Below are positions 1 through 64,000 of a stretch of 64,000 nt of DNA, piece after piece (the stretch's first letter is position 1; every line of letters begins with the position of its first letter). The stretch spans positions 4,544,001-4,608,000 of the forward strand of contig OY970166.1 of NCBI GenBank assembly GCA_963706595.1, in the 5' to 3' direction. Source of the stretch: an uncultured cyanobacterium. GTDB lineage: Bacteria > Cyanobacteriota > Cyanobacteriia > Cyanobacteriales > Nostocaceae. The translations under genes and the position numbers were made by a program. The notes beneath the pieces are model-generated. The model made no database searches, was not told the DNA's origin, and saw only the letters and a program-made list of their open reading frames with translations.

Positions 1-1219
1 TCTCGGCGGTGGTTGGTAACGATAATTGCCTTGGTACTTCAATTCTAAACATAGAACCAACCCCTAATTTACTTTCCAAAATAATTCTGCCCCCCATCAT
101 TTGCACCAAAGCATCTATAATTGCTAAACCTAATCCTGTACCAGCATATTTGCGCGTGATACTTTGGTCTACTTGTCGGAAAGCTTCAAAAATATGTTTA
201 AAATCTCTGGGCGCGATGCCAATACCTGTATCCCGAACCGCGATGGCTAATTGGTTGTGAGGAAGTTCTTTCACTTCCACCCAAATACAACCAGATTCGG
301 TGAATTTAATAGCATTGGATAATAAATTGATTAAAATCTGCCGCACACGCACTGAATCATTAAATATCAGAGGTTTTTGCATATCAATATCGACGCGCAA
401 AGACAGCTTTTTTGCTTCAGCTAAAGAACGCATTTGGGCGACGACAATATTGATCGTTTTTGTTAAATCAAATAATTCGGGCTTTAACTCTAGTCGTCCT
501 CCTTCTAGCTTAGAAAAATCAAGAACTTCATTTAATAACATCAATAAATTCTTGCCATTATTCAATATGCGCTCCACCATGTCTGTTTGCTGATGGGTTA
601 GCTGACCGAACTTAGGGCGCAACAAGATTTGAGAAAACCCAATAATGGCATTCATCGGAGTCCGCAGTTCATGAGACATGGTAGCTAAAAACTGCGATTT
701 CAGCCGTGATGCTTCCAAAAGCTTGAAATTTTGTAACTGAATTTGTTGTCTTTGTTGTTCTAGTTCTTGATTCTGACGCAGCAGTTGCTCATTAGTTTCT
801 CTAAGTTGCTGGTTAGCTAAAGCTGTTTGCATTTCAGCGCGGTGTATCCGCATGGCATGGCGTAAAACCTGTGCTAATGTTTCTGAACATACCCTAGATT
901 TAGAAAGATAGTCTGTAGCACCAGCTTTCATCAAATCGACAGCGATTTGTTCATCTTTTTGGGCGGTAAGAACTACTAAAGGAACTTTGATTTCCGCAGC
1001 CCGTAATCTTTGAATAAGTGCCAAACCGTCTTGATCTGGTAGGCGATAATCAAGGAAAACACAATCATAATTAGCAGTTTTTAATGTAGCCAATGCGTCA
1101 CGTCCGTCTGTTACCTCAGACAGTTCAATACAAACACCTGCTTGAGTTAAAGCCCGACGCACTACCATCCGATCTACTTCATTTTCATCTACAACCAAAA
1201 TTCTCAGCGTTTCTTTCAT
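1..1219 (-). CDS. Hybrid response regulator/histidine kinase (receiver-HisKA-HATPase), runs off the window start
   Basis: Translated by hand from the ATG at 1219: MKETLRILVVD...CVFLDYRLPDQDG receiver, FLATMSHELRTPMNAIIGFS H-box, QILINLLSNAIKFT N-box, DTGIGI G1 box. Confidence 0.9.
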   Translation of the reverse strand, partial: MKETLRILVVDENEVDRMVVRRALTQAGVCIELSEVTDGRDALATLKTANYDCVFLDYRLPDQDGLALIQRLRAAEIKVPLVVLTAQKDEQIAVDLMKAGATDYLSKSRVCSETLAQVLRHAMRIHRAEMQTALANQQLRETNEQLLRQNQELEQQRQQIQLQNFKLLEASRLKSQFLATMSHELRTPMNAIIGFSQILLRPKFGQLTHQQTDMVERILNNGKNLLMLLNEVLDFSKLEGGRLELKPELFDLTKTINIVVAQMRSLAEAKKLSLRVDIDMQKPLIFNDSVRVRQILINLLSNAIKFTESGCIWVEVKELPHNQLAIAVRDTGIGIAPRDFKHIFEAFRQVDQSITRKYAGTGLGLAIIDALVQMMGGRIILESKLGVGSMFRIEVPRQLSLPTTAE

Positions 1220-1384
1220 TGGTTTTTATTTTCGCTGTCAAATACAGGTTGATGTCTAACATCTCTAACTTCAAACTATCCAATTAAATAATTTGGTTTT
1301 GATTTGATATCTGGTTTTCATCAAGTTTTCTCCTCTACCCTGTTGCATTTAATTTTTATACTCAAATTTTCCAGAATCAAACTA

Positions 1385-1850
1385 TTTTTCCATCCGAATG
1401 TAACTGACTAAAAATTTGGCACAATATCCCGGATTTATTGATTAATACCATCGGTTTCCTCAACTTTATGCTCATCGCAGGCTGAGAAATATAGTCAGTC
1501 ACTTTTAATCTTTCAGCCTCCACTCTGTCTTGATCCCGGTTGAATTAGTACAATTACGGACGTTGCTCTCAATTTACTATCGCTGGTTTCTCAAGTAGAG
1601 CAAATTGACATAAAGTCCGATAAAATACTTTGTTAACCCTCAAAACGATTGTAAATGAGTCTGGTAACGCCTGTCCTCAGTCATTAGTGAGAGTTACGTA
1701 CCAAAATCGTGTACCATAAGCCTGAGCAGCTTGACTCACTTGGTTGCTGAGTCCAAGTTAAGCCAAAGTCTTGCCAATGCCTGCAATAGAATTCCCAGTA
1801 ACCGTGTTTTTCCTCTGTGTTCACATTGTTTTTGACCTGTGCTAGAGCCA
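1385..1850 (-). pseudogene. Decayed remnants of a histidine kinase C-terminus and an Rcp1-like single-domain response regulator
   Basis: Frameshifted minus-strand fragments SDSKLRATSVIVL / DQDRVEAERLKVTDYISQP...INKSGILCQI resemble an Rcp1-type receiver C-terminus; LAQVKNNV...GLTWTQQP resembles the end of an HATPase domain. Confidence 0.45.
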
Positions 1851-2280
1851 TGATTTATTTGGCGATCGCCAACTCACAGTGTTAAAAAACTCACTAAACT
1901 TGTATGACAATACGCAGAATAATACTGAAGCTATCATCTGCTATGATCTTTATGGGTATACAAGTTAGGATTGGTTTTGGTTTATTCATGGGTGGGATTT
2001 TTAATTAAAGCTTTAGAATAATAGTAAATAAGTTTCTACTCCTGAAGACATGACATAAATTATAACTCGTCTCAATCTTCCATATTTGTGGGGAAAATAA
2101 CGATATATCTTTAGCTAGATTTTTAACGCTAGCTAGGATGAAGAAACCGCGCATTTACTATTTCTATCGATGGATGCGGATTTGGAAAAATATCATCTAT
2201 CTTAGGGTTGGGAAAATAAGATAAACTGCTTAAAAAAGGTGATCAGCTGCAAGATGCAATTATCAACAGCGAGTATAGCA

Positions 2281-3003
2281 ATGAGTGAAATCAGCATTAT
2301 TTTAATTGAAGATCATGATTTGACCAGAATGGGACTAAGAGCTGCGTTGCAATCTAACAGCGCGCTGAAGGTCATTGGTGAAGCAGCAAATGCCACTCAA
2401 GGACTAAAACTTTTGGAAACGGCTAAACCAGATGTGGCAGTGATAGATATTGGTTTACCTGACATGGATGGGATTGAACTCACCCGCAAGTTTAGACGCT
2501 ACCAAGCAGAAACAGGGCAGAATGCCACCAAAATCCTGATTTTGACGATGGATCATACAGAAGATGCCGTCCTGGCAGCTTTTGCGGCAGGTGCAGACTC
2601 TTATTACATGAAAGAGACTAGCATTAATAAATTAACCGAGGCTATACAAGCAACTCATGGCGGTAACTCTTGGATTGATCCAGCGATCGCCAATGTGGTA
2701 TTAAAGAAAATGCGCCAAGGTATCCCCGGAGAAACCCAAACGGCGGATAAGCACAAAACCGTAAAAATTGAAGCCCTAGCCACGGAATACGAACAAGTTT
2801 TAGAAACCTATCCTCTGACTCAACGCGAACTGGAAATCCTAGAGTTAATTGTGGCTGGATGCAGCAATGGGCAAATTGCTGAACAACTATATATTACAGT
2901 GGGGACAGTGAAAACTCACGTGCGGAATATCTTGAATAAACTCTGCGCTGATGACCGGACTCAAGCTGCTGTGCGGGCTTTACGTTCTGGTTTAGTTGGC
3001 TAA
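2281..3003 (+). CDS. NarL/LuxR-family response regulator
   Basis: Receiver (IEDHD...DIGLPDMDG) plus C-terminal LuxR HTH (LTQRELEIL...TVKTHVRNILNKL); ATG at 2281 preferred as start. Confidence 0.93.
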   Translation: MSEISIILIEDHDLTRMGLRAALQSNSALKVIGEAANATQGLKLLETAKPDVAVIDIGLPDMDGIELTRKFRRYQAETGQNATKILILTMDHTEDAVLAAFAAGADSYYMKETSINKLTEAIQATHGGNSWIDPAIANVVLKKMRQGIPGETQTADKHKTVKIEALATEYEQVLETYPLTQRELEILELIVAGCSNGQIAEQLYITVGTVKTHVRNILNKLCADDRTQAAVRALRSGLVG

Positions 3004-3020
3004 AAATTAATCTGTTTCGA

Positions 3021-4370
3021 TTAATACCATTTTTGCTGTAAACAATCAGCAATTCTACGGGCTGCCCCTGGTTTACCCATGCGCCGCATTCCGTTTTCGG
3101 CAATCATTTGCAAACGATCAGGATCTTGCAACAGCGATCGCACCACCTGGGGAACTTGTGCTGGATTGTCTACTAAAAGGAGAGATGTGCCTAAAAGTCG
3201 GCTTTGAGCTTCGGCAAAGGCTGGGTTATATTGGGGACCATGACCGGGAATAGCGATCGCGGGTTTTCCTAAACCTACGAATTGTTCTGTTGCTGTACCA
3301 GCCATCGCGATCGCTAAATCTCCCCAATAGAGACAATCATTATAGGCTTGTTGTGTGAGGACGACATAAGCATTTTTTTGCTGAAATACCAACGCATCAG
3401 GATCAGCAATGGGGAGGGGCGATTCTGCATGAATTTGCCATCCTTGGGATTTCATAGTTGTGGATAAAATACTTTGATCTAAACCAGGAGCGATCGCCCC
3501 CAAAAATACCACACTGCCAAAACTTTGTAAAATCCCATCTCGTTCCGAGAAACTAGCCATCAATGCAGACACAGCCAGCATAATAATTTCCCAGTTAGCG
3601 TAAGCCTCCGGGGGACGTGAACCCGGTAATAGAGTGACTACTAACGGTCTAACTATTTCTTGCTGCTGGGCGGCTGAACTATAAAATTGTGGTTTTGAAA
3701 ACGTTGATTCTAGATCATCCATCATCGGATTACCCAAATCAAAAGCCGGAATTGACCATTTTTGTAATATTTCCGTAGTCAAAGCATCTCTAGGGAACAC
3801 AGCCTGACAACGGCGACGACTCATCAACCAACGTTCCCAAGGATGATAAATTGAACCAGAAAAGTTTTCCCAACGCGCACCTTTTGATTTTCTGGGTAAT
3901 AGTCCCACTTCATTCCGCACGTAATATTCCGATTTTGCCGTCCCTACAAAAGCATAATTAGCACCACTAAAAGCAGCAAATAACAAAGGGACAATATCCC
4001 CGACAGCTAAAATAGCGCTCTTGTTACCTAATTCTTTTTGGGAAGCTACCCAACCCCGAACAGCTTCAATTTGATTCAGGGTAAGTTGCAGCAAACCACC
4101 ACGGACATCCCTGACTAATTGCCGGCTATCCATATAAATAAAGCCCCCAGAAGGCATGGTGCGGACTGAACCAATACAGGGGATGCCTAACTTTTGGTAA
4201 GCACGTCCTTCACCCACCAAAGGTAATGCAAAGATATCTGGGGGGTGTTCTTGTTGTTGGAATTGCTGCACAATGCTGGTAGCAATTACATCTTCTCCAT
4301 GACCGTTACTTAAAACCAGTAACTGTAACTTGTCGTTGACTTTTGGGATTAATGGGGAGACATTACTCAT
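3021..4370 (-). CDS. Lipid-A-disaccharide synthase-related protein (cyanobacterial GT-B family)
   Basis: LSNGHGED N-terminal motif, LLPGSR, AMAGTATEQFVGLGKP. Confidence 0.8.
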   Translation of the reverse strand: MSNVSPLIPKVNDKLQLLVLSNGHGEDVIATSIVQQFQQQEHPPDIFALPLVGEGRAYQKLGIPCIGSVRTMPSGGFIYMDSRQLVRDVRGGLLQLTLNQIEAVRGWVASQKELGNKSAILAVGDIVPLLFAAFSGANYAFVGTAKSEYYVRNEVGLLPRKSKGARWENFSGSIYHPWERWLMSRRRCQAVFPRDALTTEILQKWSIPAFDLGNPMMDDLESTFSKPQFYSSAAQQQEIVRPLVVTLLPGSRPPEAYANWEIIMLAVSALMASFSERDGILQSFGSVVFLGAIAPGLDQSILSTTMKSQGWQIHAESPLPIADPDALVFQQKNAYVVLTQQAYNDCLYWGDLAIAMAGTATEQFVGLGKPAIAIPGHGPQYNPAFAEAQSRLLGTSLLLVDNPAQVPQVVRSLLQDPDRLQMIAENGMRRMGKPGAARRIADCLQQKWY

Positions 4371-4442
4371 ATAAAATTGGTATAAACAGATAATAAACAA
4401 GATATTGCCGTCATCAAATATAAATATTATTTATTTGCCCTG

Positions 4443-5711
4443 ATGAAAAAAGATTCTATAAACCCTAAACGCATATTATTCTTACATCCCAACTTTCCCG
4501 CCCAATTTCGCCACATAGCCACAGCTTTAGCCCAAGATAGTAATTACCAAGTTGTATTTTGCACTAATTGTCAGGAAGGAACAATACCTGGCGTATTTAA
4601 AGCTATTTATCAACCTTCCCGTCAAGCTACAAAACCAACTCACCATTATGTCCACAATTTAGAAAATGCAGTTCTCACCGGACAAGCTGTATATCGAATC
4701 TGCACACAACTCAAAGCACAGGGTTTTATCCCAGATATAATTTATGGTCATTCTGGTTGGGGTCCGACTTTATTTATGAAAGAACTTTTCCCCCAAGCAG
4801 AGTTATTATGCTTCTTTGAATGGTTTTATCATGCTCACGGATCTGATGTCAACTTTGACCCCAAAGAACCATTAAATACGGATGAACAATGTCGAATTCG
4901 GATCATCAACGCCCCAATTTTAATTGATTTATATAGTTGCGATCGCGGACTTTCTCCCACTCATTGGCAGCATCAACAATTCCCACCAGAATATCATAGT
5001 AAAATTAATATTTGCCATGATGGCATTGATACTAACTTCTTTCGACCAAATCCTGGAAGTAAATTAGTTTTACCCCGCATTAATCTTGACCTTACCCATG
5101 TGGAAGAATTAGTAACCTATGTAGCCAGAGGAATGGAACCTTATCGTGGTTTTCCTCAGTTTATGGAAGCAGTAGCCTTAATTCAACAACAACGACCAAA
5201 TGCTCATATTGTAGTTGTAGGAGAAGATAGAGTAGCCTATAGTAAAAATCTCCCCAATGGCAAAACTTATAAACAGTTAATGTTAGAGAAATTAGATTTA
5301 GATTTATCCAGATTACATTTTACTGGTCTACTACCTTATCCTGAATACCTCAAAGTTTTACAAGCATCCTCAGCCCATATTTATTTAACTCGTCCCTTTG
5401 TTTTATCGTGGTCAATGTTAGAATCAATGTCCACAGGATGTTTGTTGATAGCTTCTAATACTTCCCCAGTGTTAGAAGTAATTAAAGATCGCCAAAATGG
5501 ACTACTAATAGATTTCTTTTCTCCCCAACAAATTGCCAACAAAGTCAACGAAGTGTTAGACAATCCCCAAGATATGATAGCTATTCGTACAGCAGCAAGA
5601 AAGACCATAGTGAAAAAATATGATTTAGCAACATTATTACCACAGCATTTAGATTGGTTATTGGGAAAGAAAACTTCCGTTAAGTCTCATGGGTTTGCAA
5701 AGCTAAGATAG
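4443..5711 (+). CDS. Glycosyltransferase family 4
   Basis: LHPNFPAQF, GHSGWG, RGMEPYRGFPQF, PFVLSWSMLESM motifs. Confidence 0.9.
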   Translation: MKKDSINPKRILFLHPNFPAQFRHIATALAQDSNYQVVFCTNCQEGTIPGVFKAIYQPSRQATKPTHHYVHNLENAVLTGQAVYRICTQLKAQGFIPDIIYGHSGWGPTLFMKELFPQAELLCFFEWFYHAHGSDVNFDPKEPLNTDEQCRIRIINAPILIDLYSCDRGLSPTHWQHQQFPPEYHSKINICHDGIDTNFFRPNPGSKLVLPRINLDLTHVEELVTYVARGMEPYRGFPQFMEAVALIQQQRPNAHIVVVGEDRVAYSKNLPNGKTYKQLMLEKLDLDLSRLHFTGLLPYPEYLKVLQASSAHIYLTRPFVLSWSMLESMSTGCLLIASNTSPVLEVIKDRQNGLLIDFFSPQQIANKVNEVLDNPQDMIAIRTAARKTIVKKYDLATLLPQHLDWLLGKKTSVKSHGFAKLR

Positions 5712-5785
5712 TTATCGTGATCTAGTAGGGTTTTTTCGTTGCTACCTACTTAAGTGAAGTACACAGAAGAGATAATTAACCACAA

Positions 5786-5895
5786 GGTGTTGCCCAAACC
5801 AAGTATGAATTTAAATGTAGAGACGTTCCATGGAACGTCTCTACAGGGGTTTTGACATCATCACAAATCCTGTTATACTTCAAATCAGCAACGCC
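5786..5895. mobile_element. MITE-like element with an internal 30-bp perfect palindrome
   Basis: Imperfect terminal inverted repeats GGTGTTGC..AAGTATGA / TTATACTT..GCAACGCC; palindrome TGTAGAGACGTTCCATGGAACGTCTCTACA at 5816-5845. Confidence 0.6.
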
Positions 5896-6134
5896 AACCA
5901 CTAACCTAGACACAAAGTGGCTAACTCTACGAAAAAGCCAAAGGTAAACCCGCAGGACATACAGATAAACCGGGAATTCTTACAGGTGCATAAGAAACAA
6001 AATCTTAAAATTAACTGTCTGTTTAGGCAAGAGGTATCAATGAGGATATTAATCGGCCAAGCTGCTGTTAGTGATTAATATCCTCATTACCTAAACTCAC
6101 TAAAACTAATTACCAGTGAATTAGGCTAAATATT

Positions 6135-8165
6135 ATGCAAATTTCTTCTGCGGCAATTCTGACTTTGGCTACTTTGGCAGCTAGTAATCTTACACAACAA
6201 CAAGCAACGGCTACAACTATCACAGTTGCTTCTCAGGATGAAGCTGCGGAAAATTTTGTAGTGCCAGTCATTGCAGAAACACCTGCACGAATTGAAGCTA
6301 TTGCATCCCCAGAAACTGTAGCTATTCAACAATTTTCTCAGAATAATCTAGTTGTGCAAACAGGTGGACAAAAAAACCCCACCTCTTCACGTCAACCTAT
6401 CCTCATCTCTTCAGATACCACTGATAGTAATTTAGTTGTCCCTGCTACAGATGTCCAGGTGGTGGGAGCTACTCCAGAATTGCAGCAGATTGTCCGCCAA
6501 GTGATTAAAACCCAGACAGGGGGGGAAACAAGTCAAAGTCAGCTACAAAGAGATGTTAACACCATCTTAGAGACTGGTTTATTTGCTAGTGCTAACGTCA
6601 ATAGCAGCACTACCCCAAATGGCCTAAATGTAGTGTATCAAGTGGAACCAGTGGTAGTGCGATCGCTGCAACTTTCAGGTGCAAAAGCCCTCACCTATCG
6701 GGTAGCCCAAGAACGTTTCCAATCGCAAATCGGTAAACCCATCAGTCCAGAAGGACTCAAACAAGCTGTAAAACAAATTGATCAATGGTACGCCGACAAT
6801 GGTTATAAATTAGCCAACGTATTATCCATTAAACCCAATCGTCAAGGTATCTTGACAGTCAATGTCGCTGAAGGCTTAGTGGGTGACATTAAGTTTCGCT
6901 TTATTAATGACGATGGGAAAACCGTTGATAGCAAGGGTGAACCAGTAGCAGGACGTACCAAACCCGATTTTCTTCGACAGCAATTAAAACTCAAGCCTGG
7001 GCAAATTTTTCAAGAAGATACTGTCCGCCAAGATGTGCAGCAGTTATACCGCACTGGCTTATTTGAAACTGTGAATGTTGCCTTTGAAGGTGATGCGAAT
7101 AAAGTTGATTTAATTTACCAAGTCAAAGAATTTGGCGCGCGGGCGATTAACGTCGGCGGTAGCTTTAATGCTGACCTGGGATTATTAGGGACATTAAGCT
7201 ATCAAGATCAAAATATTGGTGGTACTAATGATAATTTGGCTGTAAGTGTGGGCGTGAGTCGCAATGATTTGCAGTTTAATACTCAATTAACAAGTCCTTA
7301 TCGTGCCACTGAACCTGAGCGTTTAGGCTACACAGTTAATGCTTTCCGTAACCGGGAAGTTTCCTTCATCTTGGATGACAAGATTAAACTAGCTAATGGC
7401 GACCAAGCGCGAGAAGGTCAGGTTGGGACTGGTATCAGCTTTCAGCAACCCCTTGATGATTGGGATACAGCTTTGGGATTTAACTATACTCGCACTAGTA
7501 TTCGCGATCGCCAAGGTAATATTACCGCAACCGACGTACAGGGCAATCCCCTGACTGCAAGTGGTACTGGTATTGATGATCTAGCCACAGTATCCTTTAC
7601 CGCCTCCCAAGATAAACGAGATAATATTTTTAATCCTACTCAAGGTTCCTTACTAAGTTTGAGTACAGAACAATCTGTACCAGTTGGTCAAGGTAATATT
7701 ACTTTGAATCGCCTCAAGGCCAACTACACTCAATATGTGCCAGTGAAATTATTTAACACTAATAATACACAGCCCCAAGTATTCGCTGTGAATTTTCAAG
7801 CTGGGACAGTAATTGGTGATTTACCACCTTATGAAAGTTTTAACTTGGGTGGTTCTAATTCAGTCCGGGGTTACGATACCGGAGAAGTTGGTAGTGGTCG
7901 CAGTTATGTATTAGCTAGCGCAGAATACCGCTTTCCCATTGTCCCAGTGTTGGGGGGTGTAGTATTTGCCGATTTTGCCTCAGACTTAGGCTCTGGTGAG
8001 ACTGTATTAGGAGATCCGGCGGGTTTAAGGGGCAAACCGGGGTATGGTTTTGGTTATGGCGCTGGGGTGCGGATTGACTCACCTCTGGGCTTAATCCGGG
8101 CTGATTATGGCATTAATGACCAAGGAGAAAGCAAAGTGCATTTAGGTATAGGACAAAGATTTTAA
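6135..8165 (+). CDS. Omp85/BamA-family outer membrane protein (POTRA domains plus beta-barrel)
   Basis: Signal peptide, POTRA-like repeats, GGSNSVRGY motif, SPLGLIRADYG, C-terminal GIGQRF. Confidence 0.92.
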   Translation: MQISSAAILTLATLAASNLTQQQATATTITVASQDEAAENFVVPVIAETPARIEAIASPETVAIQQFSQNNLVVQTGGQKNPTSSRQPILISSDTTDSNLVVPATDVQVVGATPELQQIVRQVIKTQTGGETSQSQLQRDVNTILETGLFASANVNSSTTPNGLNVVYQVEPVVVRSLQLSGAKALTYRVAQERFQSQIGKPISPEGLKQAVKQIDQWYADNGYKLANVLSIKPNRQGILTVNVAEGLVGDIKFRFINDDGKTVDSKGEPVAGRTKPDFLRQQLKLKPGQIFQEDTVRQDVQQLYRTGLFETVNVAFEGDANKVDLIYQVKEFGARAINVGGSFNADLGLLGTLSYQDQNIGGTNDNLAVSVGVSRNDLQFNTQLTSPYRATEPERLGYTVNAFRNREVSFILDDKIKLANGDQAREGQVGTGISFQQPLDDWDTALGFNYTRTSIRDRQGNITATDVQGNPLTASGTGIDDLATVSFTASQDKRDNIFNPTQGSLLSLSTEQSVPVGQGNITLNRLKANYTQYVPVKLFNTNNTQPQVFAVNFQAGTVIGDLPPYESFNLGGSNSVRGYDTGEVGSGRSYVLASAEYRFPIVPVLGGVVFADFASDLGSGETVLGDPAGLRGKPGYGFGYGAGVRIDSPLGLIRADYGINDQGESKVHLGIGQRF

Positions 8166-8194
8166 GCACAAACAAAACTCCGAAGTGCAGGACT

Positions 8195-8307
8195 CTGCAC
8201 CCTGCCTCTTCCCCCCTGCACCCTGCACCCTGCACCCTGCACCCTGCCTCTTCTCCCCACTCCCCACTCCCCACTCCCCACTCCCCACTCCCCACTCCCC
8301 ACTCCCA
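8195..8307. repeat. Heptamer tandem repeats (CACCCTG)n and (CCCCACT)n, STRR-type
   Basis: Arrays directly visible between genes; similar arrays near 10017, 10295, 12385, 46300, 47100 and 50995. Confidence 0.9.
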
Positions 8308-8366
8308 TATTAGCGATCGCCTGTCCTTCCGCGATAAAATTCTCAAGCACAACAGCGCCATGATCC

Positions 8367-9203
8367 ATGACCCAAATCAACTGGCAAATTGCCAAAAACT
8401 ACGAAGATATCACATATCACAAAGCTGACGGTATTGCCAAAATCACCATCAATCGCCCCCATAAACGCAATGCCTTTCGCCCTAAAACTGTCTTTGAACT
8501 CTACGATGCTTTCTGTGATGCTCGTGAAGATTTGCACATTGGCGTAGTCTTATTTACTGGTGCAGGACCCCACACTGATGGTAAATACGCCTTCTGTTCT
8601 GGTGGAGACCAAAGTGTACGCGGACAGGCGGGTTATGTTGACGATGCGGGTATCCCCCGTTTAAACGTGTTGGACTTGCAACGCCTCATTCGTTCAATGC
8701 CGAAAGTGGTAATTGCTTTAGTTGCTGGATATGCCATTGGTGGTGGACACGTCCTGCATCTGATTTGTGACCTCACCATTGCCGCCGATAATGCCATTTT
8801 TGGACAAACTGGACCCAAAGTGGGCAGTTTCGATGGTGGTTTTGGTGCAAGTTATCTCGCCCGTGTTGTGGGACAAAAAAAGGCGCGAGAAATTTGGTTT
8901 CTCTGCCGCCAATATAATGCCCAACAAGCTCTAGATATGGGTTTAGTAAATTGTATTGTCCCAGTAGAACAACTAGAAGCTGAAGGTATTCAATGGGCGC
9001 AAGAAATTTTAGAAAAAAGTCCCATTGCAATTCGGTGTCTGAAATCAGCATTCAACGCTGATTGTGACGGACAAGCTGGTTTACAAGAACTAGCCGGGAA
9101 CGCCACTCTACTGTATTACATGACAGAAGAGGGTTCTGAGGGAAAACAAGCCTTTTTGGAAAAACGTCCCCCGAATTTCCGTACCTTTCCTTGGCTACCT
9201 TAA
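8367..9203 (+). CDS. menB: 1,4-dihydroxy-2-naphthoyl-CoA synthase
   Basis: [26 protein letters not shown] motifs. Confidence 0.97.
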
Positions 9204-9210
9204 AATTATA

Positions 9211-9243
9211 AAAATCGCACCTAGTGATCAGGTGCGATTTTTT
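9211..9243. terminator. Probable bidirectional intrinsic terminator
   Basis: AAAATCGCACCT-agtgatc-AGGTGCGATTTT hairpin between convergent genes. Confidence 0.7.
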
Positions 9244-9282
9244 CAGATTTAATAAACTAAAAATTGAGTTCGTTCTCAGCAA

Positions 9283-9597
9283 CTAAATTTGTCCTACCGT
9301 AGTCTTAGCTTTTGGTGAAGTGTAGTTAGCTATTTCTTCTACAGGAGCAGTAATAGTATTGTCGGCATCTGTAGCCAGAGTGTTTGAAGAACCTAAAAAT
9401 CTTTTTGCATCTGGTAAATCCCAAGCGTCTTCCAAAGTTTCCCAAGAAGGTGCAAAAGGTGGCAGCGCCAAAGAGCAAGCTTTCCAACCTGCTTGCACAA
9501 GGCTTCCTAACTGCTGGCACATTCCGCCTCGGCGACCCTCTGGTTGGTAATGACGACAATATCTACAGGCAGATGTCACGGATTTAATAGGTTTCAT
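9283..9597 (-). CDS. Conserved-type cyanobacterial hypothetical protein with Cys motif
   Basis: CRYCRHY.PEGRRGG.C...W..C pattern, 104 aa. Confidence 0.7.
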   Translation of the reverse strand: MKPIKSVTSACRYCRHYQPEGRRGGMCQQLGSLVQAGWKACSLALPPFAPSWETLEDAWDLPDAKRFLGSSNTLATDADNTITAPVEEIANYTSPKAKTTVGQI

Positions 9598-10073
9598 TTG
9601 AGTTCATCTTTAATGCAGTTTGTGGCTGATTTGCATACTTACTATTTTGCTCCTATATATAAAGGGGTAATATACCCAAAAAGTCATTATCTTACATGGG
9701 TTTCAGCGATCCCCACTACTAAATAAACTTTAGAATGTTTTTATATTCTTGTTATATATGTAAATGATCACGGTAGTGGATACACACTAATTTTTAAGTA
9801 AAACTGACTGGGGATCAATGCTAAGGTCATAAGTTTGGATTTCAACAAAATCAAAAATCTATGTCTCAGGTATAGTTTTTGTAATGAATTCCCGTAGATT
9901 GTTGAGGCTCGCTGGCATAATTTTATCTAAAGTTATACATCCCTCAAGGATGAAAACATCCTCATGTTTGTGGTTAATTAATTGCTCGCATATCTACAGA
10001 CGCGATTGAAAAGAAGCAGGGGAGCAGGGAGCAGGGAGCAAGGGGGAGTTAGAAATTACTTTAAACTTCCTTA

Positions 10074-10272
10074 GAGGTTGTTTGAAAAGTCTAATTTATT
10101 ACGAGCCTCGGCGACTAGAAGTCGCGGCTACACAGACAAAACCCACCTTCGTGGGTTCAAAAATCGCTATTTACAGTTAGTCCGCGCAGGCGGACTTCCC
10201 TCCGGGAAGCCGCTACGCGTCATGTTTGTGTAGTAGCGAATTATATTCGCCCAAAACTTTTCAAACATCCTC
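10074..10272. mobile_element. MITE with 17-bp terminal inverted repeats and TTA target duplication (IS5-family-like ends)
   Basis: tta-GAGGTTGTTTGAAAAGT ... ACTTTTCAAACATCCTC-tta; internal hairpins; no transposase. Confidence 0.8.
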
Positions 10273-10349
10273 TTAGTTAACTGTTCCTCTTCTCCCCTGC
10301 ACCCTGCCCCCTGCACCCTGCCCCCTGCACCCTGTCTCTTGTTGGTAGG

Positions 10350-10892
10350 CTAAAACTGCTTGGCAGCACAAACACAACAGACTTGCCAACGCTGGAGTTC
10401 ACCGGGTGGGGTAGGAGATTGACACTGGGGACAAAGGGGTAAGCCATGCGATCGCGCTTGCATTGTTTTAGCCCAAGATTCAAATGCAGTATTGGCGCTC
10501 TTCTTAGTGGGTGTAACCTGAGTGCGGGAAATATTGACATTACCCAAATAACTGGGATGCTCCTGTGGAATGACGGTTTTTTCCTGTAAGTAATCTGGAA
10601 GAGGTTGCCAATCTTTAGTAGAAAACCGAATATCCACCAAAGGCTCAGACAATTTTTGATTTAATTTTAAAAGTAGAGTTGTCCTTCCAAAGGTCATGTT
10701 CTGCGCCCAAGCAGCGCTAGAAGTTGCTACCTGCAAAACATCACGCTGAATTGATAATGGTCGCGTATGGGTAGCAGCCACTTTTCCGACAATATCTGGC
10801 CATAACTGAAGCAAGCGCTGAAATGGGTGTTCTTGCCATTTAGCCTGCTGTTTCACAACACCTAAAATATCATTAACTGATTTCAAAGACAT
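10350..10892 (-). CDS. DUF721/DciA-family protein with C-terminal Zn finger
   Basis: WPDIVG..AATHTRP, ATSSAAWAQ, CPQC...CCVC. Confidence 0.85.
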   Translation of the reverse strand: MSLKSVNDILGVVKQQAKWQEHPFQRLLQLWPDIVGKVAATHTRPLSIQRDVLQVATSSAAWAQNMTFGRTTLLLKLNQKLSEPLVDIRFSTKDWQPLPDYLQEKTVIPQEHPSYLGNVNISRTQVTPTKKSANTAFESWAKTMQARSHGLPLCPQCQSPTPPGELQRWQVCCVCAAKQF

Positions 10893-11001
10893 TTTTAAAT
10901 TTGCTGAATGTTAGTAAGGAGATTTAAACAATTTTCGCTATGATGACGCTTAATGTCATGTATCTAAAGTGAATCCAGTAGTCTAGGTTTGAGGCACACA
11001 G

Positions 11002-12207
11002 ATGAATCAAAATCCCCTGATAGATTCCGAACCGAAATCATCGAAAACATCTGGCTTGAAGCCACCATTAGCGGCGGCGCTGGCGAGTTTAGAAGTACCT
11101 ATAGATCAAGAGTTAGCTCGATACAGACGCACAAGAATGGGAGTCAGAATACAGAATCAATACCGTACGGGAAGTTATATCAGCAGTCAATCTCCAGATT
11201 TGCTGGATTATTCGGCGACTCCGAGCAAAGTTATACCAACTGTAGAAGACAATCATACTCAGACTCCGCCTGCTTTTATACCTAATGAGACTCCTGAAGA
11301 AAACCCAGCACCAACTGATGCTCAACTGGATGATTTCAACTTAGTCTCTGATTTTGAGTCTATCAACACACAAATTCCCCAATCCTCGACAAATTCTAGC
11401 AGCAGCATTGTGCATACGGTGGTTGATGCTGATCACAATCAAACCTCAGCCCATGATCATCCCTCACTACCAGATGACTATTTGGAATCAAGTGAAGCAC
11501 TGCTGCGAAGTTTAACAGATGAAAAACAGTCTACAGAGGAGCCGAGTCATTCCCGTGATCATTTGCTATCACCTTTGGGTATTGGCTCAATGTTACTGCT
11601 ATTAGTGGCTAGTCTCACCCTGGGGTACGTAGTATTTAATCCTAGTTCTCAAGGCTGGTTTGGGTTTAATTTAGGTAGATTGTTTTCCACCGACTCATCA
11701 CCAAACAGTGGGGAAAATGCGGTAAAAGTGGGAAGTAACACCCAACCTCAAGCAGAAGTTACACTTATACCTAAGTATCCTAATTTAGCTGCGAAAGAAT
11801 TTCCAGAGGTGAGAAACCCGACTGATGTAGTTGGTTTACAACCCAAAGTTCAACCAACACCCACCCCAATTATTACTCCGGATGTGCAGTCTTTACCACA
11901 ATTGCAGCCTCTACCTCCCGTAGATGTACCCTCAACTTCTACAACAGAAACTTTGTCTGAGGAAACGACGACTCCACCCAAGGCTAAGGCAGAACTCAAA
12001 CCAGCAGCAGATGGGTTTTATTATCTAGTGGCGGATAATCAAGGCGATCGCGCGCTCTCTAATGCCCAAAAAGTGGTTCCCGATGCTTATTTATCACCCA
12101 AACAAACTTTAATCTATCTGGCTGCAATTAAGACACCAGAGGCAGCACAACAAAGGTTGCAAGAGCTACAGTCTCAGGGTATCAAAGCCAGGATTCAGCA
12201 GGATTGA
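11002..12207 (+). CDS. Membrane-anchored hypothetical protein with SPOR-like C-terminal domain
   Basis: One TM helix (LLSPLGIGSMLLLLVASLTLGYVV), Pro-rich linker, EAAQQRLQELQSQGIKARI end. Confidence 0.7.
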   Translation: MNQNPLIDSEPKSSKTSGLKPPLAAALASLEVPIDQELARYRRTRMGVRIQNQYRTGSYISSQSPDLLDYSATPSKVIPTVEDNHTQTPPAFIPNETPEENPAPTDAQLDDFNLVSDFESINTQIPQSSTNSSSSIVHTVVDADHNQTSAHDHPSLPDDYLESSEALLRSLTDEKQSTEEPSHSRDHLLSPLGIGSMLLLLVASLTLGYVVFNPSSQGWFGFNLGRLFSTDSSPNSGENAVKVGSNTQPQAEVTLIPKYPNLAAKEFPEVRNPTDVVGLQPKVQPTPTPIITPDVQSLPQLQPLPPVDVPSTSTTETLSEETTTPPKAKAELKPAADGFYYLVADNQGDRALSNAQKVVPDAYLSPKQTLIYLAAIKTPEAAQQRLQELQSQGIKARIQQD

Positions 12208-12475
12208 GTTCTAAAAAACTAAGCTAGGATGAAGAAAACATCTATCAAGTGAACAGTCATTACGGCATAAGTTGGGGGACTTAAACCCAATTATGTTTCT
12301 TAACGGGTAACTGATATAGCAACCGTCAAGGAGGTTAAAACATCAACGGATAATCAAACTTAGACACCATTCGGGTTTTAACCCACTCCCCACTCCCCAC
12401 TCCCTACTCCCCAGCTATAACTGGCGTGTCTCCCCAAGAACAGCAATTTTTCCCGAAAATCAATGGAGAGCCGAT

Positions 12476-13183
12476 ATGGAATTTATCAAGCGGATCTTGC
12501 GGATAATTCGCGCTAACATCAATAGTCTGATCGGCAATGCGGAAGATCCAGAAAAAATTTTACAGCAAGCTGTACTGGAAATGCAGGAAAATTTGGTGCG
12601 CTTAAGACAAGGGGTAGCACAAGCGATCGCTACTCAAAAACGCACTGAACGCCAAGCACAGGCGGCAAAATCAACTTCAGAGGAATGGTATCGTCGCGCT
12701 CAGTTAGCATTACAACAAGGTAATGAAGTTTTAGCACGAGAAGCTTTAACTAAACGCAAAGCCTACCAAGAAACTTCCACAGCGCTATTTAGTCAAATCG
12801 AGCAGCAAAATGAGGTGGTGGCTAGACTGAAAAAGGATATGCGATCGCTAGAGTTAAAAATGGGCGAGGCCAAAACTAAAAAAGATATGTACATCGCTCG
12901 CGCCCGTTCGGCTGAGGCTTCTGTGCGACTCCAGGATATGCTAGATAGTAGTTCTGCTACTAGTAGCCTGAATGCCTTTGAGCGCATGGAAGATAAAGTT
13001 TTGCAAATCGAAGCTCAATCTGAAGCGATCGCTCTACTGGGTACTGACGACTTGCAAAAACAATTTGATTCCCTAGAATCGGGTGGTGACATTGATGCAG
13101 AACTAGCAGCGATGAAAGGACAGGTTTTAGACGCAGGTGAAAATCCGCCACCACAAAAGTTACCTAAAAGTCAAGACTCTTAA
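12476..13183 (+). CDS. pspA: PspA/IM30 family protein
   Basis: AEDPEKIL.Q...EMQE, AFERMEDKV coiled coil. Confidence 0.9.
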   Translation: MEFIKRILRIIRANINSLIGNAEDPEKILQQAVLEMQENLVRLRQGVAQAIATQKRTERQAQAAKSTSEEWYRRAQLALQQGNEVLAREALTKRKAYQETSTALFSQIEQQNEVVARLKKDMRSLELKMGEAKTKKDMYIARARSAEASVRLQDMLDSSSATSSLNAFERMEDKVLQIEAQSEAIALLGTDDLQKQFDSLESGGDIDAELAAMKGQVLDAGENPPPQKLPKSQDS

Positions 13184-13344
13184 TGATTGGGCAATGATCA
13201 TAGTTAGGATATATCTTAAAAAATAACGGGTGTCGGAAGTACCGAACCAAGCCGGAAAGATTACATTGAAATGGGAAGCTATTAAATAGTAAAAAAGCGA
13301 ACTTGCCCACAAAGCGCGTAAACTCTACAAGGAAATACACAATT

Positions 13345-14139
13345 ATGGGATTATTTGATCGAATTAAACGAGTAGTTAGTTCTAACCTCAACGACTTGGT
13401 GAATAAAGCTGAAGATCCTGAAAAAATGCTAGAGCAAGCCATCCTGGAAATGCAGGAAGACTTGGTACAGTTGCGTCAGGGTGTAGCTCAGGCGATCGCT
13501 GCCCAAAAACGGACTGAAAAACAGTATAATGATGCCCAAAATGAAATCAATAAGTGGCAACGCAATGCTCAATTAGCTCTCCAAAAGGGCGACGAGAACC
13601 TAGCACGACAAGCTCTAGAACGCAAAAAAACTTTTAATGACACCGGACTGGCGCTCAAAACTAGCCTCGATCAGCAAACCACTCAATGTGAAACCCTCAA
13701 GCGCAACTTAATCCAGCTAGAAAGCAAGATTTCTGAAGCCAAGACCAAAAAAGAAATGCTCAAAGCGCGGATTACCTCTGCTAAAGCCCAAGAGCAACTC
13801 GAAGGTATGGTGCGGGGGATGAGTAGCAGCAGCGCCATGTCCGCATTTGAGCGCATGGAAGAAAAAGTCTTGATGCAAGAAGCTCGCGCCCAAGCAGGTG
13901 CAGAGTTAGTCGGTAATGATTTAGAAAGCCAATTTGCTCAGTTGGAAGGTAGCGACGTTGATGATGAATTGGCGGCGATGAAGGCACAAATGCTACCACC
14001 TGCGGCTGCACCTAACCAAGCCCAACTACCGCCGGAACAAGAAACCACCGCCCCTACCACCGCCCCTAAATCCAATCCTGGAAGTGAAGTGGTGGATTCG
14101 GATTTAGAAGCCTTAAAAAGGCAATTGGATCAAATGTAA
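13345..14139 (+). CDS. vipp1: Vipp1/IM30 (PspA family with C-terminal extension)
   Basis: MGLFDRIKRVVSSNLN start; extra C-terminal helix VDSDLEALKRQLDQM. Confidence 0.92.
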   Translation: MGLFDRIKRVVSSNLNDLVNKAEDPEKMLEQAILEMQEDLVQLRQGVAQAIAAQKRTEKQYNDAQNEINKWQRNAQLALQKGDENLARQALERKKTFNDTGLALKTSLDQQTTQCETLKRNLIQLESKISEAKTKKEMLKARITSAKAQEQLEGMVRGMSSSSAMSAFERMEEKVLMQEARAQAGAELVGNDLESQFAQLEGSDVDDELAAMKAQMLPPAAAPNQAQLPPEQETTAPTTAPKSNPGSEVVDSDLEALKRQLDQM

Positions 14140-14385
14140 CTTCACTTGACTACGCCAGAGGCGCGAGAACAAATTTTTTAACTAAGCGAGTCCCACACCT
14201 CATGGTTGTGGGATTTTAAATTAGTTTTAGCCAAAAATATTGACAAAAGGCCGCATTGTCTTCGGAATTTGAAGTTGTAGTTAACCCTTGAGGCTGAGGA
14301 GTATCAAGCTAACAGCATCTAGCACTTTTAAGATAAAGTATTCTGTGTGCGAACTTTGATCGATGCCACCTAATGGAGATATCTA

Positions 14386-14721
14386 ATGAGTAAGGGTGTA
14401 ATCACCATAACTGATAGTGAGTTTGAATCAGAAGTATTGAAAGCCGAACAGCCTGTATTGCTTTACTTTTGGGCTTCCTGGTGTGGTCCTTGTCAGTTGA
14501 TGTCGCCAGTAATTAATCTAGCGGCTAGTAAATACGGCGATCGCCTGAAAATTGTGAAAATCGAAGTCGATCCTAATCCGATGACTGTGAAACAATACCA
14601 AGTAGAAGGCGTACCAGCCTTGAGACTAGTTCAGGGCGAAACAGTATTAGCATCCACAGAAGGAGCTATTGGTAAAGAAAAATTACTCAGTCTCTTAGAT
14701 AAGCACTTAAGTAGTAATTAG
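14386..14721 (+). CDS. Thioredoxin
   Basis: WASWCGPC active site, 111 aa. Confidence 0.92.
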   Translation: MSKGVITITDSEFESEVLKAEQPVLLYFWASWCGPCQLMSPVINLAASKYGDRLKIVKIEVDPNPMTVKQYQVEGVPALRLVQGETVLASTEGAIGKEKLLSLLDKHLSSN

Positions 14722-14792
14722 TCAATAGTAAATGACTAAAAACTAATGATTTACCCTGAGCGTAGCCGAAGGGCTAACGATTAACGACTAAT

Positions 14793-15962
14793 ATGCAGTT
14801 TGCTCAACGTTTACAACCCCTGCAATCCAATGTATTTGCTGATATGGACAAAGCCAAGGCTATGGCTTTATCAGCCGGAAAGCAGTTAATTGATCTGTCT
14901 TTGGGGTCTTCTGATTTACCAGCCAGTCCCCACGTCCTTGAGGCGATCGCTAAATCTGTCTATGATCCAAGTACCCACGGGTACTTGCTGTTTCATGGAA
15001 CACAGGCATTTCGCCAAGCCGCAGCTGACTGGTATGAACAAAAATTTGGCATCACAGTTGACCCAGAAACTGAAGTTCTGCCCCTGATTGGTTCCCAAGA
15101 AGGTACAGCCCATTTACCCTTAGCACTGCTTAACCCCGGCGATTTTGCGCTGTTGCAAGATCCAGGTTATCCCTCCCACGCCGGAGGAGTTTATTTGGCT
15201 AGTGGTCAAATATACCCAATGCCGCTACTGGCAGAAAACAATTTTTTACCAGTATTTGCGGAGATTCCGGCAGAGGTTTTGGCGAAATCACGGATGATGG
15301 TATTGAGCTATCCTCATAATCCCACGGCAGCGATCGCCCCTTTAGCTTTTTTCCAGGAAGCTGTGGCTTTTTGTCAGCAGCATGATATCGCCTTAGTTCA
15401 CGATTTTCCCTATGTAGATTTGGTATTTGGCGAAATTGGGGATAGCGTTCCTTCTGTGCTGCAAGCTGACCCAGAGAAAAGCGTCTCTATTGAATTTTTT
15501 ACCCTTTCCAAATCTTACAATATGGGCGGCTTCCGCATCGGTTACGCCATTGGTAATTCCCAGTTAATTCAAGCTTTACGCCAAGTTAAAGCCGCAGTTG
15601 ACTTTAATCAGTATCGGGGAATTTTGAACGGTGCGATCGCTGCTTTAACAGGACCTCAAGCCGGAGTCGCAGATGCAGTTTCTACCTTCCGTAAACGGCG
15701 AGATACTTTTATTACCGCTTTACACCGGATCGGTTGGCAAGTTCCCACCCCCAAAGGCACAATGTACATTTGGGCTAAATTACCCTCGCCTTGGCATCAA
15801 AATTCCGTGGAATTCTGTACTCAGTTAGTTCAAAAAACTGGTGTCGCCGCTTCCCCTGGTGCTGGCTTTGGCAAATCGGGAGAGGGATATGTCCGCTTTG
15901 CTTTGGTACATGAACCACCTTTGTTAGAAACTGCTGTAGAGAGAATTGCTGAGTTCTTGTAG
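14793..15962 (+). CDS. PLP-dependent class I/II aminotransferase (LL-diaminopimelate aminotransferase-like)
   Basis: GSQEG, YPHNPT, HDFPY, SKSYNMGGFRIG. Confidence 0.88.
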   Translation: MQFAQRLQPLQSNVFADMDKAKAMALSAGKQLIDLSLGSSDLPASPHVLEAIAKSVYDPSTHGYLLFHGTQAFRQAAADWYEQKFGITVDPETEVLPLIGSQEGTAHLPLALLNPGDFALLQDPGYPSHAGGVYLASGQIYPMPLLAENNFLPVFAEIPAEVLAKSRMMVLSYPHNPTAAIAPLAFFQEAVAFCQQHDIALVHDFPYVDLVFGEIGDSVPSVLQADPEKSVSIEFFTLSKSYNMGGFRIGYAIGNSQLIQALRQVKAAVDFNQYRGILNGAIAALTGPQAGVADAVSTFRKRRDTFITALHRIGWQVPTPKGTMYIWAKLPSPWHQNSVEFCTQLVQKTGVAASPGAGFGKSGEGYVRFALVHEPPLLETAVERIAEFL

Positions 15963-16409
15963 TTAGTTATTTTCCCATAAGTCAGTGGGTGGAAATAAAA
16001 TTAACTGGTGGGTTGGTCATTTGTCCTTTGTCATTAGTCATTTGTCAGGATTTCCGGCGTGTTTACCTTTGGTTTACTGAGTTTGGGTTTTCAATGCTTA
16101 CCTACTTAGTATGAGTTTTTAATTTACCTGATAGGAAAACACTCCCGCAACAGCCTAAGTATTTACACATAAAAATTCCTCAAAAAAACCGGAAGATTTT
16201 TACAGGAAATCCACAATAAATTTACTCAATTAAGTCTCTGTGCTGTGTAGAATTGGTTTGTACGCTAAGTTACGAAATATCGCTACTAATTACTGTTGTT
16301 TCTTCAAATAGCAGGATTGTTAAAAAGCTCAACCCTGTAGTGAAGCCCAGCGAAATTTATTAGTTCCAGCAGTATAAAACCACACTTTAACCACAATGGG
16401 GACTTGTTA

Positions 16410-17352
16410 ATGAAAAAAACTATTCAGACTCTAATGATTGGGACTGCAATGGCTGTGGGTGTGAGCGCGATCGCCGCTACCCCAGCCCAAGCCGGAAGCT
16501 TGACCAATGCTACTATTGGCGGCTCCAACTCAAGTGATTATTTGGTTTATGACGCTGATGGTACAAATACCTTTTTAGTGGACAATACCCAGGCAAATGT
16601 GCAAAAAGTCCTGGATGGAAATGCGAGCAACCCTACTGGTAATATAGAGTTAGCTGCTAGTAGTGAACAACTAGGTTTTGATTTCAGCAAAAATACTACC
16701 TTGACAGGACAAATCGGTGGTAGAGATATCACTCTGAGCAGTCTCACATCTGCGGACTGGTTCAGTACCTGGATCAGGCTCTAGTACCTCCTATGGAGCA
16801 GATAACTTCGCCAACACTTGGTTTAATGCGTTTTATAATGCAAGTGGTTTAGTAAATAAAGAGTCTGGAATTAAAGCAGCCATAGGCGTACCAAATTTCA
16901 CTCCTAGCTCGGTTTTACGTGGACTAGCGTTTGATGCATTTAAACTTGTTGGTGGTTTCCAACGCGCCAGTGACCCCAATATTTCTTACGTTAACCAAGA
17001 TAAAATTAGTGGCGAAATCAAGATTGGGTTAGCTGGTCACTATGATTTAAAAGCTTATTACACTGATTTGTTGGGAGACTTTGGTCTATTTATCGATGAT
17101 AAATTCCAAGCCAGTGAAGTGGTTAAGTACTCTTATGAAGGCAATACTGCTTTTCTTTACAGTTTCTCAGCTACAGACAGTGGTTTGACAGCACGGAATA
17201 TGGTCAATGATCACAGTGGCAATTATGAAGTTACCATTGCCGGTGTACCACCAACATCAACATCAGTCCCAGAACCTTCAGTAATTTTGGGTATCCTGGG
17301 TGTTGCTGGTGTGTTCGCCACACAACGCAAATTCAACAAAGTATCTAGTTAA
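16410..17352 (+). pseudogene. PEP-CTERM sorting-domain protein interrupted by a +1 frameshift near 16770
   Basis: Signal-peptide ORF stops at 16784; the frame from 16771 (GSGSSTSYG...) is open to VPEPS-TM-RK at 17352. Confidence 0.85.
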
Positions 17353-17515
17353 AGCTGCTGTTTATTGAAAATGACGAAAATAATCAAGGAGCTAAATGCT
17401 CCTTTTTTTGACTTTTCGCAGTTATTACGATTGTAATCAGCAGTATTTTGGATAATCCACACAAAAAATTTATTTTTCTTAAAATAAGAATAGATGAAAT
17501 TACCTAAATTAGGTT

Positions 17516-19393
17516 GTGGCAATATCTGCTCGAATAGTACCACTGATTAAAGATCCAGAACGTCTGGAAAACCGTCTAGCTGAAATTCCCCCGGAACCGG
17601 GAGTTTATTTCATGCGGGATGGTGGCGATCGCATAATATATATAGGTAAATCCCGAAAATTGCGATCGCGTGTTCGTTCCTATTTTCGGGATGGATATAA
17701 CAAAAGCGATCGCATAGCCACAATGGTTAAGCAGGTGACAGAAATTGAGTTTATTGTCACTGATACAGAAGCTGAAGCTTTGGCGCTGGAAGCCAACTTA
17801 ATCAAGCAGCATCAGCCCTATTTTAACGTTTTACTCAAAGATGATAAAAAGTATCCTTATGTCTGTATTACCTGGTCAGAAGACTATCCGCGAATTTTTA
17901 TCACCCGTAAACGCCAACTAGGTAAAATAAAGGATAAGTTTTACGGACCTTATACAGATACAAGTTTATTACGAGAGATATTACGCATCTCTAAACGCAT
18001 TTTTGCACTACGACAACGACCTCAACCACTGTTCAAAGACCGTCCTTGCTTAAATTATGACTTAGGGCGGTGTCCCGGCGTGTGTCAACAGTTAATTTCT
18101 CCCGAAGAATACCGCAAAACAGTGTTGAAAGTGGCGATGGTGTTCCAAGGAAGAACTCAAGAATTGATTGATATTCTTAGCACACAAATGCAAACCGCAG
18201 CCGAAGCGTTAAACTTTGAATTAGCGGCGCGGGTTCGTGACCAAATCACCGGGTTAAAATCGCTGAATGCTGACCAAAAAGTTTCCCTACCAGATGATAC
18301 CGTTTCACGGGATGCTTTAGCACTGGCAACCGATAAAGAACGCGCTTGTATTCAATTATTTCAGATTCGCGCCGGACAATTGGTCGGACGTTTAGCATTT
18401 ATTGCAGATAGTCACGCTGAACCTGGAGCTATTTTACAACGAGTTTTAGAGTCACATTATCAAACTGCCGATGCGGTAGAGATTCCCATAGAGATTTTAG
18501 TCCAGCATGAGTTACCAGATGCGGAAATCTTGGCGGATGTTTTGACTCAACGCAAGGGAAGAAAAGTCACAATTTTAGCTCCCCAGCGCCAAACTAAGGC
18601 AGAATTAATAGAGATGGTAGAGCGAAATGCTGAGTATGAATTGCAAAGAATGCAAAAACTAAGCGATCGCAACCATGAAGCAATGCAAGATTTAACCAAT
18701 ATTCTCGATTTACCCGATTTACCCCACCGCATCGAAGGTTATGATATTTCTCACATTCAGGGTTCCAATGCTGTAGCTTCTCAAGTTGTGTTTATTGATG
18801 GTTTACCGGGAAAACAGCATTATCGCCACTATAAAATTAAAAATCCCACAGTTACAGCTGGACATTCCGATGATTTTGCTAGTTTAGCCGAAGTTATCCA
18901 GAGACGGTTTCGCAAGTATAGCGAAGATGCAAAATTAGCCAGAGTGGGAAATCCTGACTGGCCTGATTTAATTATGATTGATGGTGGTAAAGGTCAATTA
19001 TCTGCTGTTGTCGCTGTTTTGCAAGAAATGGATTTATTAGAAGATTTGCGCGTTGTCAGTTTAGCGAAGCAGCGAGAAGAGATTTTTGTACCCGGAGAAT
19101 CGCAACCTTTGGAAACTGACGCAGAACAGCCAGGAGTGCAGTTATTGCGGCGGTTAAGAGATGAAGCACACAGATTTGCAGTGAGTTTCCATCGTCAACA
19201 GCGTAGTGATAAATTTAGGCGATCGCGTTTAGATGAAATTCCCGGTTTAGGACACCATCGCCAAAAGCAGCTTTTAGGGCATTTTCGCTCAGTCGATTAT
19301 ATCCGACAAGCCACACCCGTACAATTAGCTGAGGTTCCGGGAATTGGACCCAGATTAGCCCAAGAAATTTACGATTATTTCCATCCCGCTTAG
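17516..19393 (+). CDS. uvrC: Excinuclease ABC subunit C
   Basis: GIY-YIG (PGVY..IIYIGKS), [16 protein letters not shown], HhH C-terminus. Confidence 0.97.
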
Positions 19394-19500
19394 TCGGAAT
19401 TTTATTCCTCAATCATTAATCTACCTAGAATTTCATTCCATTTCTCTTTGTGAATTTTCTGAATTTCATTATCTGACTCGATTAATTGTGAATATAAATC

Positions 19501-19662
19501 TAGGACTTACGAATTGACAATAAACAATAAATATGTGTGGCGCTAAAAGCACATATTTAGTAGGGGGTATATTTGCTATCAACATAATCATTGTTCAAAG
19601 TCGGAAATTGGCTATTTTGGTAATAGCATATCATGATTAATTTGTACAGTACGTAAGTTCTA
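19501..19662. mobile_element. MITE-like element
   Basis: Imperfect terminal inverted repeats TAGGACTTACG..ACAA / TTGTACAGTACGTAAGTTCTA and an internal hairpin AAATATGTG...CACATATTT. Confidence 0.55.
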
Positions 19663-19687
19663 AAATCAATAATTAAATATATTTTTG

Positions 19688-19734
19688 TAGGTTGGGTTGA
19701 GCAACGCGAAACCCAACGCCTCAACCCAACCTAC
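19688..19734. repeat. REP-like palindromic repeat
   Basis: GTAGGTTGGGTTGAG ... CTCAACCCAACCTAC perfect 15-bp arms. Confidence 0.8.
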
Positions 19735-20257
19735 GTTAATTAATAGCAAAGTTTATACCAATTTAATATTTTTTATTTACAGACTTAGCTGTGTTATTTT
19801 ACGTGTAAACATTTTATATAAATGTAATTTATATAACATCAAAACTTTTGCTCCAACATCTTTATAAAGCAAATATTAACTAAATCTTAAAAGAAAAAAT
19901 TTTGTTACCAAAGATACAGTATTTTCTAGCTGTTAATTTTTCAATACAAGAACGGCTTTTAATAATTGTCTAACATAACCCTAGAATAGGACTATCTCAA
20001 GGGAATAGTAATGGGGATCACCAAAATTCTAAGAAGATGTGTAATTATAAAATTAATTTATATATCTAAGGTGGGATGGTAAATGCAGTCAAAAATGAAG
20101 ATAATGTATAAAACGTGAAAAAATGTAAATCTAAAATTTTCTTTAAAATAGTTAGCCAATCTCAAGGCTGTTTGTTGATTTGAACCAAATTAAAATATCT
20201 GCCGTTTTAAGTTGCACTTTTGTTAAATAAGAAATAATTACAACCAGGGGTTTTAAA

Positions 20258-20455
20258 ATGAATACAGTTCAAAAAGTTCACTGTCCAAATTGTGGCAGCA
20301 ATGCGGAGCGTCACTATATTTCTGATAGTCAATTAACTCGGACACAATGCCCAAGTTGCGATTACTTGATGATTACTTGTACTGTTACTGGCAAGGTAAT
20401 TGAGGCTTACGCCCCAGGAATTAGTGCCAAAAAACAATTGAGTTCTAAGGTTTAA
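20258..20455 (+). CDS. Small Zn-ribbon protein
   Basis: CPNCG...CPSCDYLM..C, 65 aa. Confidence 0.8.
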   Translation: MNTVQKVHCPNCGSNAERHYISDSQLTRTQCPSCDYLMITCTVTGKVIEAYAPGISAKKQLSSKV

Positions 20456-20524
20456 TTAATAGAATATGGACGCGATTATATAGATAATATAGACGCGATA
20501 AATCGCGTCTCTACAAGGGGGATT

Positions 20525-21583
20525 TTATTTGCTGGCGCGAAGTTGTCCACAAGCTGCGTCGGCTTCTAAACCACGAGAATAACGGACACTCACAGCAGTG
20601 TTTTGTTGTTTGAGAATGTTAACAAATGCTTGAATGCGATCGCCACTAGGGCGTTTATAATCAACTTCGCTGATGGGATTGTAGGGAATCAAATTGACGT
20701 GGCTTTGGAATCCTCTCAGACATTTTGCCAGTTGCATGGCGTGTTCTGGTAAGTCGTTGAACCCAGCCAAAAGCACATATTCAAAAGATATGCGTCTTCT
20801 GGTGATTTCTACATATTCCCGACATTCATCGAGTAAATCTTCTAGGGGATAGGGACGGGCGCTGGGAATCAGTTCTTCTCTAAGTGCTTGGTTAGGTGCG
20901 TGCAGACTTACAGCCAGAGTGACTTGTAAATTGTGTTTGGCAAACTCACGGATACGACCACGAATACCAACTGTAGAAACGGTAAGCGATCGCTGTCCAA
21001 TACCGATATCTTGATTCAAAGATTTCAAAGATTTTAACACATTCTCAGTGTTTAATAACGGTTCACCCATCCCCATATACACTACATGGCTCACCCGTTG
21101 CTGAAAATCTTCTTGTACAGTCAAAACTTGATCGACAATTTCATGGGTTTCCAAATTGCGCGTGTAGCCACCCTTACCAGTAGCGCAGAAATCACACGCC
21201 ATTGGACAACCTACCTGGGTAGAAACACAAACCGTCAGGCGTTTTGCGGTGGGAATACCAACAGTTTCAATGATTTGACCGTCTGCAAGTTTTAAAAGAT
21301 ATTTGATCGTGCCATCGGGTGCAACAGCACGATGATGTATGATAGAGCGTCCAATGGGGACTTCTGCAACTTCTGCACGCCATTGTTTCGGGAATGCAGA
21401 AATATCAGCTAGCGATCGCACACCCTTATGATAAATCCAATCGTGCAGTTGCTTACCTCTATAAGCTGGTTGTCCATGTTGCTGTACCCAAAGGCTTAAC
21501 TCGGCAACTGAAGCACCTAGTAGGGGCGGAATTAGTTCTGATTTTACTGAATCAACCTGAGAAACAAGCGGTGTAGCAGACAT
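20525..21583 (-). CDS. rlmN: 23S rRNA (A2503-C2) methyltransferase, radical SAM
   Basis: [27 protein letters not shown]. Confidence 0.97.
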
Positions 21584-21755
21584 AAATATTTTATTTATTT
21601 TATTTAAAAATTGATGCTAGATTTCTATCCTACAACTTTCACATCCATTTGGGCGTGATGTGTATGAGCAACGAACCGCATAAAGCCTTCGGCATAGCTA
21701 GAACCTCCGGTACGCTACCGCGAAGGCTTATGGCGCAAGCCTCTCCCCTTGGGAG

Positions 21756-21883
21756 CGGTGTACACACATCTTGGCAATCAAGCACAGACCTTGAATTTAC
21801 CCCCCTTAATTCCTTTGCAAGGGGAGGGTTAGGGTGGTGTAATGTGAGGACTGGTAGTGATTCGATCACTTGTGTGTACATCG
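21756..21883. mobile_element. MITE-like element within a composite repeat cluster
   Basis: CGGTGTACACACA ... TGTGTGTACATCG inverted ends; adjacent AAGCCT(T/A)CGGCATAGCT hairpin repeat recurs near 48335. Confidence 0.55.
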
Positions 21884-21918
21884 TAGCCTCGCTTGTGGGG
21901 AGGGGGTGGGAGTGGGGT

Positions 21919-23934
21919 TCACCTCCTAGTCATCAATCCCCTAGATTGCTCAACCAAGCGAATAAACTCACCCCGATAGCCCTCTTTGTCTTCTCCCCTA
22001 GCTTGAGTTGCCAAATTCATCACCAAATCCAAATCCGCATTTCCCTTGTATTCAGAGTCACGCAGCACCATTCCAAAAGTCGCCACCGCAGCCGCAAATC
22101 TCAGATTAGCCGAAGGTATTCGGTCAGCTTTGAAGTCACTATCTGGGATAGTTTGGGTAATCAGTTGACTGGTGCTGTTCTGGGGTAATTTATAGCGGAG
22201 TTTAACCAACATCATCTCATTCTCGGCTGGAGTCGTTACACCAGAACGCTGATACCTCAATGGGTCTACATCCGATAGCTTGACATCACTCTTCGTACCA
22301 GTAGGAATCACCTCATACAGTGCTGTCACCGAATGACCAGCCCCAATTTCCCCTGCATCTTTTTGGTCATCATTGAAATCTTGGTTTTGCAGCAAGCGGT
22401 TTTCGTAGCCAATCAAGCGGTATGCTTGGACTTTAGCGGGATTAAACTCCACCTGAATTTTCACATCCTTGGCAATAGTAAACAGAGTTCCCCGAATGTC
22501 ATTAACTAGGACTTTTTTCGCTTCTAATAAGGTATCAATGTAGGCGTAGTTACCGTTACCCTTATTAGCTAGTTGCTCCATTTTGCCGTCTTTATAGTTA
22601 CCAGTCCCAAACCCCAGAACTGTCAGGAAAATTCCCTGATCTCGCTTCTGTTCAATTAATCGGGTCAATTCGCCATCACTAGAAACCCCGACGTTAAAAT
22701 CTCCATCGGTAGCTAAAATGACTCTATTATTACCAGACTTGAGGAAGCTTTGTTTGGCTATATTGTAAGCCAATTCAATCCCCTCACCACCAGCCGTAGA
22801 ACCTCCAGCCTGCAAGCGGTCAATGGCTGCCAGAATTTCTGCTTTCTCACTACCAGGTGTAGCAGGTAAAACTAATCCAGCATTCCCTGAATAAACTACC
22901 AAACTTACCCGATCTTGAGGACGCAGTTCATTCACCAGCAATTTTAGGGACTGTTGCACCAAAGGTAATTTGTCTGGTTGATCCATAGAACCAGAAACGT
23001 CAATCAGAAATACTAAATTGCTGGGTTGTAAGGTTTCACTTTCTAAGCGTTTACCTTGCAAACCCACCTGTACCAGCTTGTGTTCAGGATTCCAGGGAGC
23101 AGCAGTAACTTCAGTGCTGACAGAAAAAGGGCGATCGCCTGTTGGTTGAGGATAATTATAAGTAAAATAGTTAATCAGTTCCTCTATTCGCACAGCATCT
23201 TTGGGTGGTAATTGACCTTGAGTAATAAACCGGCGCATATTACTGTAGGATGCTGTATCTACATCTATAGAAAAAGTAGAAAGAGGGTCATTACTAACGC
23301 GATGAAAGGGATTATCGTCAATCCGGTTATAGTTCTCCGTGTTGAATCTACCACCTGTTTGAACTTCAGGGGCGACTATTCCCTGAATACTCCTACGAGC
23401 TGAGAGTGGAAGGCTACTCGGACTGACAAAGCCTTGATCTCGGACAGATGCCGAAGGCATACTAGGGGGTCGAGTCTTTGGAATAGACTGAGGTTGATTA
23501 GCTTCTCTGGTAGTTTGAGTGGGACTGACGTTACTACCAGCTTCTAATTCATTGAGCGAATTTTTTAAAGTTGCTAACTCTGGTGCAAATTCGCTCTGTA
23601 AGCGTTGCAAAGTTTTGAAGTCTGTTTGGGGAACTGTTGTCGAGTTAGTTGCTTCTAAACAACTATTCAAGACTGTAGCAAACTCTGTCCGGGTTACAGG
23701 AGAACTGCCAAAGTTCTGCACAGAGACAACACAACTATAATTTTTGACTAATGCCTGGAGTGCTTGGTAGTCAGGGTGATTGGGTAGAATGGAGTTTGCT
23801 GGAGTAGTTTGATTGGCTGGAATGGCAATTGTCCCAGACTGATGTAAAACGGCAATTCCTACTGTTGGTATTACCAAACATAGCGTTAAAATACTCACTC
23901 GCTGCCACATTTTGGACGGAATCGGGTAAGACAT
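21919..23934 (-). CDS. YfbK-like vWA protein with an N-terminal SLH/coiled-coil module
   Basis: STFSIDVDTASY, DVSGSM MIDAS, LATDGDFNVG, YRLIGYENR; N-terminal TM/signal followed by YQALQALV..Y.C..TRTEFA. Confidence 0.88.
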   Translation of the reverse strand: MSYPIPSKMWQRVSILTLCLVIPTVGIAVLHQSGTIAIPANQTTPANSILPNHPDYQALQALVKNYSCVVSVQNFGSSPVTRTEFATVLNSCLEATNSTTVPQTDFKTLQRLQSEFAPELATLKNSLNELEAGSNVSPTQTTREANQPQSIPKTRPPSMPSASVRDQGFVSPSSLPLSARRSIQGIVAPEVQTGGRFNTENYNRIDDNPFHRVSNDPLSTFSIDVDTASYSNMRRFITQGQLPPKDAVRIEELINYFTYNYPQPTGDRPFSVSTEVTAAPWNPEHKLVQVGLQGKRLESETLQPSNLVFLIDVSGSMDQPDKLPLVQQSLKLLVNELRPQDRVSLVVYSGNAGLVLPATPGSEKAEILAAIDRLQAGGSTAGGEGIELAYNIAKQSFLKSGNNRVILATDGDFNVGVSSDGELTRLIEQKRDQGIFLTVLGFGTGNYKDGKMEQLANKGNGNYAYIDTLLEAKKVLVNDIRGTLFTIAKDVKIQVEFNPAKVQAYRLIGYENRLLQNQDFNDDQKDAGEIGAGHSVTALYEVIPTGTKSDVKLSDVDPLRYQRSGVTTPAENEMMLVKLRYKLPQNSTSQLITQTIPDSDFKADRIPSANLRFAAAVATFGMVLRDSEYKGNADLDLVMNLATQARGEDKEGYRGEFIRLVEQSRGLMTRR

Positions 23935-24068
23935 TCCTAAATCCTCACATTCAAATAGTTTTGTGATATTGCCTTGTTGCACTGACCTAGAATAGTCCTG
24001 ACTAGCCTGATATTTCATCACTGTTACAGTTTTGGTAACTGTAGCGTTTTTAACTCGCGTCCAACTCC

Positions 24069-24112
24069 CCCCTCTCCTGATAAAGGAGAGGGGCTGGGGG
24101 TGAGGTTCTATA
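24069..24112 (+). repeat. 44-bp dispersed hairpin repeat, left flank of the ubiquitin-like operon
   Basis: CCCCTCTCCTGATAAAGGAGAGGGGCTGGGGGTGAGGTTCTATA; 42/44 identical to 28284-28327. Confidence 0.9.
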
Positions 24113-24253
24113 TTTCAACAAACCCCCAAGAAGAACAGACAAGAAAAAGCAGGTGTATTAGCACCATAAGAACACAAAATTTAGTTAAGCCACATTTTCC
24201 TCTGAAAAATACTCCAAATTGTGTAAAATCAAACTAATTCATAAAATGAACAG

Positions 24254-25411
24254 ATGGACTCTTTTGTGATCACAGACCATCAAGAGAGCCGTTATGGTCG
24301 GCATCATCTCATTGATTGGTGGAATCAGAATCGTCTCAAAACTGCCAGAGTCCTAGTTGCTGGAGCAGGTGCATTAGGTAACGAAGTACTCAAAAATCTA
24401 GCCTTGGTGGGTGTGGGTAAGATCACAGTCATTGACTTTGATACAGTTTCCATTACTAACCTGACTCGTTCGGTTTTGTTTCGAGAGTCTGATGTGGGCT
24501 TACCAAAAGTAGAAGTTGCTCGTCAAAAGGCGTTAGAAATTAATCCAGAAATCACCATACAGGCAATTCATGGAGATTTAGAATTCGACTTGGGTATTGG
24601 TGATGTCCGAGAGCATGATTTAATTATTGGTTGTCTGGATAGCATCAATGCACGTTGGGCAATTAATCAACTTGCCTATCGTGCGGGAATACCCTGGATA
24701 AATGGGGGAATTGGTGTATCGGAGGGAGAAGTCAGTTTTTTTGACCCCAAAACAGCAGCAGCTTGTTATGAGTGCAGCATTTCTAATCAAATGTGGGAAC
24801 GTCGTAACCAACGCTACTCTTGTCAAGGGATGAAACGCCATATCCCCGAAGCCGCAATGCCCACAACAGCTACAATTGCCTCCATAGTCGGAGCAATGCA
24901 AGTACAACAAGCTCTGCTTTATTTACATAGCAAAACAGGGTTATTAAATGCAGGTGAAAAAGTCTTTTTGGGTTTAAATCCTTGGATGGCTTTTAAAGTG
25001 CAAATCCAACGGCAAGAGGCTTGTATTGCCCATGATTTAACCATTATTCCCACAGAAAATATTAACTATGAGCCAAAGCTGACAGTGAAATCAGTTCTGC
25101 AAAGATTAGAACAGTCTGGATTTACAGAACCTATTCTCTGGTTAAGAAATGAAGTAATTGGGATGATGAGATGCCTCAATCTAGATTGTGGTTATCAAGA
25201 GCAAATTAATATTCCTCTGCGTCAATACCCTGAATCAAAACTAGCTTGTCCTAAATGTAATCATGAACGTGATTTTGAGGTAATTAGGAATATTTCACTA
25301 GCCTCACCTGGGGCAAATATTACCTTGGGAGAATTATGTCTACCGAACAACGAAATTTTACACTGCGCCACCAACAAAGGTGCAATAGCAATTCAACTTT
25401 GCCAAATATAG
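24254..25411 (+). CDS. E1-like ubiquitin-activating enzyme (ThiF/UBA) with catalytic Cys and C-terminal Zn-ribbon region
   Basis: GAGALGNE nucleotide loop, DFDTVSITNLTR, CYEC...YSC candidate catalytic Cys, C..H, CLNLDC...CPKC. Confidence 0.9.
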   Translation: MDSFVITDHQESRYGRHHLIDWWNQNRLKTARVLVAGAGALGNEVLKNLALVGVGKITVIDFDTVSITNLTRSVLFRESDVGLPKVEVARQKALEINPEITIQAIHGDLEFDLGIGDVREHDLIIGCLDSINARWAINQLAYRAGIPWINGGIGVSEGEVSFFDPKTAAACYECSISNQMWERRNQRYSCQGMKRHIPEAAMPTTATIASIVGAMQVQQALLYLHSKTGLLNAGEKVFLGLNPWMAFKVQIQRQEACIAHDLTIIPTENINYEPKLTVKSVLQRLEQSGFTEPILWLRNEVIGMMRCLNLDCGYQEQINIPLRQYPESKLACPKCNHERDFEVIRNISLASPGANITLGELCLPNNEILHCATNKGAIAIQLCQI

Positions 25412-25427
25412 GAATATAAGAGCAACA

Positions 25428-25682
25428 ATGTCTGATTCAATTTCCCTTGTGATTCGTTCAGCAGATCAAACTCGTAAAGCTGCTGTTTCATTACCTCCAG
25501 CGCTAACTATAGAACAGTTACTACAAACTACCCAGGAAAAATGGAATCTCCCATCAAATACTAACTATGCCATGCGTTTAGAACGAACAGGACAACAATT
25601 AGATCCTGCAACAACTCTCGAAAGTCTGGGAGTTGAGGAAAATGATGTCCTGGAACTTTATCCAATTTTAGAGGCTGGTTAA
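25428..25682 (+). CDS. Ubiquitin-like beta-grasp protein ending in Gly
   Basis: 84 aa; LDPATTLESLGVEENDVLEL ubiquitin-like pattern; C-terminus LEAG. Confidence 0.88.
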   Translation: MSDSISLVIRSADQTRKAAVSLPPALTIEQLLQTTQEKWNLPSNTNYAMRLERTGQQLDPATTLESLGVEENDVLELYPILEAG

Positions 25683-25684
25683 TT

Positions 25685-26194
25685 ATGGGTATCAGAGAAA
25701 GACGATTAGAAAATGACTTTAAAGAATTAACCACATTAGTTAATACTTCCGGTGCAAAACTGGCGCTTATTTCCAAACAAGGACAACCACCATATCACTA
25801 TATAATTGAATATCGCTGTCGAGGCATAGCAAGAGTACAAGGAATAGAGCCTACTTTTCGCACTACTCACCGTGTAGAGATTAATATAGGTAGTAATTAT
25901 CCTAAAGAAAAACCTGACGCTAAGTTTCTCACAGCCATATTTCATCCTAATGTCTATACTAACCAAAGAGTGTGTCTCGGTAATTATTGGACAATGGCTG
26001 AAACCCTTTCGGAATTAGTGCTTCGCATTGGCAAAATCATCCAATACTCAGATGATGTCCTAAATTTAGAAAGTCCAGCTAATCCTGACGCTAAAAATTG
26101 GGCTAAAAATAATCTGCGGCGGTTTCCTGTGGATACACAAACTTTCAAAGTTAATCAAAAATTATTGACAACAATAGTTTGGAATGATTTATAA
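25685..26194 (+). CDS. E2/UBC ubiquitin-conjugating enzyme
   Basis: RRLENDF, YPKEKP, IFHPNV...VCLG (HPN motif plus catalytic Cys), SPAN.DA. Confidence 0.92.
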   Translation: MGIRERRLENDFKELTTLVNTSGAKLALISKQGQPPYHYIIEYRCRGIARVQGIEPTFRTTHRVEINIGSNYPKEKPDAKFLTAIFHPNVYTNQRVCLGNYWTMAETLSELVLRIGKIIQYSDDVLNLESPANPDAKNWAKNNLRRFPVDTQTFKVNQKLLTTIVWNDL

Positions 26195-26270
26195 AATCAT
26201 TAAAAAACTTTTGCAAATATTTAGTTCATATAATTTATGGCAAGAATTTTATCACTCAAAATCTGTAACC

Positions 26271-26861
26271 ATGAGCAACTTGAATCAAACTATGGATGAT
26301 GAAAATCAAATCATCTCACCTCAAAATGCACAAATTGAATGGGTAGAATGTGATGATGTTTATAAACCAATAGAAAAACCTATCGAGGAATTTTTAGCAG
26401 AACGAGGAATTGATATTAATTTCTTCTACCAAGTTTATATTTTAGAAACAGCACATACAACCCTATTAGAACATTTAAGAGAAGATACAAAGGTAGAACA
26501 TGGGGGTATTCTCTTTGGTAATGCTTACAGAGATTATGAATATGGAATTTATGTAGAAATTACAGCCGCAGTTCCAGCACCAGCCACAATGGGTACAGGT
26601 GTATATTTAGAATTTACAGCAGAATCATGGCTGAAAATTATGGATTATGCTAAAGCTGCTCATCCAGATGCAAATATTGTGGGATGGTATCATTCACATC
26701 CCAACCTTGGTGTATTTATGTCCGGAACAGATATGAGAACACAGCGAGCTTTTTTCTATCATCCTTGGTGTTCATCAATTGTTTTTGATCCTGTGAGAAA
26801 CCAAATTGCTTACTTTTTGGGTGAGGATGCAAATATGGTAAATATCATAAAATTTAGTTGA
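26271..26861 (+). CDS. JAB/MPN (JAMM) metallo-isopeptidase
   Basis: EHGG...GWYHSHP...MSGTD JAMM motif; start could be 26184, 26271 or 26292. Confidence 0.92.
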   Translation: MSNLNQTMDDENQIISPQNAQIEWVECDDVYKPIEKPIEEFLAERGIDINFFYQVYILETAHTTLLEHLREDTKVEHGGILFGNAYRDYEYGIYVEITAAVPAPATMGTGVYLEFTAESWLKIMDYAKAAHPDANIVGWYHSHPNLGVFMSGTDMRTQRAFFYHPWCSSIVFDPVRNQIAYFLGEDANMVNIIKFS

Positions 26862-26938
26862 TTTCGAGAAAATGAATAAACTTGCAACATCAGCTATAGC
26901 TGTAAATATTGATTATTTTTATCCAAAAAGCTGAAGAT

Positions 26939-27565
26939 ATGACCAATAATATCAGATATGTAAATTTGATTTGGCTAGGATTTGTTGGTGCATTTATTGG
27001 TGTGTTTATTGGTGTCTTGAAGGTGTTTAATTGGGATTTTATTTTTTTAGTGATATTTATAGTCGTAATTATTTGCTTAATCGCATTTTTGCATAAAAAG
27101 CTAACAGCTAATAATTCCGCACAAAACTCACAAAGACAGTCAACACCACAACGATTTTTATCTCCTAGTAATCAGACTAGAAATAACTTTTCATTAACTC
27201 AGAGGAGTTTACAAAATATTCAATGGACTGAAATAGGTACATATTCATCAAATAATTCTCAAACAACTGAAGAAAATAATATTACATTTGATGATTTTAT
27301 AGACTTGCATGATGCTACAGCCAATACAAAAGAACTGATAAATAATTTAATAGGACAAAAAGATCGTGTAACTGGTGATATATTTAATCCAGGTGAAAAA
27401 GTATATTTCTGTGTTCCCTGTCAACTAGGATATCACCAAGATAGTTGGCGATTTTTAGATAGAAAGTGTGAACAATGCAAATCTCCTCACGCGAGTAAGT
27501 ATACTCTTACCGTTTCGAGAGTGAGTGAACAGCCATTGGATACCTCTAACCCTTCTTTAACATAA
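26939..27565 (+). CDS. Two-TM membrane protein with a degenerate RING-like Zn finger (candidate E3)
   Basis: Two N-terminal hydrophobic helices; DRVTGDIFNPGEKVYFCVPCQLGYHQDSW...CEQC. Confidence 0.7.
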   Translation: MTNNIRYVNLIWLGFVGAFIGVFIGVLKVFNWDFIFLVIFIVVIICLIAFLHKKLTANNSAQNSQRQSTPQRFLSPSNQTRNNFSLTQRSLQNIQWTEIGTYSSNNSQTTEENNITFDDFIDLHDATANTKELINNLIGQKDRVTGDIFNPGEKVYFCVPCQLGYHQDSWRFLDRKCEQCKSPHASKYTLTVSRVSEQPLDTSNPSLT

Positions 27566-27621
27566 TTAGAATTAGAAAATTCAATATTTTAACAACATCT
27601 TCTAGAAATTAATTTAAATAA

Positions 27622-28269
27622 ATGTTTCCAGTTGCGGGAAGTACAAACATGAAAATTTTATATGGAATTGAACCATATATATGTATTAACAATCCTGATA
27701 TCTTAATGAATTTTTCTTTAGATATTGTATTACCTCAATATTTCCTCACCCAAATTACCCATTTGAGTAATAGTAATTTTGGTAATGCGACTGTATCAGC
27801 AAATAAAATTATCAACTCATTACATCGATGGGAAAATTCAAATTTATTATTTAAAACCAACGCAAAAGGAACCGTTTATTTTATAGCTGAAGCAATCAAC
27901 TATCTTAAAGTTGACAGCCAATATCAGAACATAGATAATACGAATCTACTAGACAGATATTTATTAAGTCTTTTATATTTATCCAATATTCTAGAAGCAA
28001 AAATAGTCTTTTTAGCGTCATCGCCTGAAATGATTGGCAAATGTCGCATTTTAAATTTAGACCCTGTTACTTTAGCCGAATTTACGCTGAATGGTGAGTC
28101 TTGGTTACAACCAGAAATGTTAATTAATATGGAAACAAGTCACCCAGATATAGTTAGTGAACCCGATATTTTAGATGCTTCAGAAAGAGAGACAACTGTA
28201 CAAATTCAATGGTTAGATATTAGAGTTTCACAAGAGACAAGTAATATTCAATGGCTAGATATGAGATAG
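27622..28269 (+). CDS. Hypothetical protein, last gene of the ubiquitin-like operon
   Basis: 215-aa ORF, co-directional; C-terminal duplicated IQWLD motif. Confidence 0.7.
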   Translation: MFPVAGSTNMKILYGIEPYICINNPDILMNFSLDIVLPQYFLTQITHLSNSNFGNATVSANKIINSLHRWENSNLLFKTNAKGTVYFIAEAINYLKVDSQYQNIDNTNLLDRYLLSLLYLSNILEAKIVFLASSPEMIGKCRILNLDPVTLAEFTLNGESWLQPEMLINMETSHPDIVSEPDILDASERETTVQIQWLDIRVSQETSNIQWLDMR

Positions 28270-28283
28270 AATTAACTCTTTCT

Positions 28284-28327
28284 CCCCTCTCCTTATTAAG
28301 GAGAGGGGCTGGGGGTGAGGTTCTATA
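28284..28327 (+). repeat. 44-bp dispersed hairpin repeat, right flank of the ubiquitin-like operon
   Basis: CCCCTCTCCTTATTAAGGAGAGGGGCTGGGGGTGAGGTTCTATA; a third, inverted copy lies at about 45299-45339. Confidence 0.9.
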
Positions 28328-29225
28328 CCACAGCAACATTCTGCAAAATAGTCATTGGTCCTTTATTTTTGATTACCTGCATTTGTTCCTCATTCCGCAC
28401 TAGCAAAGCACCAGCAAATCCCAATGAGTTGACAGATATAGAATCAAAATCCTCGTGCGATCGCGGTACAATTAACATCCATTCTCGTGTAGCTAAAAGA
28501 TTGTAAGCCCCAGATTGTCTATTGTCCTCCAAAGCCTCTAAACCTACAGCACTCAATAAGCTCTGATATAGCTCCAGCGTGGCTACTGCGGTGGCAAACG
28601 GGGAATTACTCCAACTGGAGTCTAATTTCGCTAAAGCATGAATAAAGGGCAATTCCGGCACAGTAGTTATAGAATCTGTAAATTGTGCTGATTTCAGTAG
28701 CGGTTCTATCGGTATTTGCACCCCTGAAGGTGTTAGTGGTAAAGGGACTATTTGCAGATGTTTATGCGGCTGACTTGCTCCAGCAAGTTTACCACCGTTG
28801 TAGAACACCAAACCCTCAAACTCAGCCAAACAAGCCCACATAGCAGCAAAATCTTCCAGGGTGAGTAATTTTTCCTGTTCCTCAAAGGCGCGGGTAATAA
28901 TCAGCAGATGATAGTCAACAACGTTGAATTTGTTTAATATGCAAACATGAGTCGGGGAAATATCCGCGACGAATAAATCTTTCTCATAGGGAAGAAAGGG
29001 ATTAGTTTTTTTTTCTTGCTGCTTGGCTGTGTTTTTGCGGGTAAGATTAGATAAAATTCTGACTACAAATTTGATCCCATTCTGCTCGACAAATTCAAAA
29101 TCTGTTGGTATTGATAACAGCGCGCCACATTGCAAAGCATTTTCAGTTTGTTTTTTGATACTGTTCCACAAAGTGCCAGGTTTCAGCAATATTTCTCTCT
29201 GTGCCATTTCTTGTTCTTGGGGCAT
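28323..29225 (-). CDS. ATP adenylyltransferase / Ap4A phosphorylase II
   Basis: NPFLPYE, LNKFNVV..H, FYNGG..AGASQPHKHLQ, VNSLGFAG. Confidence 0.9.
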   Translation of the reverse strand: MPQEQEMAQREILLKPGTLWNSIKKQTENALQCGALLSIPTDFEFVEQNGIKFVVRILSNLTRKNTAKQQEKKTNPFLPYEKDLFVADISPTHVCILNKFNVVDYHLLIITRAFEEQEKLLTLEDFAAMWACLAEFEGLVFYNGGKLAGASQPHKHLQIVPLPLTPSGVQIPIEPLLKSAQFTDSITTVPELPFIHALAKLDSSWSNSPFATAVATLELYQSLLSAVGLEALEDNRQSGAYNLLATREWMLIVPRSHEDFDSISVNSLGFAGALLVRNEEQMQVIKNKGPMTILQNVAVV

Positions 29226-29416
29226 AGTGAAATATTATATCAGTTATGATCAATTATTTATCCGGCAATTTGCAAGTAAATGAAGTAGATATTTTAGGGA
29301 ACACCAGAAAATAAATTATCCCATCTTGTAGGATTAGCGGGCATCTTTGCCCGCTCCACAATATTTTTTTTGAAATTATATGATTCTATTTTTTCAAAAT
29401 CAATTTAGTTAAGATT

Positions 29417-30481
29417 TTAGAAAAACATAACTTCACCCAATTCAACAAACATTTGTTCAAACATATCATCAGGATCTTGGTGCATCTGGCGCAGATTTAC
29501 CGGACCACAGACGAATTCTTTAATGGTGATTTTCTGCTCTCGAAAATCTTTGACAAAATCGCGGATAGCGGCGATAGTCTTAATTTCAGCTTCCACTTGT
29601 TCCGCCATGCTGCCAATCGGATCTATTCCTTCTTTCGCCGCTTTTCGACAATCAGAAACTATCGCGCCTTCTGGTGTATTTTTAACTGAGCGAAGTTCCT
29701 GCTTTAATGTCTCATATTGAGTTGTGAGAATTTCATTTTGCTGTTCTATTCTAGTGCATTGGCGAGTTAAATCGTCTTCACTGTTACTATCAATAGACTT
29801 GCCTACTTGATGTTGCTGTTCAATTTCCAACAGTCGCGCCAAATCACCTTCTTGGTAGGCTTTGTTAATTTCCTTCATGATTTCGGTATGACGCATTTGA
29901 GTTTCGCCATCTTTTACTTTGTCTGGGTGAAATATTTCGGCTAAACTTAAAAATGTTTGCCGAATTTTTCTGGCGGTATCAGATTTGTTTCCCGAAGAAA
30001 AGTCTAGATCCTGTGACGCTTCTTGATATTGACTGTGTTCTTCTCTATGTTTACCTGAAAAATCATCTTCTGGCTGATTATCTTCAAATAAGTCGTCTAA
30101 TTCTGTGTCCTCATCTTCTGAATGTTTTTTGGGTTTGGGACTGATAATTCTGGCTATTTGGAGTTGATAGTAAATTCCTTCAATATCTTTTCTGCTCTGC
30201 TTACCCAATTTTCTTAAAGTCAAGATTTCATCAAACAGAGTATGAATTTCTCGGTCGATATCTACCAATTTTCGGAACTTGGGATTACATCGATTAAATA
30301 TATCTGCGGCTAAGGAACGCATCTGTTCGACAAAATTGTTCAGTTCAGTCCGTTTCCTCTTAATTTGTTTCAATAGCCACTGGTGTTCTTTATCTAAAGT
30401 CTCTAGCCGGATATGGAGAGACGAAAGCGCCAGTGTGGTTGTATTTGGGGACTGGGATGAAGATGTTGATTTTCGCGGCAT
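29417..30481 (-). CDS. Coiled-coil protein with a J-domain
   Basis: FLSLAEIFHPDK...MKEINKAY (HPD motif). Confidence 0.85.
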   Translation of the reverse strand: MPRKSTSSSQSPNTTTLALSSLHIRLETLDKEHQWLLKQIKRKRTELNNFVEQMRSLAADIFNRCNPKFRKLVDIDREIHTLFDEILTLRKLGKQSRKDIEGIYYQLQIARIISPKPKKHSEDEDTELDDLFEDNQPEDDFSGKHREEHSQYQEASQDLDFSSGNKSDTARKIRQTFLSLAEIFHPDKVKDGETQMRHTEIMKEINKAYQEGDLARLLEIEQQHQVGKSIDSNSEDDLTRQCTRIEQQNEILTTQYETLKQELRSVKNTPEGAIVSDCRKAAKEGIDPIGSMAEQVEAEIKTIAAIRDFVKDFREQKITIKEFVCGPVNLRQMHQDPDDMFEQMFVELGEVMFF

Positions 30482-30620
30482 AAAACAGGCCAGTCTGAAT
30501 AAGTTGACATCTTATACAGATCCTACCGCCAAAAGATTAAGTTTAATCAGTTAATCCAGGCGATCGCATGGGTCAAAATTGCGGGAAACTAAAAGCAGAT
30601 CATGAAGAGAGGAGAACCTA

Positions 30621-30977
30621 ATGAGCTGGACTAAAGTTCTTGCAGCTGATGCACTTGCGCCAAATGGCAGACAAGTGGTAAAAGTTGGCACACGAAAAAT
30701 TCTGCTTGTCAACCACGAAAGTCAACTTTATGCTGTCGATAATACCTGCCCTCATTTAAAAATGCCCATGAAAAATGGGAAAATTACCGAAAGTGGGGCA
30801 ATTGTTTGTCCTATACATCGTAGTGCTTTTGACTTAAGTACTGGGGAAGTACAAGACTGGTGTCCTTGGCCGCCTGTTGTAGGTAAAGTACTTTCAAAGA
30901 TTTCACCGGAGAAGAAACTACCAGTGTTCCCTGTGCGTGTGGAAGAAGGTAGTATTTGGATTGATTTAGAGGAATAG
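30621..30977 (+). CDS. Rieske [2Fe-2S] ferredoxin-like protein
   Basis: CPH...CPIH ligands. Confidence 0.92.
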   Translation: MSWTKVLAADALAPNGRQVVKVGTRKILLVNHESQLYAVDNTCPHLKMPMKNGKITESGAIVCPIHRSAFDLSTGEVQDWCPWPPVVGKVLSKISPEKKLPVFPVRVEEGSIWIDLEE

Positions 30978-31162
30978 TAGCCTCTAGTAAAAGAGGCAGG
31001 GGAGCAGGGTGTGGGGGGCAGGGGGGAAGACTGAGACGGAGCTTGTACCCCTTCCCCTCTGCCTCTTCGGTGAGGCTAGCAAAAGCGATCGCTTGCCCTC
31101 TTTCCCTTCTAAGCCAGTAAATTTAGTCATCACATCAGGTTGCTATAGTGAATCCCCAATAG

Positions 31163-31381
31163 TCAATCAGCAGACTTAGCAGTTTTTATACCCTCAAGCT
31201 TCTCTATCCGGTAATTCTGGATTTCATTCTGCGCCACCACTTCACTTCTAAGTAATTTGATTTCAGATGTCATATCAGAAACACGGTTGCCCATACTAAA
31301 ACCACCAGTAATCAAATAGAGTCCTGATTGGGTGGTTATGGTCAAGACTGTGATCAGCATGGCTAATCGTTCGGCGGTCAT
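31163..31381 (-). CDS. Small hydrophobic plus coiled-coil protein of the element
   Basis: 72 aa; hydrophobic N-half, coiled-coil C-half; overlaps the stop of the upstream gene by 4 bp. Confidence 0.7.
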   Translation of the reverse strand: MTAERLAMLITVLTITTQSGLYLITGGFSMGNRVSDMTSEIKLLRSEVVAQNEIQNYRIEKLEGIKTAKSAD

Positions 31382-31701
31382 GGTAAAACCTTTTTAATTA
31401 TTAAGCTGGTTCTTGCCAGGTAAAAATTAGGGAAGAATTGCAGCTTAAATTTACCCGGCTGGGGAAAATCAAAGAACTGGTCGCCAAACCTCAAAATTTG
31501 AGAATTGGCAACCGGCTTATTTGGTAAGTCCCACAAAATTTGCTCAATCCTGCCAGCACTTTTGTAATTTCTGGTAGGTCGAGCCTTGAGAACAACAATT
31601 AATTTGCTCTCATCTTCAGTAAATAAATATGGAATGAGTACAGAATTTAATGGTTTTAAATCAAATCGATACTCATTACCAAACACGAACTGAGTTTCCA
31701 T
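31378..31701 (-). CDS. Hypothetical protein of the element
   Basis: 107 aa; abuts both neighbours in a compact operon. Confidence 0.75.
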   Translation of the reverse strand: METQFVFGNEYRFDLKPLNSVLIPYLFTEDESKLIVVLKARPTRNYKSAGRIEQILWDLPNKPVANSQILRFGDQFFDFPQPGKFKLQFFPNFYLARTSLIIKKVLP

Positions 31702-32118
31702 TTACTTTTTAGCAAGTGAATAAGTTCTACCATGCGGCGAGACGAAACTAGTAGGCTTTTTACTTGCGTTTCCCAAGAATTTCTTAATACTACTAATGGT
31801 AGCGCTGGCAGGAACGGGGACACTTAAGTATTTAACTGCCGTTCCCTTTTTGCTAGCTGCCGATGAATTAGTTCCAGGTAAAGGAACTTTAATGCGTTTA
31901 GCGCCAACGCTCCCTCGAACAGCAATCGTTGACTGTTTTTTTGAGCCTTTAGCTGCCTTTCTAGTAACAGTTGCGTCAGGGACGATTTTAAAGCCCAGTT
32001 TTTCAGCTACAGACCGCAGCATATAAACGTATACCGATTTCGCCCCTTGCCCTCGTCCTTGTCCGGATTCAAATAAAACCGTTGCTCGTGGTCCAATCTT
32101 TTTTCGTTGTGTTGCCAT
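31702..32118 (-). CDS. Highly basic (Lys/Arg-rich) protein, possibly DNA-binding
   Basis: 138 aa, rich in K/R/S/A; GGAG RBS upstream. Confidence 0.75.
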   Translation of the reverse strand: MATQRKKIGPRATVLFESGQGRGQGAKSVYVYMLRSVAEKLGFKIVPDATVTRKAAKGSKKQSTIAVRGSVGAKRIKVPLPGTNSSAASKKGTAVKYLSVPVPASATISSIKKFLGNASKKPTSFVSPHGRTYSLAKK

Positions 32119-32147
32119 TCAATTGCTCCAATGCTTAGTAATGGTTT

Positions 32148-33167
32148 TTAGAGATAATCAATTGCGATGATCACAACGTCACCATTGCCGGCGGCTTCAG
32201 AGGTAAAAGGAATATTTGCGCTGATAGTGGCGACTCCAGCTTCCAGGTCGAATTGGACCTGAACGTTGTCCGGCTGGGAATCAGTGGGAACCACAAGTTT
32301 TTCACTAGCAGCCAACAAAGTAGAAATTTCAATGAAGGCTTCCATGATAGTACTAGACTTTAGATCACCGCCGCCATTGACAAAACCAGAATAAGTAGAA
32401 CCCAAGTAATCTTGTGCAACAATTTTGGTAGAACCATCTGTTTGTGCAGTTGCAATAATAGGAATTGTTGCTGCAACTGAAATAGTTCCAGTGTCGAACG
32501 AAACGGTGGTAGCTAGGTTTCTTCGTGGGGTTAGTCCTGGGTTAGCTCCATTCCGAGCTTGTTCTGCCGCATCCATAGCCCTGGCCACTTCAAAGAATGC
32601 CGATGGAATTTGTGTAGCGTTTAAAGTTCCCGCAGTTCCTGGGTCAAATGTACTCATTCGTTCCTCGCTGTAAAAAATGTAGTAACCGTATTTGTAATCA
32701 GTTGTAGCCCGGAATTGTCCCAAATTGGCGGGGACAAACCAATCTAGATTCTTTGGGCTTAAGGTCGAAGAACCCACCGCAGTTAAAGAGACTGAACCGG
32801 GAATAAATAACTTATTCTGCCGAAATACTAAATTAAATGCGGATTTCGAGAAAAAATCTTGAATTGGTGGTGGTACATTATCAATTACTTCCTGCCAGTC
32901 AATGCTTGCAGTTTTTCCATTGGGGAATGTAATCGATGGGGCAGACTGGCTTTTGTTAGAACTTTTAGTTTTGACTATAGGAGTCTTAGGGAGTAAAATA
33001 TACCAATTTCGTTTCCATTTGTAAGCTATAGCTATCCCTTTCTTTAGCAGTCTCTTGAATAGCTTTAATAAATAAGTGTCTGCAAAATTGGTTATTTTAG
33101 CGAGGTCAGATAATTTAATTGCTAAATGCCCATTGATAACATAAATTTCAAATAGTTCTACCCTCAT
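32148..33167 (-). CDS. Element protein: basic N-terminal part in frame with an internally duplicated, structural-protein-like C-terminal domain (internal start at about 32657)
   Basis: 339-aa ORF; GAGG RBS precedes internal MSTFDPG; two repeats each ending in DYL. Confidence 0.7.
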   Translation of the reverse strand: MRVELFEIYVINGHLAIKLSDLAKITNFADTYLLKLFKRLLKKGIAIAYKWKRNWYILLPKTPIVKTKSSNKSQSAPSITFPNGKTASIDWQEVIDNVPPPIQDFFSKSAFNLVFRQNKLFIPGSVSLTAVGSSTLSPKNLDWFVPANLGQFRATTDYKYGYYIFYSEERMSTFDPGTAGTLNATQIPSAFFEVARAMDAAEQARNGANPGLTPRRNLATTVSFDTGTISVAATIPIIATAQTDGSTKIVAQDYLGSTYSGFVNGGGDLKSSTIMEAFIEISTLLAASEKLVVPTDSQPDNVQVQFDLEAGVATISANIPFTSEAAGNGDVVIIAIDYL

Positions 33168-35920
33168 GATTTCTTTTTATCTTTATCTCTCAAAGACAAA
33201 CTCCAAGTAGGCATATTATCTTTCTGCCCAGTTTTGAAGAAATGCACTCTAACCGGAACTACACGAACTTGTTTGTAGACTCCAGGGCGTTCGCCAATCT
33301 TGGGCGGTTGAATGTCTTTTAGGTATTTAGGGGCAATGTATGCTTTGAAAGCATTAATTACCCTCGTACATTCCGTCTTACTTTTCGCATTGATAATTAC
33401 TTTTGAATTATCATTAAGAACCAGAATTCCTTCAAAGTTTCCTTTTTCATATTGAGGAAATTTAGGCTTGAAATCCTTTCCTTTATTGTAGTGAGGAATT
33501 GTTATAGCCCATCGACTGCGACCAATTTTACCATCTTCAAAAACCTCAGCGTATTGAATGACTAACTGCGGACGCTGAAAAACTCGCACTTGCCACCACT
33601 CAGGAGTCACTAAATAGGAATCTTCATTATTTTTAGCTTCACATAATTTTGTGTTAGCCTTAGCCATCTCGGCATAAGAATTGCGAACTTTATTTATTTC
33701 ATTTCCTGTGGAGGTTGCCAAAACTTTGATTGTTATTTCCTTAGTTTCAGGTGTCCATACACCATCGCTTTCAGTACAAAGAATAGTATCAACTTTTATC
33801 TCTACCCAAGAAATATTAGAGGTGCATCGCTGTACTTGAGTACTAGTTTGATTCACAACATTAGTCAAACTATTGACTTGGTTATTAGTTGCATTGGTAA
33901 CGTTGGTCAGATTAGTGACTTGGTTATTAGTTGCATTGGTAACGTTGGTCAGATTAGTGACTTGGTTATTAGTTGCATTGGTAACGTTGGTCAGATTAGT
34001 GACTTGGTTATTAGTTGCATTGGTAACGTTGGTCAGATTAGTGACTTGGTTATTAGTTGCATTGGTAACGTTGGTCAGATTAGTGACTTGGTTATTCGTT
34101 GCGTTGGTAACGTTGGTCAGATTAGTGACTTGGTTATTAGTTGCATTGGTAACGTTGGTCAGATTAGTGACTTGGTTATTCGTTGCGTTGGTAACATTGG
34201 TCAAGTTGCTGACTTGGTTATTAGTTGCGTTGGTAACATTGGTCAAGTTGGTGACTTGAGTACCAAGTTTTGTAATATTTTGATTTGCATTATTAACTAT
34301 ATTTCCAGTATTTATAACTGTTGGTCTGAGAGCGGTGACAGCACTAGCAGTAGCCAATGAAGTAGTATTTAGTGCCACAGCCTGACCTTGTAAAGCTGCT
34401 ACTTGTCCCTGTAAAGCTGCTACTTGTCCTTGCAAAGCAAATACTTGAGTTGTGACAGGAACGATGGCCGCAGTTTGCGCAACCGTAGCTAGTGGCGATG
34501 CCTGATACCACATATTTAAGCCTTCAGGAAAGCATTTACCATTTGTCATTTCCTGGCATAATGCTTCCTGCATTGCGCTAGGCAATGCGTCTGTTTTTAG
34601 CCGAATATTATTGCTCAATACCTCTACGTTGGTTATTTTTGATTGCAAAACACCCAAAGCACCAAATATACCAGCTAATTCTGCCATATTAAATTTGCCA
34701 TCCTTACCACGCTGACCAGTCAAACCACGCTGACCAGTCAAACCACGTTCTCCAGTCAAACCACGCTGACCAGTCAAACCACGTTCTCCAGTCAAACCAC
34801 GCTGACCAGTCAAACCACGCTGACCAGTCAAACCACGCTGACCAGTCAAACCACGCTGACCAGTCAAACCACGTTCTCCAGTCAAACCACGCTGACCAGT
34901 CAAACCACGCTGACCAGTCAAACCACGTTCTCCAGTCAAACCACGCTGACCAGTCAAACCACGCTGACCAGTCAAACCACGCTGACCAGTCAAACCACGT
35001 TCTCCAGTCAAACCACGCTGACCAGTCAAACCACGTTCTCCAGTCAAACCACGCTGACCAGTCAAACCACGCTGACCAGTCAAACCACGCTGACCAGTCA
35101 AACCACGCTGACCAGTCAAACCACGTTCTCCAGTCAAACCACGCTGACCAGTCAAACCACGCTGACCAGTCAAACCACGTTCTCCAGTCAAACCACGCTG
35201 ACCAGTCAAACCACGCTGACCAGTCAAACCACGCTGACCAGTCAAACCACGTTCTCCAGTCAAACCACGCTGACCAGTCAAACCACGCTGACCAGTCAAA
35301 CCACGTTCTCCAGTCAAACCACGCTGACCAGTCAAACCACGCTGACCAGTCAAACCACGCTGACCAGTCAAACCACGCTGACCAGTCAAACCACGCTGAC
35401 CAGTCAAACCACGCTGACCAGTCAAACCACGTTCCCCCTGAAGTCCTCGCGGTCCGGGGATAGCTTTTGCTCTTAGTGCCGATTCAGCCGTAGCTAATGC
35501 TTGATTGGCAGTATTTTTAATGGGTAAAAGTAATCCCAGCACGCGAGAAATATCAGCCCCAAGCGCTGATAAACCACGCTCTACAGCATCAATTCTCGCC
35601 CCTAGTACTTGCAGTGCTGCAATTGATGCCAAGATTCCCGTAATAGTAAATGCTAATGCGGCGACCTTAGTCGCGGCGGCGGCGGCGGCGGCGGCGGCTC
35701 CCTTGGCGATTGCTTCTATAGCGAGAAATTTTATTGCCAGCCCTGCGATCGCAGCTGCTATTAATTGCTCGGTACGAGGCATGATTAGAGCCTCAGCCCC
35801 GGCTATGGAAGATTGGATAATTTGAGGTTTTTCACTCTTCAGAACATACTTTCCATCCAGGGCGGCGATCGCCGCACTCAAAGCAGCAATTTCGCCCGAT
35901 ATTTCGTTACAAGAACTCAC
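33164..35920 (-). CDS. Collagen-like / coiled-coil fibre protein (spike or tail-fibre-like)
   Basis: Ala-rich hydrophobic N-terminus, 40 x GLTG(Q/E)R, ALQGQVA repeats, about 9 x NQVTNLTNVTNATN, globular basic C-domain. Confidence 0.85.
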   Translation of the reverse strand: MSSCNEISGEIAALSAAIAALDGKYVLKSEKPQIIQSSIAGAEALIMPRTEQLIAAAIAGLAIKFLAIEAIAKGAAAAAAAAATKVAALAFTITGILASIAALQVLGARIDAVERGLSALGADISRVLGLLLPIKNTANQALATAESALRAKAIPGPRGLQGERGLTGQRGLTGQRGLTGQRGLTGQRGLTGQRGLTGQRGLTGERGLTGQRGLTGQRGLTGERGLTGQRGLTGQRGLTGQRGLTGERGLTGQRGLTGQRGLTGERGLTGQRGLTGQRGLTGQRGLTGQRGLTGERGLTGQRGLTGERGLTGQRGLTGQRGLTGQRGLTGERGLTGQRGLTGQRGLTGERGLTGQRGLTGQRGLTGQRGLTGQRGLTGERGLTGQRGLTGERGLTGQRGLTGQRGKDGKFNMAELAGIFGALGVLQSKITNVEVLSNNIRLKTDALPSAMQEALCQEMTNGKCFPEGLNMWYQASPLATVAQTAAIVPVTTQVFALQGQVAALQGQVAALQGQAVALNTTSLATASAVTALRPTVINTGNIVNNANQNITKLGTQVTNLTNVTNATNNQVSNLTNVTNATNNQVTNLTNVTNATNNQVTNLTNVTNATNNQVTNLTNVTNATNNQVTNLTNVTNATNNQVTNLTNVTNATNNQVTNLTNVTNATNNQVTNLTNVTNATNNQVNSLTNVVNQTSTQVQRCTSNISWVEIKVDTILCTESDGVWTPETKEITIKVLATSTGNEINKVRNSYAEMAKANTKLCEAKNNEDSYLVTPEWWQVRVFQRPQLVIQYAEVFEDGKIGRSRWAITIPHYNKGKDFKPKFPQYEKGNFEGILVLNDNSKVIINAKSKTECTRVINAFKAYIAPKYLKDIQPPKIGERPGVYKQVRVVPVRVHFFKTGQKDNMPTWSLSLRDKDKKKS
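33875..34260. repeat. 42-bp coding tandem repeat, about 9 copies
   Basis: GACTTGGTTATTAGTTGCATTGGTAACGTTGGTCAGATTAGT unit, encoding a 14-aa double heptad. Confidence 0.95.
34709..35428. repeat. 18-bp coding tandem repeat, 40 copies (collagen Gly-X-Y)
   Basis: ACGCTGACCAGTCAAACC / ACGTTCTCCAGTCAAACC units; 720 bp. Confidence 0.97.
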
Positions 35921-36277
35921 TCATTTAATCCCCGCGATTTGTGCGCGCAATGCCGACAATTCATTGAAAATACGCTTGCAATCCAAGCAGCAATCGCCGC
36001 AGTCCAGGTTATTAGGCGGGCAAGGCGATTCACACTCTGTACAGCTACCAGAGGTATTTCCGGATATTGGAGCGCTAGTTCTTGCTTCGGATAAGCTCTG
36101 AGTACCGCTCCGATAGTAATACCAATGAGCCACTTGCCGGACTCCATCTACTATCAGATGGTATCCCAGTCCATTGAAGGAGTAAGATGCGGCATATCCA
36201 CAAGCAAAATGCTCGTAATAAGCATCATTATTGACACCTTGTCCTGAAAATCGCCAGCATTTCTTAGCCGCCGCCAT
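35921..36277 (-). CDS. Cys-rich hypothetical protein of the element
   Basis: CTECESPCPPNNLDCGDCCLDC followed by a short coiled coil; translationally coupled to both neighbours. Confidence 0.72.
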   Translation of the reverse strand: MAAAKKCWRFSGQGVNNDAYYEHFACGYAASYSFNGLGYHLIVDGVRQVAHWYYYRSGTQSLSEARTSAPISGNTSGSCTECESPCPPNNLDCGDCCLDCKRIFNELSALRAQIAGIK

Positions 36278-36630
36278 TAGTAATCATTCGGATCGCGAAC
36301 GTTGTCCGTGGATGGTTTCCACAAGTTAATCGTTATGGGGTCGTTTCTGTATTCAATTGCGGGTTCACCCCGTTGGGTGATATTTGAAAATCCATCTTCA
36401 AGCACAATTGACTGCTCAAGATTAGTCTCAAAGTTAGCTGGTGATAAATAAGCTTTAGCACCCAAAACAATACTGACTAAATGTCCTTCAGCTGTTGCCG
36501 TTTCTGGAGTCGTCAACCCAGATGCCACTAACGCACTATCGGGAATGAATAACCCTGCCTCTGGTGCTGGGTGTGTCACCGCTAAACGTACTGCCCCAAT
36601 GCCAAAAATTTGAGGGATGGTTGGTTCCAT
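36277..36630 (-). CDS. Hypothetical protein, first gene of the leftward structural-type operon
   Basis: 117 aa; stop overlaps the next start (TAATG). Confidence 0.75.
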   Translation of the reverse strand: MEPTIPQIFGIGAVRLAVTHPAPEAGLFIPDSALVASGLTTPETATAEGHLVSIVLGAKAYLSPANFETNLEQSIVLEDGFSNITQRGEPAIEYRNDPITINLWKPSTDNVRDPNDY

Positions 36631-36671
36631 GAATCTTTATCAATATTGTTAATACATAATTAATAATTCAA

Positions 36672-36755
36672 TACATCAATGATGTAAACTTCCACTTTTA
36701 TGTAAAACTGGAACAATTATTAATACGCTCAAACTATTGGCACTACTGGGTTTGA
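36672..36755. promoter_or_regulatory. Cluster of inverted repeats upstream of the tyrosine recombinase (candidate res/operator site)
   Basis: TACATCA-a-TGATGTA (36672-36686); TTCCACTTTTA-tg-TAAAACTGGAA (36690-36713); TCAAAC...GTTTGA. Confidence 0.5.
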
Positions 36756-36831
36756 TGGCTACACTAATGATATCTGAAATATCAAATATTCCAGATTAAC
36801 CAATTAGGATGGTTAAAGATGAAGTGATTTT

Positions 36832-37413
36832 ATGAAAAACAACAGGCATGGACAAGCTGAAATTTTAACTAATTCGGAATTTTATAAAATTCGCCAACAC
36901 ATTAAAAGTAAAAAATATAAATTACTTCTTGACCTGGCGTGGTACACGGGGGAGAGGTGGGGCGCAATTACAAAATTAAAAGTTGAAGATGTCTATAATT
37001 CTGATGGTAGCCCTAGATGTGAGATTACTTTTCGTGCTGCCACACGCAAAGCCGCGCCAGACGGAGTAAGAAAAACTAGACAGTTACCAGTTCATACTGT
37101 TCTGGAAGAGTCGTTATTATCCTACAAGCCGGAATTTAACTCTGTTTGGTTGTTCCCGTGTCGGGATGGGTTGAAGCCGATTAGCTTCAAATGGGCAGAT
37201 TTGATTTTTCGCACTGCCGTAGAAAATGCTGGACTAGCCACCAAGGGGATTAGTACCCATAGCACCCGCCGGACTTTCATTACCAAACTGCACAGGCAAG
37301 GCACAGATTTGTACACAATAAAGAAAATTACAGGACACCAAGATTTTAAATCACTAGAAAAATACGTAGAAATTGATTGCGATCGCGTCAAAGGCGCTAT
37401 CAACACATTGTGA
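36832..37413 (+). CDS. Short tyrosine recombinase (catalytic domain only, resolvase-like)
   Basis: TGER, HSTRRT, TGHQ, KY: the R-H-R-H-Y residues are present; 193 aa. Confidence 0.92.
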   Translation: MKNNRHGQAEILTNSEFYKIRQHIKSKKYKLLLDLAWYTGERWGAITKLKVEDVYNSDGSPRCEITFRAATRKAAPDGVRKTRQLPVHTVLEESLLSYKPEFNSVWLFPCRDGLKPISFKWADLIFRTAVENAGLATKGISTHSTRRTFITKLHRQGTDLYTIKKITGHQDFKSLEKYVEIDCDRVKGAINTL

Positions 37414-37495
37414 TATATTTGTACTAGTAAACTGGCTGATAAGATGCACCCCTGAATGAGGAAATATGGTCTAGCGCGTAGACCATACCTTTTTT

Positions 37496-38365
37496 TCAAA
37501 GCTTGTAACCATTCATGCCAAAACCACCGCGAATGAAGTTTTTAATTTCACTCGGCGATTTACCCTGCGCAATCGCACTCTCAACCATCTGCTTTCTATC
37601 AATGGCCATCGGATTTTCATAATTTCCCCCAGGAATATGGATGTGATGAATCCCACGCACATAGTAGCAATACCGGAAATACCAGTGCTTTACACCTGAA
37701 CGCTTAACATAATATTCCTCAACCCATTGGTTATTACGTTGTTCTGGAAGAGTAGGAGTGTGCGGTTGTAAATCTTGTTCTGGAAGTTCTGGAAAAGGAA
37801 GAGTGAGTTCTATAAAATCACCATCGTTAAAGTCTGACTCTTCCAGAACATCGTCCAAAGCACGGGACATCATTTCATCCCGGTCAGGTGGCGGAACTCT
37901 CTCACCTGGGTAAGTTTCATTTATGAACTCAATCGCGTCAAGTTCAGCATCCAAATGGGTGTTGTAGTTGCCCTGGAAAGTTCCACAGAGCAGGTAGTCA
38001 TCGTAGACAGTCCATTGAATTTGGTTGTTAGGTAATTTAAAAAACTTGCAAGTATAACCACGGTAATTCTTCTGCCACCGATGCTTTTCATCAGATGTCG
38101 TAGTGTCTACATTAGGTTCTTCCAGAACACTGAATCCTTCTGGCATCGGAAACCGTGACTGCCAATCACTAAACCGCAATTCAAACTCTGCAAGTGAATC
38201 ACAATCGTCTGGCTCTGGTGGTTCTTGGGAATCGTCGTAAAAAAGTGTGAGTTGACCGTTCTCATCTCTTCCAGAAAACTCAGCGTCTAGTATTACTTCA
38301 TCCCAAAAAGGATCATGAACAGTCTTGACGGTGGTGTACTGCTCAACGTCGAATAATAGTGTCAT
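37496..38365 (-). CDS. Hypothetical acidic protein of the element
   Basis: 289 aa; GQLTLF motif; C-terminal WYFRYCY...HIHIPGGN domain. Confidence 0.75.
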   Translation of the reverse strand: MTLLFDVEQYTTVKTVHDPFWDEVILDAEFSGRDENGQLTLFYDDSQEPPEPDDCDSLAEFELRFSDWQSRFPMPEGFSVLEEPNVDTTTSDEKHRWQKNYRGYTCKFFKLPNNQIQWTVYDDYLLCGTFQGNYNTHLDAELDAIEFINETYPGERVPPPDRDEMMSRALDDVLEESDFNDGDFIELTLPFPELPEQDLQPHTPTLPEQRNNQWVEEYYVKRSGVKHWYFRYCYYVRGIHHIHIPGGNYENPMAIDRKQMVESAIAQGKSPSEIKNFIRGGFGMNGYKL

Positions 38366-38368
38366 TGG

Positions 38369-39256
38369 TTATTGGTTATTGGTTATCAGTCGTTGGGGAT
38401 ATCGCTGCATCATTTCTTTGAGGTCGTGGGGATTACCGTCATTGTCATACACCGTCACCCCTCCTGAAATAGCACTGACAATTCCTTGTTGCCTCGCCCA
38501 ATTGAACCAGATGCTCAATTCAGAAGTCACTGTGTTCTTAGGCTTCTCCCCAGTTTTGCAGCTGTTGATGAATAAGCCTGTGGGATTGCTGCACCACCCT
38601 TCATTAACTGCTTCTTTTACACGAGCTACAGCACTGGCGACATTGCCCCAGTATTTCTTGATTACACCCAAGCAAGGTTCTGGGTTAATCCTCAGTGTTC
38701 TTAATTCAATGCAAACCTGCCCAACTTCAGCTTTAGTAGGCGCTGCGGGTGCAATTACCTCATGCTCTTGTTCAATTTCTTGTTCATGATCATCAATGAA
38801 AGTTTCCTCAACAGCAGTGTTGTTTTCTTTTAAACTACTTAAGTTAGTTTTATATGTTGCGACATTTCCAGCAGGTACTTGTGGAATAATTGGCACGTCT
38901 GTGTGAAATATTTCGCATCGTTGAGAATCTACATCTGGCGCGATTCTTTCAAGATTCAACCTGTACTGACTGGCAGTATCTTTGGGAAAGCAGTGTGACG
39001 GCTGCTCATCCAAAATCCCATCAAAGACCAATTCTTTGATGTGCCGGCTGATGGTTGCCCGGCAGTAACCCAGGATGTCCGCTAGGTCTTCAAAGGTAAC
39101 TCTCACCCATTCGTGCTTGTAGTAAAGTTTGCCGTCAAACCAGGACAAGATAGCCGCCTTGCACTTCTGGCGACGGTTGAATGTGGCTAAAAATTCTCTG
39201 AGAATGTTGATAGGGGTATTAATTTCGCCAAAGGTGGCGGAGGTAAAGTTTGTCAC
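38369..39256 (-). CDS. Putative replication initiator with a winged HTH
   Basis: TFEDLADILGYCRATISRHIKELV..GIL HTH; C-terminal NPTGLFINSCK motif typical of phage/plasmid Rep C-termini; GGAGG RBS before the GTG. Confidence 0.65.
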   Translation of the reverse strand: MTNFTSATFGEINTPINILREFLATFNRRQKCKAAILSWFDGKLYYKHEWVRVTFEDLADILGYCRATISRHIKELVFDGILDEQPSHCFPKDTASQYRLNLERIAPDVDSQRCEIFHTDVPIIPQVPAGNVATYKTNLSSLKENNTAVEETFIDDHEQEIEQEHEVIAPAAPTKAEVGQVCIELRTLRINPEPCLGVIKKYWGNVASAVARVKEAVNEGWCSNPTGLFINSCKTGEKPKNTVTSELSIWFNWARQQGIVSAISGGVTVYDNDGNPHDLKEMMQRYPQRLITNNQ

Positions 39257-39324
39257 TGCTAATACCTCCGTGCTAATTGAGTCGAAAATGTGGGAATACT
39301 CATGAGGTAGCTACTGGAGTTGAG

Positions 39325-39594
39325 ATGGGTGATAAATTTGGTTTAAGCCCCAGTGATGTTGTGTCTATGGATGAAGACAAAAGCATTGTTGGAAGCACGT
39401 TTAAAGTCAAGGAAATGCTTCTTAGCCTAGCCGATAGGTCAATCAACGATGACTTTATTACTCAGTGGATAGGGACAGGAGTAGAGTGTGAGGTTTTGAT
39501 CAGTGGGCAGGACTGGCGGAAGGGCAAAGTGAGAATTTCTCTGGAGTTCATTCCTGACCAGCCACTGTCACCACTTGATGATCTGCGGGAATAA
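39325..39594 (+). CDS. KGK domain protein
   Basis: GVECEVL...WRKGKVRISLEF.PD..SPLDDLR. Confidence 0.88.
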   Translation: MGDKFGLSPSDVVSMDEDKSIVGSTFKVKEMLLSLADRSINDDFITQWIGTGVECEVLISGQDWRKGKVRISLEFIPDQPLSPLDDLRE

Positions 39595-39646
39595 CTGAAA
39601 TAGTCACCACGAAAAAACCGTCCTGACCTGTGGTAGGTGGACGGTT

Positions 39647-39979
39647 CTATTCAGAATCTTGAATTTCGGAAATCTGCTTTAACTCTTCAATTCTTTGTCT
39701 CAGAAGGCTTGCTTGTTGTTCATGATATGCCAGCTGTTTGTCAGCCTCACAAATTAGCTGGCTGAGAAGTTTCCCAGCGATTCCTTCAACCGACTCCCCT
39801 CTGAGGACAGATATATCTGACTTGTGGCTATCTTCTCCACAAGCTCTGATCTGGTAAGTCCCATGCTCTGTGCTAACTCCTGAAAAAGTTCCCAAGCATC
39901 GGGATTCACTTTTAAGCTTACCCCCTTGGTTTCCCGTCCTTTGGGCCGTCCCGTTCTCGCCATAGTAATTGTCCTGCAT
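39647..39979 (-). CDS. Possible overlapping coiled-coil ORF
   Basis: 110-aa ORF with C-terminal coiled coil, overlapping the RHH gene in another frame; start uncertain. Confidence 0.4.
   Translation of the reverse strand: MQDNYYGENGTAQRTGNQGGKLKSESRCLGTFSGVSTEHGTYQIRACGEDSHKSDISVLRGESVEGIAGKLLSQLICEADKQLAYHEQQASLLRQRIEELKQISEIQDSE
39754..39963 (-). CDS. Ribbon-helix-helix (CopG-like) repressor
   Basis: KGVSLKV..DAWELFQELAQSMGLTRSELVEKIA; AGGA RBS. Confidence 0.8.
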   Translation of the reverse strand: MARTGRPKGRETKGVSLKVNPDAWELFQELAQSMGLTRSELVEKIATSQIYLSSEGSRLKESLGNFSAS

Positions 39980-39997
39980 AATATTCTGCTTTTAATT

Positions 39998-40085
39998 ATT
40001 GCATATCCAAAAATCCATTAATTAATATTGACACAGGATATCTGGATATGCAATAGTAAGATTGTTGGATTTTTGGATATCCAAT
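39998..40085. promoter_or_regulatory. Divergent promoter region with operator repeats
   Basis: 20-bp inverted repeat with 19/20 match: ATTGCATATCCAAAAATCCA (39998-40017) / TGGATTTTTGGATATCCAAT (40066-40085); third half-site 40043-40055; TTGACA at 40028. Confidence 0.75.
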
Positions 40086-40427
40086 AGCTCCCACCCCACA
40101 CCGGGGATTACCACACGGAGCAAGCACCCACGCCTAGAACTTGCGTGGAACAACCTTGACCAATGACTAATATCAGCGCTTGCGCTTCACCAAAGCGCTG
40201 CAAACTTGTTCTTTCATGGAGGGAAACTTAGACGACAATCATCAAAAAAACCAGGGATAAACACTCTTTTTTCATTTCCCCAGTAAAGGCTAATTACTGG
40301 GGTTTCTCCCTAACACAAGCCAATTTGTCACTGAATTTATAAGGTTTTCTTGGTGGTGTTGCGGCATCACCAAGTTTCTCATAATGTCTGCGTTAATGTC
40401 TGCATTGCACATATAACCATCAAAACT

Positions 40428-40586
40428 ATGAGCTATAAACAAGCCTCACCCTGGGCTGTCTTTAGAGTAGAAGATTTTGGAAATCTTTTACTAACAAGAT
40501 TCCGCAAGCGTAGCGACGCTGATGAATATGCAAAACTTCTCAGAAACAACACACCCTACAAAATTGAGGTGGTATTCGACGTATGA
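40428..40586 (+). CDS. Small hypothetical protein
   Basis: MSYKQASPWAVFR...RFRKRSDADEY...EVVFDV; ATGA overlap with the next gene. Confidence 0.7.
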   Translation: MSYKQASPWAVFRVEDFGNLLLTRFRKRSDADEYAKLLRNNTPYKIEVVFDV

Positions 40587-40867
40587 CACAAAAATCACTA
40601 TTACCCTACGATGGCAATTACGCTTTAATTCACAAGCGGACGCTACTGGTTAACAGTATGGTTTTGACTGCGATGACAGAATTTATCTCGCAAAATTCAT
40701 CTATCACAAGCGAACAACTAGCTCTACTGTTTGGTGAAACTGCTAATAAAATTGTTGCTGCTATGTCCGATGAAACAGTCAATGCCAACGCTTGCGGCTT
40801 AATTTCAAAGTCCATCATAAACAATGGCGTTTCTTCATTTGTTGAATACCATTCCAGTAAAGAATAA
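40583..40867 (+). CDS. Hypothetical protein
   Basis: 94 aa; GAGG RBS; coupled to neighbours. Confidence 0.65.
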   Translation: MTQKSLLPYDGNYALIHKRTLLVNSMVLTAMTEFISQNSSITSEQLALLFGETANKIVAAMSDETVNANACGLISKSIINNGVSSFVEYHSSKE

Positions 40868-40871
40868 CATC

Positions 40872-41240
40872 ATGAAAATTAAAACTATCACTTATCAACG
40901 AGTTCTCAACCTGGGGAATTATGAAAGCAAGCGGTTAGACATGACTATCGAAGTTGACGCAAATCTTGAATTTGCAGAAGAAGAATGCTCCATCCTCATG
41001 GAATCTGTAGAGCGTAAAATTCGAGAAGAATCTGAGGCTTTAATTCTCAATGAAATTAGAGATGCCAGAAAAAAACTGCGTGAAGTTAACAAGGAAATTG
41101 AAGCGGGTAAGCAACTTTTAGCAGAAATAGGAAAGGAATTAAACCCGGACATCGAGCCAGGACTTTCACCTTATGAAATAGCAGAAATCGACCGTAAAGT
41201 TAGAAAGGAGGCATATCTTAACCCTGACGAAGACTTTTAA
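40872..41240 (+). CDS. Phage-type hypothetical coiled-coil protein
   Basis: MKIKTITYQRVLNLGNYESKRL N-terminus followed by a coiled coil. Confidence 0.75.
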   Translation: MKIKTITYQRVLNLGNYESKRLDMTIEVDANLEFAEEECSILMESVERKIREESEALILNEIRDARKKLREVNKEIEAGKQLLAEIGKELNPDIEPGLSPYEIAEIDRKVRKEAYLNPDEDF

Positions 41241-41319
41241 GATTTAGGCGATCGCACAGTTTGGAGGAGTGCGATCGCTTTTCTTCCTTGCCAGGATAAT
41301 GAAACAAATATAACTTAAA

Positions 41320-41555
41320 ACCGCCTGAACGAGCCGGACTAACTCACCGGCGAAACGTGAGCGCTCACGTCGCGGACTGAGTTCGCAGCACATCAACTTA
41401 GGGCTTTGTTAGTGAATTAAGCTCTTGTGGCTTTCCCATCTTCGTAAGCTCGGTTGATGTGTTTTTGTGTCCCCAGTGTTTGCAGCACTGGAAGCTTTGA
41501 GACTGAATTAGGCTCTTTGGCCTTTGGGTGATTCACAAGCTGTAAGACACAATTC
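41320..41555 (+). ncRNA. IS110 bridge RNA: 5' hairpins, target-binding loop (about 41389-41461), donor-binding loop (about 41466-41551)
   Basis: Two similar stem/internal-loop/stem modules whose variable segments match the element junctions; candidate promoter TTGCCA(41288)-17 bp-TAACTT(41311); ends approximate. Confidence 0.85.
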
Positions 41556-41583
41556 ACACACCTACTCTAAGGATGAAAACTGA

Positions 41584-42771
41584 ATGACTAGAATTGTTGG
41601 GTTGGATGTTTCCAAGTCAAGTGTTTCGTGCTGTCTATTGGAGGAAAAGCCAAGGAATCCAAGAGAATTTTACTATGAATACCCCTTCAAAAAGTTTCAA
41701 AGTGATAAATTTGGATTATTGGCATTAATGGCATTGCGGCCAGAAGTTGCAATTCTTGAACCGACGGGAGTGAATTACTCCAAATTCTGGACAGAACATT
41801 TATCTCGTGCCGGGGTAGAAGTTCGCTTCGTAGGACACAAAGAACTCAGGAGTTACCGCGAAAATCACTTGGGACTGCCAGATAAAGATGATGATGCCGA
41901 CTCGTTGGCGCTGGCTTGTTATCAGTTCGACTATGGAAAAGATTTGAGCCGGTTCGTCCGGGTACGCGATCGCTTAATTTCCCGAACGAGGGAAGCAGTG
42001 CTGCGGCTTAGTCATCTTAACCGAATACAATCCCCCATCATCAACCGCATCCGTCAGGATTTGGCATGGCAGTTCCCAGAAGTTGCGCTTGTCCGTTCAA
42101 TTCGGTGTTCTGGAAGAGTGCCTTTACTTTGGGGATGGCTAGCTGGTCAGCGTGAAAGTAAAAAATATGATCGCATTTACGCCACCACCGCAGGATTAGG
42201 ATTAACCGATTCGGTAAGGTTTCACGCGCAGCGCATTTGTAGCTTACAGGCAGAAGAGCAAATTTTAGAAGATGAACTAGCAGAAATTCTCATAGATGAA
42301 CGGTTCACTCGTTACCGTGATATTTTCGCAAATTTCCAGTTTGGGGAGAGACTGCAAGCTGTGATTCTCTCCCAAATTTACCCCTTAGAAAATTTCTTGG
42401 GTGAGGATGGTAAACCAGAAATCAAAATCCGCAAAGGTAGGAAATCTGGTAAACCAACCAAACGCCACCTGTCACTAAGGCGATTTCAGAAAGCTTTGGG
42501 TGTAGCGCCTTCTCAAGAATCAAGCGGCGATATTTCTAAATCTAAAGTTTCCGGTGGATCGGCTTTGTGCCGTCGCGCCCTTTGGCAGTGGGTTTTTAGT
42601 GCAGTTGAACCTGCCAAACGCCGCACGAATCCCATGTTAAAAGAATTGGGAGAATTTCTTGATACCGAGAAATTAGCAGGCAAACCAGTCAAACTGGTAC
42701 GAATGCGAGTAGCTGTTAAAGCTGTAAAGCTGTTATTTAAAATGTTGACTAGTAACGTTATCAGTCAATAA
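41584..42771 (+). CDS. IS110-family (DEDD) bridge recombinase
   Basis: VGLDVSK (D), LEPTG (E), KDDDAD (D,D), C-terminal domain GVAPSQESSG with the catalytic-type Ser; intact 395 aa. Confidence 0.93.
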   Translation: MTRIVGLDVSKSSVSCCLLEEKPRNPREFYYEYPFKKFQSDKFGLLALMALRPEVAILEPTGVNYSKFWTEHLSRAGVEVRFVGHKELRSYRENHLGLPDKDDDADSLALACYQFDYGKDLSRFVRVRDRLISRTREAVLRLSHLNRIQSPIINRIRQDLAWQFPEVALVRSIRCSGRVPLLWGWLAGQRESKKYDRIYATTAGLGLTDSVRFHAQRICSLQAEEQILEDELAEILIDERFTRYRDIFANFQFGERLQAVILSQIYPLENFLGEDGKPEIKIRKGRKSGKPTKRHLSLRRFQKALGVAPSQESSGDISKSKVSGGSALCRRALWQWVFSAVEPAKRRTNPMLKELGEFLDTEKLAGKPVKLVRMRVAVKAVKLLFKMLTSNVISQ

Positions 42772-42872
42772 CACAATGGTGGCGTAGGGAGTCGGTACAA
42801 TACACGTAACAATTACGCCGCCACTATTTTATTAGACTGAAGATGGCAAAGTTATCAGTGGAAAATTAAATC

Positions 42873-43478
42873 ATGCTCGAAAATCGAGACTATACACTCA
42901 TTATCGACAAAAGCGGTAGTATGGCTACCCCAGATCAGAAAGGTGGTAGAACTAGATGGGTATCAGCACAAGAATCTACCCTAGCCTTAGCGAGTAAGTG
43001 CGAGCAATTTGATCCAGATGGCATCACTGTATATTTATTTTCTGGTAGATTCAAGCGCTACGATAATGTTACAGCCGCTAAAGTAACACAAATCTTTAAA
43101 GAAAATGACCCCTCTGGTTCTACAGATTTAGCAGGTGTGTTGAAACACGCCACGGATGATTACTTTCAACGTAAGAATGCGGGTCAAACGAAGCCCAATG
43201 GTGAAATTATTTTGGTAGTTACTGACGGCGAACCGGATGACCGTAAAGCGGTAATGAAGGTAATTATTGAAGCTTCTCGCCGGATGGATAATGATGAGGA
43301 ACTAGGTATTTCCTTCATTCAAGTTGGTACAGATGCACAAGCTACTCGCTTTCTGAAAGTGTTAGATGATGACCTCCAAGGTGCTGGAGCAAAATTTGAT
43401 ATCTGCGACACAATTACAATGGATGATATGGAGGATTTAAGTTTATCGGAAGTGCTACTAAATGCCATTACGGACTAG
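42873..43478 (+). CDS. Single-domain vWA protein
   Basis: IDKSGSM MIDAS, VTDGEPDD, FLKVLDDDL. Confidence 0.9.
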   Translation: MLENRDYTLIIDKSGSMATPDQKGGRTRWVSAQESTLALASKCEQFDPDGITVYLFSGRFKRYDNVTAAKVTQIFKENDPSGSTDLAGVLKHATDDYFQRKNAGQTKPNGEIILVVTDGEPDDRKAVMKVIIEASRRMDNDEELGISFIQVGTDAQATRFLKVLDDDLQGAGAKFDICDTITMDDMEDLSLSEVLLNAITD

Positions 43479-43574
43479 CGACCGCTGCGCGGAAGTCAAA
43501 AGTTAAAAGTCAAAAGTTAAAAGAACTTTTTGAAATGTATCCCTATTTACGCCGTGAATTACTAGCTTAAAAGC

Positions 43575-43982
43575 ATGGATTCTCTTGATAAGCTGCTAGA
43601 TGAACTCAAAGCTGAATATGATCAAACCAAACCCGCAGCATCACAACCCCAGAAAAATTCAGCCAAACCATTTACCCCACAACCACCAAAATCGTTATCT
43701 TTAGTCGATAGCCTTTTGGCAGAAGTTGGGGCTGATTTTGCAGCACAAGATGAAGTGGAGGAGTTTAAAAAACAGCAAGAATTAGCACAGGAAAAAAATC
43801 GACAAGCCCAAATCAAAGCCCAACAAATAGCAGCTTTGAAAGTTGAAGCAGAAACATGGTTGAAAAAATTAGATCCGTTTTCTTCAGAAGGACTTTGGTT
43901 TGAAAGGTTTGCTGAAAGTTACCCTTCAAAATTAGAGGCGGCGATTGAATATTTACAAAGCAACGAATCAACTCAAACTTAA
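43575..43982 (+). CDS. Slr1339-like (salt-stress) protein
   Basis: WLKKLDPFSSEGLWFERFAESYPSKLEAAIEYL C-terminus. Confidence 0.7.
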   Translation: MDSLDKLLDELKAEYDQTKPAASQPQKNSAKPFTPQPPKSLSLVDSLLAEVGADFAAQDEVEEFKKQQELAQEKNRQAQIKAQQIAALKVEAETWLKKLDPFSSEGLWFERFAESYPSKLEAAIEYLQSNESTQT

Positions 43983-43986
43983 CTTG

Positions 43987-44325
43987 CTAGTCGTTGATTG
44001 ACAAAAAGTGTTCAACAGCCCATTTATGCATTGCATAAAGAATTGGGATCAGACTTTTTCCCAAACTTGTCAATGAGTATTCTACCTTTGGGGGGATTTG
44101 TGGATAAACTTCACGATGTACAATACCGTCTTCTTCCATTTCTCGGAGTTGCTGAGTCAGCATTTTTTGGGTAATTCCCGGTAAGCCTCGCTGCAATTCC
44201 CCAAAGCGTTTGGTCTGTGAAATTAATTCTCTAATAATTAAAACTTTCCAACGCCCACCAATTACCTTTAATGTAGTTTCAACTTCGCAAGTGAGCCTGA
44301 TGTCGGTTTTTGCTTCAGCTTTCAT
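43987..44325 (-). CDS. HxlR-family transcriptional regulator
   Basis: [35 protein letters not shown]. Confidence 0.93.
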
Positions 44326-44645
44326 AAGTTAATTTTGAGTAAGTACTGTACTTTTAAGTGCCTACTTTTTCTATTAACTATACTTGATTTAAAGTCTATT
44401 TAGTAACTTTTTAGCAAATTAATTTGGGATGTTTCCTACCCATAAATATGGAGGTGAATGTTAAATTTGACAGCAGGGATTTGGCGGCATATTTAGCAAG
44501 TGGAACATTAGCAAAAATTTAGCGGCTAATTTTTTAAATTCAGAGTAAAAGTAAGTCGATAATCTACAATACCTCTAGAAATTATCTAGAGGTTTTTCTC
44601 AATAGTTCAGATAAGTTTGTTGCCAAAAACTTCGCTTTCAACTAA

Positions 44646-45149
44646 CTAAATTTGCAATGCTTTAAACCATTTAGTCACAACTGTGTTAATGGTTTGTTTA
44701 ATTTGATGTTTGCGATACCATTTTTGAAAAGCCATTTCGTATTCTTCACCTTTCGTTTGAAAGGTATTCCAAATATCCAGCCCTAATGTCAAGCCGCAAA
44801 ATAGTAAAAAATACAATGACCAAGCAAGACCGCCACCACCGACGATATCCACTAGCATCAAAAAACTGTTAATAATTGCATAATTACCAACACGTTTCTT
44901 AAATCTGCCGATGCGGTAGGAATTGAAAGCTTCTCTCTGTTGCATTTCGCTATGTTGCGATCGCCAGTCAATTTCTGCTAGGTTTAGAGAATCGGGTGAT
45001 ATATCTAACTCTTTGGCAATTTCTAACAATTGCTGATAAGAAAACTCTTTATCTTGATCATCAGCTTGACGAGCGATCGCCAACTGAAGAATACGCTGCA
45101 CATCCTCTTGGCTATAAGAACGAAGGCTCTGAGGTTCAAATGCCGTCAT
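44646..45149 (-). CDS. 2TM domain-containing protein
   Basis: YSQEDVQRILQLAIAR N-terminus and two TM helices. Confidence 0.8.
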   Translation of the reverse strand: MTAFEPQSLRSYSQEDVQRILQLAIARQADDQDKEFSYQQLLEIAKELDISPDSLNLAEIDWRSQHSEMQQREAFNSYRIGRFKKRVGNYAIINSFLMLVDIVGGGGLAWSLYFLLFCGLTLGLDIWNTFQTKGEEYEMAFQKWYRKHQIKQTINTVVTKWFKALQI

Positions 45150-45347
45150 AATTATTATCTCTTAGTGTGAGCCACCATTAATCTTGTTTGTACTATCTTT
45201 ACATTAGCAAATCTAGAAAAAAGTATGGGGTGTTGGTTATCTCCCTCATCCTCACCTTACCCCAACCCCTCTGGGAATCAGTCGCTGATGTATAAGGCAG
45301 AACCTCACCCCCAGCCCCTCTCCTTATTAAGGAGAGGGGGAATTAGA

Positions 45348-46151
45348 TTACCGGGGTTGGGGTAGTTGAAAAGCATAAATATCTTGAATAGCTTGCACCC
45401 AACCATTAGAAACAGATTCGAGGATGCGATCGCCTTTTTCCTTCGTTGCGGTTGTCGCGTCACCAATTACGCCACTTTTACTGACATCTCGCGTCGCCCA
45501 AGACACAGGTAACTTCCCCTCTAAACTCAGTAAAGTGCTTTGAGTTTGTTCTGGTGGATACTCAGCTACAGCTAAATCCATTTTTACCTGTTCTGGCAAA
45601 ATCGCCAACATAATGCTAGTTTCGGCATCTCCCGCGTGCATTCCTTGGGCAGCTTCCTTGGGTGTTAATAATTCTTTGGTAATATGAGGCACACGCCAAG
45701 TAAACAAGGGAAACACCAAAAAATCATCATATTTAATGTGCAGATCCCGCGCCACCATTTGCATAACTTGGGGTTGTCCGCCGTGGGAATTCATCAACAC
45801 CAATTTTCTAAACCCAGCCCGGTAAATACTTTCACCCATTTCCATCATAATTGCTGTCAGGGTTTCGGTACTTAAAGTTATGGTTCCGGGAAAATGCCAA
45901 TGCTCATTCGATTTACCATAATAGAGAGTGGGTAAAGCATAAGCGGGAATGCTAATATCCAGTTTTTTCAGGGCTGCTCCCAGAACTCCTACACCAATAG
46001 CCGCATCAACAATCAGTGGTAAATGAGGGCCATGTTGTTCAATCGCCCCGACTGGTTGAATGATTACCACATTTTCCTTATTCGGCATAGCCTGGATATC
46101 AGTCCAAGTCAAGTAGGGAAAAAACCGTTCTGGGGGAATAAAGCTGTGCAT
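45348..46151 (-). CDS. Creatininase family protein
   Basis: GAIEQHGPHLP, SNEH..FPGT, NSHGG, HAGDAETS. Confidence 0.92.
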   Translation of the reverse strand: MHSFIPPERFFPYLTWTDIQAMPNKENVVIIQPVGAIEQHGPHLPLIVDAAIGVGVLGAALKKLDISIPAYALPTLYYGKSNEHWHFPGTITLSTETLTAIMMEMGESIYRAGFRKLVLMNSHGGQPQVMQMVARDLHIKYDDFLVFPLFTWRVPHITKELLTPKEAAQGMHAGDAETSIMLAILPEQVKMDLAVAEYPPEQTQSTLLSLEGKLPVSWATRDVSKSGVIGDATTATKEKGDRILESVSNGWVQAIQDIYAFQLPQPR

Positions 46152-46387
46152 CTTACTACTATCGCGTCATTTTTATGTTAACGAGATTTGAAGAAGTAGG
46201 GGAGAAGAGGAACGGGGGCAGGGTGCAGGGGAGAAGAGGAATGGTTGTTAAGTAACCGGAAGTTTAAAGTAATTTTTTACTCCCCCTTGCTCCCCGCTCC
46301 CCTGCCTCTTAATTCCCCCTTGCACCCTGCACCCTGCTCCCCTGCCTCTTCATCTAGTACACCAAGCAGTAGGAAGGACAAAACTCA

Positions 46388-47095
46388 ATGATTGAAGATC
46401 ATGAATCTATTCGTACTCTATCAGTTGATATTGGTGGTAGTGGTGTTAAAGCACTGGTTTTAGATATCACAGGGAATCCCGTCACCAAAAGGATGCGTTT
46501 AGAGACACCCCAACCGGCTAAACCAGAGATGATCATTGATGCGATCGCAGTATTAGCAGCAGATCAAGGTGATTTCCATCGTGTTTCCGTGGGTTTTCCT
46601 GGTGTGGTGCGTCAGGGAGTCACAGAAACAGCCGTCAACTTATATCAAGATTGGATTGGGTTTGACTTGGAAACAGCATTATCACAACGTCTTAACAAGC
46701 CTGTACGCGTGATTAATGATGCCGATATGCAAGGTTTTGGGGCAGTAGCAGGTAAAGGTTTGGAATTGGTAATTACCTTGGGTACAGGTTTTGGTTCGGC
46801 TTTATTTATTGATGGCAAACTTGTGCCAAATATGGAAATGGGACATCATCAGTTTCGCAAGGGTAAAACCTATGAAGAACAACTGGGACGGGCAGAATTA
46901 GAGAAAATTGGTGATAAAAGATGGAATAAGCGTTTAGAGAAAGCGATCGCCTCTTTACAAAGTCTGTTCAATTATGATTACCTTTACATTGGCGGCGGTG
47001 AAGCCGTCAGAGTAAATCTCCAACTCCCCTTAAACGTCAAACTCATCCCGAATATCACTGGTTTATTAGGTGGAATTGCTTTGTGGCGAGATTAG
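46388..47095 (+). CDS. ppgK: ROK-family kinase (polyphosphate glucokinase-like)
   Basis: VDIGGSGVK, GFPGVV, NDADMQG, TLGTGFGSA, NMEMGH. Confidence 0.8.
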   Translation: MIEDHESIRTLSVDIGGSGVKALVLDITGNPVTKRMRLETPQPAKPEMIIDAIAVLAADQGDFHRVSVGFPGVVRQGVTETAVNLYQDWIGFDLETALSQRLNKPVRVINDADMQGFGAVAGKGLELVITLGTGFGSALFIDGKLVPNMEMGHHQFRKGKTYEEQLGRAELEKIGDKRWNKRLEKAIASLQSLFNYDYLYIGGGEAVRVNLQLPLNVKLIPNITGLLGGIALWRD

Positions 47096-47233
47096 CTAGG
47101 GAGTGGGGAGTGGGGAGTGGGGAGTAGGGCGCGTTCATACTCTCTGAAATCTACCTGCTGCGTAAGTCCCACGAAAGATGTCCAAATTAATTATCCAACT
47201 TATCCATAAAAGAAAGGATAGGGATAATTAACC

Positions 47234-48253
47234 ATGCAATTAAAGCCCATTAATCAGCAAGTAGTAGCCGTCGTTGGGGCTTCTAGCGGTATCGGTAGAG
47301 AAACAGCGCTAAAGTTTGCCCAACGTGGTGCAAAGGTTGTAGCTTCAGCCCGCAGTGAACCGGGACTGAAATCTTTAGTTGAAGAAATTCGCGGATTGGG
47401 CGGTGAGGCGATATATACTATTGCCGATGTCAGTGATTTTCAGCAAGTTAAGGCGATCGCCGACAAAACTGTGGCAGAATATGGACGCTTGGATACTTGG
47501 GTTCATGCGGCCGCTACAGGTATTATCGCGCCGTTTGAGCAAATTACCCCAGAGGAATTTGAGCGAGTTGTGGATGTCACCTTGATGGGACAGGTATATG
47601 GTGCGATGGCTGCACTACCTTATCTCAAACAAGAAGGACGCGGCTCATTAATTCATATTTCCTCGATGGAGGGTAGGCGCAGTTTGCCGTTACAAAGCCC
47701 TTATTCGGCTGCAAAACACGGTTTAGAAGGTTTTTTAGAATCCTTGCGTGTGGAATTGCGACATGAGAAATTGCCGATTAATGTCACCTCAATATTGCCT
47801 TCCACAATCAACACACCCTATTACAATAAAATTCGCACCAAGCTAGGGGTAAAACCCAAGGGAATACCGCCTTATTATCAACCCAGTATTGTCACTGATG
47901 CCATTCTCTATGTTGCTGAACATCCGATGCGGGATTTTATTGTGGGAGATGCAGGGAAAGTATTAGATTTACTGCAACGGGTTTCACCGGAATTAGTCGA
48001 TGCAATTTTACTCGCGATCGCTTTTCCCGGTCAACGTACCAATGAGCCAAAATCAGAAGACGCACCAGATAATGTTTTTACCGCTATTCCTGGTTATGAC
48101 AAAATTGAGGGCGATTTTAGAAACCACTCAATCCCCAGTTTCTTAGATTGGTGGGATATGAATCCGACTTTGAAATGGGGTGCTGTGGCGCTTGGAGTCG
48201 TGAGTGTTACAGCTTTTCTGGGTGGGTGGCGTAAGAGTTCGGATTGGTCTTAG
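47234..48253 (+). CDS. SDR-family oxidoreductase
   Basis: GASSGIG, YSAAK. Confidence 0.92.
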   Translation: MQLKPINQQVVAVVGASSGIGRETALKFAQRGAKVVASARSEPGLKSLVEEIRGLGGEAIYTIADVSDFQQVKAIADKTVAEYGRLDTWVHAAATGIIAPFEQITPEEFERVVDVTLMGQVYGAMAALPYLKQEGRGSLIHISSMEGRRSLPLQSPYSAAKHGLEGFLESLRVELRHEKLPINVTSILPSTINTPYYNKIRTKLGVKPKGIPPYYQPSIVTDAILYVAEHPMRDFIVGDAGKVLDLLQRVSPELVDAILLAIAFPGQRTNEPKSEDAPDNVFTAIPGYDKIEGDFRNHSIPSFLDWWDMNPTLKWGAVALGVVSVTAFLGGWRKSSDWS

Positions 48254-48410
48254 GGAAATGTTGACCTCACCCCCAATCCTCTCTTTTATTGGCGTTCTTG
48301 GCGACTAAAGCCCTGGGGGGCATACGCTGCGCGTAAAGCCTACGGCATAGCTACGCTTAACGCGTAGCGTCTCTTAAGAGAAGGCGGTTCCTTTGTCCAT
48401 ATTCAAAAAA

Positions 48411-49091
48411 TCAGCCATCAGCAGTTTTTTCCGTTGTTAACTTCTGACCAATCTTCGGTTCCATACCCGCCAGCAACCGCTCAATATTAGTCCGATGGCG
48501 TAAAATCACATACAAACCCCCAGCAACACCAAACAGGATATAAGGTAGCGGTTGCTGTAAAACGAACATCAAAATAGGGACTGCGATCGCACCGGCAATC
48601 GAACTCAATGATACAATCCTAGAGATAGCGATAAACACCGCAAAAACCCCGGCTGTAGCCAATCCCACCTGCCAATTCATCGCCAATAAAATTCCTAAAC
48701 TGGTAGCCACAGACTTACCACCAGAAAAGCCCAAAAAGATAGATTTACTGTGTCCCAAAATAGCGCATAAACCAGATAAAGTAATTATCCAAGGTTGCCA
48801 AATGGGAATATCTACCGTAGAGGGGATAAGACTTTGACCAGAAGCAGCAGAGAATAACCAGTAAATAAGTGCGATCGCTAAAACACCCTTCAAGCAATCA
48901 ATCACTAAAACCAACACTCCCGGACCTTTCCCCAAAGTCCTTAATACATTAGTTGCGCCCGTTGAACCCGAACCAACTTCCCGAATATCAATACCCTTTA
49001 ACAGCTTCCCCGCAATGTAGCCAGTGGGAAAAGAACCCAACAGATAAGCTACCACCAAAGCCACACCACACAAACTGAGCCAAATCGCCAT
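48411..49091 (-). CDS. plsY: Glycerol-3-phosphate acyltransferase
   Basis: YLLGS.P, GSGSTGATN, GGKSVAT, RHRTNIERL. Confidence 0.95.
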   Translation of the reverse strand: MAIWLSLCGVALVVAYLLGSFPTGYIAGKLLKGIDIREVGSGSTGATNVLRTLGKGPGVLVLVIDCLKGVLAIALIYWLFSAASGQSLIPSTVDIPIWQPWIITLSGLCAILGHSKSIFLGFSGGKSVATSLGILLAMNWQVGLATAGVFAVFIAISRIVSLSSIAGAIAVPILMFVLQQPLPYILFGVAGGLYVILRHRTNIERLLAGMEPKIGQKLTTEKTADG

Positions 49092-49137
49092 AATTAAATC
49101 AGTTAACAGTTAACAGTTAACAGTGAACATTGAGGAA

Positions 49138-50421
49138 TTAAAAATCATCATTATAATTTCTCACAGTTTTAGGGTCAGGAGCAAAAGCCAACCATAAAGG
49201 AAATTGCAGCATTGCTAAACTAATTTGCTCGAAGGAATCATCAATGATAATGAAAGGTAATTGATTAGCCTTCACCAACCGGTCAGCTTTTTGAGCCAAA
49301 GCTTCAGGCGTTTCAAACAAAGCCACACCTCTATCCGGTCCAAAATCAGGGCGAGTAATTCCCAAGCAGTCTTGCAAACCGCGCCGCCATTCACCTAAAC
49401 GTTCTGGTGTATTAGCTAAAACCAGAATGCGGATGCGATCGCCATACAATCTGTGTAATATCGAAGCCACAGCCGAAGCAATGAGAATATTCTGCAAGCG
49501 GCTACCCATACTCCGCAAAGCACCCCGTCCTCCTTGGCTGAAGAACCAATCAGACACTCGTTCTGCGTGGACAGGTTCAAAAGTCCGGCGCAGTTGCCAA
49601 GGCGGTCCATAATAATCTGGTTTGCTGCGATATTGGTCAATCAGACGGCGAATTTTATTGGTAGTATCTTGAAACTGTTGTTGGGCAAATTGCGGTGTTC
49701 CCGGCTGTTCTGCGGCTGCTTTCACCTCTTGGACAACAGGTTTAGCTCGTTCTGCTACCACTGGTGGTGTCAGTTGCAATTGCTCTGCTGACATAGCCAA
49801 ATCCTGTAAACTACCAGTGAGATAGTCTTTAAAGCCCTGCACCCGAATAGCTAAATCTTGGGATGTTCCCGCAAAAGTAGTTCGCATCTCATTCCGAATG
49901 CGTTCTTGGCGGCGTTCTAGCTGTTCTACAGAAATTTGCAGTGCTTGTTTGCGTTGTTCTAACTGCACTAGGGACTCTTGTACAAGTCTTCCTAGAGAGG
50001 TTTGAGTTTCACTTAATTGTTCCTGAAGCGTTTTGTAAGACACTTCTAAACTGTTTATTTCTGCCTTCAGCGCTACTTCTGTGCGTTGTAACTCGGCGAC
50101 TCTGGCCTCAGCTTCGGCGTATAGTAAATTATCTTGTGACTCTGATTTTACCTCTGACTCCATTACCGGAGTTTCTGCTTCTAACTCCACTGCAAATTCA
50201 ACAGTTGACTCTTTTGTAGACTCCATCACAAAATCTACCACTTCTGTATTAGAAAGAATTGGCTGAATATCTGGGTTATTTTCGGGTATATCAGGCGCTT
50301 CTGCTTCCAGGACTGACTCTACAGATGAATTTTCCAGCTTTTCCAGCCTGGGGTTGTCTACTTCTATTTGTTCCAACCACTCATCAATCTGTTCTGGGGT
50401 TTGAGATTCCTCTGGGTTCAT
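49138..50421 (-). CDS. DUF3086 family protein
   Basis: Acidic N-terminus, coiled coil, PDYYGPPWQLRRTF; located upstream of plsY. Confidence 0.8.
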   Translation of the reverse strand: MNPEESQTPEQIDEWLEQIEVDNPRLEKLENSSVESVLEAEAPDIPENNPDIQPILSNTEVVDFVMESTKESTVEFAVELEAETPVMESEVKSESQDNLLYAEAEARVAELQRTEVALKAEINSLEVSYKTLQEQLSETQTSLGRLVQESLVQLEQRKQALQISVEQLERRQERIRNEMRTTFAGTSQDLAIRVQGFKDYLTGSLQDLAMSAEQLQLTPPVVAERAKPVVQEVKAAAEQPGTPQFAQQQFQDTTNKIRRLIDQYRSKPDYYGPPWQLRRTFEPVHAERVSDWFFSQGGRGALRSMGSRLQNILIASAVASILHRLYGDRIRILVLANTPERLGEWRRGLQDCLGITRPDFGPDRGVALFETPEALAQKADRLVKANQLPFIIIDDSFEQISLAMLQFPLWLAFAPDPKTVRNYNDDF

Positions 50422-50528
50422 AAACAATAATGCAATTCCTATGATGCAAATAAATAACTTTCACAAAATATAGTCTAAATTCAAAACCACTCAGTCAAGG
50501 CTTGTGCTAACAGAACTTCAAACCACAC

Positions 50529-50942
50529 TCATATACGTGGACAACGTTCTTCTAAGCAAGATTTCAGGGTTTTGGGGTCAAACAAAATCGGTAAAAAGTG
50601 AATGCTGTTAACTTCCTTAAAATAAAACAAGATGGGAATTCCATTCCAGAAGACACGCCAATTTTGCCATTGTTGGTAGGGAAAGCGCCGCAGTAGTTTT
50701 TCGCCTCGGTAAATATCTAAGTCTGTAGCGGTAAAGTGTAACCGTATTGTTCGAGTTTGAATTAAAAGAAATAAACCCAACAATCCGATGACTACTCCTA
50801 CCCAAAGCTGCACTACCAGTAATGGCACAGCAGCAACTAGCAACACAATAGGGATATTGTAGCTAGGCTTGAGTTCCACAGTTAATGTTGAAGGCGCAAA
50901 TGAACTTGTCACAATTTGCAATCCTGTTTTCTTACTAGACAT
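50529..50942 (-). CDS. DUF3119 family protein
   Basis: YFKEVNSIHFLPILFD; two TM helices. Confidence 0.8.
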   Translation of the reverse strand: MSSKKTGLQIVTSSFAPSTLTVELKPSYNIPIVLLVAAVPLLVVQLWVGVVIGLLGLFLLIQTRTIRLHFTATDLDIYRGEKLLRRFPYQQWQNWRVFWNGIPILFYFKEVNSIHFLPILFDPKTLKSCLEERCPRI

Positions 50943-51060
50943 CTATCCTATTTTACGAGTTCGGGGTTCCTAGTAGAAAACTGCCTACTCTCAACTCCCT
51001 ACTCCCTACTCCCTACTCCCTACTCCCTACTCCCTACTCCCTACTCCCCACTCCCCAGTT

Positions 51061-51858
51061 TTAAAACCCTTGCAACAATGCACCACCAGTTCCCTGAAAC
51101 ATTAACCATGAAAGAAAGAAATTGCTAGTAAATATAATCAGCAAGGAAGTAACAACAGCCGTTGTGGTTGATTGTCCCACGCCTTTAGCTCCACCCTTCG
51201 TAGTTAAACCCCAACTGCAACCAATGACGGCGATTAGCAAGCCAAAGCAGCACGCCTTAATTAAAGCGCTGATAATATCCCAAATGCCGACAAGGTTACG
51301 AGCTGAGTCTAGAAATACGGTATCGGCAATACCATAGATATTCGTCGCAATCACTAATCCCCCTAAAATCCCTGTGATTAAAGACAAAAGGGTTAAAATC
51401 GGCAGCATTAAGCAGCAAGCAAGCACGCGAGGGATAACGAGGTAATCAATGGGATCAGTTTTTAAGATAAATAAAGCATCGATTTGCTCCGTTACCCGCA
51501 TAGTACCTATTTCGGCTGCAAAGGCAGAACCAACTCTTCCCGCCAAAACCACTGCGGTTAGCACGGGTGACAGTTCTCGTGTCAATGCTACCGCCAGGAC
51601 TCCGCCCACGAGATTAGAAGCGCCAAAGTTAATAAACTCCCGTGCTACCTGAATGGTAAACACTGCGCCGACAAACACAGCCGTTAACAAGGCAATAAAT
51701 AAGGAATCTGGCCAAACAACTGCCATTTGCTCTAAAGTGTTGCGCCAATTAATTTTTCCCCTCAAAAGGTGAACTATTACTTGTCCACCCAGGAAAATCG
51801 CCGCCAGCAGTCGCTGACTCCATGCTCCTAAACTGGATTTGGATTTGGTCTCACTCAA
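51061..51858 (-). CDS. mlaE: MlaE/TGD1 lipid ABC transporter permease
   Basis: RELSPVLT, GRVGSAFAAEIGTMRVTEQIDAL, GGAKGVG. Confidence 0.93.
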   Translation of the reverse strand: MSETKSKSSLGAWSQRLLAAIFLGGQVIVHLLRGKINWRNTLEQMAVVWPDSLFIALLTAVFVGAVFTIQVAREFINFGASNLVGGVLAVALTRELSPVLTAVVLAGRVGSAFAAEIGTMRVTEQIDALFILKTDPIDYLVIPRVLACCLMLPILTLLSLITGILGGLVIATNIYGIADTVFLDSARNLVGIWDIISALIKACCFGLLIAVIGCSWGLTTKGGAKGVGQSTTTAVVTSLLIIFTSNFFLSWLMFQGTGGALLQGF

Positions 51859-52296
51859 TGTTTTGTAGCTAACACAGTAACTGCATTAAGAATAGCGGAT
51901 GTCGGTTGCTTTTGGTCATTGGTCAATCAATTTTAGATTTTAGATTTTGGATGAGACTGCAATCTAAAATCCCAAATTCTTGACTCCCTGCTTCCAACTC
52001 TACGGGGTGAAACGTTAACTTAACTTAAAGCTCGTCTCAGAAAGTAAAGTTGCGTAACTTCTGTTTTGATCGCATTCTTACGAAATAATATCGAGCAAAA
52101 GCTTTGCTGTATATGGGTTTAAGTTAAGTTAAACCTTTTTAATTCTCAAATTATCTGATTTAATAAGGGGCTGTTTCTTTTAATGGAAACTTAAGATTTT
52201 TGACATATCCTCTGTTGAGGAGCGATCGCACGTATTCTGGAAGATGACATCTCAGTTTTCAGCGATTATTCACTTTATCAACGGAGCTTGCTGTAA

Positions 52297-52593
52297 ATGT
52301 CTGTTTTCACCAACTTTCTCCGCTCCCTACTGTTGACTATATTTTTTAGCTTTATTGCTCCCATGTCCTTGGTCGGTGGCTTATTATTCTTTTTGCCCCT
52401 CATCGGTCACTTTCGGGCTTTACAAGGAACAACTGAGGCCAGCGCGACTCGGATCATACATTTTCTCGCTGTCTTTGGCAGTGGTCATCCCCTTCATGGA
52501 CTTGTAATCATTAGTTTGACTTGTAGTTTCGTCGGGGCCCTGTTTGACACTTATGCTTATTACCGCTATCAAATTTTACGCATCGACTCTTAA
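52297..52593 (+). CDS. Small membrane protein
   Basis: 98 aa; two hydrophobic segments; CSFVGALFDTY. Confidence 0.75.
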   Translation: MSVFTNFLRSLLLTIFFSFIAPMSLVGGLLFFLPLIGHFRALQGTTEASATRIIHFLAVFGSGHPLHGLVIISLTCSFVGALFDTYAYYRYQILRIDS

Positions 52594-52907
52594 ATGATCA
52601 GAACACTGGTTTGGGTGTTCACAGACAAATCAAAAAACTACAATCTGTAACCTCGATAGGTACTACTATTGCTAGGCTGATCTCATTAACTTGTTTTAAT
52701 AAATATTAATTAAATTATCAATAGTTACTAAATAATAACATACTATGGTATTGCAGAGTAACTACAGTATTAATCAAAATTGTAACTTTATATTTCAATA
52801 AATATACGCAGGAAATCTAAAAAGATAATTAAGATTTTCCATAGGCTCATGGCGCTGAGTTTTTTTGCACAGAGGAAAGTACGACGTTTAAGCGCTGGGC
52901 AATTTAT

Positions 52908-54321
52908 CAAATAATTGGGTTGAAAACCCCGTGCTTGCAGCACGGCTTTAATTTACTAGAGAAAGTAGTGCTAGTAAATATGTGGTATAAGAGTGAAATG
53001 CTAACCATGAATTACCGCTATCGAATCTACCCCACTATCACCCAAGAACAGACACTTCTTGAGTGGATGGATATTTGTCGCGTTGCCTACAATTATGGGT
53101 TGCGAGAAATTAAGGACTGGTGCAATAGTCGTAAGTGCATGGTTGACAGATGTTCGATTAGTCATGAATATATCATAGCTGCGGACGTTCCTTTCCCTAG
53201 CGAAGTGCGCCAGCTTAATGCTTTGCCAAAAGCTAAAAAAGTATTTACCCGATTAAGCGAAGTACCAAGTCAGGTTTTGCAGCAAGCACTCAAACAATTG
53301 CAGCGAGCATGGGAGGGATTTGTGAAAGTTGGGCATGGGTTTCCCAGATTTAAAAAGTTTGGGCAGTTCAAATCTTTGCTGTTCCCTCAGTTTAAACAGA
53401 ACCCAGTGCAAGGAGTACATATTGCACTGCCTAAACTGGGGTTGATTCGAGTCAACTTGCATCGCCCAGTTCCAAGTGGATTTGTGGTTAAGCAAGTTCG
53501 GATAATTAACAAAGCTAATGTTTGGTACGCTTCTATCAACATTCAATGTGATGTTAATGTTCCCAGTCCAATGCCGCATGGTCATCCCATTGGGGTAGAT
53601 GTAGGACTGAAAAAGTTTTTAGCAACCAGTGATGGTGTTCTCGTAAAATCGCCCAAGTTCCTGAAAGTGATGCAAAGCCAGCTGAAATTGCTGCAACGCA
53701 GGCTTTCTCGGAAAAAGAAGCGCTCTAAAAATTACGAGAAACAACGCATCAAGGTTGCTAGACTTCACCACAGGATTGATAACACCCGCAAAGATTACCA
53801 TTTCAAACAAGCTCATGCTCTTTGTGATGCTGGTGATATGCTCTTCATGGAAGACTTGGATTACCGGACTTTGGCCAAAGGAATGCTTGGGTTACAGATG
53901 CTTGACGCTGGGTTTGGACAATTCCGAACCATCACCAAGTACGTGTGTTGGAAACGGGGTAAATTCTTTGCTGAAGTTAGCGCTAGGGGAACTTCTATCG
54001 AGTGTCCTGAATGTGGTGCAGAAGTTAGAAAAGACTTGAGCGTTAGAGTGCATCATTGTCCTAGTTGCAATTACACGACTGATAGAGATGTTGCTAGTGG
54101 TCAAGTCATTAGAAACAGAGGAATTAAATTAATTAGTACCGATGGGCAGTCGGGAATCCAAAACGCCTATGCAGACGGTTTGCCGGGGATTGAAGAAACT
54201 CAGTCTAGGTCAAAGTCGAAAACCCGTGAGACTCGCCTTGAGCGCAGTCGAAAGGAAACAACTAGGAAATCCAAGAAGTGATTCTTAGAAACTCCTTACC
54301 TTTAGGTCGGAGTCATGTCAC
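52908..54321 (+). mobile_element. IS200/IS605-family solo-tnpB element
   Basis: Left-end hairpin CCGTGCTTGCAGCACGG after TTTAT; right-end hairpin ACTCC...GGAGT followed by TCAC; no tnpA; exact ends inferred. Confidence 0.75.
52998..54281 (+). CDS. tnpB: RNA-guided endonuclease TnpB
   Basis: YRYRIYP start, GFPRFK, RuvC IGVDVG / MEDL / DRDVA intact, CPECG..CPSC Zn finger. Confidence 0.93.
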   Translation: MLTMNYRYRIYPTITQEQTLLEWMDICRVAYNYGLREIKDWCNSRKCMVDRCSISHEYIIAADVPFPSEVRQLNALPKAKKVFTRLSEVPSQVLQQALKQLQRAWEGFVKVGHGFPRFKKFGQFKSLLFPQFKQNPVQGVHIALPKLGLIRVNLHRPVPSGFVVKQVRIINKANVWYASINIQCDVNVPSPMPHGHPIGVDVGLKKFLATSDGVLVKSPKFLKVMQSQLKLLQRRLSRKKKRSKNYEKQRIKVARLHHRIDNTRKDYHFKQAHALCDAGDMLFMEDLDYRTLAKGMLGLQMLDAGFGQFRTITKYVCWKRGKFFAEVSARGTSIECPECGAEVRKDLSVRVHHCPSCNYTTDRDVASGQVIRNRGIKLISTDGQSGIQNAYADGLPGIEETQSRSKSKTRETRLERSRKETTRKSKK

Positions 54322-54354
54322 ATTGAGTGTATTACAGAGGTTTTTTAACTGCTC

Positions 54355-55176
54355 ATGGTCTGGCCTTTCAAGTCCAAGTTTCGCAAACAAATTGCCCGGA
54401 TAGAAATTACTGGTGCGATCGCAGGTTCTACTCGCAAGCGCGTATTAGAAGCCCTAAAAACCGTAGAAGAGAGAAAGTTTCCCGCTTTACTCCTACGCAT
54501 CGATAGTCCTGGGGGTACAGTTGGAGATTCACAAGAAATCTACAGCGCCCTGAAAAGGTTACGCAAGAAAATTAAAATTGTCGCCAGCTTTGGTAACATT
54601 TCGGCTTCTGGCGGTGTCTACATTGGCATGGGAGCCGAACACATCATGGCTAACCCTGGTACAATCACCGGGAGTATTGGCGTAATTTTACGAGGAAACA
54701 ACTTAGAACGCTTGCTGGAAAAAGTCGGTGTTTCCTTCAAAGTGATCAAATCTGGCCCTTACAAAGACATTTTGTCCTTTGACCGCCAACTTACTGCACC
54801 AGAAGAAACCATCTTGCAAGAGTTGATTGACATCAGTTATCAGCAGTTTGTCCACACAATCGCTGAGGCGCGTTCCTTGGAAGTAGAAACTGTCAAAAGT
54901 TTCGCTGATGGTCGAATTTTTACCGGAGAACAAGCTTTAGAATTAGGCGTTATAGACCGTCTGGGAACTGAAGAAGATGCGCGTTGCTGGACAGCAGAAA
55001 TGGTGGGTCTTGATCCTGACAAAGCGCCCTGTTATACCCTAGAAGAACGAAAACCTTTATTGAGTCGCGTTCTACCCGGAAGCCGTCAGGTTTCATCAGG
55101 GCTGGGGGCGGGAATTAATTGGTTGGAGTTTGAAATGTCTACCAGTGGTCTGCCACTGTGGTTATATCGACCATAA
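54355..55176 (+). CDS. sppA: Signal peptide peptidase SppA (short form)
   Basis: IDSPGG, SASGG, TGSIGV, KSGPYKD, DGRIFTG. Confidence 0.93.
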   Translation: MVWPFKSKFRKQIARIEITGAIAGSTRKRVLEALKTVEERKFPALLLRIDSPGGTVGDSQEIYSALKRLRKKIKIVASFGNISASGGVYIGMGAEHIMANPGTITGSIGVILRGNNLERLLEKVGVSFKVIKSGPYKDILSFDRQLTAPEETILQELIDISYQQFVHTIAEARSLEVETVKSFADGRIFTGEQALELGVIDRLGTEEDARCWTAEMVGLDPDKAPCYTLEERKPLLSRVLPGSRQVSSGLGAGINWLEFEMSTSGLPLWLYRP

Positions 55177-55264
55177 AAAATTCACACTCATTGGTCAATA
55201 GTCTTTGATTAATGACCAATGACTGATGACTCATAACTGATGATTAATTAAGGAGGATTTTGGC

Positions 55265-55678
55265 GTGGAGTGGAAAATGCGGGCGATTCGTGGAGCAACA
55301 ACCGTTTCCGAAAACACCATTGAAGCGATTACAGAAGCGGTTACAGAACTCATAGATGAACTAGAACAACGAAATCAACTCCAGCCAGAGGAGATGATTA
55401 GTGTAACTTTCTCAGTGACACGGGATTTGGATGCGATTTTTCCGGCGGCGATCGCGCGATCGCGTTCTGGATGGGATAATGTGGCTATGTTGGATGTACA
55501 GCAAATGCACGTCGAAGGTAGCTTACAGCGTTGCATTCGGTTTCTCATTCACGCTCACCTCCCAGCTTCTACACCAATTAATCATATTTATTTGCGCCAA
55601 GCTGCTAAGTTACGTCCAGACTGGAGTTTATCTCAGCCGTTACAACCATCACAGCACGTAGTTAAGTCAAAAGTTTAA
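55265..55678 (+). CDS. aroH: Chorismate mutase, AroH type
   Basis: RAIRGATT, DLDAIFPA, CIR, LRPD. Confidence 0.93.
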   Translation: MEWKMRAIRGATTVSENTIEAITEAVTELIDELEQRNQLQPEEMISVTFSVTRDLDAIFPAAIARSRSGWDNVAMLDVQQMHVEGSLQRCIRFLIHAHLPASTPINHIYLRQAAKLRPDWSLSQPLQPSQHVVKSKV

Positions 55679-55715
55679 AATACGGCTGTAAATTATATGT
55701 AAAAATTAGCACGAA

Positions 55716-56000
55716 ATGAGCTATTACCGTGGTGATGCGGCTCAACATACTGCCATTGGCGGGAGAATGTTTACTGAGCGGGGAACTGGTGTTTGCGTGA
55801 AGTTAGAGGATTTTTTGAGCATTCTCTCCAAAATGGAGCAGCCACTAGTAATTTTCACGAGTGAAGGCTATTTCACCAAAATCTACAAGTATGTCACAGC
55901 ATACAAAGGTTTTGTGTTTTTTGCCGAATCTTTAGACAAATTGGATTTTGGTAGCAATATTGAGGTGATTTACGCTCAAAATCTCTGCACTGATATTTGA
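55716..56000 (+). CDS. Hypothetical protein
   Basis: 94-aa ORF, co-directional with aroH. Confidence 0.6.
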   Translation: MSYYRGDAAQHTAIGGRMFTERGTGVCVKLEDFLSILSKMEQPLVIFTSEGYFTKIYKYVTAYKGFVFFAESLDKLDFGSNIEVIYAQNLCTDI

Positions 56001-56115
56001 ACTAAACCAGAGTGCATCAACCTCTCGTCTATTTGGCTGTGTATAAAGTAGGAAATACCAGCAATGCAACAGTCAGGTAGTGGCACAATTCATTATCTGG
56101 CTGTCGCTATCTTTT

Positions 56116-56487
56116 TCACTCTTGAGTCCCTGAAGCTACTTTTAGGTTATTCGTTTGATTTGATTTAAGTTCATCGATATTTTCTGTTTGGATGAATTCA
56201 TCAAATAGTTGAAAAAAAACATCTAAAGCAGCTGGTTCATAACAGCAAGCTTTTTCATATAAAATCATGACATCCCAAGTCAGATTATCACTCACATCAA
56301 ATTTATGCTTAATCCAGGATTGAAACTGGGAAAAATGCTTTTCTTGTGAGGTTTGCGGGATTCCCATCTGGCGACGGGCAAAGCAATAACCTGCTAAAAA
56401 AGTGCGGAGGTTCGAGATGGAAGGTTCTCCCAAATACATGGCAGGACGTTTCCGAATATTGCTGATTAGTTCATACAAATCAAACAT
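56116..56487 (-). CDS. Hypothetical protein, candidate immunity/partner of the upstream toxin domain
   Basis: IRKRPAMYLG..SI..L..FL.GY pattern; GGAG RBS 14 bp after the toxin stop. Confidence 0.65.
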   Translation of the reverse strand: MFDLYELISNIRKRPAMYLGEPSISNLRTFLAGYCFARRQMGIPQTSQEKHFSQFQSWIKHKFDVSDNLTWDVMILYEKACCYEPAALDVFFQLFDEFIQTENIDELKSNQTNNLKVASGTQE

Positions 56488-56500
56488 TTTTCTCTCCTGC

Positions 56501-56899
56501 TTAAAATTCGGTTTCGGTGATTTGGAAATTGCCACCTAAATCTTGGACAGGGCAGTAAAGGTTATTTATCCAGTCTACTCTGGAAATTCCTTCGGGGTGG
56601 ATGTTGTCAAAGATGAGTTCCTGTCCATCAATTTCTACAGCGATCGCTTCATGTCTTCCGTTGATAGGGATGTTTTGTTGGAGGCGTTCATGATAAATGT
56701 TACAGAAGGGATCTTCTGTAGTCCCTGTAGATAGGCTAATCTGTTTACCGGAAACTTTTTGATCTATGAGGAATTGCCGCAGGGCGATCGCACAGGAAAC
56801 ACATTCAAAAATTTGAAATTTTTCCGCGATCGCACTCAGTTGACTGTGAACTTTCCCATTGGTAATTTTTTTGTTAGGTAGCTTTCCTGTATCTGCCAT
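56501..56899 (-). CDS. Papain-fold toxin domain protein (Tox-PL-2-like)
   Basis: ECVSCA (Cys), NGRHEAI (His), IFDNIHPEG (Asp) triad pattern. Confidence 0.75.
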   Translation of the reverse strand: MADTGKLPNKKITNGKVHSQLSAIAEKFQIFECVSCAIALRQFLIDQKVSGKQISLSTGTTEDPFCNIYHERLQQNIPINGRHEAIAVEIDGQELIFDNIHPEGISRVDWINNLYCPVQDLGGNFQITETEF

Positions 56900-56949
56900 G
56901 ATTAGACGATACGATACATAGAATAAGCTACCCTAACGCCACTGTGGAA

Positions 56950-57840
56950 CTATTCGTGATGACGATTAAATCTAATTCCTACAAAGATGTCATACACAAA
57001 TTCAAAAAAGTCTTTTTTCTGTAATAACCCCGATGTCTGAGGACTACCCTTTTCATCCAATAACGGCTTCATGGCGTAATAAGCAGGTTGGTAGTTATAC
57101 CAGGGAATAGAAGGCCATAAATGATGGATGAGGTGGTAATTCTGTCCCAAAATCAGGATATTGAGCAGTTTACCAGGATAAACACGGGCATTTTTCCAGC
57201 GATCGCGCTCCGCAAACGGACGATGTGGTAAATAATCAAAAAATAATCCTAATGCTATCCCCACCAAAAACGCCGGGATAAACCAAAAATTGAGAATGTA
57301 ACCTAAAAAGTGATACTGAATAGAGATATAAAAAATCGTCACAACAATTAAGCGGCTGACGAACCATTCTAATAGTTCATACTTACGCCACAGTCGCCGT
57401 TGAAAGAAAAACACCTCATGGTACAAAAAACGCACCGCAATCAACCACAACGGACCTCCTGTAGAGACGTAATGATCTGGGTCGTTTTTGGGATCATTGA
57501 CGTGGGAGTGATGCTGTAAATGCACCCGTGTAAATACGGGAAAAGCAAAAGCTAATATCAAAGCGCTACCATGCCCTAACATGGCATTAATCACGCGGTT
57601 GCGATGGGCTGATTGGTGACAAGCATCATGAATCACAGTGCCAGCACAATGTAAAGCCAGAGTATTAATGGTAAAACACAACCAGTCTGGCCATTGCCAT
57701 AGCCAGTAACCGCAGTTAGATAACACCAACATTGTTACCGTGGATAAAAACAGCAACAGTGTCGGATTAAAATCACCAGGAGGCGCTAAAAATTCCTTGG
57801 GCGGGATTTTCAGTGACTTCTGTGCCTCCAATGTGAGCAT
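56950..57840 (-). CDS. crtR: Beta-carotene hydroxylase
   Basis: His boxes HDACH, HLQHH, HLIHH; FFDYLPHRPF. Confidence 0.9.
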   Translation of the reverse strand: MLTLEAQKSLKIPPKEFLAPPGDFNPTLLLFLSTVTMLVLSNCGYWLWQWPDWLCFTINTLALHCAGTVIHDACHQSAHRNRVINAMLGHGSALILAFAFPVFTRVHLQHHSHVNDPKNDPDHYVSTGGPLWLIAVRFLYHEVFFFQRRLWRKYELLEWFVSRLIVVTIFYISIQYHFLGYILNFWFIPAFLVGIALGLFFDYLPHRPFAERDRWKNARVYPGKLLNILILGQNYHLIHHLWPSIPWYNYQPAYYAMKPLLDEKGSPQTSGLLQKKDFFEFVYDIFVGIRFNRHHE

Positions 57841-58271
57841 TTGTAACTCCTTCCTTGATCAATCATTACAAATATACGATAAAGATGAGCGGATTATAAA
57901 CTTTTGTAAGCTTTTATTTAGCAATATTTAACTTTATCTTTGCGGAAGAGTAGATGAATAGCGCTATGATTCCAGACGTGAGATAAGTTTTTGCTGATCA
58001 GTAGGATGTGCTAGGCAAGCATCAAAGAGTAGATTTCCAAACCTCTCTTACGCAGGATGTAACCAAGTTTGGTGTACGATATCTACTCTATCTCACAACT
58101 ATTGGGAAATGTTAACCAGGGGAAAATAAGTAATTGCTGCTCAAAGTTACTCTCACACCCCGATTCATCCTCTGCCTCTGTTGGTTATGGATATAGCAGT
58201 GACTGAAAACGAAACGCCCCTTAACTTACTATGAATCTCTAGATAGAGATAGCCCCCTAGAATCAGCCCCT

Positions 58272-60041
58272 ATGCAATTAAGAGACTCTCTACGCCGGAC
58301 AAAAATTGTAGCTACAATTGGACCTGCCACTAGCAGCCCAGAAATGCTGAAGGCGATTATTGAAGCGGGTGCAACGACACTGCGGCTCAACTTCTCCCAC
58401 GGTACTCATGCCGACCATCAGCGTAGTATTCGCTTAATTCGGCAAACAGCCTTTGAATTAAATCAGCCAGTGGCAATTCTCCAAGACTTGCAAGGGCCAA
58501 AAATTCGCTTAGGTAAGTTTGAAAATGGGTCGATCATTTTAGCAAAAGGCGATCGCTTCACCTTGACAAATCGCCCAGTTATCGGTTCACAAGAAATTAG
58601 CTGTGTTACCTACGATCATTTGGCAGAAGAAGTGCCTGTAGGTGCAAAAATTCTCCTTGATGATGGACGAGTAGAAATGCTCGTAGAAGAAATTAATCGT
58701 GACAAAGGCGATTTACACTGTTCTGTCACTGTCCCTGGGAAGTTGTCCAACAACAAAGGTGTCAACTTTCCCGGTGTTTACCTGTCCATCAAGGCCATGA
58801 CCGACAAGGACCGCGAGGATCTGATGTTTGGTCTAGACCAAGGAGTAGACTGGGTAGCGCTTTCCTTTGTCCGCAACCCCCAGGACATGATCGAAATTAA
58901 AGAGCTAATTTCTAGCACCGGCAAGCAAGTACCAGTAATTGCCAAAATTGAAAAACATGAAGCTATTGAACAAATGGAAGAAGTTCTAGCTTTATGTGAT
59001 GGCGTGATGGTTGCTAGAGGTGACTTAGGTGTAGAACTCCCGGCTGAGGATGTCCCTGTACTCCAAAAGCGGCTAATTGCTGCCGCCAATCGTTTAGGGA
59101 TTCCCATCATCACCGCTACCCAAATGTTGGACAGCATGGTGAGCAACCCCCGTCCCACTCGTGCGGAAGTGTCAGACGTAGCCAATGCCATTTTAGATGG
59201 CACCGATGCCGTGATGCTATCTAATGAAACTGCTGTGGGTGACTTTCCCGTAGAAGCCGTAGCCACAATGGCACGCATTGCCGAACGCATGGAGCAGGAA
59301 GAGGTACTACATCCAGTAGTCCGCCCACAGCGCGATGATCGGCGTTCTATTCCCAATGCTATTAGTCAAGCCGTGGGACAAATTGCTGAACAGTTGGGAG
59401 CAGCAGCAATTATGACCCTCACCCAAACAGGAGCTACAGCCCGTAATGTCTCGAAATTCCGTCCCCATACACCTATTTTGGCTGTGACACCCCATGTAAA
59501 TGTGGCACGACAGTTACAAATGGTTTGGGGAGTTAAACCCTTATTAGTGCTAGGGCTACCTTCCACTGGGCAGACATTTCAAGCGGCGATCAATGTCGCC
59601 CAAGAGCATAATTACCTTTCTGAGGGTGATTTGGTGGTCATGACTGCTGGTACACTCCAAGGCGTTTCCGGCTCAACGGATTTGGTCAAGGTTGAAGTTG
59701 TCACAGCCGTGCTAGGTCAGGGTATTGGTTTGGGACAAGGTTTTGTCAGTGGTCGTGCTAAGGTGGCTCACACTGGCATGGATGTGAGTAATTTCAATCC
59801 TGGAGATATTTTGGTTGCACCCCGCACCGATGCGGATTTTGTCGAGGCGATTCGGAAAGCTGCCGGGATTATTACAGAAGATGATAGTCTGACAAGTCAT
59901 GCCGCAGTCATTGCTTTACGTCTGGGTGTACCCGTAATTGTGGGTGTGAAGGCCGCAACTTCGGTGATTCGGGATGGAGCAATTCTGACTTTGGATCTAC
60001 AACGGGGTTTGGTTTACTCTGGTGCGGTGGGAACTCCGTAA
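58272..60041 (+). CDS. pyk: Pyruvate kinase with C-terminal PEP-utilising mobile domain
   Basis: RTKIVATIGPA, RLNFSHG, MVARGDLGVE, TSHAAVI. Confidence 0.97.
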   Translation: MQLRDSLRRTKIVATIGPATSSPEMLKAIIEAGATTLRLNFSHGTHADHQRSIRLIRQTAFELNQPVAILQDLQGPKIRLGKFENGSIILAKGDRFTLTNRPVIGSQEISCVTYDHLAEEVPVGAKILLDDGRVEMLVEEINRDKGDLHCSVTVPGKLSNNKGVNFPGVYLSIKAMTDKDREDLMFGLDQGVDWVALSFVRNPQDMIEIKELISSTGKQVPVIAKIEKHEAIEQMEEVLALCDGVMVARGDLGVELPAEDVPVLQKRLIAAANRLGIPIITATQMLDSMVSNPRPTRAEVSDVANAILDGTDAVMLSNETAVGDFPVEAVATMARIAERMEQEEVLHPVVRPQRDDRRSIPNAISQAVGQIAEQLGAAAIMTLTQTGATARNVSKFRPHTPILAVTPHVNVARQLQMVWGVKPLLVLGLPSTGQTFQAAINVAQEHNYLSEGDLVVMTAGTLQGVSGSTDLVKVEVVTAVLGQGIGLGQGFVSGRAKVAHTGMDVSNFNPGDILVAPRTDADFVEAIRKAAGIITEDDSLTSHAAVIALRLGVPVIVGVKAATSVIRDGAILTLDLQRGLVYSGAVGTP

Positions 60042-60064
60042 TTCGTAATTCGTAATTCGTAATT
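60039..60064. repeat. (TAATTCG)n heptamer repeat after the pyk stop
   Basis: About 3.5 tandem copies. Confidence 0.8.
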
Positions 60065-60219
60065 AAGAATTGCTGGGAAAATCTACTTTGGTTGATTTGA
60101 AAATTTAACTCTCTCGTAAATCTGGCGATGGGGAATTTGGCAATTTGCGGCAGCTAAGGTTAAAACTCCGTCTTCATTGTCAGATTCTCTTAACAGCCAG
60201 TTAGCTTCTGCTGTTTTAG

Positions 60220-60993
60220 CTAAAATTTATCTTTCATTCCCCGTAAACGAGCAAAGGTTTGCACTGAATCACTACTCTGAGTAGCTAACTGTAATGATGG
60301 TTGTTCCCAACGTAAAAAAGGATTGGTGAGCTTCTCCACTCCCAATAATGATGGAACAGTAGCTTTTTGGCGACTACGATAGTTCTTCACTTCTTCGTAG
60401 CGCCTTTGTAATGCGGTATTATCACCATCTACCGTCAGCGCAAATTGCAGATTTTTTAAAGTGTATTCGTGGGCGCACCAAACACGAGTATGGTCTGGGA
60501 GAGAGCGGAGTTTACCCAAAGATTCCACCATTTGCGTGGGTGTGCCTTCAAATAAGCGTCCACAACCGCCAGCAAACAGGGTATCACCACAGAATAATTC
60601 TCCGGCTTCACCAGATGTTACTGGGAAGAAGTAGTAAGCGATATGAGCGCGGGTGTGTCCAGGAATGAAGAAAACTTCGGCGGTGCGATAGCCAAACTGA
60701 ATGCGATCGCCTTCTTGTAGAAATACCTGTTGTCCAGGAATTCTCCCTCGATCCTCCAATCCGCCATACACTATCAAATTGGGGAAACTTTTGATTAACT
60801 CGTTGTTTCCACCTACATGATCGTGATGATGGTGAGTATTAAAAATGGCTACCAACTGAACTTTCAGTTCTGCGAGTTTCTCCAATACTGGTTTAGCCTC
60901 TGCTGGATCGACAACAGCAGCAATATTTTTTTGCTCATCGTGCAGTAAGAATATGTAGTTGTCTGAGAGTGCCTCAAGACGGATTACCTGCAT
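60220..60993 (-). CDS. gloB: Hydroxyacylglutathione hydrolase (glyoxalase II)
   Basis: [40 protein letters not shown]. Confidence 0.95.
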
Positions 60994-61485
60994 TCCCTCT
61001 TTCTCCCTGATTCAGTAAATGTTTTGGCTAATTAGCAAGTTTTTATACTTTAGTGAGCTAGCGGATGACCATATAAACCCATTCCAACACGATTGACTAA
61101 CCACAGGTTACTGCATTTATAATCCTCCTAAATAACTCATTGTAATTAGCACGGTAATATTACTACTTTAACAGTTCAGTTATATTGATAACATACAGGG
61201 GTGATTTTTATGAATATACGCAAAATCAAATAACGATTAGTAGCATTTCATCTGAAGACGTATAGAAAAGACAACACCGCCTGCGGCTCCTGGCCTTGCT
61301 AAGGGGAGGTTGGGAGGGGTAAAATAATTTGCAGCTTCATTGTAAATTGGTATAAACCAAATCTTATTTAATATTCACCCCTTTGACTAAAGCATATAAT
61401 TATACTGTAAACTACAGCGATGAGAGGCATAAATTGTGCTATGAACTATAATAGTTTCCGAATCCTCACCTTTATGGGTTCATAA

Positions 61486-62850
61486 ATGAAGTTAATTCAC
61501 ACAAGCTCTTGGTATTTTCCCGAAACATCAGGTGGTGTTGAAGTATACATAGATTCTTTGGTGCAAGGCTTGCAAGCAGATGGAGTTGAATCTCTAGTTG
61601 CAGCTTCTAAACAGGGCTTTGCGGAAGAGACTTACAAACATAACAATATCGGAGTATATCGCTATCCTATTTTTCCTGATCGCACAAAAATGCAGGTGCA
61701 TAAACAAATACCCCACGGAGGATTTGAAGCTTTTGCCAATTGGTTAAAAAATCAACAAGCCGATGTTTACCATCAGCACTCCTGGCGATTTGATTGTGGT
61801 TTACATCATTTGGCTATGGCCAAAAAATTGGGGATGGCAACTGTGGTAACAGTCCACATGCCCGAACCTCTATGTCTGCGGGGTACAATGATGTCTTATG
61901 GTCAAGAAGCCTGTAATGGATTGATTGATCCAACCCGTTGTAGTCCTTGCTTAGGTGTGCCAAAGAAAGTGCCGTCTTGGGCGATCGCAACGTTAAGTCA
62001 ACTGCCTCTCAATGTAGGCATGGCCGCCGAAAGCAAAATGCTTGGCTCCAAAAGTATTAGACTGCGCCTACTTGGTAAAACTTTTAGCATTCCTGCCCAA
62101 GTATCTGAACATCGCCGTCAGCTAACGCAATTAGTAAAACTAGCTGATCGGATTGTTGTTCCGAGTCAGTGGCAATACGACGCTTTTCGCTTAAACAAAG
62201 TTCCCGAAAACAAACTCACTCTCTGCCGTCAGGGTGTAGCTCAAACTTTCCAAAAAGAGGCAGTACCAACAAAATCAAAAAACGCCACTTTAAAAATTGG
62301 CTTTTTGGGGCGCTGGCAAGAAACCAAGGGAGTCCAAACTCTAGTAGAAGCAGTACATCGTCTACCGGCTGATATACCTGTAGAATTAGTTATTCATGCT
62401 ACCCATCCTAAAAAATACGGTGTAGGCAATCGAGAGAAAGTTGTAGCAATTGCCGCTCACGACAGTCGGATTCGCATTGCTGAACCGCTTTCACGCCAAG
62501 CAGTCCGAGAGGCACTGGCAGGTTTTGATCTCCTGGCAGTACCATCACAATGGTTGGAAACAGGGCCTCTTGTTGTTTTGGAAGCACAGGCCATTGGTAT
62601 TCCTGTACTGGGTTCAAATTTAGGAGGAATTGCCGAGTTAGTTGAACATGGAGTTAATGGTTGGTTAGTTCCAGCTAAAAATATACAAGCCTGGACTGAT
62701 GCGATCGCCAAATTAGCTCAAGACCGTGATTTACTAGACAGATTAGGTCAAGGTATTAAGTCAGTACGGACAATGGACAATGTAGCGTCAGAGATGGTAC
62801 AGCTTTATAGAGAAATCACAAAAACTGTTCAAAAATATTCTTCGTATTAA
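61486..62850 (+). CDS. Glycosyltransferase family 4
   Basis: GGVEVY, FLGR...KG, ETGPLVVLEA. Confidence 0.9.
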   Translation: MKLIHTSSWYFPETSGGVEVYIDSLVQGLQADGVESLVAASKQGFAEETYKHNNIGVYRYPIFPDRTKMQVHKQIPHGGFEAFANWLKNQQADVYHQHSWRFDCGLHHLAMAKKLGMATVVTVHMPEPLCLRGTMMSYGQEACNGLIDPTRCSPCLGVPKKVPSWAIATLSQLPLNVGMAAESKMLGSKSIRLRLLGKTFSIPAQVSEHRRQLTQLVKLADRIVVPSQWQYDAFRLNKVPENKLTLCRQGVAQTFQKEAVPTKSKNATLKIGFLGRWQETKGVQTLVEAVHRLPADIPVELVIHATHPKKYGVGNREKVVAIAAHDSRIRIAEPLSRQAVREALAGFDLLAVPSQWLETGPLVVLEAQAIGIPVLGSNLGGIAELVEHGVNGWLVPAKNIQAWTDAIAKLAQDRDLLDRLGQGIKSVRTMDNVASEMVQLYREITKTVQKYSSY

Positions 62851-62873
62851 TTAACGTCTAATTTTTATTATGT

Positions 62874-64000
62874 ATGAGTCTGCAAAAAAACAAGTTAAAA
62901 ATTACCATAATCACACCTAATTTCTCCAAAGGTGGAGTTGATAGAGCATATTTGCTAGGTCAGGTATGTCAGAAACTGAATTATGAAGTGGAAATTGTGG
63001 GATTTTTATTTGGAAAAAATATTTATCCTGAACCACCATCTGATATGGCAATTTACTGCTTACCCGGTTGCAATTATCCAAAATTATTTGGTTCGGTAAA
63101 ACAACTGTTGCCCAAAGTTGATGGTGACATTATCTGCGCTATCAAACCAAAACCTACAAGTTACGGTGTTGCGTTAATTAACAAAATTTTCCAGCACAAA
63201 CCTGTAATCCTAGATATTGATGATTGGGAGTTAAGTTGGTATGGGGGTGACGAGTGGCGCTATCGTCCCCAAGCCAAGCAATTAGCCAGAGACATTTTCA
63301 AAAAAGAAGGAGCATTAAAAAATCCCGACCATCCATTGTACCTACAGTGGATGGAGTTATTGGTTAATCAAGCCAACGCTGTGACAGCAGATACTCAATT
63401 TTTGCTCAACCGTTTTGGTGGCACTTATATTCCTAATGGCAAAGATACTTGCCTCTTTGATCCCCAAAAGTTCGATCCGCAAGTCAGCCGGGAACGCTAT
63501 GGTTTAGCAGAATATCGCGTCCTCATGTTTCCTGGAGCGCCTCGACCACATAAAGGACTGGAAGATGTTTTAATAGCACTTGACCAGTTAAATGAACCAG
63601 ACTTCAGGCTAGTCATTGTGGGGGGTAATCCTTATGATAACTATGATGACCAACTCATAGAAAAGTGGGGACGCTGGATTATTAAGCTGCCTCCAGTACC
63701 AGTAGAAAATATGCCAGAAATCGTTGCTGCTGCCCATGTAGTGGTAGTTCCACAGAGAGATACACCCACAGCTAGAGCGCAGTTTCCCATCAAATTAACA
63801 GATGGAATGGCAATGGCAAAGCCAGTTTTAGCAACACGAGTTGGAGACATTCCCCAAATTTTAGATGAAACTGGTTACTTGGTTGATCCTAGTTCACCTG
63901 AACAAATTGCCGAAACTATTCAATGGATATTCCAGAATTTTAATGAAGCCAACGAAAAAGGCAAAATGGCCAGAGAAAGGTGTATTCAACATTATAGTCT
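62874..64000 (+). CDS. Glycosyltransferase family 4, runs off the window end
   Basis: Translated by hand: MSLQKNKLKITII...LDIDDWE...PGAPRPHKGLED...QFPIKLTDGMAMAKPV. Confidence 0.88.
   Translation, partial: MSLQKNKLKITIITPNFSKGGVDRAYLLGQVCQKLNYEVEIVGFLFGKNIYPEPPSDMAIYCLPGCNYPKLFGSVKQLLPKVDGDIICAIKPKPTSYGVALINKIFQHKPVILDIDDWELSWYGGDEWRYRPQAKQLARDIFKKEGALKNPDHPLYLQWMELLVNQANAVTADTQFLLNRFGGTYIPNGKDTCLFDPQKFDPQVSRERYGLAEYRVLMFPGAPRPHKGLEDVLIALDQLNEPDFRLVIVGGNPYDNYDDQLIEKWGRWIIKLPPVPVENMPEIVAAAHVVVVPQRDTPTARAQFPIKLTDGMAMAKPVLATRVGDIPQILDETGYLVDPSSPEQIAETIQWIFQNFNEANEKGKMARERCIQHYS

Follow-up and report, generated by a model that had tools for sequence, protein, structure and literature searches.

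An 11.7 kb cassette of a filamentous cyanobacterium probably inserted by an RNA-guided IS110 bridge recombinase

Between a Rieske and a vWA gene, the genome of a filamentous cyanobacterium carries a cassette ending in an IS110-family recombinase gene, which raises the question of whether the inserted unit is a 1.5 kb insertion sequence or the cassette as a whole. Our analysis of the surrounding 64 kb of DNA (the window, from whose first letter all positions are counted) answers for the latter: the 11.7 kb cassette was inserted in one go by an IS110 recombinase of the RNA-guided 'bridge' type; it is one member of a widespread family of elements of this kind. We consider it highly probable that positions 31153–42841 constitute a single 11,689-bp integrative mobile element, integrated by IS110 under bridge RNA guidance and carrying a small replicon as cargo.

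The left junction reads ctatag-TGAA-tccccaat (TGAA at 31149–31152) and the right junction ttagac-TGAA-gatggcaaag (TGAA at 42838–42841), TGAA being the sole repeat shared by the two ends. On the host side of the left junction lie the left target ATAGT and the core GAA (31145–31152, plus strand), followed by the left end of the element, TCCCCAAT (31153–31160, plus strand), which is the right-donor half; the left-end string GAATCCCCA occurs once in the window. The right end, or left-donor half, was read from the sequence as TTAGACT plus the core GAA (42832–42841, plus strand), and is followed in host DNA by the right target half GATGG (42842–42846, plus strand), with the vWA gene starting 27 nt further on. 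These breakpoints are base-exact against the orthologous site of 10 congeners. In the 10 genomes of the same genus, the Rieske and vWA genes are consistently separated by 176–361 nt and the 11.7 kb insert is missing throughout; the target homologue is uninterrupted in nine of them, and in the remaining one (G006) a remnant resembling the right end marks the insertion point. Homology with relatives restarts at 42840. The first-pass annotation had predicted an empty target, ATAGTGAAGATGG, and the empty site of one congener (G001), ...GGGTTGCTATAGTGAAGATGGCAAAGTTATCAGTGG, is identical to this 21-mer and runs straight on into GATGGCAAAG.

The recombinase itself (395 aa, 41584–42771, plus strand) is a DEDD/serine enzyme of the IS110 family (NCBIfam NF051857, 532 bits, cut-off 180; Pfam Transposase_20, 25.0 against 21.3; DEDD_Tnp_IS110, 25.1, below the cut-off of 29). 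Residues D8, E59, D103, D106 and S314 are invariant among 10 homologues. Searching solved structures with its sequence and profile gave no detectable sequence match, and its catalytic roles were therefore assigned from the family.

Judged from its aligned sequences, the RNA predicted upstream of this gene (41320–41545, plus strand, ends approximate, conserved start AACCGCCTGA) is a genuine bridge RNA of two loops, the 5' one binding the target and the 3' one the donor, as had been proposed. Over 31 sequences, 88.3% of cells are paired, compared to 26–50% when the partners are slid, and 24 of the 39 pairs show compensatory change; the covariation score was 0.352 versus 0.157 and was reached by none of 500 shuffles. 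A weak point is the folding of the single RNA, with a minimum free energy of -76.3 kcal/mol and a z-score of only -1.64. The target-binding loop (41389–41461, plus strand) holds the guides LTG, TAGTGAA (41410–41416), and RTG, CCCATCTTC (41435–41443), and matches both host flanks, LTG at the left junction and RTG by pairing with GAAGATGG at the right; it is hypervariable among relatives except for GAA/TTC, and covaries with the flanks. The donor-binding loop (41493–41541, plus strand), nearly invariant in 30 of the 31 aligned RNAs, holds LDG, AGACTGAAT (41500–41508), which matches the right end at 9/9 positions, and RDG, TTGGGTGATTCAC (41524–41536), which pairs with the left end GAATC-CCCAA with one RNA base bulged. 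This bulge, already remarked on for the present element, is family-wide, RDG being GAATC(A/T)CCC and the left ends GAATCCCC in every element examined.

The strings quoted in the first-pass annotation (TAGTGAA at 41410–41416, CTTTCCCATCTTC at 41431–41443, AGACTGAAT at 41500–41508, TTGGGTGATTCA at 41524–41535 and both junctions) were all found in place, and two of its readings needed trimming. Within the proposed core TGAA, GAA is the invariant core of all four guides across the 31 related RNAs, whereas the T is shared here by chance; and of the 12/13 match claimed for RTG, the part in the loop pairs with its target, while the rest extends into the inner stem (GCTT, 41430–41433). Upstream of the RNA, a GC-rich hairpin followed by a T-run (41243–41285, plus strand) was read by eye as the end of the upstream operon, and was missed by the scan of this region because its loop is long. 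A candidate promoter, TTGCCA (41288)-15 nt-TATAAC (41309), was likewise read by eye; the promoter scan of this region called no consensus promoter.

As a chance control, the left junction was predicted from the guides alone, as LTG plus core plus the reverse complement of RDG with at most one edit. It gave one match in the window (31146) and was found in 2 of 300 simulated windows; for the right junction there was likewise one match (42834), with 3 of 300 simulations. Counting against our explanation, two more perfect 12-nt target copies (TAGTGAAGATGG) in the same genome are both unoccupied. The RE|LE circle joint was not found in the assembly of this genome.

The same guide and junction logic, with different guides and targets, holds in 13 further elements across genera. 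RTG matches its own right flank over a mean of 4.29 contiguous nt beyond GAA (0.59 when permuted; 0/2000 permutations), the match being at least 5 nt in 19 of 28 related loci. Similarly, among 20 extended loci LTG matches the 5 nt before GAATCCCC in its own locus exactly in 10 and with one mismatch in another (permuted mean 1.54; 0/5000 permutations reach the observed value). These 11 left ends (GAA|TCCCCA) sit 10–18 kb upstream of the recombinase gene. No left end with its own LTG was found in three of the 20 (L080, L085 and L088) within 17–18 kb of upstream sequence, two of which have tandem joints. The left end TCCCCAAT recurs in another genome (G009, contig C23) and in 11 extended loci, and the right end ...TAGA(C/G)TGAA in 27 of 30 related loci scanned. 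In one relative (G005) the recombinase is 35% identical, the gene order is the same and the guides differ; they predict TTAGGATGAA|GTGTTAA, and that site is uninterrupted in 10 of 10 congeners. In G009, LTG of the copy on contig C17 (ACAAGAAT) matches the junction at the far end of the cassette on C23, and the two flanks of the element are adjacent genes in four other genomes, although the exact empty site is not demonstrable because the intergenic DNA has diverged. RE|LE joints number 20 in 17 of 151 family genomes, against four for the reversed control, and adjoin IS110 in 10 of 89 pattern-matched loci.

What the element carries was read gene by gene. The first gene within the left end (31163–31381, minus strand) encodes a 72-aa protein, hydrophobic at the N-terminus and ending in a coiled coil, without a family match in Pfam or PHROGs; homologues stand at the equivalent place in 4 of 21 related loci. 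Two small ORFs of 107 and 138 aa, the latter lysine/arginine-rich (31378–32118, minus strand), have no family match either, and their homologues come after the RE|LE joint in a metagenome contig (L211). The 339-aa protein (32148–33167, minus strand) belongs to a conserved cyanobacteria-only family of 75 homologues, none annotated, and in four of six cases an IS110 gene lies 7–10 kb from the homologue; Foldseek searches of the PDB and BFVD libraries with its model (pLDDT 76) gave nothing at E<=0.001, and the best VIA score was Z 4.4. Next comes a 918-aa collagen-like protein (33164–35920, minus strand) of GLTGQR/GLTGER and then NLTNVTNATNNQVT repeats (Pfam Collagen, 1.5e-45). Its earlier reading as a fibre gene is not supported: its PHROG 'tail fibre' matches stem from the collagen repeats and are confined to them. 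A 118-aa Cys-rich ORF and a 117-aa ORF follow (35921–36630, minus strand), the second being a core gene of the family with homologues in 13 of 21 loci.

The best-conserved cargo gene (36832–37413, plus strand), which the first-pass annotation had overlooked, encodes a 193-aa Xer-like tyrosine recombinase consisting of the catalytic domain only (Pfam Phage_integrase, 8.7e-16; phrog_216, 1.6e-31); it aligns with the C-terminal two thirds of the NCBIfam Xer profiles, under their cut-offs, and has a single copy in this genome. Among the 21 loci, IS110 occurs in 21, the tyrosine recombinase in 19 (37–76% identity) and a 289-aa protein (37496–38365, minus strand) in 18. The latter, conserved towards both termini and variable in between, has 40 homologues, all cyanobacterial and unannotated, and fold searches with its model (pLDDT 75.5) were uninformative. 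Six copies of TTCTGGAAGAG with at most one mismatch, three forward and then three reverse (37100–38276), are candidate iterons or an origin; the window holds nine copies versus 1.3 expected (0/100 shuffles), and similar clusters with element-specific motifs lie within the same gene in 7 of 11 other elements scanned. In phage lambda the origin lies inside gene O, which resembles the short-repeat clusters in the variable middle of a gene with conserved protein ends, although the 289-aa protein shows no sequence or fold similarity to any initiator. Beside it, a 295-aa HTH protein (38369–39256, minus strand) weakly resembles replication initiators (Pfam HTH_Crp_2, 9.3e-5, below cut-off; phrog_678 'replication initiation O-like', 5.4e-5). 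Small ORFs of 110 aa (minus strand) and 78, 94 and 138 aa (plus strand) adjoin the recombinase module (39647–41240). With its iteron clusters, small tyrosine recombinase and HTH protein, the cargo looks like a replicon, a reading that rests on the repeats and the weak PHROG match. The earlier description 'virus-like' is not supported: searches of Pfam, PHROGs and the ESM Atlas, tblastn against phages and two fold searches revealed no recognisable gene for a capsid, portal, terminase, Zot-type ATPase or lysis, and the iteron clusters suggest a replicon instead.

Could the present arrangement have arisen by another route? A compact IS110 may have entered ATAGTGAA|GATGG, and the 10 kb cassette may have landed inside it later, separating its left end from the bridge RNA. 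Such a two-step origin would leave the same two junctions as those observed, and a preprint describes large IS110 loci as growing by progressive additions, with whole-unit mobility dropping with size (10.64898/2026.08.14.744561). It would imply that the 11.7 kb was never mobile as a unit, which is already unlikely, and we regard it as very improbable: left end, shared cargo, RNA and recombinase recur in the same architecture in 13 other elements, whose targets differ and match their guides and one of which has a 35%-identical recombinase; cargo genes adjoining the RNA, the small ORFs at 39647–41240, have homologues directly 5' of it in 12 of 29 loci; and no compact copy was seen in this genome, and in none of 30 loci does a GAATC(N)CCC left end occur in the roughly 1.5 kb upstream. 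The empty sites, the guide/junction covariation in 14 elements and this absence of a compact form thus support the full 11,689 bp, in which the recombinase module occupies the right end, as the probable inserted unit, as the first-pass annotation had supposed. The cassette might instead have used its own tyrosine recombinase, like usual prophages and islands, with the IS110 module a passenger at one end. That gene is of the Phage_integrase family and the most conserved of the cargo, and the neighbouring 289-aa protein has one distant relative carrying the label DUF4102 (arm-type DNA-binding domain). Nevertheless, four bridge RNA guides specify both junctions and covary with them across loci, the ends share no repeat but TGAA, and the enzyme aligns to the catalytic part of Xer profiles only and is encoded mid-element rather than terminally; this route is extremely improbable.

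More serious, if still doubtful, is the proposal that integration was bridge-RNA-guided while the cargo, captured DNA that stays passive, makes it an 'expanded IS110 locus' and neither a virus nor an autonomous replicon. In favour, genes for a Rep family protein, capsid, terminase or transfer went unrecognised, tandem arrays of elements exist, and the cargo is mosaic among elements, the 339/138/107-aa module being found elsewhere with 35–44%-type recombinases. Against this, a core of tyrosine recombinase, 289-aa protein with iteron clusters and 117-aa protein is stable across genera, down to 35% recombinase identity; sister elements carry Xre-type repressors and a DnaB-like helicase; and one 13.2-kb metagenome contig is a circular permutation of a full element, host DNA being absent.

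We postulate, for the bridge-RNA-guided replicon that we favour, that recombinase and RNA would cut the element out in circular form, with ...TAGACTGAA joined to TCCCCAAT... (predicted donor joint TTAGACTGAA-TCCCCAAT). The donor loop would grip this joint and the target loop ATAGTGAA|GATGG; strands would then be exchanged at the GAA core and the circle inserted in full. Each lineage would acquire a new target by mutations in the target loop. The cargo would be a small replicon, with iteron-like repeats within the 289-aa gene and the HTH initiator-like protein beside it. The catalytic-domain-only tyrosine recombinase might, as a guess, serve the episome (multimer resolution or a switch) rather than chromosomal integration.

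Filamentous proviruses with a terminal IS110-family transposase were reportedly described by Kawai et al. (2005). The bridge-RNA insertion sequences of the IS621/IS110 group, as described by Durrant et al. 2024 (PMC11208160), share with our element the DEDD/serine recombinase family, an RNA 5' of the gene with 5' target-binding and 3' donor-binding internal loops, a core within each of LTG, RTG, LDG and RDG, a donor more conserved than the target, and junctions that are both target/donor hybrids. In contrast, our element has a GAA core instead of a dinucleotide, one bulged base in the RDG pairing, a length of 11.7 kb compared to about 1.3 kb, no compact form in 30 loci, and a recombinase too diverged for a sequence match to solved structures. 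IS621 is reported to rebuild a promoter across the circle joint (PMC11208160); here about 10 kb of cargo genes separate the left end from the RNA, and a promoter split across the joint therefore cannot drive it.

The first-pass annotation knew of no description of such an arrangement, but an August 2026 preprint (Hu, Xie, Yang, Rubin, bioRxiv 10.64898/2026.08.14.744561) and work on Neisseria Nf and Thermus filamentous proviruses (PMC7058167, PMC11437467) precede ours. The preprint reports IS110 loci that carry cargo, reach about 100 kb in length and have flanks matched by the bRNA; they resemble our element in far exceeding 1.5 kb, in being bounded by empty-site comparison, in having LTG and RTG complementary to the flanks and in tandem growth, and comparable too are the plasmid replication functions kept in a few loci and a 9,177-bp circle demonstrated there. 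It describes, by contrast, a size continuum arising from progressive, mostly plasmid-derived, resistance-rich additions; its main text contains none of the terms cyanobacteri*, prophage or virus. Ours differs in forming a coherent lineage, with core genes (including the tyrosine recombinase) and gene order kept across genera and each copy at its own guide-matched site. The proviruses (Neisseria Nf/MDA phage; Thermus phiOH16, Zuza8 and Zuza27) are likewise replicating elements of 8–12 kb with an IS110-family gene terminal when integrated, and are thought to integrate and excise via this enzyme at short specific sites (PMC7058167, PMC11437467). They differ in being inoviruses, whose replication, coat and assembly genes can be recognised, as none could here, in a description from which guide RNAs are absent, and in host, here a cyanobacterium. 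IS110-associated large elements thus have precedents, and no wholly new category is involved; what our element represents is a programmable IS110 bridge recombinase used in nature for integrating large, probably self-replicating DNA.

The 11,689-bp element (window 31153–42841) is bounded by a TGAA tetranucleotide at either junction, which lies on the left between ctatag and tccccaat (31149–31152) and on the right between ttagac and gatggcaaag (42838–42841). All junction and guide strings quoted in the first-pass annotation were located in the window exactly where it had placed them. A left-junction pattern built from the guides alone, namely the left target guide (LTG) followed by the reverse complement of the right donor guide (RDG) with at most one edit, has a single match in the window (31146) and is matched in 2 of 300 simulated 64-kb sequences; the right-junction pattern likewise has one match (42834; 3/300 simulations). 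TAGACTGAA also occurs at 12823, but this copy falls within an ordinary coding region and was rejected as a chance match. By G+C content the element is not distinguishable from its surroundings.

In search of the empty site, 60 relatives were queried with window 29400–44400. The left flank (to ~30985) and the right flank (from ~42840) adjoin in all ten same-genus genomes (congeners), where the spacers between them, read directly, measure 176–361 nt. The target homologue is unbroken in nine of the ten, and in the relative G001 it reads GGGTTGCTATAGTGAAGATGGCAAAGTTATCAGTGG, identical letter for letter to the predicted empty site. The adjacent flanks and the spacers therefore show that the 11,689 bp was inserted and that its breakpoints are exactly those predicted. 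G006 (locus L005, orthologue of window 30955–42900) lacks the target's left half and reads ...CTACTAGACTGAA abutting GATGGCAAAG, with a right-end-like remnant located at that point; this pattern suggests that the target received an insertion earlier or independently and then underwent deletion. The remnant can also be written ...ACCACCAATAATCTACTAGACTGAA abutting GATGGCAAAG, at the very same target as the window element. Excision would restore ...GCTATAGTGAAGATGGCAAAG, and the predicted circle would measure 11,689 bp and carry the joint ...TTAGACTGAA-TCCCCAAT....

The recombinase module (IS110 gene plus bridge RNA) is present as one copy in its own genome. The 12-nt target TAGTGAAGATGG has two more perfect copies there, both unoccupied (G000:C1:438227–438238 and 3444854–3444865), so that either more than 12 nt are read or copy number is limited. 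Just 3' of the Rieske gene, window 31000–31112 holds a long G-rich/C-rich inverted repeat, which drew only chance-level miRNA-like Rfam matches and is probably the terminator of that gene.

The recombinase, a 395-aa IS110-family ORF (41584–42771) downstream of the guide-bearing RNA, scores 532 bits against NCBIfam NF051857 (transpos_IS110_2, IS110 family transposase; cut-off 180) and 25.0 against Pfam Transposase_20 (cut-off 21.3), with Pfam DEDD_Tnp_IS110 just below its cut-off (25.1; cut-off 29). An alignment with 10 homologues, down to 40% identity, shows D8, E59, D103, D106 and S314-G-D to be invariant; catalytic roles are likely for D8, E59, D103, D106 and S314. The protein has the DEDD (RuvC-like) N-terminal part and the C-terminal Tnp/serine part that mark the IS110 group, and gave no sequence match in the PDB, whether searched alone or as a profile of 10 sequences. 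The 80 best of its 188 relatives, traced to titled records for host range, come from Nostoc, Anabaena, Nodularia, Sphaerospermopsis, Dolichospermum and Trichormus, and further from Calothrix, Tolypothrix, Stigonema, Scytonema and Microcoleus.

The RNA upstream of the gene (approximately 41320–41545) is structured and has two internal loops. A recombinase homologue, found in 54 of 151 family genomes, yielded 30 loci, to which two were added, and 31 upstream regions were aligned. The two-loop structure that we wrote on this alignment (39 pairs) has 88.3% of its cells paired, against 26–50% when the partners are slid by 1–3 columns. Compensatory change on both sides occurs in 24 of the 39 pairs, and the covariation score is 0.352 compared to 0.157 in shuffles, none of 500 of which reaches the observed value. 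Folded as a single sequence the RNA does not stand out (z −1.64), Rfam returned no family for the RNA but only four chance-level matches, and a promoter scan upstream of it called nothing.

The four guides lie at 41410–41416 (LTG), 41431–41443 (right target guide, RTG), 41500–41508 (left donor guide, LDG) and 41524–41535 (RDG). In the target loop the LTG matches the host flank at 7/7 positions and the RTG pairs with GAAGATGG, while in the donor loop the LDG AGACTGAAT equals the right end at 9/9 positions and the RDG corresponds to the left end with one bulge. Donor guides complementary to both element ends are also found in G005, G009 and the metagenome locus L211. Across the aligned RNAs the 3' (donor) loop is near-invariant (LDG GAGA(C/G)TGAA, RDG GGGTGATTC), and the 5' (target) loop is hypervariable save for the GAA closing the LTG and the TTC in the RTG; this GAA/TTC core is fixed in LTG, RTG, LDG and RDG of 30 of the 31. 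In the bridge RNA guide logic set out by Durrant et al. (PMC11208160), LTG/RTG and LDG/RDG each contain the core.

The target guides follow the flanks of each element. At the right end, which could be recognised as ...TAGA(C/G)TGAA in 28 loci, the bases after GAA were compared with the locus' own RTG, giving a mean of 4.29 contiguous matches, with 19 loci at five or more; permuted pairings gave 0.59, and the observed mean was reached in none of 2000. The other nine loci score 0–4, and some of their right ends may have been mis-picked. This covariation identifies the RNA as a bridge RNA as defined by Durrant et al. At the left, a GAATC(N)CCC end within ~1.5 kb upstream of the gene is absent from all 30 loci. 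When 20 loci were extended to as much as 20 kb upstream, the locus' own LTG (5 nt + GAA) directly preceded TCCCCA in 11 of them, 10–18 kb upstream of the gene, with ten matches exact and one carrying a single mismatch. LTGs dealt among the loci gave a mean of 1.54 and a maximum of 7, and none of 5000 permutations reached 11. Of the remaining nine, six have just 6.5–11 kb of upstream sequence, short of the left-end positions, and in three no left end was seen to be preceded by the locus' own LTG; two of these, L080 and L088, contain head-to-tail joints of TAGAGTGAA with TCCCCA. The guide/junction covariation at other loci that the first-pass annotation had proposed looking for is found for both target guides.

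Three more elements, those of the window, G009 and G005, fit the guide logic. In G009 the LTG of the C17 copy, ACAAGAAT, equals a junction of GGTTACAAGAA with TCCCCAAT on contig C23, beside a homologue of the 72-aa gene, and the genes that flank the element adjoin each other in G003, G010, G006 and G004; the exact empty site of this C23/C17 element was not recovered from these four genomes, where the intergenic DNA is too diverged. Stretches of ~150–200 nt in the G009 flanks (L019:900–1100, L014:4540–4740) have dozens of matches per genome throughout the genus; they look like a MITE-like family of small repeats, unrelated to the element. The G005 element is the strongest test of the guide logic. 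Its recombinase is 35% identical to that of the window, its cargo is syntenic, and its guides differ (LTG TTAGGATGAA, RTG TTAATACTTC, LDG TATCACTGAAT, RDG GGTAGTTC). Its junctions read GACTTAGGATGAA next to CTACCAG and CTATACTGAA next to GTGTTAAATGG, and its target is unbroken in 10/10 congeners (GACTTAGGATGAAGT..., upstream of the same gene). The guide-matched distant left ends, together with the window, G009 and G005 elements, indicate that cassette and recombinase module move as one unit, which supports the first-pass inference of a whole, RNA-guided mobile cassette and extends it to a family of elements of ~10.3 to ~19 kb.

Joined element ends also occur in relatives. The joint of right end to left end, TAGA(C/G)TGAATCCCCA, had 20 occurrences, spread over 17 of the 151 family genomes, compared to 4 for the reversed control; a search of the assembly of the own genome did not find it. 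Among 89 pattern-matched IMG/VR and metagenome loci the joint directly follows the IS110 gene in 10, all of them metagenome contigs. The IMG/VR joint search itself gave nine pattern matches, none carrying element genes, and most of the at least 119 metagenome joint matches were discarded as chance 16-mers. The whole 13,189-nt contig L211 is a circular permutation of the element, running from the 117-aa gene through the tyrosine recombinase, the 289-aa gene, the recombinase and the joint to homologues of the 107-, 138- and 339-aa genes (43–51% identity to those of the window). Both contig ends fall within the collagen-like gene, host DNA is absent and there is no exact terminal overlap, so L211 may be either a circle or a tandem array, two forms that such joints would not tell apart in the other relatives either. 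In L042/L070 (G127) the LTG is the family right end AGACTGAA and the element lies immediately behind the right end of a second element, an arrangement that could explain how tandems arise. Two identical copies lie head to tail ~15.4 kb apart in L088 (G071), and L080 (G145) also has head-to-tail joints. Tandem arrays seem to arise where elements target right junctions of their own family that are already resident.

Pfam and PHROGs recognise only three of the cargo proteins, of 918, 193 and (weakly) 295 aa. The 918-aa protein (33164–35920, minus strand) has ~45 collagen triplet-pair repeats (GLTGQR/GLTGER) and, after these, about ten NLTNVTNATNNQVT repeats, and its 'tail fibre' matches are confined to the repeats, whose DNA also yields long spurious opposite-strand ORFs (33836–34360). 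The 193-aa protein is a tyrosine recombinase by both databases, and the 295-aa protein gives a weak HTH signal and a weak 'replication initiation O-like' match (phrog_678, 5.4e-5). The core gene set over 21 loci consists of the recombinase, present in all 21, the tyrosine recombinase in 19, the 289-aa family in 18 and the 117-aa family in 13; the 117-aa protein has no IMG/VR match. The 339-aa family has 75 cyanobacterial members, all unannotated, and in four of six cases examined the homologue lies 7–10 kb from an IS110-type gene in the window orientation. The 339-aa protein gave no tblastn match in 50,697 phage records and no usable ESM Atlas match; a relationship to the ~280-aa protein that occupies its position in sister elements was rejected (hhalign probability 0.9%). 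Foldseek searches at E≤0.001 found nothing for models of the 339-aa protein (pLDDT 76.1; PDB and BFVD; best VIA Z 4.4) or the 289-aa protein (pLDDT 75.5), whose best VIA Z of 8.0 covers a 64-residue alpha/beta domain and is uninformative. A DUF4102 identity for the 289-aa protein, a lead from one source label, was not confirmed.

The left module (107/138/339 aa) is elsewhere (L211, G127, G076) paired with recombinases only 35–44% identical to that of the window, which marks the elements as mosaics whose modules can be exchanged. The 69 ORFs of four sister elements include Xre-type HTH proteins, collagen/coiled-coil proteins and one DnaB-like helicase. This 794-aa helicase, with an AAA_25 domain, is encoded in the largest sister element (G129, ~19 kb; L083:10605–12989) and occupies the place of the window element's 289/295-aa genes; the replication module appears exchangeable between elements. 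In a divergent cassette of G006 (L020), tblastn found three cargo genes only and no IS110 gene.

The first-pass annotation had called the element virus-like and listed fibre genes, whose matches fall on the collagen repeats. Among the mostly ORFan cargo proteins no virion hallmark was recognised (capsid, packaging ATPase/terminase, portal, Zot-type ATPase or RCR Rep), nor were capsid, portal, terminase, Zot or conjugation families found in the 69 sister-element ORFs. Since these searches returned no virion gene and the fold searches were uninformative, the virus-like label is not substantiated. The repeat TTCTGGAAGAG (≤1 mismatch) has six copies at 37100–38276, three forward then three reverse, and nine in the whole window compared to 1.3 expected (0/100 shuffles); comparable clusters with their own motifs lie in the same gene in 7 of 11 other elements scanned. 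As in phage lambda, the repeats may form a candidate origin with iterons, and our guess is that replicon-like describes the cargo better than virus-like.

The element shares with the IS110 group the recombinase domains, the two-loop RNA, the guides matched to flanks and ends, and the core in all four guides. In minimal IS110 insertion sequences, however, the left end lies just upstream of the RNA, whereas that of the window element sits 10.2 kb away; the element functions in the IS110 manner without being a minimal insertion sequence, its size lying outside the compact range of about 1.0–1.6 kb. Although the first-pass annotation knew of no description of this arrangement, precedents exist in filamentous proviruses of Thermus and Neisseria and in a preprint on cargo-bearing IS110 loci. 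Work by Kawai in 2005 is reportedly concerned with the IS110-family transposases of filamentous proviruses. In Thermus phages and Neisseria Nf, an IS110-family transposase at one provirus end is thought to integrate the filamentous provirus (PMC11437467, PMC7058167). The preprint (bioRxiv 10.64898/2026.08.14.744561) describes cargo-bearing loci of up to ~100 kb whose guides match their flanks; it also reports a circle of 9,177 bp, rare loci in which plasmid functions are kept, and cargo that is mostly plasmid-derived and enriched in resistance/adaptive genes. The window element is likewise above 2 kb, bounded by an empty site, and has an IS110 gene and LTG/RTG-matched flanks; Pfam found no resistance or plasmid families in its 17 ORFs and the 69 sister ORFs. 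Titles and abstract openings of the papers matched for IS110, cyanobacteria and bridge RNA mention no such elements, and none of the matches listed for IS110, prophage and bridge RNA describes the element family.

It is possible, if somewhat doubtful, that these elements are an unrecognised family of self-replicating episomes of heterocystous cyanobacteria, perhaps temperate viruses with entirely novel virion proteins, that use a bridge recombinase as 'integrase'. Each lineage would specify where it attaches through the target loop of its RNA, so that a few point mutations in the RNA would let site choice evolve, the donor loop and ends remaining fixed, and the small tyrosine recombinase and iteron-bearing gene would run the episomal phase. 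Bridge recombinases are being engineered for the insertion of large DNA, but those natural systems that have received close study are minimal insertion sequences. Here is a clean comparative set of at least 14 related 10–19 kb elements, each at a different site spelled by its own RNA, which share a fixed donor loop, a GAA core and a tolerated RDG bulge, with the RNA probably driven from inside the element rather than across the circle joint. The set offers ready-made rules and orthologues for large-cargo insertion and a possible genetic tool native to Nostocales. The elements define a cyanobacterial mobile family, with a 10 kb cargo of almost entirely unknown proteins, and provide an example of integration specificity evolving by guide mutation.

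Follow-up and report, generated by a model that had tools for sequence, protein, structure and literature searches.

Satellites of the PICI and cf-PICI types are about 10-15 kb in size and carry an integrase at one end, divergent regulators and primase or replication genes. Small genomes with few structural genes are also found in the inoviruses, the double-jelly-roll phages and the leviviruses, and the leviviral coats are intertwined alpha/beta dimers. In Anabaena sp. 90, compact elements of 11-13 kb without terminase or capsid genes, present in chromosomal and plasmid copies, are called prophage remnants in the sections of the report available to us (PMC3542288).

Elements of the IS621/IS110 group encode a DEDD recombinase of 300-460 aa, share a short common core and form a circular intermediate, and the bridge RNA upstream of the gene has two loops, of which the target loop is variable and the donor loop conserved (sections available of Durrant et al. 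2024, PMC11208160). According to the same sections, the circle junction of simple IS110 elements forms a promoter that drives the bridge RNA. Many bacterial hammerhead ribozymes lie near prophage integrase genes, with a function that the accessible part of the source describes as unclear (Perreault et al. 2011, PMC3088659). The type I hammerheads treated there have a core of CUGANGA and GAAA, three stems, a GUC site and a tertiary contact of the pseudoknot type.

Here we describe an element whose family has, in common with the IS621/IS110 group, a DEDD recombinase, a predicted bridge RNA with target and donor loops, a short core and joined ends of the circular type and, in common with the type I hammerheads, the core, three stems, the GUC site and a putative pseudoknot-type contact. 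The element resembles the PICIs and cf-PICIs in its size, its integrase at the end, its divergent regulators and its replication genes. The parts appear from their sequences to be of known kinds, whereas the combination matches no system found in our literature search. No description of the element was returned by that search, save possibly for the Anabaena sp. 90 'prophage remnants', with which it shares the traits listed above. The two may be related; the comparison is by description, and the part of the text at hand mentions neither collagen nor IS110 (PMC3542288).

Insertion site and distribution

The initial annotation of the window, i.e. the whole stretch of 64,000 nucleotides analysed here, singled out a compact operon of seven genes on the minus strand. 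This operon forms the late arm of a larger insertion of 11,689 bp (positions 31153-42841). The annotated coordinates hold for the operon but take in under half of the element; its recombinases and a non-coding RNA lie outside them. The insertion is flanked by a Rieske gene and a vWA gene, which adjoin each other, i.e. the element is absent, in all 10 of 10 genomes from the same genus.

Nine empty sites were used to place the junctions. At attL (31149..31152, plus strand) the host target flank is followed by TGAA and the element end TCCCC, and at attR (42838..42841, plus strand) the element end TAGAC is followed by TGAA and the host target flank. The crossover core is GAA, and left junctions read N-GAA, in which the preceding base follows the host and the guide. 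The core is repeated at both junctions in the window; the joined-end form was seen in relatives only, none for the window copy. One of the 'empty' Rieske-vWA sites (L004, genome G006) terminates with the right-end motif of the element plus TGAA, which looks like a scar left by an earlier insertion at the same target.

Measured from junction to junction, the elements span 9.2-18.3 kb and enclose 10-20 genes. A simple IS110 insertion sequence is ruled out by this size, which exceeds a recombinase gene with short non-coding ends. The host genome contains a single copy, and relatives were identified in Nostoc, Anabaena, Tolypothrix, Calothrix and similar genomes. Of 201 genomes from the host family, 78 contain relatives of gene 1 of the operon, and the clade of IS110 recombinases likewise occurs in 78. 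In a sample of 251 genomes taken across the phylum, gene 1 was found in 22, and the host family accounted for 17 of these.

The IS110 recombinase and its predicted bridge RNA

A 395-aa DEDD recombinase of the IS110 family is encoded at 41584..42771 on the plus strand. Its frame is intact and it matches NF051857 with 532 bits (cut-off 180); PF02371 scored above and PF01548 just below the cut-off, and the D, E, D, D and S motifs are present. In the predicted fold of the 340 bp ahead of the gene (z -2.96), two long arms are interrupted by internal loops, and a bridge RNA with four guide segments placed in these loops is predicted at 41372..41560 (plus strand). One arm, with the putative left and right target guides at 41408-41416 and 41435-41443, contains segments that match the host flanks, the left one directly and the right one as its reverse complement. 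The other arm, with the putative left and right donor guides at 41498-41507 and 41526-41535 (all four on the plus strand), contains segments that match the right and left element ends. This arrangement of arms and guides is that described for IS110-group bridge RNAs in the sections available of PMC11208160.

Several features set the locus apart from the IS621/IS110 group as covered in those sections. Its ends enclose 9-18 kb and 10-20 genes, and the RNA is located about 10 kb from the element end, a distance over which a junction promoter cannot drive it directly. Moreover, a hammerhead motif stands at the start of the RNA, and in place of CT the core is GAA, embedded in TGAA; this core often also serves as the stop codon of the recombinase. 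In L068-L076, L080 and L085-L089, the stop codon is the TGA of the core and the gene ends at the element boundary. Just past the end of the recombinase in L088 (positions 288-514) there is a HEARO RNA, of the IscB/omega type of element.

The agreement between target guides and flanks was quantified in 44 recombinase loci, comprising the window, 38 loci near a gene 1 match and five earlier ones, of which two duplicates and one locus without a donor guide were excluded to leave 41. Junctions were called from the donor motifs only, not from the target guides. Where the right guide could be parsed and the right junction was integrated (33 loci), the right target guide matched its own flank over a mean of 4.39 consecutive bases and over at least four bases in 25 loci, whereas permuted pairs gave a mean of 0.50 and a maximum of 1.33 in 10,000. 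The left target guide matched a mean of 3.05 bases in the 20 loci with a left junction (at least three in 14 of these), against a mean of 0.57 and a maximum of 1.75 for permuted pairs. Guides below these thresholds numbered 8 of 33 on the right and 6 of 20 on the left. The guides included 32 distinct right and 18 distinct left sequences, and the related genomes from which they come are not independent samples.

These results bear on the explanation that the locus is a decayed prophage remnant that happens to lie next to an unrelated solo IS110 element. The Anabaena sp. 90 elements received the name of remnants, in the part of the source available (PMC3542288), for loci of the same general description, and deletion derivatives exist within the family (L096 and L097). 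However, the donor guide has its match at the opposite end of the element, 10 kb away from the recombinase, and the target guides agree with the sequences that flank the element as a whole; the frames are intact and the gene order is kept across genera. The guide test largely refutes this explanation, which we consider very improbable. From the sequence logic shown by the guides, we infer with high confidence that the whole element is mobilised by an RNA-guided IS110 recombinase.

A second set of 20 further IS110 recombinase loci was picked without reference to a gene 1 match. Thirteen were accompanied by a short recombinase and families of the structural module, two by the short recombinase alone and one by a homologue of the last operon gene alone; two had nothing and two were too short. 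The recombinase clade therefore mostly serves large elements and seldom moves alone.

The host flank at the left junctions of L068, L072 and L090 is similar to the donor end, and the left target guide of L068 is nearly identical to the donor guide. With such similarity, elements could insert into each other's ends.

A hammerhead motif at the start of the guide RNA

A type I hammerhead motif is located at 41320..41385 on the plus strand, with a predicted cut after the GUC at 41371. The order of CUGANGA, stem, GAAAC, stem, GUC and lastly the strand that completes stem I was recovered in 36 of the 41 loci, and the core is absent in the other five. The motif begins the RNA, 233-335 bases ahead of the recombinase gene. 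Counted per sequence, 33 of 34 distinct copies have the consensus core spacing, stem II is at least 4 bp long in 33 and stem III in 32, and these stems are maintained through 16 different sequences for stem II and 23 for stem III. Loop II is complementary to the 3' tail over at least four bases in 32 of the 34. The copy in the window reads CUGAACGA, which is one base longer than the CUGANGA core; it may be inactive through the extra base, or mis-assembled. Two tandem hammerhead motifs precede a single recombinase gene in L104 (positions 2603 and 2776).

Unlike the bacterial type I hammerheads described previously (PMC3088659, accessible part), the motif is fused to the guide RNA of a recombinase, which suggests a function, and it scores below the Rfam thresholds: no hammerhead exceeded these in positions 30900-43000 of the window or in 10 loci. 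In the family, the hammerhead probably processes the guide RNA, a role that we assign with less assurance to the window copy. A ribozyme at the 5' end would be needed because the RNA and the promoter at the circle junction lie about 10 kb apart, with the cargo in between. As for the literature, the one preprint found treats hammerhead, IS110 and bridge RNA as separate topics in the portion available, and the words ribozyme, passenger and cyanobacteria are absent from the accessible text of a 2026 review (PMC13604230).

Early and middle genes

Three small early genes of 78, 94 and 138 aa (40350..41240, plus strand) read towards the non-coding RNA and the IS110 gene. On the minus strand before them lies a small regulator of 69 aa (39754..39963) with weak NCBIfam matches to LexA-regulated and RelB-type proteins, and the overlapping palindromes at 39997-40086, between the regulator and the early genes, are likely to be an operator region. 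A protein with a KGK-domain match is encoded at 39277..39594 (plus strand). The 295-aa HTH protein at 38369..39256 (minus strand) is weakly similar to phage replication initiators of the O type (phrog_678, E 5.4e-5), and the adjacent 289-aa protein (37496..38365, minus strand) belongs to a family common to 10 related loci, with no match in the libraries.

A short tyrosine recombinase of 193 aa (36832..37413, plus strand) consists of the catalytic domain only. Between it and gene 1 is a conserved, imperfect inverted repeat (36684..36718), the central motif of which occurs in 33 of 39 spacers and which is a candidate resolution site of the res/lox kind. The short recombinase is probably the resolvase of circle multimers, a role favoured because it is present in all 23 complete IS110-type elements, because it lies beside the conserved repeat and because its place is taken by a serine resolvase in L169.

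The late operon

The operon was annotated correctly with respect to its position, compactness and kinds of genes: seven ORFs of 117, 118, 918, 339, 138, 107 and 72 aa abut or overlap on the minus strand and are translationally coupled. Their order is kept in relatives across genera and is therefore not due to chance. Searches of the seven proteins against Pfam, PHROGs and NCBIfam put a name only to the collagen/coiled-coil fibre, and none of the tested proteins resolved to a known non-viral family.

The Cys-rich, fibrous and very basic proteins noted earlier are borne out by their composition. Gene 2 (35921..36277; 118 aa) encodes 9 Cys and has a conserved Cys-rich C-terminus and a variable N-terminus. 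Gene 3 (33164..35920) encodes the 918-aa collagen and coiled-coil fibre, with 85 Gly-X-Y triplets at residues 156-410, then a 14-residue tandem repeat, and a conserved C-terminal domain of about 190 aa. Gene 5 (31702..32118; 138 aa) encodes 28 Lys/Arg against 3 Asp/Glu and is a candidate for a DNA-condensing core protein. Gene 6 (31378..31701; 107 aa) belongs to no family, and gene 7 (31163..31381; 72 aa), the last in the operon, encodes a hydrophobic stretch and a coiled coil and might be holin-like.

Gene 4 (32148..33167; 339 aa) has a basic N-terminal half followed by two tandem units of about 80 aa, modelled as helix-strand-strand-strand. It had been described as internally duplicated, which is true of its last 169 residues only. 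Each half of the tandem matches a family of free-standing proteins of about 80 aa, with probabilities of 99.5% and 99.4%, and a tandem profile collected 219 representatives at E 0.001, including single units, tandems and long forms of about 340 aa. In 15 long forms the tandem begins at an internal Met-Ser codon pair, and just upstream of this start several relatives, like the window, have a GAGGA-like stretch, which makes it likely that both a long and a short product are made. In the window, translation probably also starts at the internal ATG at 32657, which is preceded by GAGGA, to yield a short form of 169 aa. A stretch coding for YKYGYY (32658-32690, minus strand) is conserved before the internal start, also in L049 where the upstream protein is unrelated, and may be a DNA or RNA signal.

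The first gene of the operon, gene 1 (36277..36630; 117 aa), yielded a confident model (pLDDT 95). Its self-association score was 0.78 and that of the best control 0.00; among the reference cases, 20 of 30 known pairs scored at least as high, as did 1 of 23 single chains. Dimer runs agreed in at least 91% of contacts with a pLDDT of at least 84, and the predicted complex is a two-fold, intertwined homodimer with few contacts to further copies. On the basis of these models, gene 1 is the best candidate for the major structural subunit. Leviviral coats and the modelled gene 1 product are both intertwined alpha/beta dimers, which we regard as a lead only.

Structure prediction, as proposed in the initial annotation, was carried out for gene 1 and the gene 4 repeat; neither of these two folds could be assigned to a known coat, and no capsid was assigned. 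Sequence profiles identified no terminase, portal or HK97 capsid, and profile searches against the coats of inoviruses, double-jelly-roll phages and leviviruses gave no match.

The slots of the operon are fixed and their occupants exchangeable. Among the 23 complete elements, the gene 4 repeat is present in 8 and a 275-aa protein in 14, never together. In nine other elements, picked by IS110, slot 1 holds a different family of about 100 aa. The candidate subunits are not universal, a point against the viral reading; the presence of gene 1 in 23 of 23 complete elements reflects the selection of these loci by gene 1. Two copies in one genome (L096 and L097) have the first gene fused to the C-terminal domain of the fibre, with loss of the fibre itself.

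Joined ends, exchangeable modules and CRISPR targeting

Joined element ends were found in L045, L066/L067, L130, L132/L133, L134, L163 and L168/L169, those of L066/L067 and L132/L133 representing a 15.4-kb tandem. L169 is a contig of 9,929 bp with a terminal repeat of 123 bp, and together with L148 and L162 it makes three contigs of 9.9-11.2 kb with exact terminal repeats, although collapsed tandem arrays can also assemble as circular contigs. L148 and L162 lack the IS110 gene; these circular members of 11 kb have no recognised integrase and contain a DnaQ-type exonuclease. Elsewhere the late module is accompanied by full-length tyrosine integrases and by D5, VapE or DnaB primase-helicases, and it is also present on two ParAB plasmids. 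The modules for integration and replication are therefore exchangeable, as in temperate phages.

A search for CRISPR spacers, also proposed earlier, yielded matches. The host genome contains 122 spacer-like sequences, and four spacers from true CRISPR arrays, presumably of type I-D, match members of the family at 28/31 to 31/34 bases. The targets include gene 1 of a relative and gene 6 of the window element (31384-31414, 28/31 bases). The 78 spacers that passed a length filter gave 3 matches, as compared to 0 in each of 20 shuffles. Near the operon end, a GH108 lysozyme or an M15 peptidase is encoded in L074, L083, L084, L054 and L169, while no endolysin was found in the window element. The circle and tandem junctions, the spacers, the endolysins and the integrase and ParAB versions fit a small temperate virus.

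Alternatively, an RNA-guided integrative element could carry the operon as cargo, and the operon could encode something other than a virus, for example an adhesin or a tube through which DNA passes between cells, with no DNA-filled particle formed. This would agree with the similarity of gene 3 to collagen-like adhesins, with the plasmid-borne versions and with the lack of a recognised virion hallmark. It accounts less well for the very basic gene 5 product, the endolysins of some members, the spacers against genes 1 and 6 and the divergent layout of early and late arms, all of which better fit a viral cycle, and we consider it unlikely.

Packaging and the nature of the element

In accordance with the initial annotation, profiles found no tailed-phage hallmark, and no ATPase, of the Walker-A kind or otherwise, was recognised in the window element. 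Nor does this element contain a morphogenesis ATPase of the Zot or FtsK/HerA type, in which it differs from the inoviruses and double-jelly-roll phages. A Walker A motif is present inside 3 of the 23 complete elements. In a minority of elements, including L098, L100, L103, L113 and L132, a conserved P-loop ATPase of 380-420 aa is encoded just upstream of the IS110 gene; the ATPase of about 400 aa beside IS110 in some relatives gave sub-threshold AAA matches only. The lack of a conserved packaging ATPase leaves genome packaging without explanation, which counts against an element with its own virion.

An RNA-guided satellite would obtain its capsid or packaging motor from a helper cyanophage, and the late genes would then be fibres, adaptors or size-changing factors. 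The early region is PICI-like in its regulators, primase-helicase variants and integrase, and the size of 9-18 kb, the exchangeable late-gene slots and the missing ATPase of the window element are as expected for a satellite. In contrast to the PICIs and cf-PICIs, however, no terminase, portal or HK97 capsid was recognised, the integrase of this branch appears to be RNA-guided and there is a long collagen fibre. The late operon, with this fibre and in some members lysis enzymes, takes up about half of the element, and to our knowledge the known interference modules need less than that. A satellite is a minority reading, if a slightly better one than a non-viral cargo.

We favour, with a probability of roughly 0.55, a virus-like element that is small and temperate, resides in filamentous cyanobacteria and builds its own particle. 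This reading draws on the layout, the fibre, the basic protein, the lysis genes, the circles and the CRISPR targeting. The earlier suggestion of a virion module from a small virus or satellite agrees with a discrete, mobile, CRISPR-targeted family in which an endolysin ends the operon in some relatives; no gene was identified as a capsid. A more specific version, for which we see about even odds, is that these are small temperate viruses of cyanobacteria forming a new group, whose coat has a fold not represented in the structure libraries that were searched. In one branch of the group, an IS110 bridge recombinase would have been domesticated as a reprogrammable, RNA-guided integrase, its guide RNA being matured by a built-in hammerhead.

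The life cycle of such a virus-like element may be pictured as follows. An early transcript would read through the small genes into the non-coding RNA and the IS110 recombinase gene, and the hammerhead would cut this transcript and free the 5' end of the bridge RNA. The donor loop would pair with the joined element ends and the target loop with the chromosomal site, and recombination at the GAA core would insert or excise the entire element. The circle would replicate from the HTH initiator, with multimers resolved by the short tyrosine recombinase at the inverted repeat. From the divergent late operon, which would end with membrane or lysis genes, a particle would be assembled: gene 1 and the gene 4 repeat would supply its small dimeric alpha/beta subunits and the basic protein its core, with the collagen protein as a long fibre.

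Implications

If this model is true, bridge recombinases act naturally as integrases of replicating elements of 9-18 kb, which could be retargeted through a few changes of guide bases, akin to the co-option of CRISPR by Tn7. The bacterial hammerheads found close to integrase genes would acquire a concrete function that can be tested. For genome engineering, cyanobacteria included, a bridge RNA that trims itself and a clade of recombinases that handle large cargo would be directly useful. Should particles be found, the combination would represent a new kind of small virus, and with gene 1 relatives in 78 of 201 genomes it would be a common virus group of heterocyst-forming cyanobacteria that viral catalogues have missed.

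Follow-up and report, generated by a model that had tools for sequence, protein, structure and literature searches.

Repeated copies of a 12-bp word within one gene of cyanobacterial mobile elements, a putative recognition site for the protein encoded by that gene

Short DNA words that recur within coding sequence raise the question of whether they are maintained for the peptides they encode or for the DNA itself and, in the latter case, which protein reads them. Such a word is found in the window analyzed here, a 64,000-nucleotide stretch from an uncultured cyanobacterium of the Nostocaceae. Four exact copies of the 14-mer TGTTCTGGAAGAGT occur in the window, at 37098-37111 (+), 37740-37753 (+), 37837-37850 (-) and 42106-42119 (+), precisely where a previous sequence-only reading had placed them, and none of 100 dinucleotide-preserving shuffles of the window contained an exact copy. 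If up to two mismatches are allowed, copies at 38116-38129 (-) and 38265-38278 (-) are added, for a total of six matches against 0.55 expected, a number reached in 0/100 shuffles. The claim that no perfect copy exists outside the element holds for the entire 5.57-Mb genome (5,569,666 bases), in which the word is counted four times, always in this element and within 5 kb, while the reversed word used as a control is counted zero times. The shorter 11-mer TGTTCTGGAAG occurs 15 times in the genome, and six of these are in the element. The copies are not a product of chance.

The element in question is an insertion of 11.8 kb (approximate extent 30985-42835) flanked by the genes of a Rieske protein and a VWA-domain protein. 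Three genomes of the same genus align to the window at 29373-30984 and resume at 42818-42849, with just 229-277 bp between. Most motif copies lie in the gene of a 289-aa protein, P289 (37496-38365, minus strand). The gene occurs once in the genome, and we propose its product as reader of the motif. Convergent with the P289 gene is a tyrosine recombinase gene (36832-37413, plus strand), and directly upstream of it lies a gene for a winged-helix, replication-initiator-like protein (38369-39256, minus strand; phrog_678, O-like, E 5.4e-5). The latter has no homologue in the 80 related loci described below, where other families occupy the slot, and is peculiar to the window's element. The right end of the element is formed by an IS110-family recombinase gene (41584-42771, plus strand).

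Within the P289 gene, the copy at 37740-37753 reads T-L-P-E-Q on the gene strand and immediately precedes the C-terminal domain. Two overlapping partial copies, TGTTCTGGAAG (from 37776/37777) and GTTCTGGAA (from 37786), occupy 37776-37794 (+) and read PELPEQ on the gene strand. The copy at 37837-37850 is in the sense orientation of the gene and encodes DVLEES, as is the two-mismatch copy TGTTCTGGAAGAAC at 38116-38129, which encodes SVLEEP and has an SVLEE/D counterpart at the same place in homologues. A further two-mismatch copy, TTTTCTGGAAGAGA at 38265-38278, encodes EFSGRD at a conserved CSGK/SGR place of the N-terminal domain. The two remaining perfect copies lie in the tyrosine recombinase gene (37098-37111; VLEE, in the context HTVLEESL) and in the IS110-like gene (42106-42119; RCSGRV). 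Host genes, peptides and partial copies, the last two of which had been located at 38119 and 38268, are thus as originally described.

For comparison, 80 related loci were fetched from Nostocales, giving, with the window, 81 P289-type genes. An enriched motif of its own had been proposed as a check for each homologous element, and such a motif was found in nearly all of the 80 loci, where the P289 homologue contains its own 12-bp word 2-5 times, with both orientations represented, within the stretches of the gene that encode disordered linkers. In 80 of the 81 genes, the most frequent xTT+7 word is of the motif type and is present at least twice per gene; the sole exception is locus L055, where a low-complexity word was returned. 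The family word has TGTT at its start, while its right half differs by lineage. Motif classes over 79 rows comprise TTGGGGCGC (32), TTGGGGGGC (20), TTCTGGAAG (10), TTCGGGAGC (5), TTCTGGAAC (4), TTCGGGCGC (2), TTCTGGAAA (2) and four singletons. All copies of one element change in concert, and where they lie along the gene is conserved even as the word itself changes. In the model of P289 itself, pLDDT falls below 50 at residues 25-28, 77-89 and 182-208, which are the linkers where the copies fall. The window's 14-mer is, on this comparison, its version of a family-wide putative recognition site of about 12 bp.

That the constraint acts on DNA, as was proposed from the window, is borne out by the peptides of the homologues. 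Forward copies encode V-x-x-E/Q and reverse copies x-P-x-Q/H, in the pairs VLEE/LPEQ, VGAQ/APQH, VGGQ/APQH, VREQ/APEH, VGEQ/AHQH and VLEQ/APEQ. Since forward and reverse peptides change together exactly as reverse complements, the constraint is on the nucleotide sequence. In 227 copies from 63 elements, identity between copies of the same element is 0.91 at position 1, 0.94 at position 2 and 0.88 at position 12 of the word (positions 3-11 being fixed by the way copies were selected) and 0.21-0.46 in the flanks, save for 0.62 at position 15. The conserved block is therefore 12 bp long, with sharp edges and without codon periodicity.

The candidate reader is the C-terminal domain of P289 (residues 208-282; 37520-37744, minus strand), an Arm-DNA-binding-like domain of three strands and two helices. 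The family PF13356 (Arm-DNA-bind_3) was matched at E<=1 by 37 of 50 family members and the next family by two, although all family matches are below the curated cut-off of 27 bits, the best reaching 20.2 bits (E 6.5e-4 at full length; best E with the domain alone, 9e-5). The model (pLDDT 89.5) has the three-stranded sheet packed on a helix that characterizes the PF13356 fold, with strands at 8-17, 20-30 and 34-38 and helices at 47-61 and 66-74. A fold search gave a best Z of 4.8, and an AP2 DNA-binding domain (6sy0_A) was third with Z 4.5 and rmsd 3.7 over 65 aligned residues. Foldseek returned nothing at E<=0.001 with this domain, and the arm domain of a P4-like integrase (3rmp_C) appeared at a weak rank 23 (E 1.5). 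PF13356 is N-terminal in integrases; among the best 150 of 349 representatives in a profile search, the P289 domain was never in an integrase and always lay C-terminally, in proteins 63-660 aa long.

Two residues in the third strand of this domain track two bases of the motif. At base 5, C goes with H (25/25) and G with Y (54/54), for agreement in 79/79; at base 9, C goes with K (34/34) and a base other than C with I (44/45), for agreement in 78/79. The nearly identical domains of loci L056 and L027, for example, differ in the K/I residue, and the two motifs differ at C/G. Independent pairs on a tree built without the two covarying columns all point in the same direction (4/4 and 5/5), numbers too few for p<0.05 singly. 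When all columns were scanned, the two in P289 were the best, with 0 and 1 errors and just two residue types apiece. Elsewhere, the best-scoring columns made 8 and 13 errors in the tyrosine recombinase, 5 and 12 in the IS110-like protein, and 3 and 12 in the upstream family, and needed 3 to 13 residue types each; no column of these three proteins tracks the motif bases as P289 does. Because the sites are in cis with the P289 gene, shared inheritance alone ties motif class to P289 sequence. Beyond shared inheritance, only the two specific P289 columns argue for P289 as the reader, and the independent contrasts are few (four and five). With this in mind, the motif is most likely a P289 site, and the 37496-38365 protein, which the sequence-only reading had named as a candidate when it suggested a binding site for an element protein, is the likely binder.

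A mechanism consistent with these observations can be outlined. The site of about 12 bp, with three to six copies of either orientation within the P289 gene, would be read by the integrase-Arm-like, three-strand-plus-helix domain at the C-terminus of P289, and the linkers would tolerate any peptide that the site imposes, V-x-x-E/Q forward and x-P-x-Q/H in reverse. If the specificity of the domain changed, all copies in that element would follow. The bound array would form a cis-acting assembly site of the element, most probably a replication origin of the phage lambda O/ori-lambda type, at which conserved QLxLF-like peptides in the N-terminal part of P289 would tether the host sliding clamp. 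The outlying perfect copies, one in the tyrosine recombinase gene and one in the IS110-like gene, may give P289 additional places to dock, whether for loop formation or to damp the two genes. Taken as a whole, this explanation, with P289-read sites and the array as an assembly site and likely origin, seems to us to stand at about an even chance.

For the process that the array serves, we infer a lambda-O-like origin as the first choice, with accessory sites of a recombinase as a close rival; the origin itself is put forward tentatively, at somewhat less than an even chance. As in ori-lambda, repeated sites lie in the gene of the protein that would bind them, its role as reader being suggested by covariation. 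The upstream gene in the window is O-like, and a clamp-type peptide, Qxx[LIM][FL], is found at the N-terminus in 56 of 71 P289 homologues, with an internal Q-x-x-[LIVM]-[FW] in 42 of 71. When P289(1-75) was folded with the host DnaN, weak support was obtained, with a score of 0.39 against 0.00 for the best control, partner pLDDT of at least 45 and agreement between runs for no less than 6% of contacts. Of 157 solved complexes, 116 attained the mark, as did 2 of 215 mismatched pairs; a pass at or below 0.60 is wrong more often than it is right, unless there was prior reason to expect the pairing. Against an origin stand this weak pass and several absences. No A+T-rich stretch adjoins the array, as GC is 0.415-0.445 across 37700-38299, with local minima of 0.37 (37300-37499) and 0.31 (36700-36899) in the vicinity. 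The element has no helicase or primase gene and no word of the usual DnaA-box pattern, and none of eight loci checked (six short genome loci and two viral contigs) was a circular contig.

Alternatively, the copies could be arm-type accessory sites, with P289 as a detached arm-binding subunit that assembles or delivers the neighboring recombinase for multimer resolution, excision control or inversion. This is a reading we consider improbable, if by no means negligible. The recombinase is a 193-aa protein with a catalytic domain only (Phage_integrase, residues 12-181); its alignment to the XerA model, which has 263 positions, spans only 93-261, so that it lacks any N-terminal DNA-binding part. 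In 53 of 56 loci it is found downstream of the P289 gene in convergent orientation, one perfect copy is inside its own gene, and the integrase Arm DNA-binding domain is the sole family that the C-terminal domain of P289 resembles. The copies described here resemble arm sites, such as those of lambda attP, in having both orientations and an irregular number and spacing. However, recombinase type is discordant with motif class: elements with the window's motif have recombinases just 36-39% identical to that of the window, while recombinases 75% identical to it go with TTGGGG motifs. The distance between the two genes ranges from 0 to 1.6 kb across loci, and no core-type crossover site was identified. 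No inverted segment was observed among the 81 homologous genes, with 0/54 minus-strand HSPs reaching 24 nt, a test that is weak for segments so short and diverged. In addition, the array sits within the integrated element and is therefore not the attP through which this integration took place.

The outlying copies bear on a third reading, in which the repeats are a centromere-like or operator array and P289 either segregates the excised element or blocks transcription through its own gene and, in the window, through the two recombinase genes. Partition sites and autoregulated genes typically have clustered repeats, to which a small protein encoded on the element binds, and protein bound at the window-specific copies could act as a roadblock inside the recombinase genes. 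Within the IS110-like genes of the window's motif class, two independent gains of a copy have occurred. Nonetheless, this reading is unlikely. The window's element has no partition ATPase, simple autorepression needs no multiple sites in both orientations within a coding region, and outlying copies are rare. Copies of an element's own motif outside the P289 gene are found in the TTCTGGAAG class (five copies in 4 of 10 loci), with none in the 70 loci of other motif classes except one in L041. The closest tyrosine recombinases (75% identical) have ATTCTGGCTGAGT at the place of the 37098-37111 copy, which makes the perfect copy a gain of the window's lineage. In like manner, relatives of the IS110-like protein (73-80% identical) have the near-motif GGTGTTTCTGGAAAAGT, with one extra T and the peptide SVRGVSGKVPL, at the place of the 42106-42119 copy, which is therefore an in-frame change in the same lineage; IS110-like genes of other motif classes have no copy of their element's own word. 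Both copies are, then, recent gains and no conserved part of the system.

This qualifies the earlier suggestion that the IS110 gene has co-evolved with the element: the gene is indeed a core, single-copy and syntenic member of the element family, but the motif copy inside it, which had been the reason given, is not conserved. Membership of the IS110 family is clear from NF051857 (532.4 bits against a cut-off of 180), while the Pfam domains DEDD_Tnp_IS110 and Transposase_20 match weakly. The gene is upstream and syntenic in 62 of 64 loci with enough flank. Rather than a compact, multiplying IS of about 1.2-1.6 kb, it occurs in one copy in the genome, at the end of an 11.8-kb element. It is preceded within the element by a conserved structured RNA (41319-41583, plus strand), with 53 predicted pairs of which 26 show compensatory changes over 21 loci. 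The RNA has no match in Rfam and is a probable bridge RNA. Its longest word in common with the element's own motif is within the range of shuffled RNA copies in 21/21 loci. The RNA belongs to the element and is outside the motif system.

Two further readings can be set aside more firmly. A lack of any binding function, in which intragenic gene conversion would maintain the similarity of protein-level linker repeats and the outlying copies would be short conversion tracts, is very improbable. The encoded peptides are indeed simple, acidic or proline ones that lie in disordered linkers, some homologues (e.g., P0028) have tandem peptide repeats that contain copies, and the outlying copies arose from sequences already 10/14 alike. 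Yet no protein-level pressure couples VGAQ with APQH or VLEE with LPEQ, and such a process fits poorly with a sharp-edged block free of codon periodicity, with two residues of a separate domain that track two of its bases, and with copy placement that outlasts sequence change. Least probable of all is that the word is a target or donor sequence of the element's RNA-guided IS110-family recombinase, for although the element ends with such a gene and its structured RNA, and the word is about as long as a bridge-RNA guide, the RNA shares no more with the motif than shuffled copies do, IS110 subfamilies do not track motif class, and the element ends are without any copy.

The upstream-slot families, too, are discordant with motif class. 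Returning to P289-read sites, P289 could represent an undescribed class of element-maintenance protein, a proposal that we regard as doubtful but worth stating. Such a protein would combine a detached Arm-like reader, disordered linkers and a clamp-tethering N-terminal domain, with docking sites in its own linker codons in both directions, and would form a cassette with a two-residue/two-base code within a 12-16-kb cargo element moved by an RNA-guided IS110-family recombinase. If so, reader and sites would travel and diversify as one compact specificity cassette, in which H/Y would distinguish C from G at base 5 and K/I would distinguish C from any other base at base 9. Such a cassette might then be a portable origin or the DNA-targeting half of a split tyrosine recombinase.

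Several known systems invite comparison. Shufflons and other invertible coding segments likewise have short inverted repeats in an ORF that adjoins a small tyrosine recombinase gene. In contrast, the P289 copies are also direct repeats and covary with the DNA-binding domain instead of the recombinase, and the 81 genes include no inverted variant, a weak test with short, diverged segments. The initiator TrfA of plasmid RK2 is an iteron-binding protein that binds the clamp via a QLSLF motif (PMC8034659); P289, a putative site-specific binder, similarly has QLxLF-type pentapeptides outside its DNA-binding domain, although the two have no sequence relationship and the predicted clamp binding of P289 is a weak in-silico pass. 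A further comparison is with the arm sites of tyrosine integrases (lambda Int and P4-like integrases; PF13356), where a small domain of three strands and a helix recalls the proposed P289 reader of sites of about 10-12 bp, repeated in both orientations near a tyrosine recombinase gene. The P289 domain differs in being C-terminal in a separate small protein rather than N-terminal in a recombinase, with scores below the cut-off, and its sites lie within coding sequence, in the interior of the integrated element, rather than at an attachment site.

In lambdoid phages, O and the ori-lambda sites form one specificity module that differs between related phages. The lambda O reader is an N-terminal winged helix, whereas that of P289 would be C-terminal and Arm/AP2-like; lambda has four 19-bp inverted repeats, whereas P289 has single 12-bp words in both orientations; and no A+T-rich region follows the P289 array, for which replication is a role that we infer. 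The likeness lies in the arrangement, of which the lambda origin is the best-known case. For lambda O, the recognition-site array is inside the protein's own coding sequence (PMC5043065), and the P289 sites are likewise inside their own gene, where they would be inherited with their reader as one specificity module.

The 14-bp word TGTTCTGGAAGAGT occurs exactly four times in the window and in none of 100 shuffles. One copy, at 37098 (+), lies in the gene of a 193-aa tyrosine recombinase (36832-37413, +) and reads VLEE; two, at 37740 (+; LPEQ) and 37837 (-; VLEE), lie in the gene of P289, a protein of 289 aa that belongs to no known family (37496-38365, -); and the last, at 42106 (+), lies in an IS110-family recombinase gene (41584-42771, +) and reads CSGR. 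The P289 gene holds two more copies with 2 mismatches each, at 38116 and 38265 (both -), so that the window contains six matches at no more than 2 mismatches against 0.55 expected. Across the whole 5.57-Mb genome the word is confined to its four window sites, and a reversed control word has zero occurrences. The shorter core TGTTCTGGAAG has 15 genomic copies, six of them inside the element. A sequence-only reading had given these four perfect copies with their positions, host genes and peptides, and every detail is borne out by the motif search; the genome-wide count that it proposed restricts the word to the element.

The element itself is an ~11.8-kb insertion (window ~30985-42835), because same-genus genomes carry just 229-277 bp at this place: three of them align to the window up to 30984 and resume at 42818-42849. 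Its ends are approximate, since the empty-site spacer varies between relatives. Between the two flanks there are no direct or inverted repeats longer than 12 nt, a tRNA scan of the window returns zero tRNAs and therefore no tRNA attachment site, and an Rfam scan of 28000-48000 gives solely chance-level microRNA-like matches. G-rich and C-rich imperfect palindromes occur at 30984-31110, on the left edge, and at 46190-46357, 3.5 kb past the right edge; they resemble hairpins of host intergenic repeats more than the ends of an element. Dense inverted repeats at 39997-40086 (arms of 20-26 nt, 88-90% complementary) occupy the divergent intergenic region between the genes at 39647-39979 (-) and 40350-40586 (+), and may serve the element as an operator or another cis site. 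At 33164-35920 (-) is encoded a 918-aa collagen-like protein composed of ~42 tandem units of 18 nt and 10 of 42 nt, which matches phage tail-fibre families through its collagen repeats alone and is kept in 27 of 80 related loci.

The IS110-family gene (532 bits on NCBIfam NF051857) closes the element at its right end and has one copy in the genome. Being the single-copy last gene of an 11.8-kb cargo element, it is unlike a compact multi-copy insertion sequence. This IS110-terminal layout recurs across Nostocales in 62 of the 64 loci with at least 8 kb of flank, where an IS110-like gene lies 2.3-7.2 kb upstream of the P289-type gene on the opposite strand. The elements draw interchangeably on two IS110 subfamilies, one with 35-38% and the other with 59-80% identity to the window's IS110 protein. 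Directly upstream of the window's gene is a structured RNA of ~250 nt (41319-41583, +), present in the same place in 20 related loci; over these 21 loci, 26 of its 53 predicted pairs have compensatory changes. It has no Rfam match and is probably the bridge RNA of IS110 subfamily NF051857. The chromosome of Nostoc linckia NIES-25 holds two copies of the element family in tandem, 15,895 bp apart, and a third elsewhere, and another relative is located on a 170-kb plasmid. A family with a terminal IS110-type recombinase and a central truncated tyrosine recombinase is apparently undescribed: a narrowly aimed search of the literature on IS110/tyrosine-recombinase integrative elements of Nostoc found no account of such elements. 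Pairing these two recombinases, the elements would bear on the size of cargo that IS110-type systems move naturally.

Homologues of P289 are restricted to heterocystous cyanobacteria, with 40 proteins in a protein search. Species-representative genomes yielded 129 relatives; 80 loci were retained, 77 of them from named Nostocales and 59 of those from Nostoc. The family has no Pfam model and counts 349 representatives, which among the best 150 of the 349 are small proteins. Where at least 2.5 kb of flank is available, 53 of 56 loci have a convergent tyrosine recombinase gene downstream. The gene immediately upstream of P289 has undergone non-orthologous replacement between elements. In the window it encodes a winged-helix, lambda-O-like (Rep-like) protein (38369-39256, -) with no homologue in any of the 80 loci; the slot is filled by a ~230-aa family in 58 of 71 loci, by a ~340-aa family in 8, and by singletons elsewhere, the window included. 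Profile-comparison probabilities of the ~230-aa family with the Rep-like protein and with the second upstream family are 0.4%, and the upstream-slot proteins of the related loci have no Pfam, PHROGs or NCBIfam match. Among viral contigs just two relatives were found; terminal overlaps are absent from these and from six short genome loci. Three sequencing runs contain only 0.05-0.07 of the sampled words, and no RNA run containing them is listed.

Related elements carry their own ~12-bp equivalents of the motif. In 80 of 81 P289-type genes, the commonest xTT+7 word starts (T)GTT and has at least two copies within the gene, in both orientations; for the sole exception, L055, the script returned a low-complexity word. 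The right half varies by lineage. Over 79 rows, the classes are TTGGGGCGC (32 rows), TTGGGGGGC (20), TTCTGGAAG (10, including the window), TTCGGGAGC (5), TTCTGGAAC (4), TTCGGGCGC (2), TTCTGGAAA (2) and four single classes. The copies of any one element are alike across a 12-bp block with sharp edges (227 copies, 63 elements). Pairs of copies show an identity of 0.91 at position 1, 0.94 at position 2 and 0.88 at position 12, positions 3-11 being fixed by how copies were selected; identity falls to 0.21-0.46 in the flanks, except for 0.62 at position 15.

Forward copies mostly encode V-x-x-E/Q and reverse copies mostly x-P-x-Q/H, and the peptide pairs shift jointly as exact reverse complements (VLEE/LPEQ, VGAQ/APQH, VREQ/APEH, VGEQ/AHQH). 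A few copies are read in a different phase, for example as EFSGR in the window and as DCSGK in L001, one of the related loci. The AlphaFold model of P289 (pLDDT 78.6) places the copies in linkers of low confidence, namely residues 25-28, 77-89 and 182-208. Since forward and reverse peptides covary as reverse complements and the copies fall in such linkers, the constraint acts on the DNA, with the protein tolerating the word in segments predicted to be disordered. Homologous elements thus do have enriched words of their own, a test that the sequence-only reading had suggested, and its inference of a DNA-level binding site for an element protein is supported by the comparison, with P289 as the probable reader.

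The case for P289 comes mainly from covariation between its C-terminal domain and the word. A strand-3 residue, at R-x-[H/Y]-[I/L], is H in 25 of 25 rows with C at motif base 5 and Y in 54 of 54 with G. A second residue, at GRK[K/I], is K in 34 of 34 rows with C at motif base 9; of the other 45 rows, 44 have I. Neither is encoded by any motif copy. When both covarying columns are left out of the tree, supported-branch contrasts agree in 4/4 cases for base 5 and 5/5 for base 9, each too few for p<0.05 alone. The near-identical domains of L056 (the third N. linckia copy) and L027 are distinguished by K against I, and their motifs by C against G.

A scan of all columns ranks the H/Y and K/I columns first in P289, where they make 0 and 1 errors, each with two residue types; elsewhere in the full-length P289 alignment, comparable columns occur only where a motif copy encodes them. 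In the tyrosine recombinase the best columns have 8 and 13 errors, those of the IS110-like protein 5 and 12, and those of the upstream family 3 and 12, and each needs 3 to 13 residue types. Proteins other than P289 are also discordant with motif class overall. Among elements of the window's motif class, recombinases share just 36-39% identity with that of the window, and 75% identical recombinases belong to TTGGGG-type elements. Because two residues covary with two bases and the other proteins are discordant, the word is very probably the recognition site of P289's own C-terminal domain. This would give the P289 family its first function and provide a natural case in which a DNA-binding protein and its sites evolve jointly, as a unit, within a single gene, with some ten natural specificity variants and a candidate recognition rule.

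Fold and profile matches are weaker evidence for the reader than this covariation. The conserved C-terminal domain is predicted to fold confidently alone (pLDDT 89.5), as three strands then two helices. Pfam PF13356, the integrase Arm DNA-binding domain, is matched by 37 of 50 members scanned singly (best E 9e-5, every score under the curated cut-off), and each other Pfam family by at most 2 of the 50. Structure searches with the domain model place an AP2 DNA-binding domain third (Z 4.5, rmsd 3.7, 65 residues aligned) and a P4-like integrase arm domain at Foldseek E 1.5; weak as they are, these matches point in the same direction, an Arm-like DNA-binding domain. Sequence searches of solved structures with full-length and C-domain profiles gave nothing better than E 0.69, a canonical PF13356 was found in 0 of 13 related genomes, and the protein atlas returned only unnamed cyanobacterial clusters and, as a lead only, DUF6788 at 0.87. 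Full-model fold searches matched solely the middle insert at residues 85-156, and the best match (6d7k_H; Z 7.7, rmsd 2.7, 64 residues aligned) was judged uninformative. Only the window and a few homologues have an extra four-strand and helix domain there (residues 91-151; 37913-38095, -), inserted between motif copies; it matches an AP2 domain at Z 5.6.

The two perfect copies outside the P289 gene are real but do not belong to what is conserved in the system. At the recombinase site, the closest relatives have VHAILAESLL (ATTCTGGCTGAGT, 10/14 bases as in the motif) and the window VHTVLEESLL; at the IS110 site, relatives 73-80% identical have SVRGVSGKVPL (GGTGTTTCTGGAAAAGT) and the window SIRCSGRVPL. 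Because relatives have similar, imperfect sequence there, both copies arose in the window's lineage through protein-altering changes. Own-motif 11-mers outside the P289 gene are confined to the TTCTGGAAG class (5 in 160 kb), whose word has 0 copies in 982 kb of other-class loci. Four of the five are in IS110-like genes, at two different places, one in the window and one in a clade of three loci (L002, L013, L048). The IS110 gene does belong to the element, as the sequence-only reading suggested, but what that reading concluded from the copy inside it lacks support, since the copy is not conserved.

As for function, the array in the P289 gene may be a cis-acting site, in the preferred reading a replication origin of the lambda O/ori type. 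Counting against an origin are the lack of an A+T-rich stretch adjoining the array, of helicase or primase genes in the element and of a circular form among 8 loci checked; DnaA-box words likewise number 6 in the window against 9 expected, with 0 in the element. The main rival holds that the copies are Arm-type accessory sites for the neighbouring tyrosine recombinase. Although that protein is a catalytic domain only, aligning to positions 93-261 of the 263-position XerA model, recombinase type does not follow the motif, the gap separating its gene from that of P289 ranges between 0 and 1.6 kb, no inverted segment turned up among 81 genes, and the array is internal to the integrated element and therefore not the attP of this integration. 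Recognition of the word by an RNA-guided IS110 system is unsupported, because the conserved RNA shows no excess match to the motif in 21/21 loci. Purely protein-level words or gene conversion cannot explain the reverse-complement coupling, sharp block edges and residue-base covariation.

An origin read by P289 would have parallels in known systems. The iteron-binding initiator TrfA binds the sliding clamp through a QLxLF-type motif, according to its published account (PMC8034659). The N-terminal domain of P289 has two QLxLF-like pentapeptides conserved across the family, at residues 1-8 (38344-38365, -) and 37-43 (38239-38257, -), found in 56 and 42 of 71 homologues, respectively; P289 is otherwise unrelated to TrfA in sequence. 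Folded with the host DnaN, P289(1-75) scores 0.39 against 0.00 for the best control (partner pLDDT at least 45; runs agreeing in at least 6% of contacts). Of 157 solved complexes 116 attain the mark for such folds, as do 2 of 215 mismatched pairs, and passes at or below 0.60 are wrong more often than right unless the guess was likely beforehand; binding of these peptides to DnaN is a tentative suggestion. With lambda O/ori, the array would share the placement of the reader's sites within the reader's own gene. It differs from lambda in its Arm-like domain, in sites that run in both directions within linker codons, and in the apparently undescribed element family that carries it.

Follow-up and report, generated by a model that had tools for sequence, protein, structure and literature searches.

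What does a bridge RNA do some ten kilobases inside a mobile element, and how would it be made there? The locus that raises this question lies in a 64,000-nt stretch of cyanobacterial DNA (the window), to which all coordinates below refer; L-numbers (L004, L040 and so on) denote the homologous loci examined. A preliminary description of the sequence had proposed a two-loop bridge RNA, its target-binding loop preceding its donor-binding loop, transcribed from a promoter of its own at a distance of 10 kb from the left end of the element. Every string quoted there (both loops, the stems, the hairpins and TTGCCA-17-TAACTT) was found in place, and the features treated here are collected in Table 1.

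Table 1. Features of the integrative element and of its hammerhead, bridge RNA and recombinase region, in window coordinates
Feature	Position	Strand	Basis or remark
Left target flank and core, ATAGT-GAA, host DNA	31145-31152	+	7/8 positions agree with left target guide TTAGTGAA
Whole integrative element	31153-42841	+	11,689 bp, right-hand GAA counted in
Left terminus TCCCCA (right donor sequence)	31153-31158	+	same TCCCCA after left-guide match in L004, L028, L029, L073
Cargo, ~14 open reading frames on both strands	31163-41240	.	Pfam and PHROGs
Terminator-like hairpin from GCGATCGC palindromes, then T-rich run	41247-41278	+	read from sequence
Candidate promoter TTGCCA-17-TAACTT	41288-41316	+	present as written; absent from promoter-scan list
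Type I hammerhead ribozyme (predicted), 52 nt	41320-41371	+	covariance model R1, 59.1 bits, E 1.5e-10
Hammerhead stem I, 5' strand ACCGC	41320-41324	+	
Hammerhead core CUGA(A)CGA	41325-41332	+	one nt beyond consensus CUGANGA
Hammerhead stem II	41333-41351	+	
Hammerhead GAAA	41352-41355	+	
Hammerhead stem III	41356-41369	+	
Hammerhead UC	41370-41371	+	
Predicted self-cleavage site GUC/G (cut between)	41371-41372	+	H17 of hammerhead consensus
5' hairpin of bridge RNA, GCGGACUGAGUUCGC	41372-41386	+	first four bases are the 3' strand of hammerhead stem I
Target-binding loop domain	41389-41461	+	guide positions hypervariable between loci, scaffold conserved
Loop 1 outer stem	41389-41397 with 41453-41461	+	CACATCAAC pairs with GTTGATGTG
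Loop 1 scaffold GGGCTTTG	41401-41408	+	
Loop 1 left guide TTAGTGAA	41409-41416	+	
Loop 1 inner hairpin AAGC..GCTT	41419-41433	+	
Loop 1 right strand TCCCATCTTCGT	41434-41445	+	
Donor-binding loop domain	41466-41551	+	guides conserved family-wide: AGA[C/G]UGAA and GGGUGAUUC
Loop 2 outer stem TGTGTC / GACACA	41466-41471 with 41546-41551	+	closing stem covaries
Middle hairpin within donor-loop domain	41473-41491	+	
Loop 2 left guide AGACTGAA	41500-41507	+	equals last 8 nt of element
Loop 2 inner hairpin AGGC..GCCT	41510-41523	+	
Loop 2 right strand TTGGGTGATTCAC	41524-41536	+	
Bridge recombinase, 395 aa	41584-42771	+	NCBIfam NF051857 (IS110 family transposase, second model), 532 bits vs cut-off 180
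Right terminus and core, AGACT-GAA	42834-42841	+	8/8 positions identical to left donor guide
Right target flank GATGGCA, host DNA	42842-42848	+	first 5 nt are the reverse complement of the right target guide's variable part

The recombinase scores above the cut-off for Pfam Transposase_20 and just below it for DEDD_Tnp_IS110. It differs from the IS621 protein in sequence, being only 17-19% identical to it, and a PDB sequence search with a 20-sequence recombinase profile matched no chain; its predicted fold (pLDDT 85.8), on the other hand, resembles these enzymes, all top 10 PDB matches being IS621 and ISCro4 chains (best E 1.9e-8), so that kinship with IS621 is found at the fold level only.

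Comparative sequence evidence confirms the reading of 41372 to ~41551 as a two-loop bridge RNA for this IS110-type recombinase. The single-sequence fold of the window RNA gave only z = -2.2, with 4 of 200 shuffles folding equally well, and a matching two-loop architecture precedes the homologous recombinase in related loci. A strict pattern for both loops parsed 62 of 81 sources (61 of the 80 loci plus the window), with a failure at one of the loops in the other 19. An alignment of 72 sequences shows covariation in the outer stem of each loop, and the target guides are hypervariable. The compensatory change noted earlier between the two inner stems (AAGC/GCTT versus AGGC/GCCT) recurs within the second loop across the family, where an inner-stem pair is GC in 62 sequences and AU in 10. 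By these comparisons the structure is more than chance. The three small hairpins described ahead of the loops (41333-41351, ~41355-41370 and 41372-41386) are all present; the third is the bridge RNA's 5' hairpin, which has an identical counterpart in L106 and falls ~11 nt short of that in most relatives, while the first two proved to be stems II and III of a hammerhead motif, considered below.

The core shared by the guides is GAA. This trinucleotide is invariant in both loops of the 62 parsed RNAs, and GAA or UUC stands in all four guide strands of every one of them; the earlier estimate of 3-4 nt (GAA/TGAA) was right in placing the core above 2 nt, while the T before GAA lies outside it. The target loop reads 5 nt to the left and 5 nt to the right of the core, and the donor loop reads the right end AGACT and the left end TCCCCA, one U being bulged in the RNA. 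In the window, the left donor guide agrees with the right end at 8/8 positions, the right target guide with the right flank at 5/5, and the left target guide with its site at 7/8, its one mismatch, among the five guide positions, counting against our best explanation. Across the family, the right flank is predicted at 5/5 positions by the locus's own guide in 38 of 55 loci and at 4/5 in eight more (shuffled-guide control: mean 0.95, maximum 5, 1000 shuffles). The 55 predicted right-flank 5-mers are all distinct, and the donor guides are nearly constant over the 62 parsed RNAs. A two-loop bridge RNA was correctly recognized in the preliminary description, as was the donor right guide that is 1 nt longer and bulged: the left end is TCCCCA in 5/5 elements where it was found, against a guide complement of TCACCC, and, read from the sequence, U-GGG(U)GA of the donor right guide can pair with TCCCCA if a single U is bulged out. 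Not so the suggestion of long right guides: the part that follows the target is limited to 5 nt besides the core, and the rest of the 12-13 nt right strand is constant scaffold plus core complement. We also considered and rejected a handshake guide in the donor loop: the 2 nt after UUC pair with the left-target positions in 33 and 22 of 60 cases, no better than shuffles (means 32.5 and 20.4). In the target loop, the 2 nt after UUC can pair with right-end bases in 55 and 53 of 60; those partners are constant, so this is conservation, not covariation.

The element sits at ATAGT-GAA-GATGG, between a gene for a Rieske protein and one for a vWA-domain protein. It is missing from 10 of 10 same-genus genomes, in which the two flanking genes lie ~100-280 nt apart and the empty site reads ATAGT-GAA-GATGG, the left target flank running straight into the right one; homology to relatives starts again at the right target flank, and the empty site of L090 equals both window flanks fused at a single GAA. 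The right terminus lies 63 nt beyond the recombinase stop codon. The left junction was harder to place: other copies that might define the ends were sought in the element's own genome and none was found, the element being single-copy there at DNA and protein level (no sign of recent mobility), and a search for the predicted left junction allowing up to 3 mismatches returned only the guide itself. The true junction differs by a 1-nt bulge and was located by reading 30940-31420. Left junctions were likewise located 12.6-16 kb upstream in four of five further elements examined; in each, 8 or 9 of the 9 positions agree with the element's left guide and TCCCCA comes next, and in L028 and L073 GAA is the sole sequence common to both junctions. 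The related elements are ~14-17 kb long. The borders and the guide-to-DNA matches are direct observations.

From the empty sites in relatives it follows that the bridge RNA does lie 10.2 kb inside the 11.7 kb element, as first proposed, with both junctions fitting the guides. The IS621 RNA, in contrast, is contained in a left end of ~190 nt; from 10.2 kb away, a promoter re-formed at the circle junction cannot serve the window RNA. A compact insertion sequence with its left end near 41303, at a ATAATGAA/ACAAAT junction, was considered as well and is excluded by the empty sites and by the absence of TCCCCA there.

The cargo between the left end and the RNA includes a 918-aa collagen-repeat, tail-fibre-like protein and a 295-aa protein with a weak match to replication initiators, and a 193-aa tyrosine recombinase that is kept in 4/5 related elements (all three identified by Pfam and PHROGs); for a 339-aa cargo protein, a Protein Atlas look-up gave no usable match. 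Cargo gene order is common to the related elements, and the last three cargo frames have homologues upstream of the recombinase in many loci. Family-wide, the hammerhead comes right after the last cargo gene's stop codon: in 49 of 69 loci an upstream frame of 50 codons or more terminates no further than 12 nt from the hammerhead core, and in 16 loci this frame is closed by the UGA of the core itself. The window copy has an 85-nt spacer inserted upstream of the hammerhead, whereas most relatives are without it. Within this spacer sits the terminator-like hairpin, which the terminator scan did not call because its loop exceeds 8 nt, and it and a promoter-like site separate the last cargo gene from the ribozyme. 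Judged by this arrangement, read-through into ribozyme and bridge RNA may be limited in the window copy.

The hammerhead motif itself is tied to this RNA. Covariance model R1 has a single match in the window and a single match in each of 74 of the 80 loci, in every case immediately ahead of the bridge RNA and on the strand of the recombinase. In the element's own 5.57 Mb genome it has exactly one match, and in 40 relatives nine, eight of which are followed by a recombinase homologue, four of these being 33-42% identical; beside such divergent recombinases the motif also precedes bridge RNAs of a different scaffold. Stem III is 99.1% paired, with 4/6 pairs altered on both sides, as are 4/5 pairs of stem II; stem I has only 4-5 pairs and is conserved (92% paired). 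For the whole structure, 88.6% of cells pair, compared with 31.7-37.4% for slid partners and 71.8% for shuffles. In addition, GAGUU of the bridge RNA 5' hairpin is complementary to AACUC of loop II, a pseudoknot that is 87% paired and has one pair as UA in 34 sequences and CG in 16. The core positions C3-U4-G5-A6-N7-G8-A9, G12-A13-A14 and A15.1-U16.1 are invariant or nearly so in alignments of 48 and 75 sequences, and the cleavage triplet is GUC in the window and GUC or GUA in every aligned relative. Conservation and covariation are thus observed for hammerhead and bridge RNA alike. We consider it probable that the bridge RNA and the recombinase constitute the integration module of the 11.7 kb element, situated at its right end; the hammerhead directly before the RNA probably cuts the guide RNA out of a longer transcript.

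The motif shares with type I hammerheads (RF00163) its three helices, the C-U-G-A-N-G-A / G-A-A-A core, the A15.1-U16.1 pair, the predicted cut after H17 and an open stem I. It departs from them in its short stem I, in the additional core nucleotide of the window copy, and in a pseudoknot that joins loop II to the loop of the next hairpin, which would be the first part of the RNA to be released. Rfam scores are low: a scan of 40000-44000 returned nothing, the window gave no hammerhead at an E limit as permissive as 10, and a scan of 12 loci at E up to 1 gave no hammerhead but only an unrelated tRNA and a chance match. The best family member, L040, aligns end to end with RF00163 Hammerhead_1 over all 45 positions, at 12.9 bits against a gathering score of 34, which is not reached. 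Four loci have C instead of U4, and ~16 have extra hairpins inserted beside stem II, so not all copies need be active. The window core reads CUGAACGA (CUGA-AC-GA), with one nucleotide too many between A6 and G8 and the other core positions intact; L005 and L102 carry a similar CUGAAUGA, L100 combines the stem II of the window with the core CUGAAGA, and L106 has CUGAUGA. The additional nucleotide makes activity of the window ribozyme uncertain, and with the 85-nt spacer besides, the window copy may be inefficient in self-cleavage and reliant on a local promoter.

A local promoter is the substance of the strongest rival, in which the bridge RNA starts from TTGCCA-17-TAACTT, as the preliminary description had it, and the preceding hairpins are mere 5' structure without catalysis. 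We regard this as unlikely. Its -35 hexamer matches at 5/6 positions with 17-nt spacing, the terminator-like hairpin between cargo gene and RNA would make a local start useful, and the extra nucleotide in the ribozyme core also speaks for it; the -10 hexamer, however, matches at only 3/6, and the site is below the threshold of the promoter scan and is not conserved across loci. The spacer that bears it is missing in most relatives, and in the 49 of 69 loci mentioned above the gap of at most 12 nt between upstream frame and core is too small for a promoter. Transcription beginning ~7 nt past the -10 would start within stem I, at about 41322-41325, and a structural role alone leaves an invariant hammerhead core beside freely covarying stems unexplained.

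The same pattern bears on another possibility, which we find quite improbable: that the motif only mimics the hammerhead consensus and is kept, without catalysis, as a domain for protein binding or folding in a longer bridge RNA. All positions that catalysis requires are retained, correctly ordered and spaced, and the changes in the helices are compensatory; the cleavage triplet is GUC or GUA throughout; natural hammerheads are known in which loop II makes a pseudoknot with a strand beyond stem I; and the motif recurs before bridge RNAs of another scaffold, with recombinases only 33-42% identical. These observations stand against the failure of any Rfam hammerhead model to reach threshold, the retention of copies with core changes or large insertions, and a stem I of only 4-5 pairs. 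Finally, that the island was integrated by its own 193-aa tyrosine recombinase or by some other route, the bridge RNA and recombinase being a small insertion sequence at its edge, is scarcely credible: the conservation of that enzyme in 4/5 related elements and a weak resemblance to a core site (ATAATGAA, 41296-41303) shortly ahead of the RNA are outweighed by outer junctions that both fit the guides with a common GAA core, here and in four other elements of 14-17 kb, by a candidate inner left end with neither TCCCCA nor empty-site support, and by the 1.3 kb ahead of the bridge RNA, in which no left junction was found in any of 62 sources (the window and 61 loci).

With the hammerhead taken as the processing element of the guide RNA, the following pathway suggests itself. 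The bridge RNA would be transcribed as the tail of the cargo operon; the hammerhead would cut after GUC; and the cut would set the 5' end of the bridge RNA at 41372, with the recombinase message behind it. The 3' strand of stem I and the pseudoknot partner of the ribozyme both lie within the first hairpin of the bridge RNA. The pairings of stem I and the pseudoknot on the one hand, and of the mature 5' hairpin on the other, are mutually exclusive, and cleavage could thereby serve as an irreversible switch into the recombinase-binding fold. For the family as a whole we lean, with some reserve, towards a clade of 12-17 kb virus- or plasmid-like integrative elements of filamentous cyanobacteria in which a bridge recombinase is the integrase, the bridge RNA is the 3' tail of the cargo operon, and a built-in hammerhead, interlocked with the guide RNA's first hairpin through stem I and a pseudoknot, excises the guide RNA plus recombinase message.

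Ribozymes have been joined to guide RNAs by design, for instance in hammerhead-guide-HDV cassettes for CRISPR. A further engineered example is the HDV ribozyme placed after a seekRNA (Siddiquee et al. 2024, PMC11187229). As in those constructs, a self-cleaving ribozyme adjoins the guide RNA and would give it a defined end whatever the carrier transcript; unlike them, the window ribozyme is natural, lies on the 5' side and has base pairs in common with the first hairpin of the guide RNA. IStrons, described in PMC13521648 as IS605-type transposons with a group I intron, resemble the present elements in combining an RNA-guided protein and a ribozyme in one non-coding stretch of a mobile element; the IStron ribozyme, by that account, splices the element from host mRNA, whereas a small endonucleolytic ribozyme here would trim the guide RNA. 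Our literature search (natural hammerheads or ribozymes with IS110, bridge RNA or cyanobacterial transposases, and large cargo-bearing IS110 elements) found no natural fusion of hammerhead and bridge RNA, only engineered HDV ribozymes and a preprint (10.64898/2026.10.21.760802) in which bridge RNAs are dealt with apart from a divergent cluster of hammerheads (152 loci); that cluster may or may not be the same as ours.

If the proposed pathway is true, the window RNA and its relatives would be the natural counterpart of the ribozyme-flanked guide cassettes of genome engineering, and the first natural small self-cleaving ribozyme with a defined job in guide RNA maturation. To our knowledge, most bacterial hammerheads have no known function; in this clade the cleavage product is an identifiable guide RNA, so function can be tested directly. 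A compact natural hammerhead fixing the 5' end of a guide also points to an existing means of producing bridge RNAs from transcripts that are long or made by polymerase II.

Bridge recombinases are under development as programmable tools for the insertion of large DNA, and nature appears already to move 12-17 kb of cargo by bridge recombinase chemistry with the guide RNA far from the border, i.e. by a system independent of a circle-junction promoter. The clade also brings a different guide geometry, in which a 3-nt GAA core lies between programmable flanks of 5 nt each and the donor guide is bulged, and dozens of natural guide/target pairs as a possible training set. The window RNA is like those of IS621 and ISCro4 (PMC11208160; PDB 8WT6, 9T56) in having the target loop before the donor loop and in lying just upstream of the recombinase gene; and also in having left guides in top-strand sense, right guides complementary and the core in all four guides. 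The target read-out is similar in size, at 5 + 3 + 5 nt compared with the 9 programmable positions plus CT core reported for IS621 (Durrant et al. 2024, PMC11208160). The two systems differ in the core (GAA, 3 nt, in the window element; CT in IS621), in the bulged U that the window donor right guide requires, and in the ~10 kb of cargo and the hammerhead that precede the window RNA. Classical IS110 insertion sequences, in ISfinder usage, are ~1.2-1.6 kb long, have no passenger genes and carry the guide RNA in a non-coding end by the border; at 11,689 bp, with ~14 cargo frames and its RNA 10.2 kb from the left border, the window element falls outside that compact class.

Every part of the sequence quoted in the preliminary description of the bridge RNA is present as written. 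Its repeated unit, of the form GCUUUG, 8 nt, UU, a short ARGC/GCYU hairpin, 12-13 nt and AAGC, occurs twice in tandem; the three small hairpins reported 5' of both units are there as well, and the recombinase ORF begins 33 nt past unit 2. Folded on its own, the sequence stands out only modestly from its shuffles (z = -2.2; 4 of 200 fold equally well), so the case for a bridge RNA rests on comparison with relatives.

Features of the element and its surroundings in the window
Feature	Position	Strand	Remark
G-rich short repeat	30989-31072		host spacer between Rieske gene and element
Left junction	31145-31160
Element	31153-42841		11,689 bp
Inverted target-like site	31608-31622	-	within element
Collagen-repeat tail-fibre-like protein, 918 aa	33164-35920	-	phage tail-fibre family matches mostly via repeats
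Short tyrosine recombinase, 193 aa	36832-37413	+	Phage_integrase, weakly Xer-like
Unit 1 of RNA	41389-41461		closing stem CACATCAAC/GTTGATGTG
Unit 2 of RNA	41466-41551		closing stem TGTGTC/GACACA
IS110-type recombinase, 395 aa	41584-42771	+	ORF call, family models
Right junction	42834-42848

We compared 80 homologous loci from related genomes (L handles below), each with 1.5 kb flanks. A strict two-loop pattern, run on these and the window (81 sources), recovered both loops in 62 (61 loci and the window) and missed one or other in the remaining 19. The scaffold of loop 1 is constant across loci, with the 6 nt before GAA and the 5 nt before UUC varying by locus, while the guide strands of loop 2, AGA[C/G]UGAA and GGGUGAUUC, are near-constant; such a contrast is characteristic of bridge RNAs and marks loop 1 as the target loop and loop 2 as the donor loop. 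Compensatory changes were found by RNAalifold over 72 sequences in both the outer stem of loop 1 (e.g. one pair GC in 34 and AU in 31) and the closing stem of loop 2 (CG in 45, UA in 27), so the homologues keep covarying outer stems around variable target guides, as the preliminary description had proposed looking for.

Durrant et al. 2024 (PMC11208160) describe a geometry in which the bottom strand is bound by the left guides and the top strand by the right guides, all four of them containing the core. Applied to this RNA, it gives AGACTGAA+GATGG as the expected right junction and TAGTGAA+TC(A)CCC as the left one. The right junction was found 63 nt past the recombinase stop with one of 15 positions mismatched, and the left one, reading ATAGTGAA then TCCCCAAT across the border, lies far from the RNA. 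The Rieske-gene and vWA-gene flanks are only ~100-280 nt apart in all ten same-genus genomes, and at the L090 site GGTTGCTATAGTGAAGATGGCAAAGTTATCAG is the window's two flanks joined via one GAA. Junctions and adjoining flanks together delimit the element, present in a single copy in its own genome; 10.2 kb separate its left border from the start of the RNA, matching the earlier placement 10 kb inside.

Guides and flanks agree across the family. Among the 55 loci with an exact left donor guide copy downstream of the ORF, the right flank is the 5 nt predicted by the locus's own right target guide in 38, and 4 of 5 nt agree in 8 more; guides dealt at random gave a mean of 0.95 right-flank matches and a maximum of 5 over 1000 trials. 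In the parsed RNAs, positions 6-7 past the core sit in a constant U[C/U] scaffold, and over 58 candidate sites they agree with the flank about as often as base composition predicts (10 at position 6, 23 at position 7). The programmable right guide is therefore 5 nt, not the 12-13 nt first read from the sequence.

No left junction was found near the RNA, within at most 1.3 kb of upstream sequence, in the 62 parsed sources. Extending the search up to 20 kb upstream for five further elements placed it 12.6-16 kb upstream of the recombinase gene in four: L004 (TAGCGTGAA then TCCCCAAT; element of 14,360 bp), L028 and L029 (TGTACAGAA then TCCCCACT) and L073 (TATAAGGAA then TCCCCAGA). The left end of the fifth, L013, is degenerate. 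The five bases preceding GAA fit the left guide across elements, save one mismatch in the window, and the sixth fits in one of five. In L028 and L073 the two junctions have GAA alone in common, which makes GAA the core; of the 3-4 nt core proposed at first (GAA/TGAA), the longer form falls away. The left end TCCCCA pairs with the donor right guide U-GGG(U)GA given one bulged U, accounting for the donor right strand being 1 nt longer than the target's, and the bulge is the one anticipated from the window. It is nearly certain that this is a bridge RNA with these borders. Every sequence-level feature of a bridge RNA that could be checked was found, and the system appears to work like IS621.

Some peculiar sites were noted: (i) The L013 element region (L096) has a perfect 9 nt guide match, with TCC after it, 5 kb upstream of the RNA; its left terminus (~1480-1510) lacks TCCCCA and has a flank unlike the left guide, and its cargo is syntenic with the window over 15 kb. 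This element may be rearranged or immobilised. (ii) The L073 element region (L099) carries a second GGGTGATTC inside the cargo (~13534, recombinase orientation), 6 kb upstream of the bridge RNA, which could be chance or a second donor-loop remnant. (iii) The inverted site TTACTGAAGATGAGA within the window's element resembles the target at 13 of 15 positions, with 1.6 such sites per window expected by chance. (iv) At the same chromosomal site in genome G006, L086 reads CTACTAGACTGAA then GATGGCAAAG ~40 nt before the right-flank homology, in a different 289 nt spacer. No element follows this right-end-like terminus, which resembles a scar left when an element in the same target was lost or decayed. 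(v) The G-rich repeat has many copies in its own and related genomes and forms long tandem arrays in G002, a relative.

The recombinase matches both Pfam IS110 domains weakly (Transposase_20 above its cut-off, DEDD_Tnp_IS110 just below) and falls below the cut-off of the classical NCBIfam model NF033542; the dedicated full-length model NF051857 (IS110 family transposase) gives 532 bits (cut-off 180). Searched against the PDB by sequence, a 20-homologue profile matched no chain. The ten best PDB matches of its predicted structure (pLDDT 85.8) are chains of the IS621 and ISCro4 bridge recombinase complexes (best E 1.9e-8, identity 17-19%). The best 120 homologues listed, own protein excluded, are 62-87% identical, and the named ones are from filamentous cyanobacteria.

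Conservation in the upstream alignment runs on 5' of the bridge RNA, as ACCGC-CUGAUGA-(helix)-GAAA-(helix)-GUC-GCGG, the hammerhead consensus with stem I open. A covariance model of the homologues' upstream regions, the check advised earlier, recovered this structured RNA: trained on 48 sequences, it has one match apiece in the window and 74 of the 80 loci, always on the recombinase strand, with no further match across the 373 kb searched; some of the six other loci have little or no upstream sequence. Over a 75-sequence alignment 88.6% of cells are paired, against 31.7-37.4% with partners slid 1-3 columns and 71.8% in shuffles. In stem III 99.1% of cells are paired, and four of six pairs changed on both sides, with up to five pair types. 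Five loop II bases are complementary to the next hairpin's loop (87% paired), and this pseudoknot covaries, one pair being UA in 34 and CG in 16 sequences and the window having the sole AU at another. Two of these bases also covary with the stem of the following hairpin (helix 4), and the 3' strand of stem I, GCGG, doubles as the base of the bridge RNA 5' hairpin, which suggests that ribozyme and mature folds are mutually alternative. Rfam did not call the motif; its type I hammerhead model aligns full-length to L040, at 12.9 bits (gathering score 34). At the family level we regard a hammerhead as very probable.

In its own genome the model matches this locus only; in 40 relatives there are nine matches over five genomes, eight followed by a recombinase homologue. 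Four of these recombinases (L101, L105, L108, L109; genomes G005 and G012) are only 33-42% identical to the window's, so the fusion appears older than the window's family; in the three inspected (L101, L108, L109) the two loops of the RNA are built on another scaffold, GCGUU..GCGC, and the core is GAA here too. The ninth match, L107 (G012, contig 5), has no recombinase homologue inside 1.5 kb and is either an orphan or a copy with some other role. About 16 loci (L003, L031, L032, L035, L037, L039, L045-L047, L049, L050, L054, L056, L058, L060, L062) have 30-45 extra nt between core A9 and stem II, forming one or two hairpins with GCGATCGC, which may represent insertion of a small repeat or an elaboration of stem II. 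In L028, L066, L069 and L071 the core reads C-C-G-A, not C-U-G-A, a U4 to C change that should impair a hammerhead.

In 49 of the 69 loci with enough upstream sequence, a reading frame of 50 or more codons stops no more than 12 nt from the ribozyme core, the core's own UGA being the stop codon in 16 of these, which leaves no room for a promoter there. The simplest reading of this arrangement is that the bridge RNA would be transcribed together with the cargo genes and released from that transcript by the hammerhead; a processing role seems likely. The window is an exception, with 85 nt between stop codon and core, holding a hairpin on GCGATCGC palindromes with a T-rich run after it, and TTGCCA-17-TAACTT. 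The last had been put forward as the RNA's own promoter, but its -10 is poor (3/6), it is absent from the promoter scan list, and transcription from it would start within stem I. The window's core, CUGAACGA, is one nucleotide over consensus; its closest relatives share the ribozyme stems with cores CUGAAGA (L100) and CUGAUGA (L106), and L005 and L102 have a similar longer core, CUGAAUGA. Judged from sequence, activity of this particular copy is somewhat doubtful.

The element does not fit the classical compact IS110 plan, differing in its 3 nt core, bulged donor guide, hammerhead at the RNA 5' end and 10 kb of cargo between left end and RNA. A large-scale survey of longer and variant bridge RNAs exists (preprint 10.64898/2026.10.21.760802), so guide diversity as such is not new; the same preprint has an unannotated hammerhead cluster, presented with no genomic context in the text consulted. 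In the literature searched we found no natural ribozyme linked to bridge or seek RNAs, and the ribozyme passages of the two founding papers concern engineered HDV only (Siddiquee et al. 2024, PMC11187229; Durrant et al. 2024, PMC11208160).

The cargo comprises ~14 frames, including small proteins of unknown family and one that weakly matches a replication initiator. Related elements have several of the proteins and the gene order in common, and in many loci homologues of the three frames nearest the RNA on its upstream side occupy the same place. We take the family to be virus- or plasmid-like integrative elements, not compact insertion sequences. The 918 aa protein has long collagen triple-helix repeats and homologues in three related elements. 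Of the cargo genes, that of the tyrosine recombinase is conserved best (59-69% identity in four of five related elements), one possible role being dimer resolution of a circular form.
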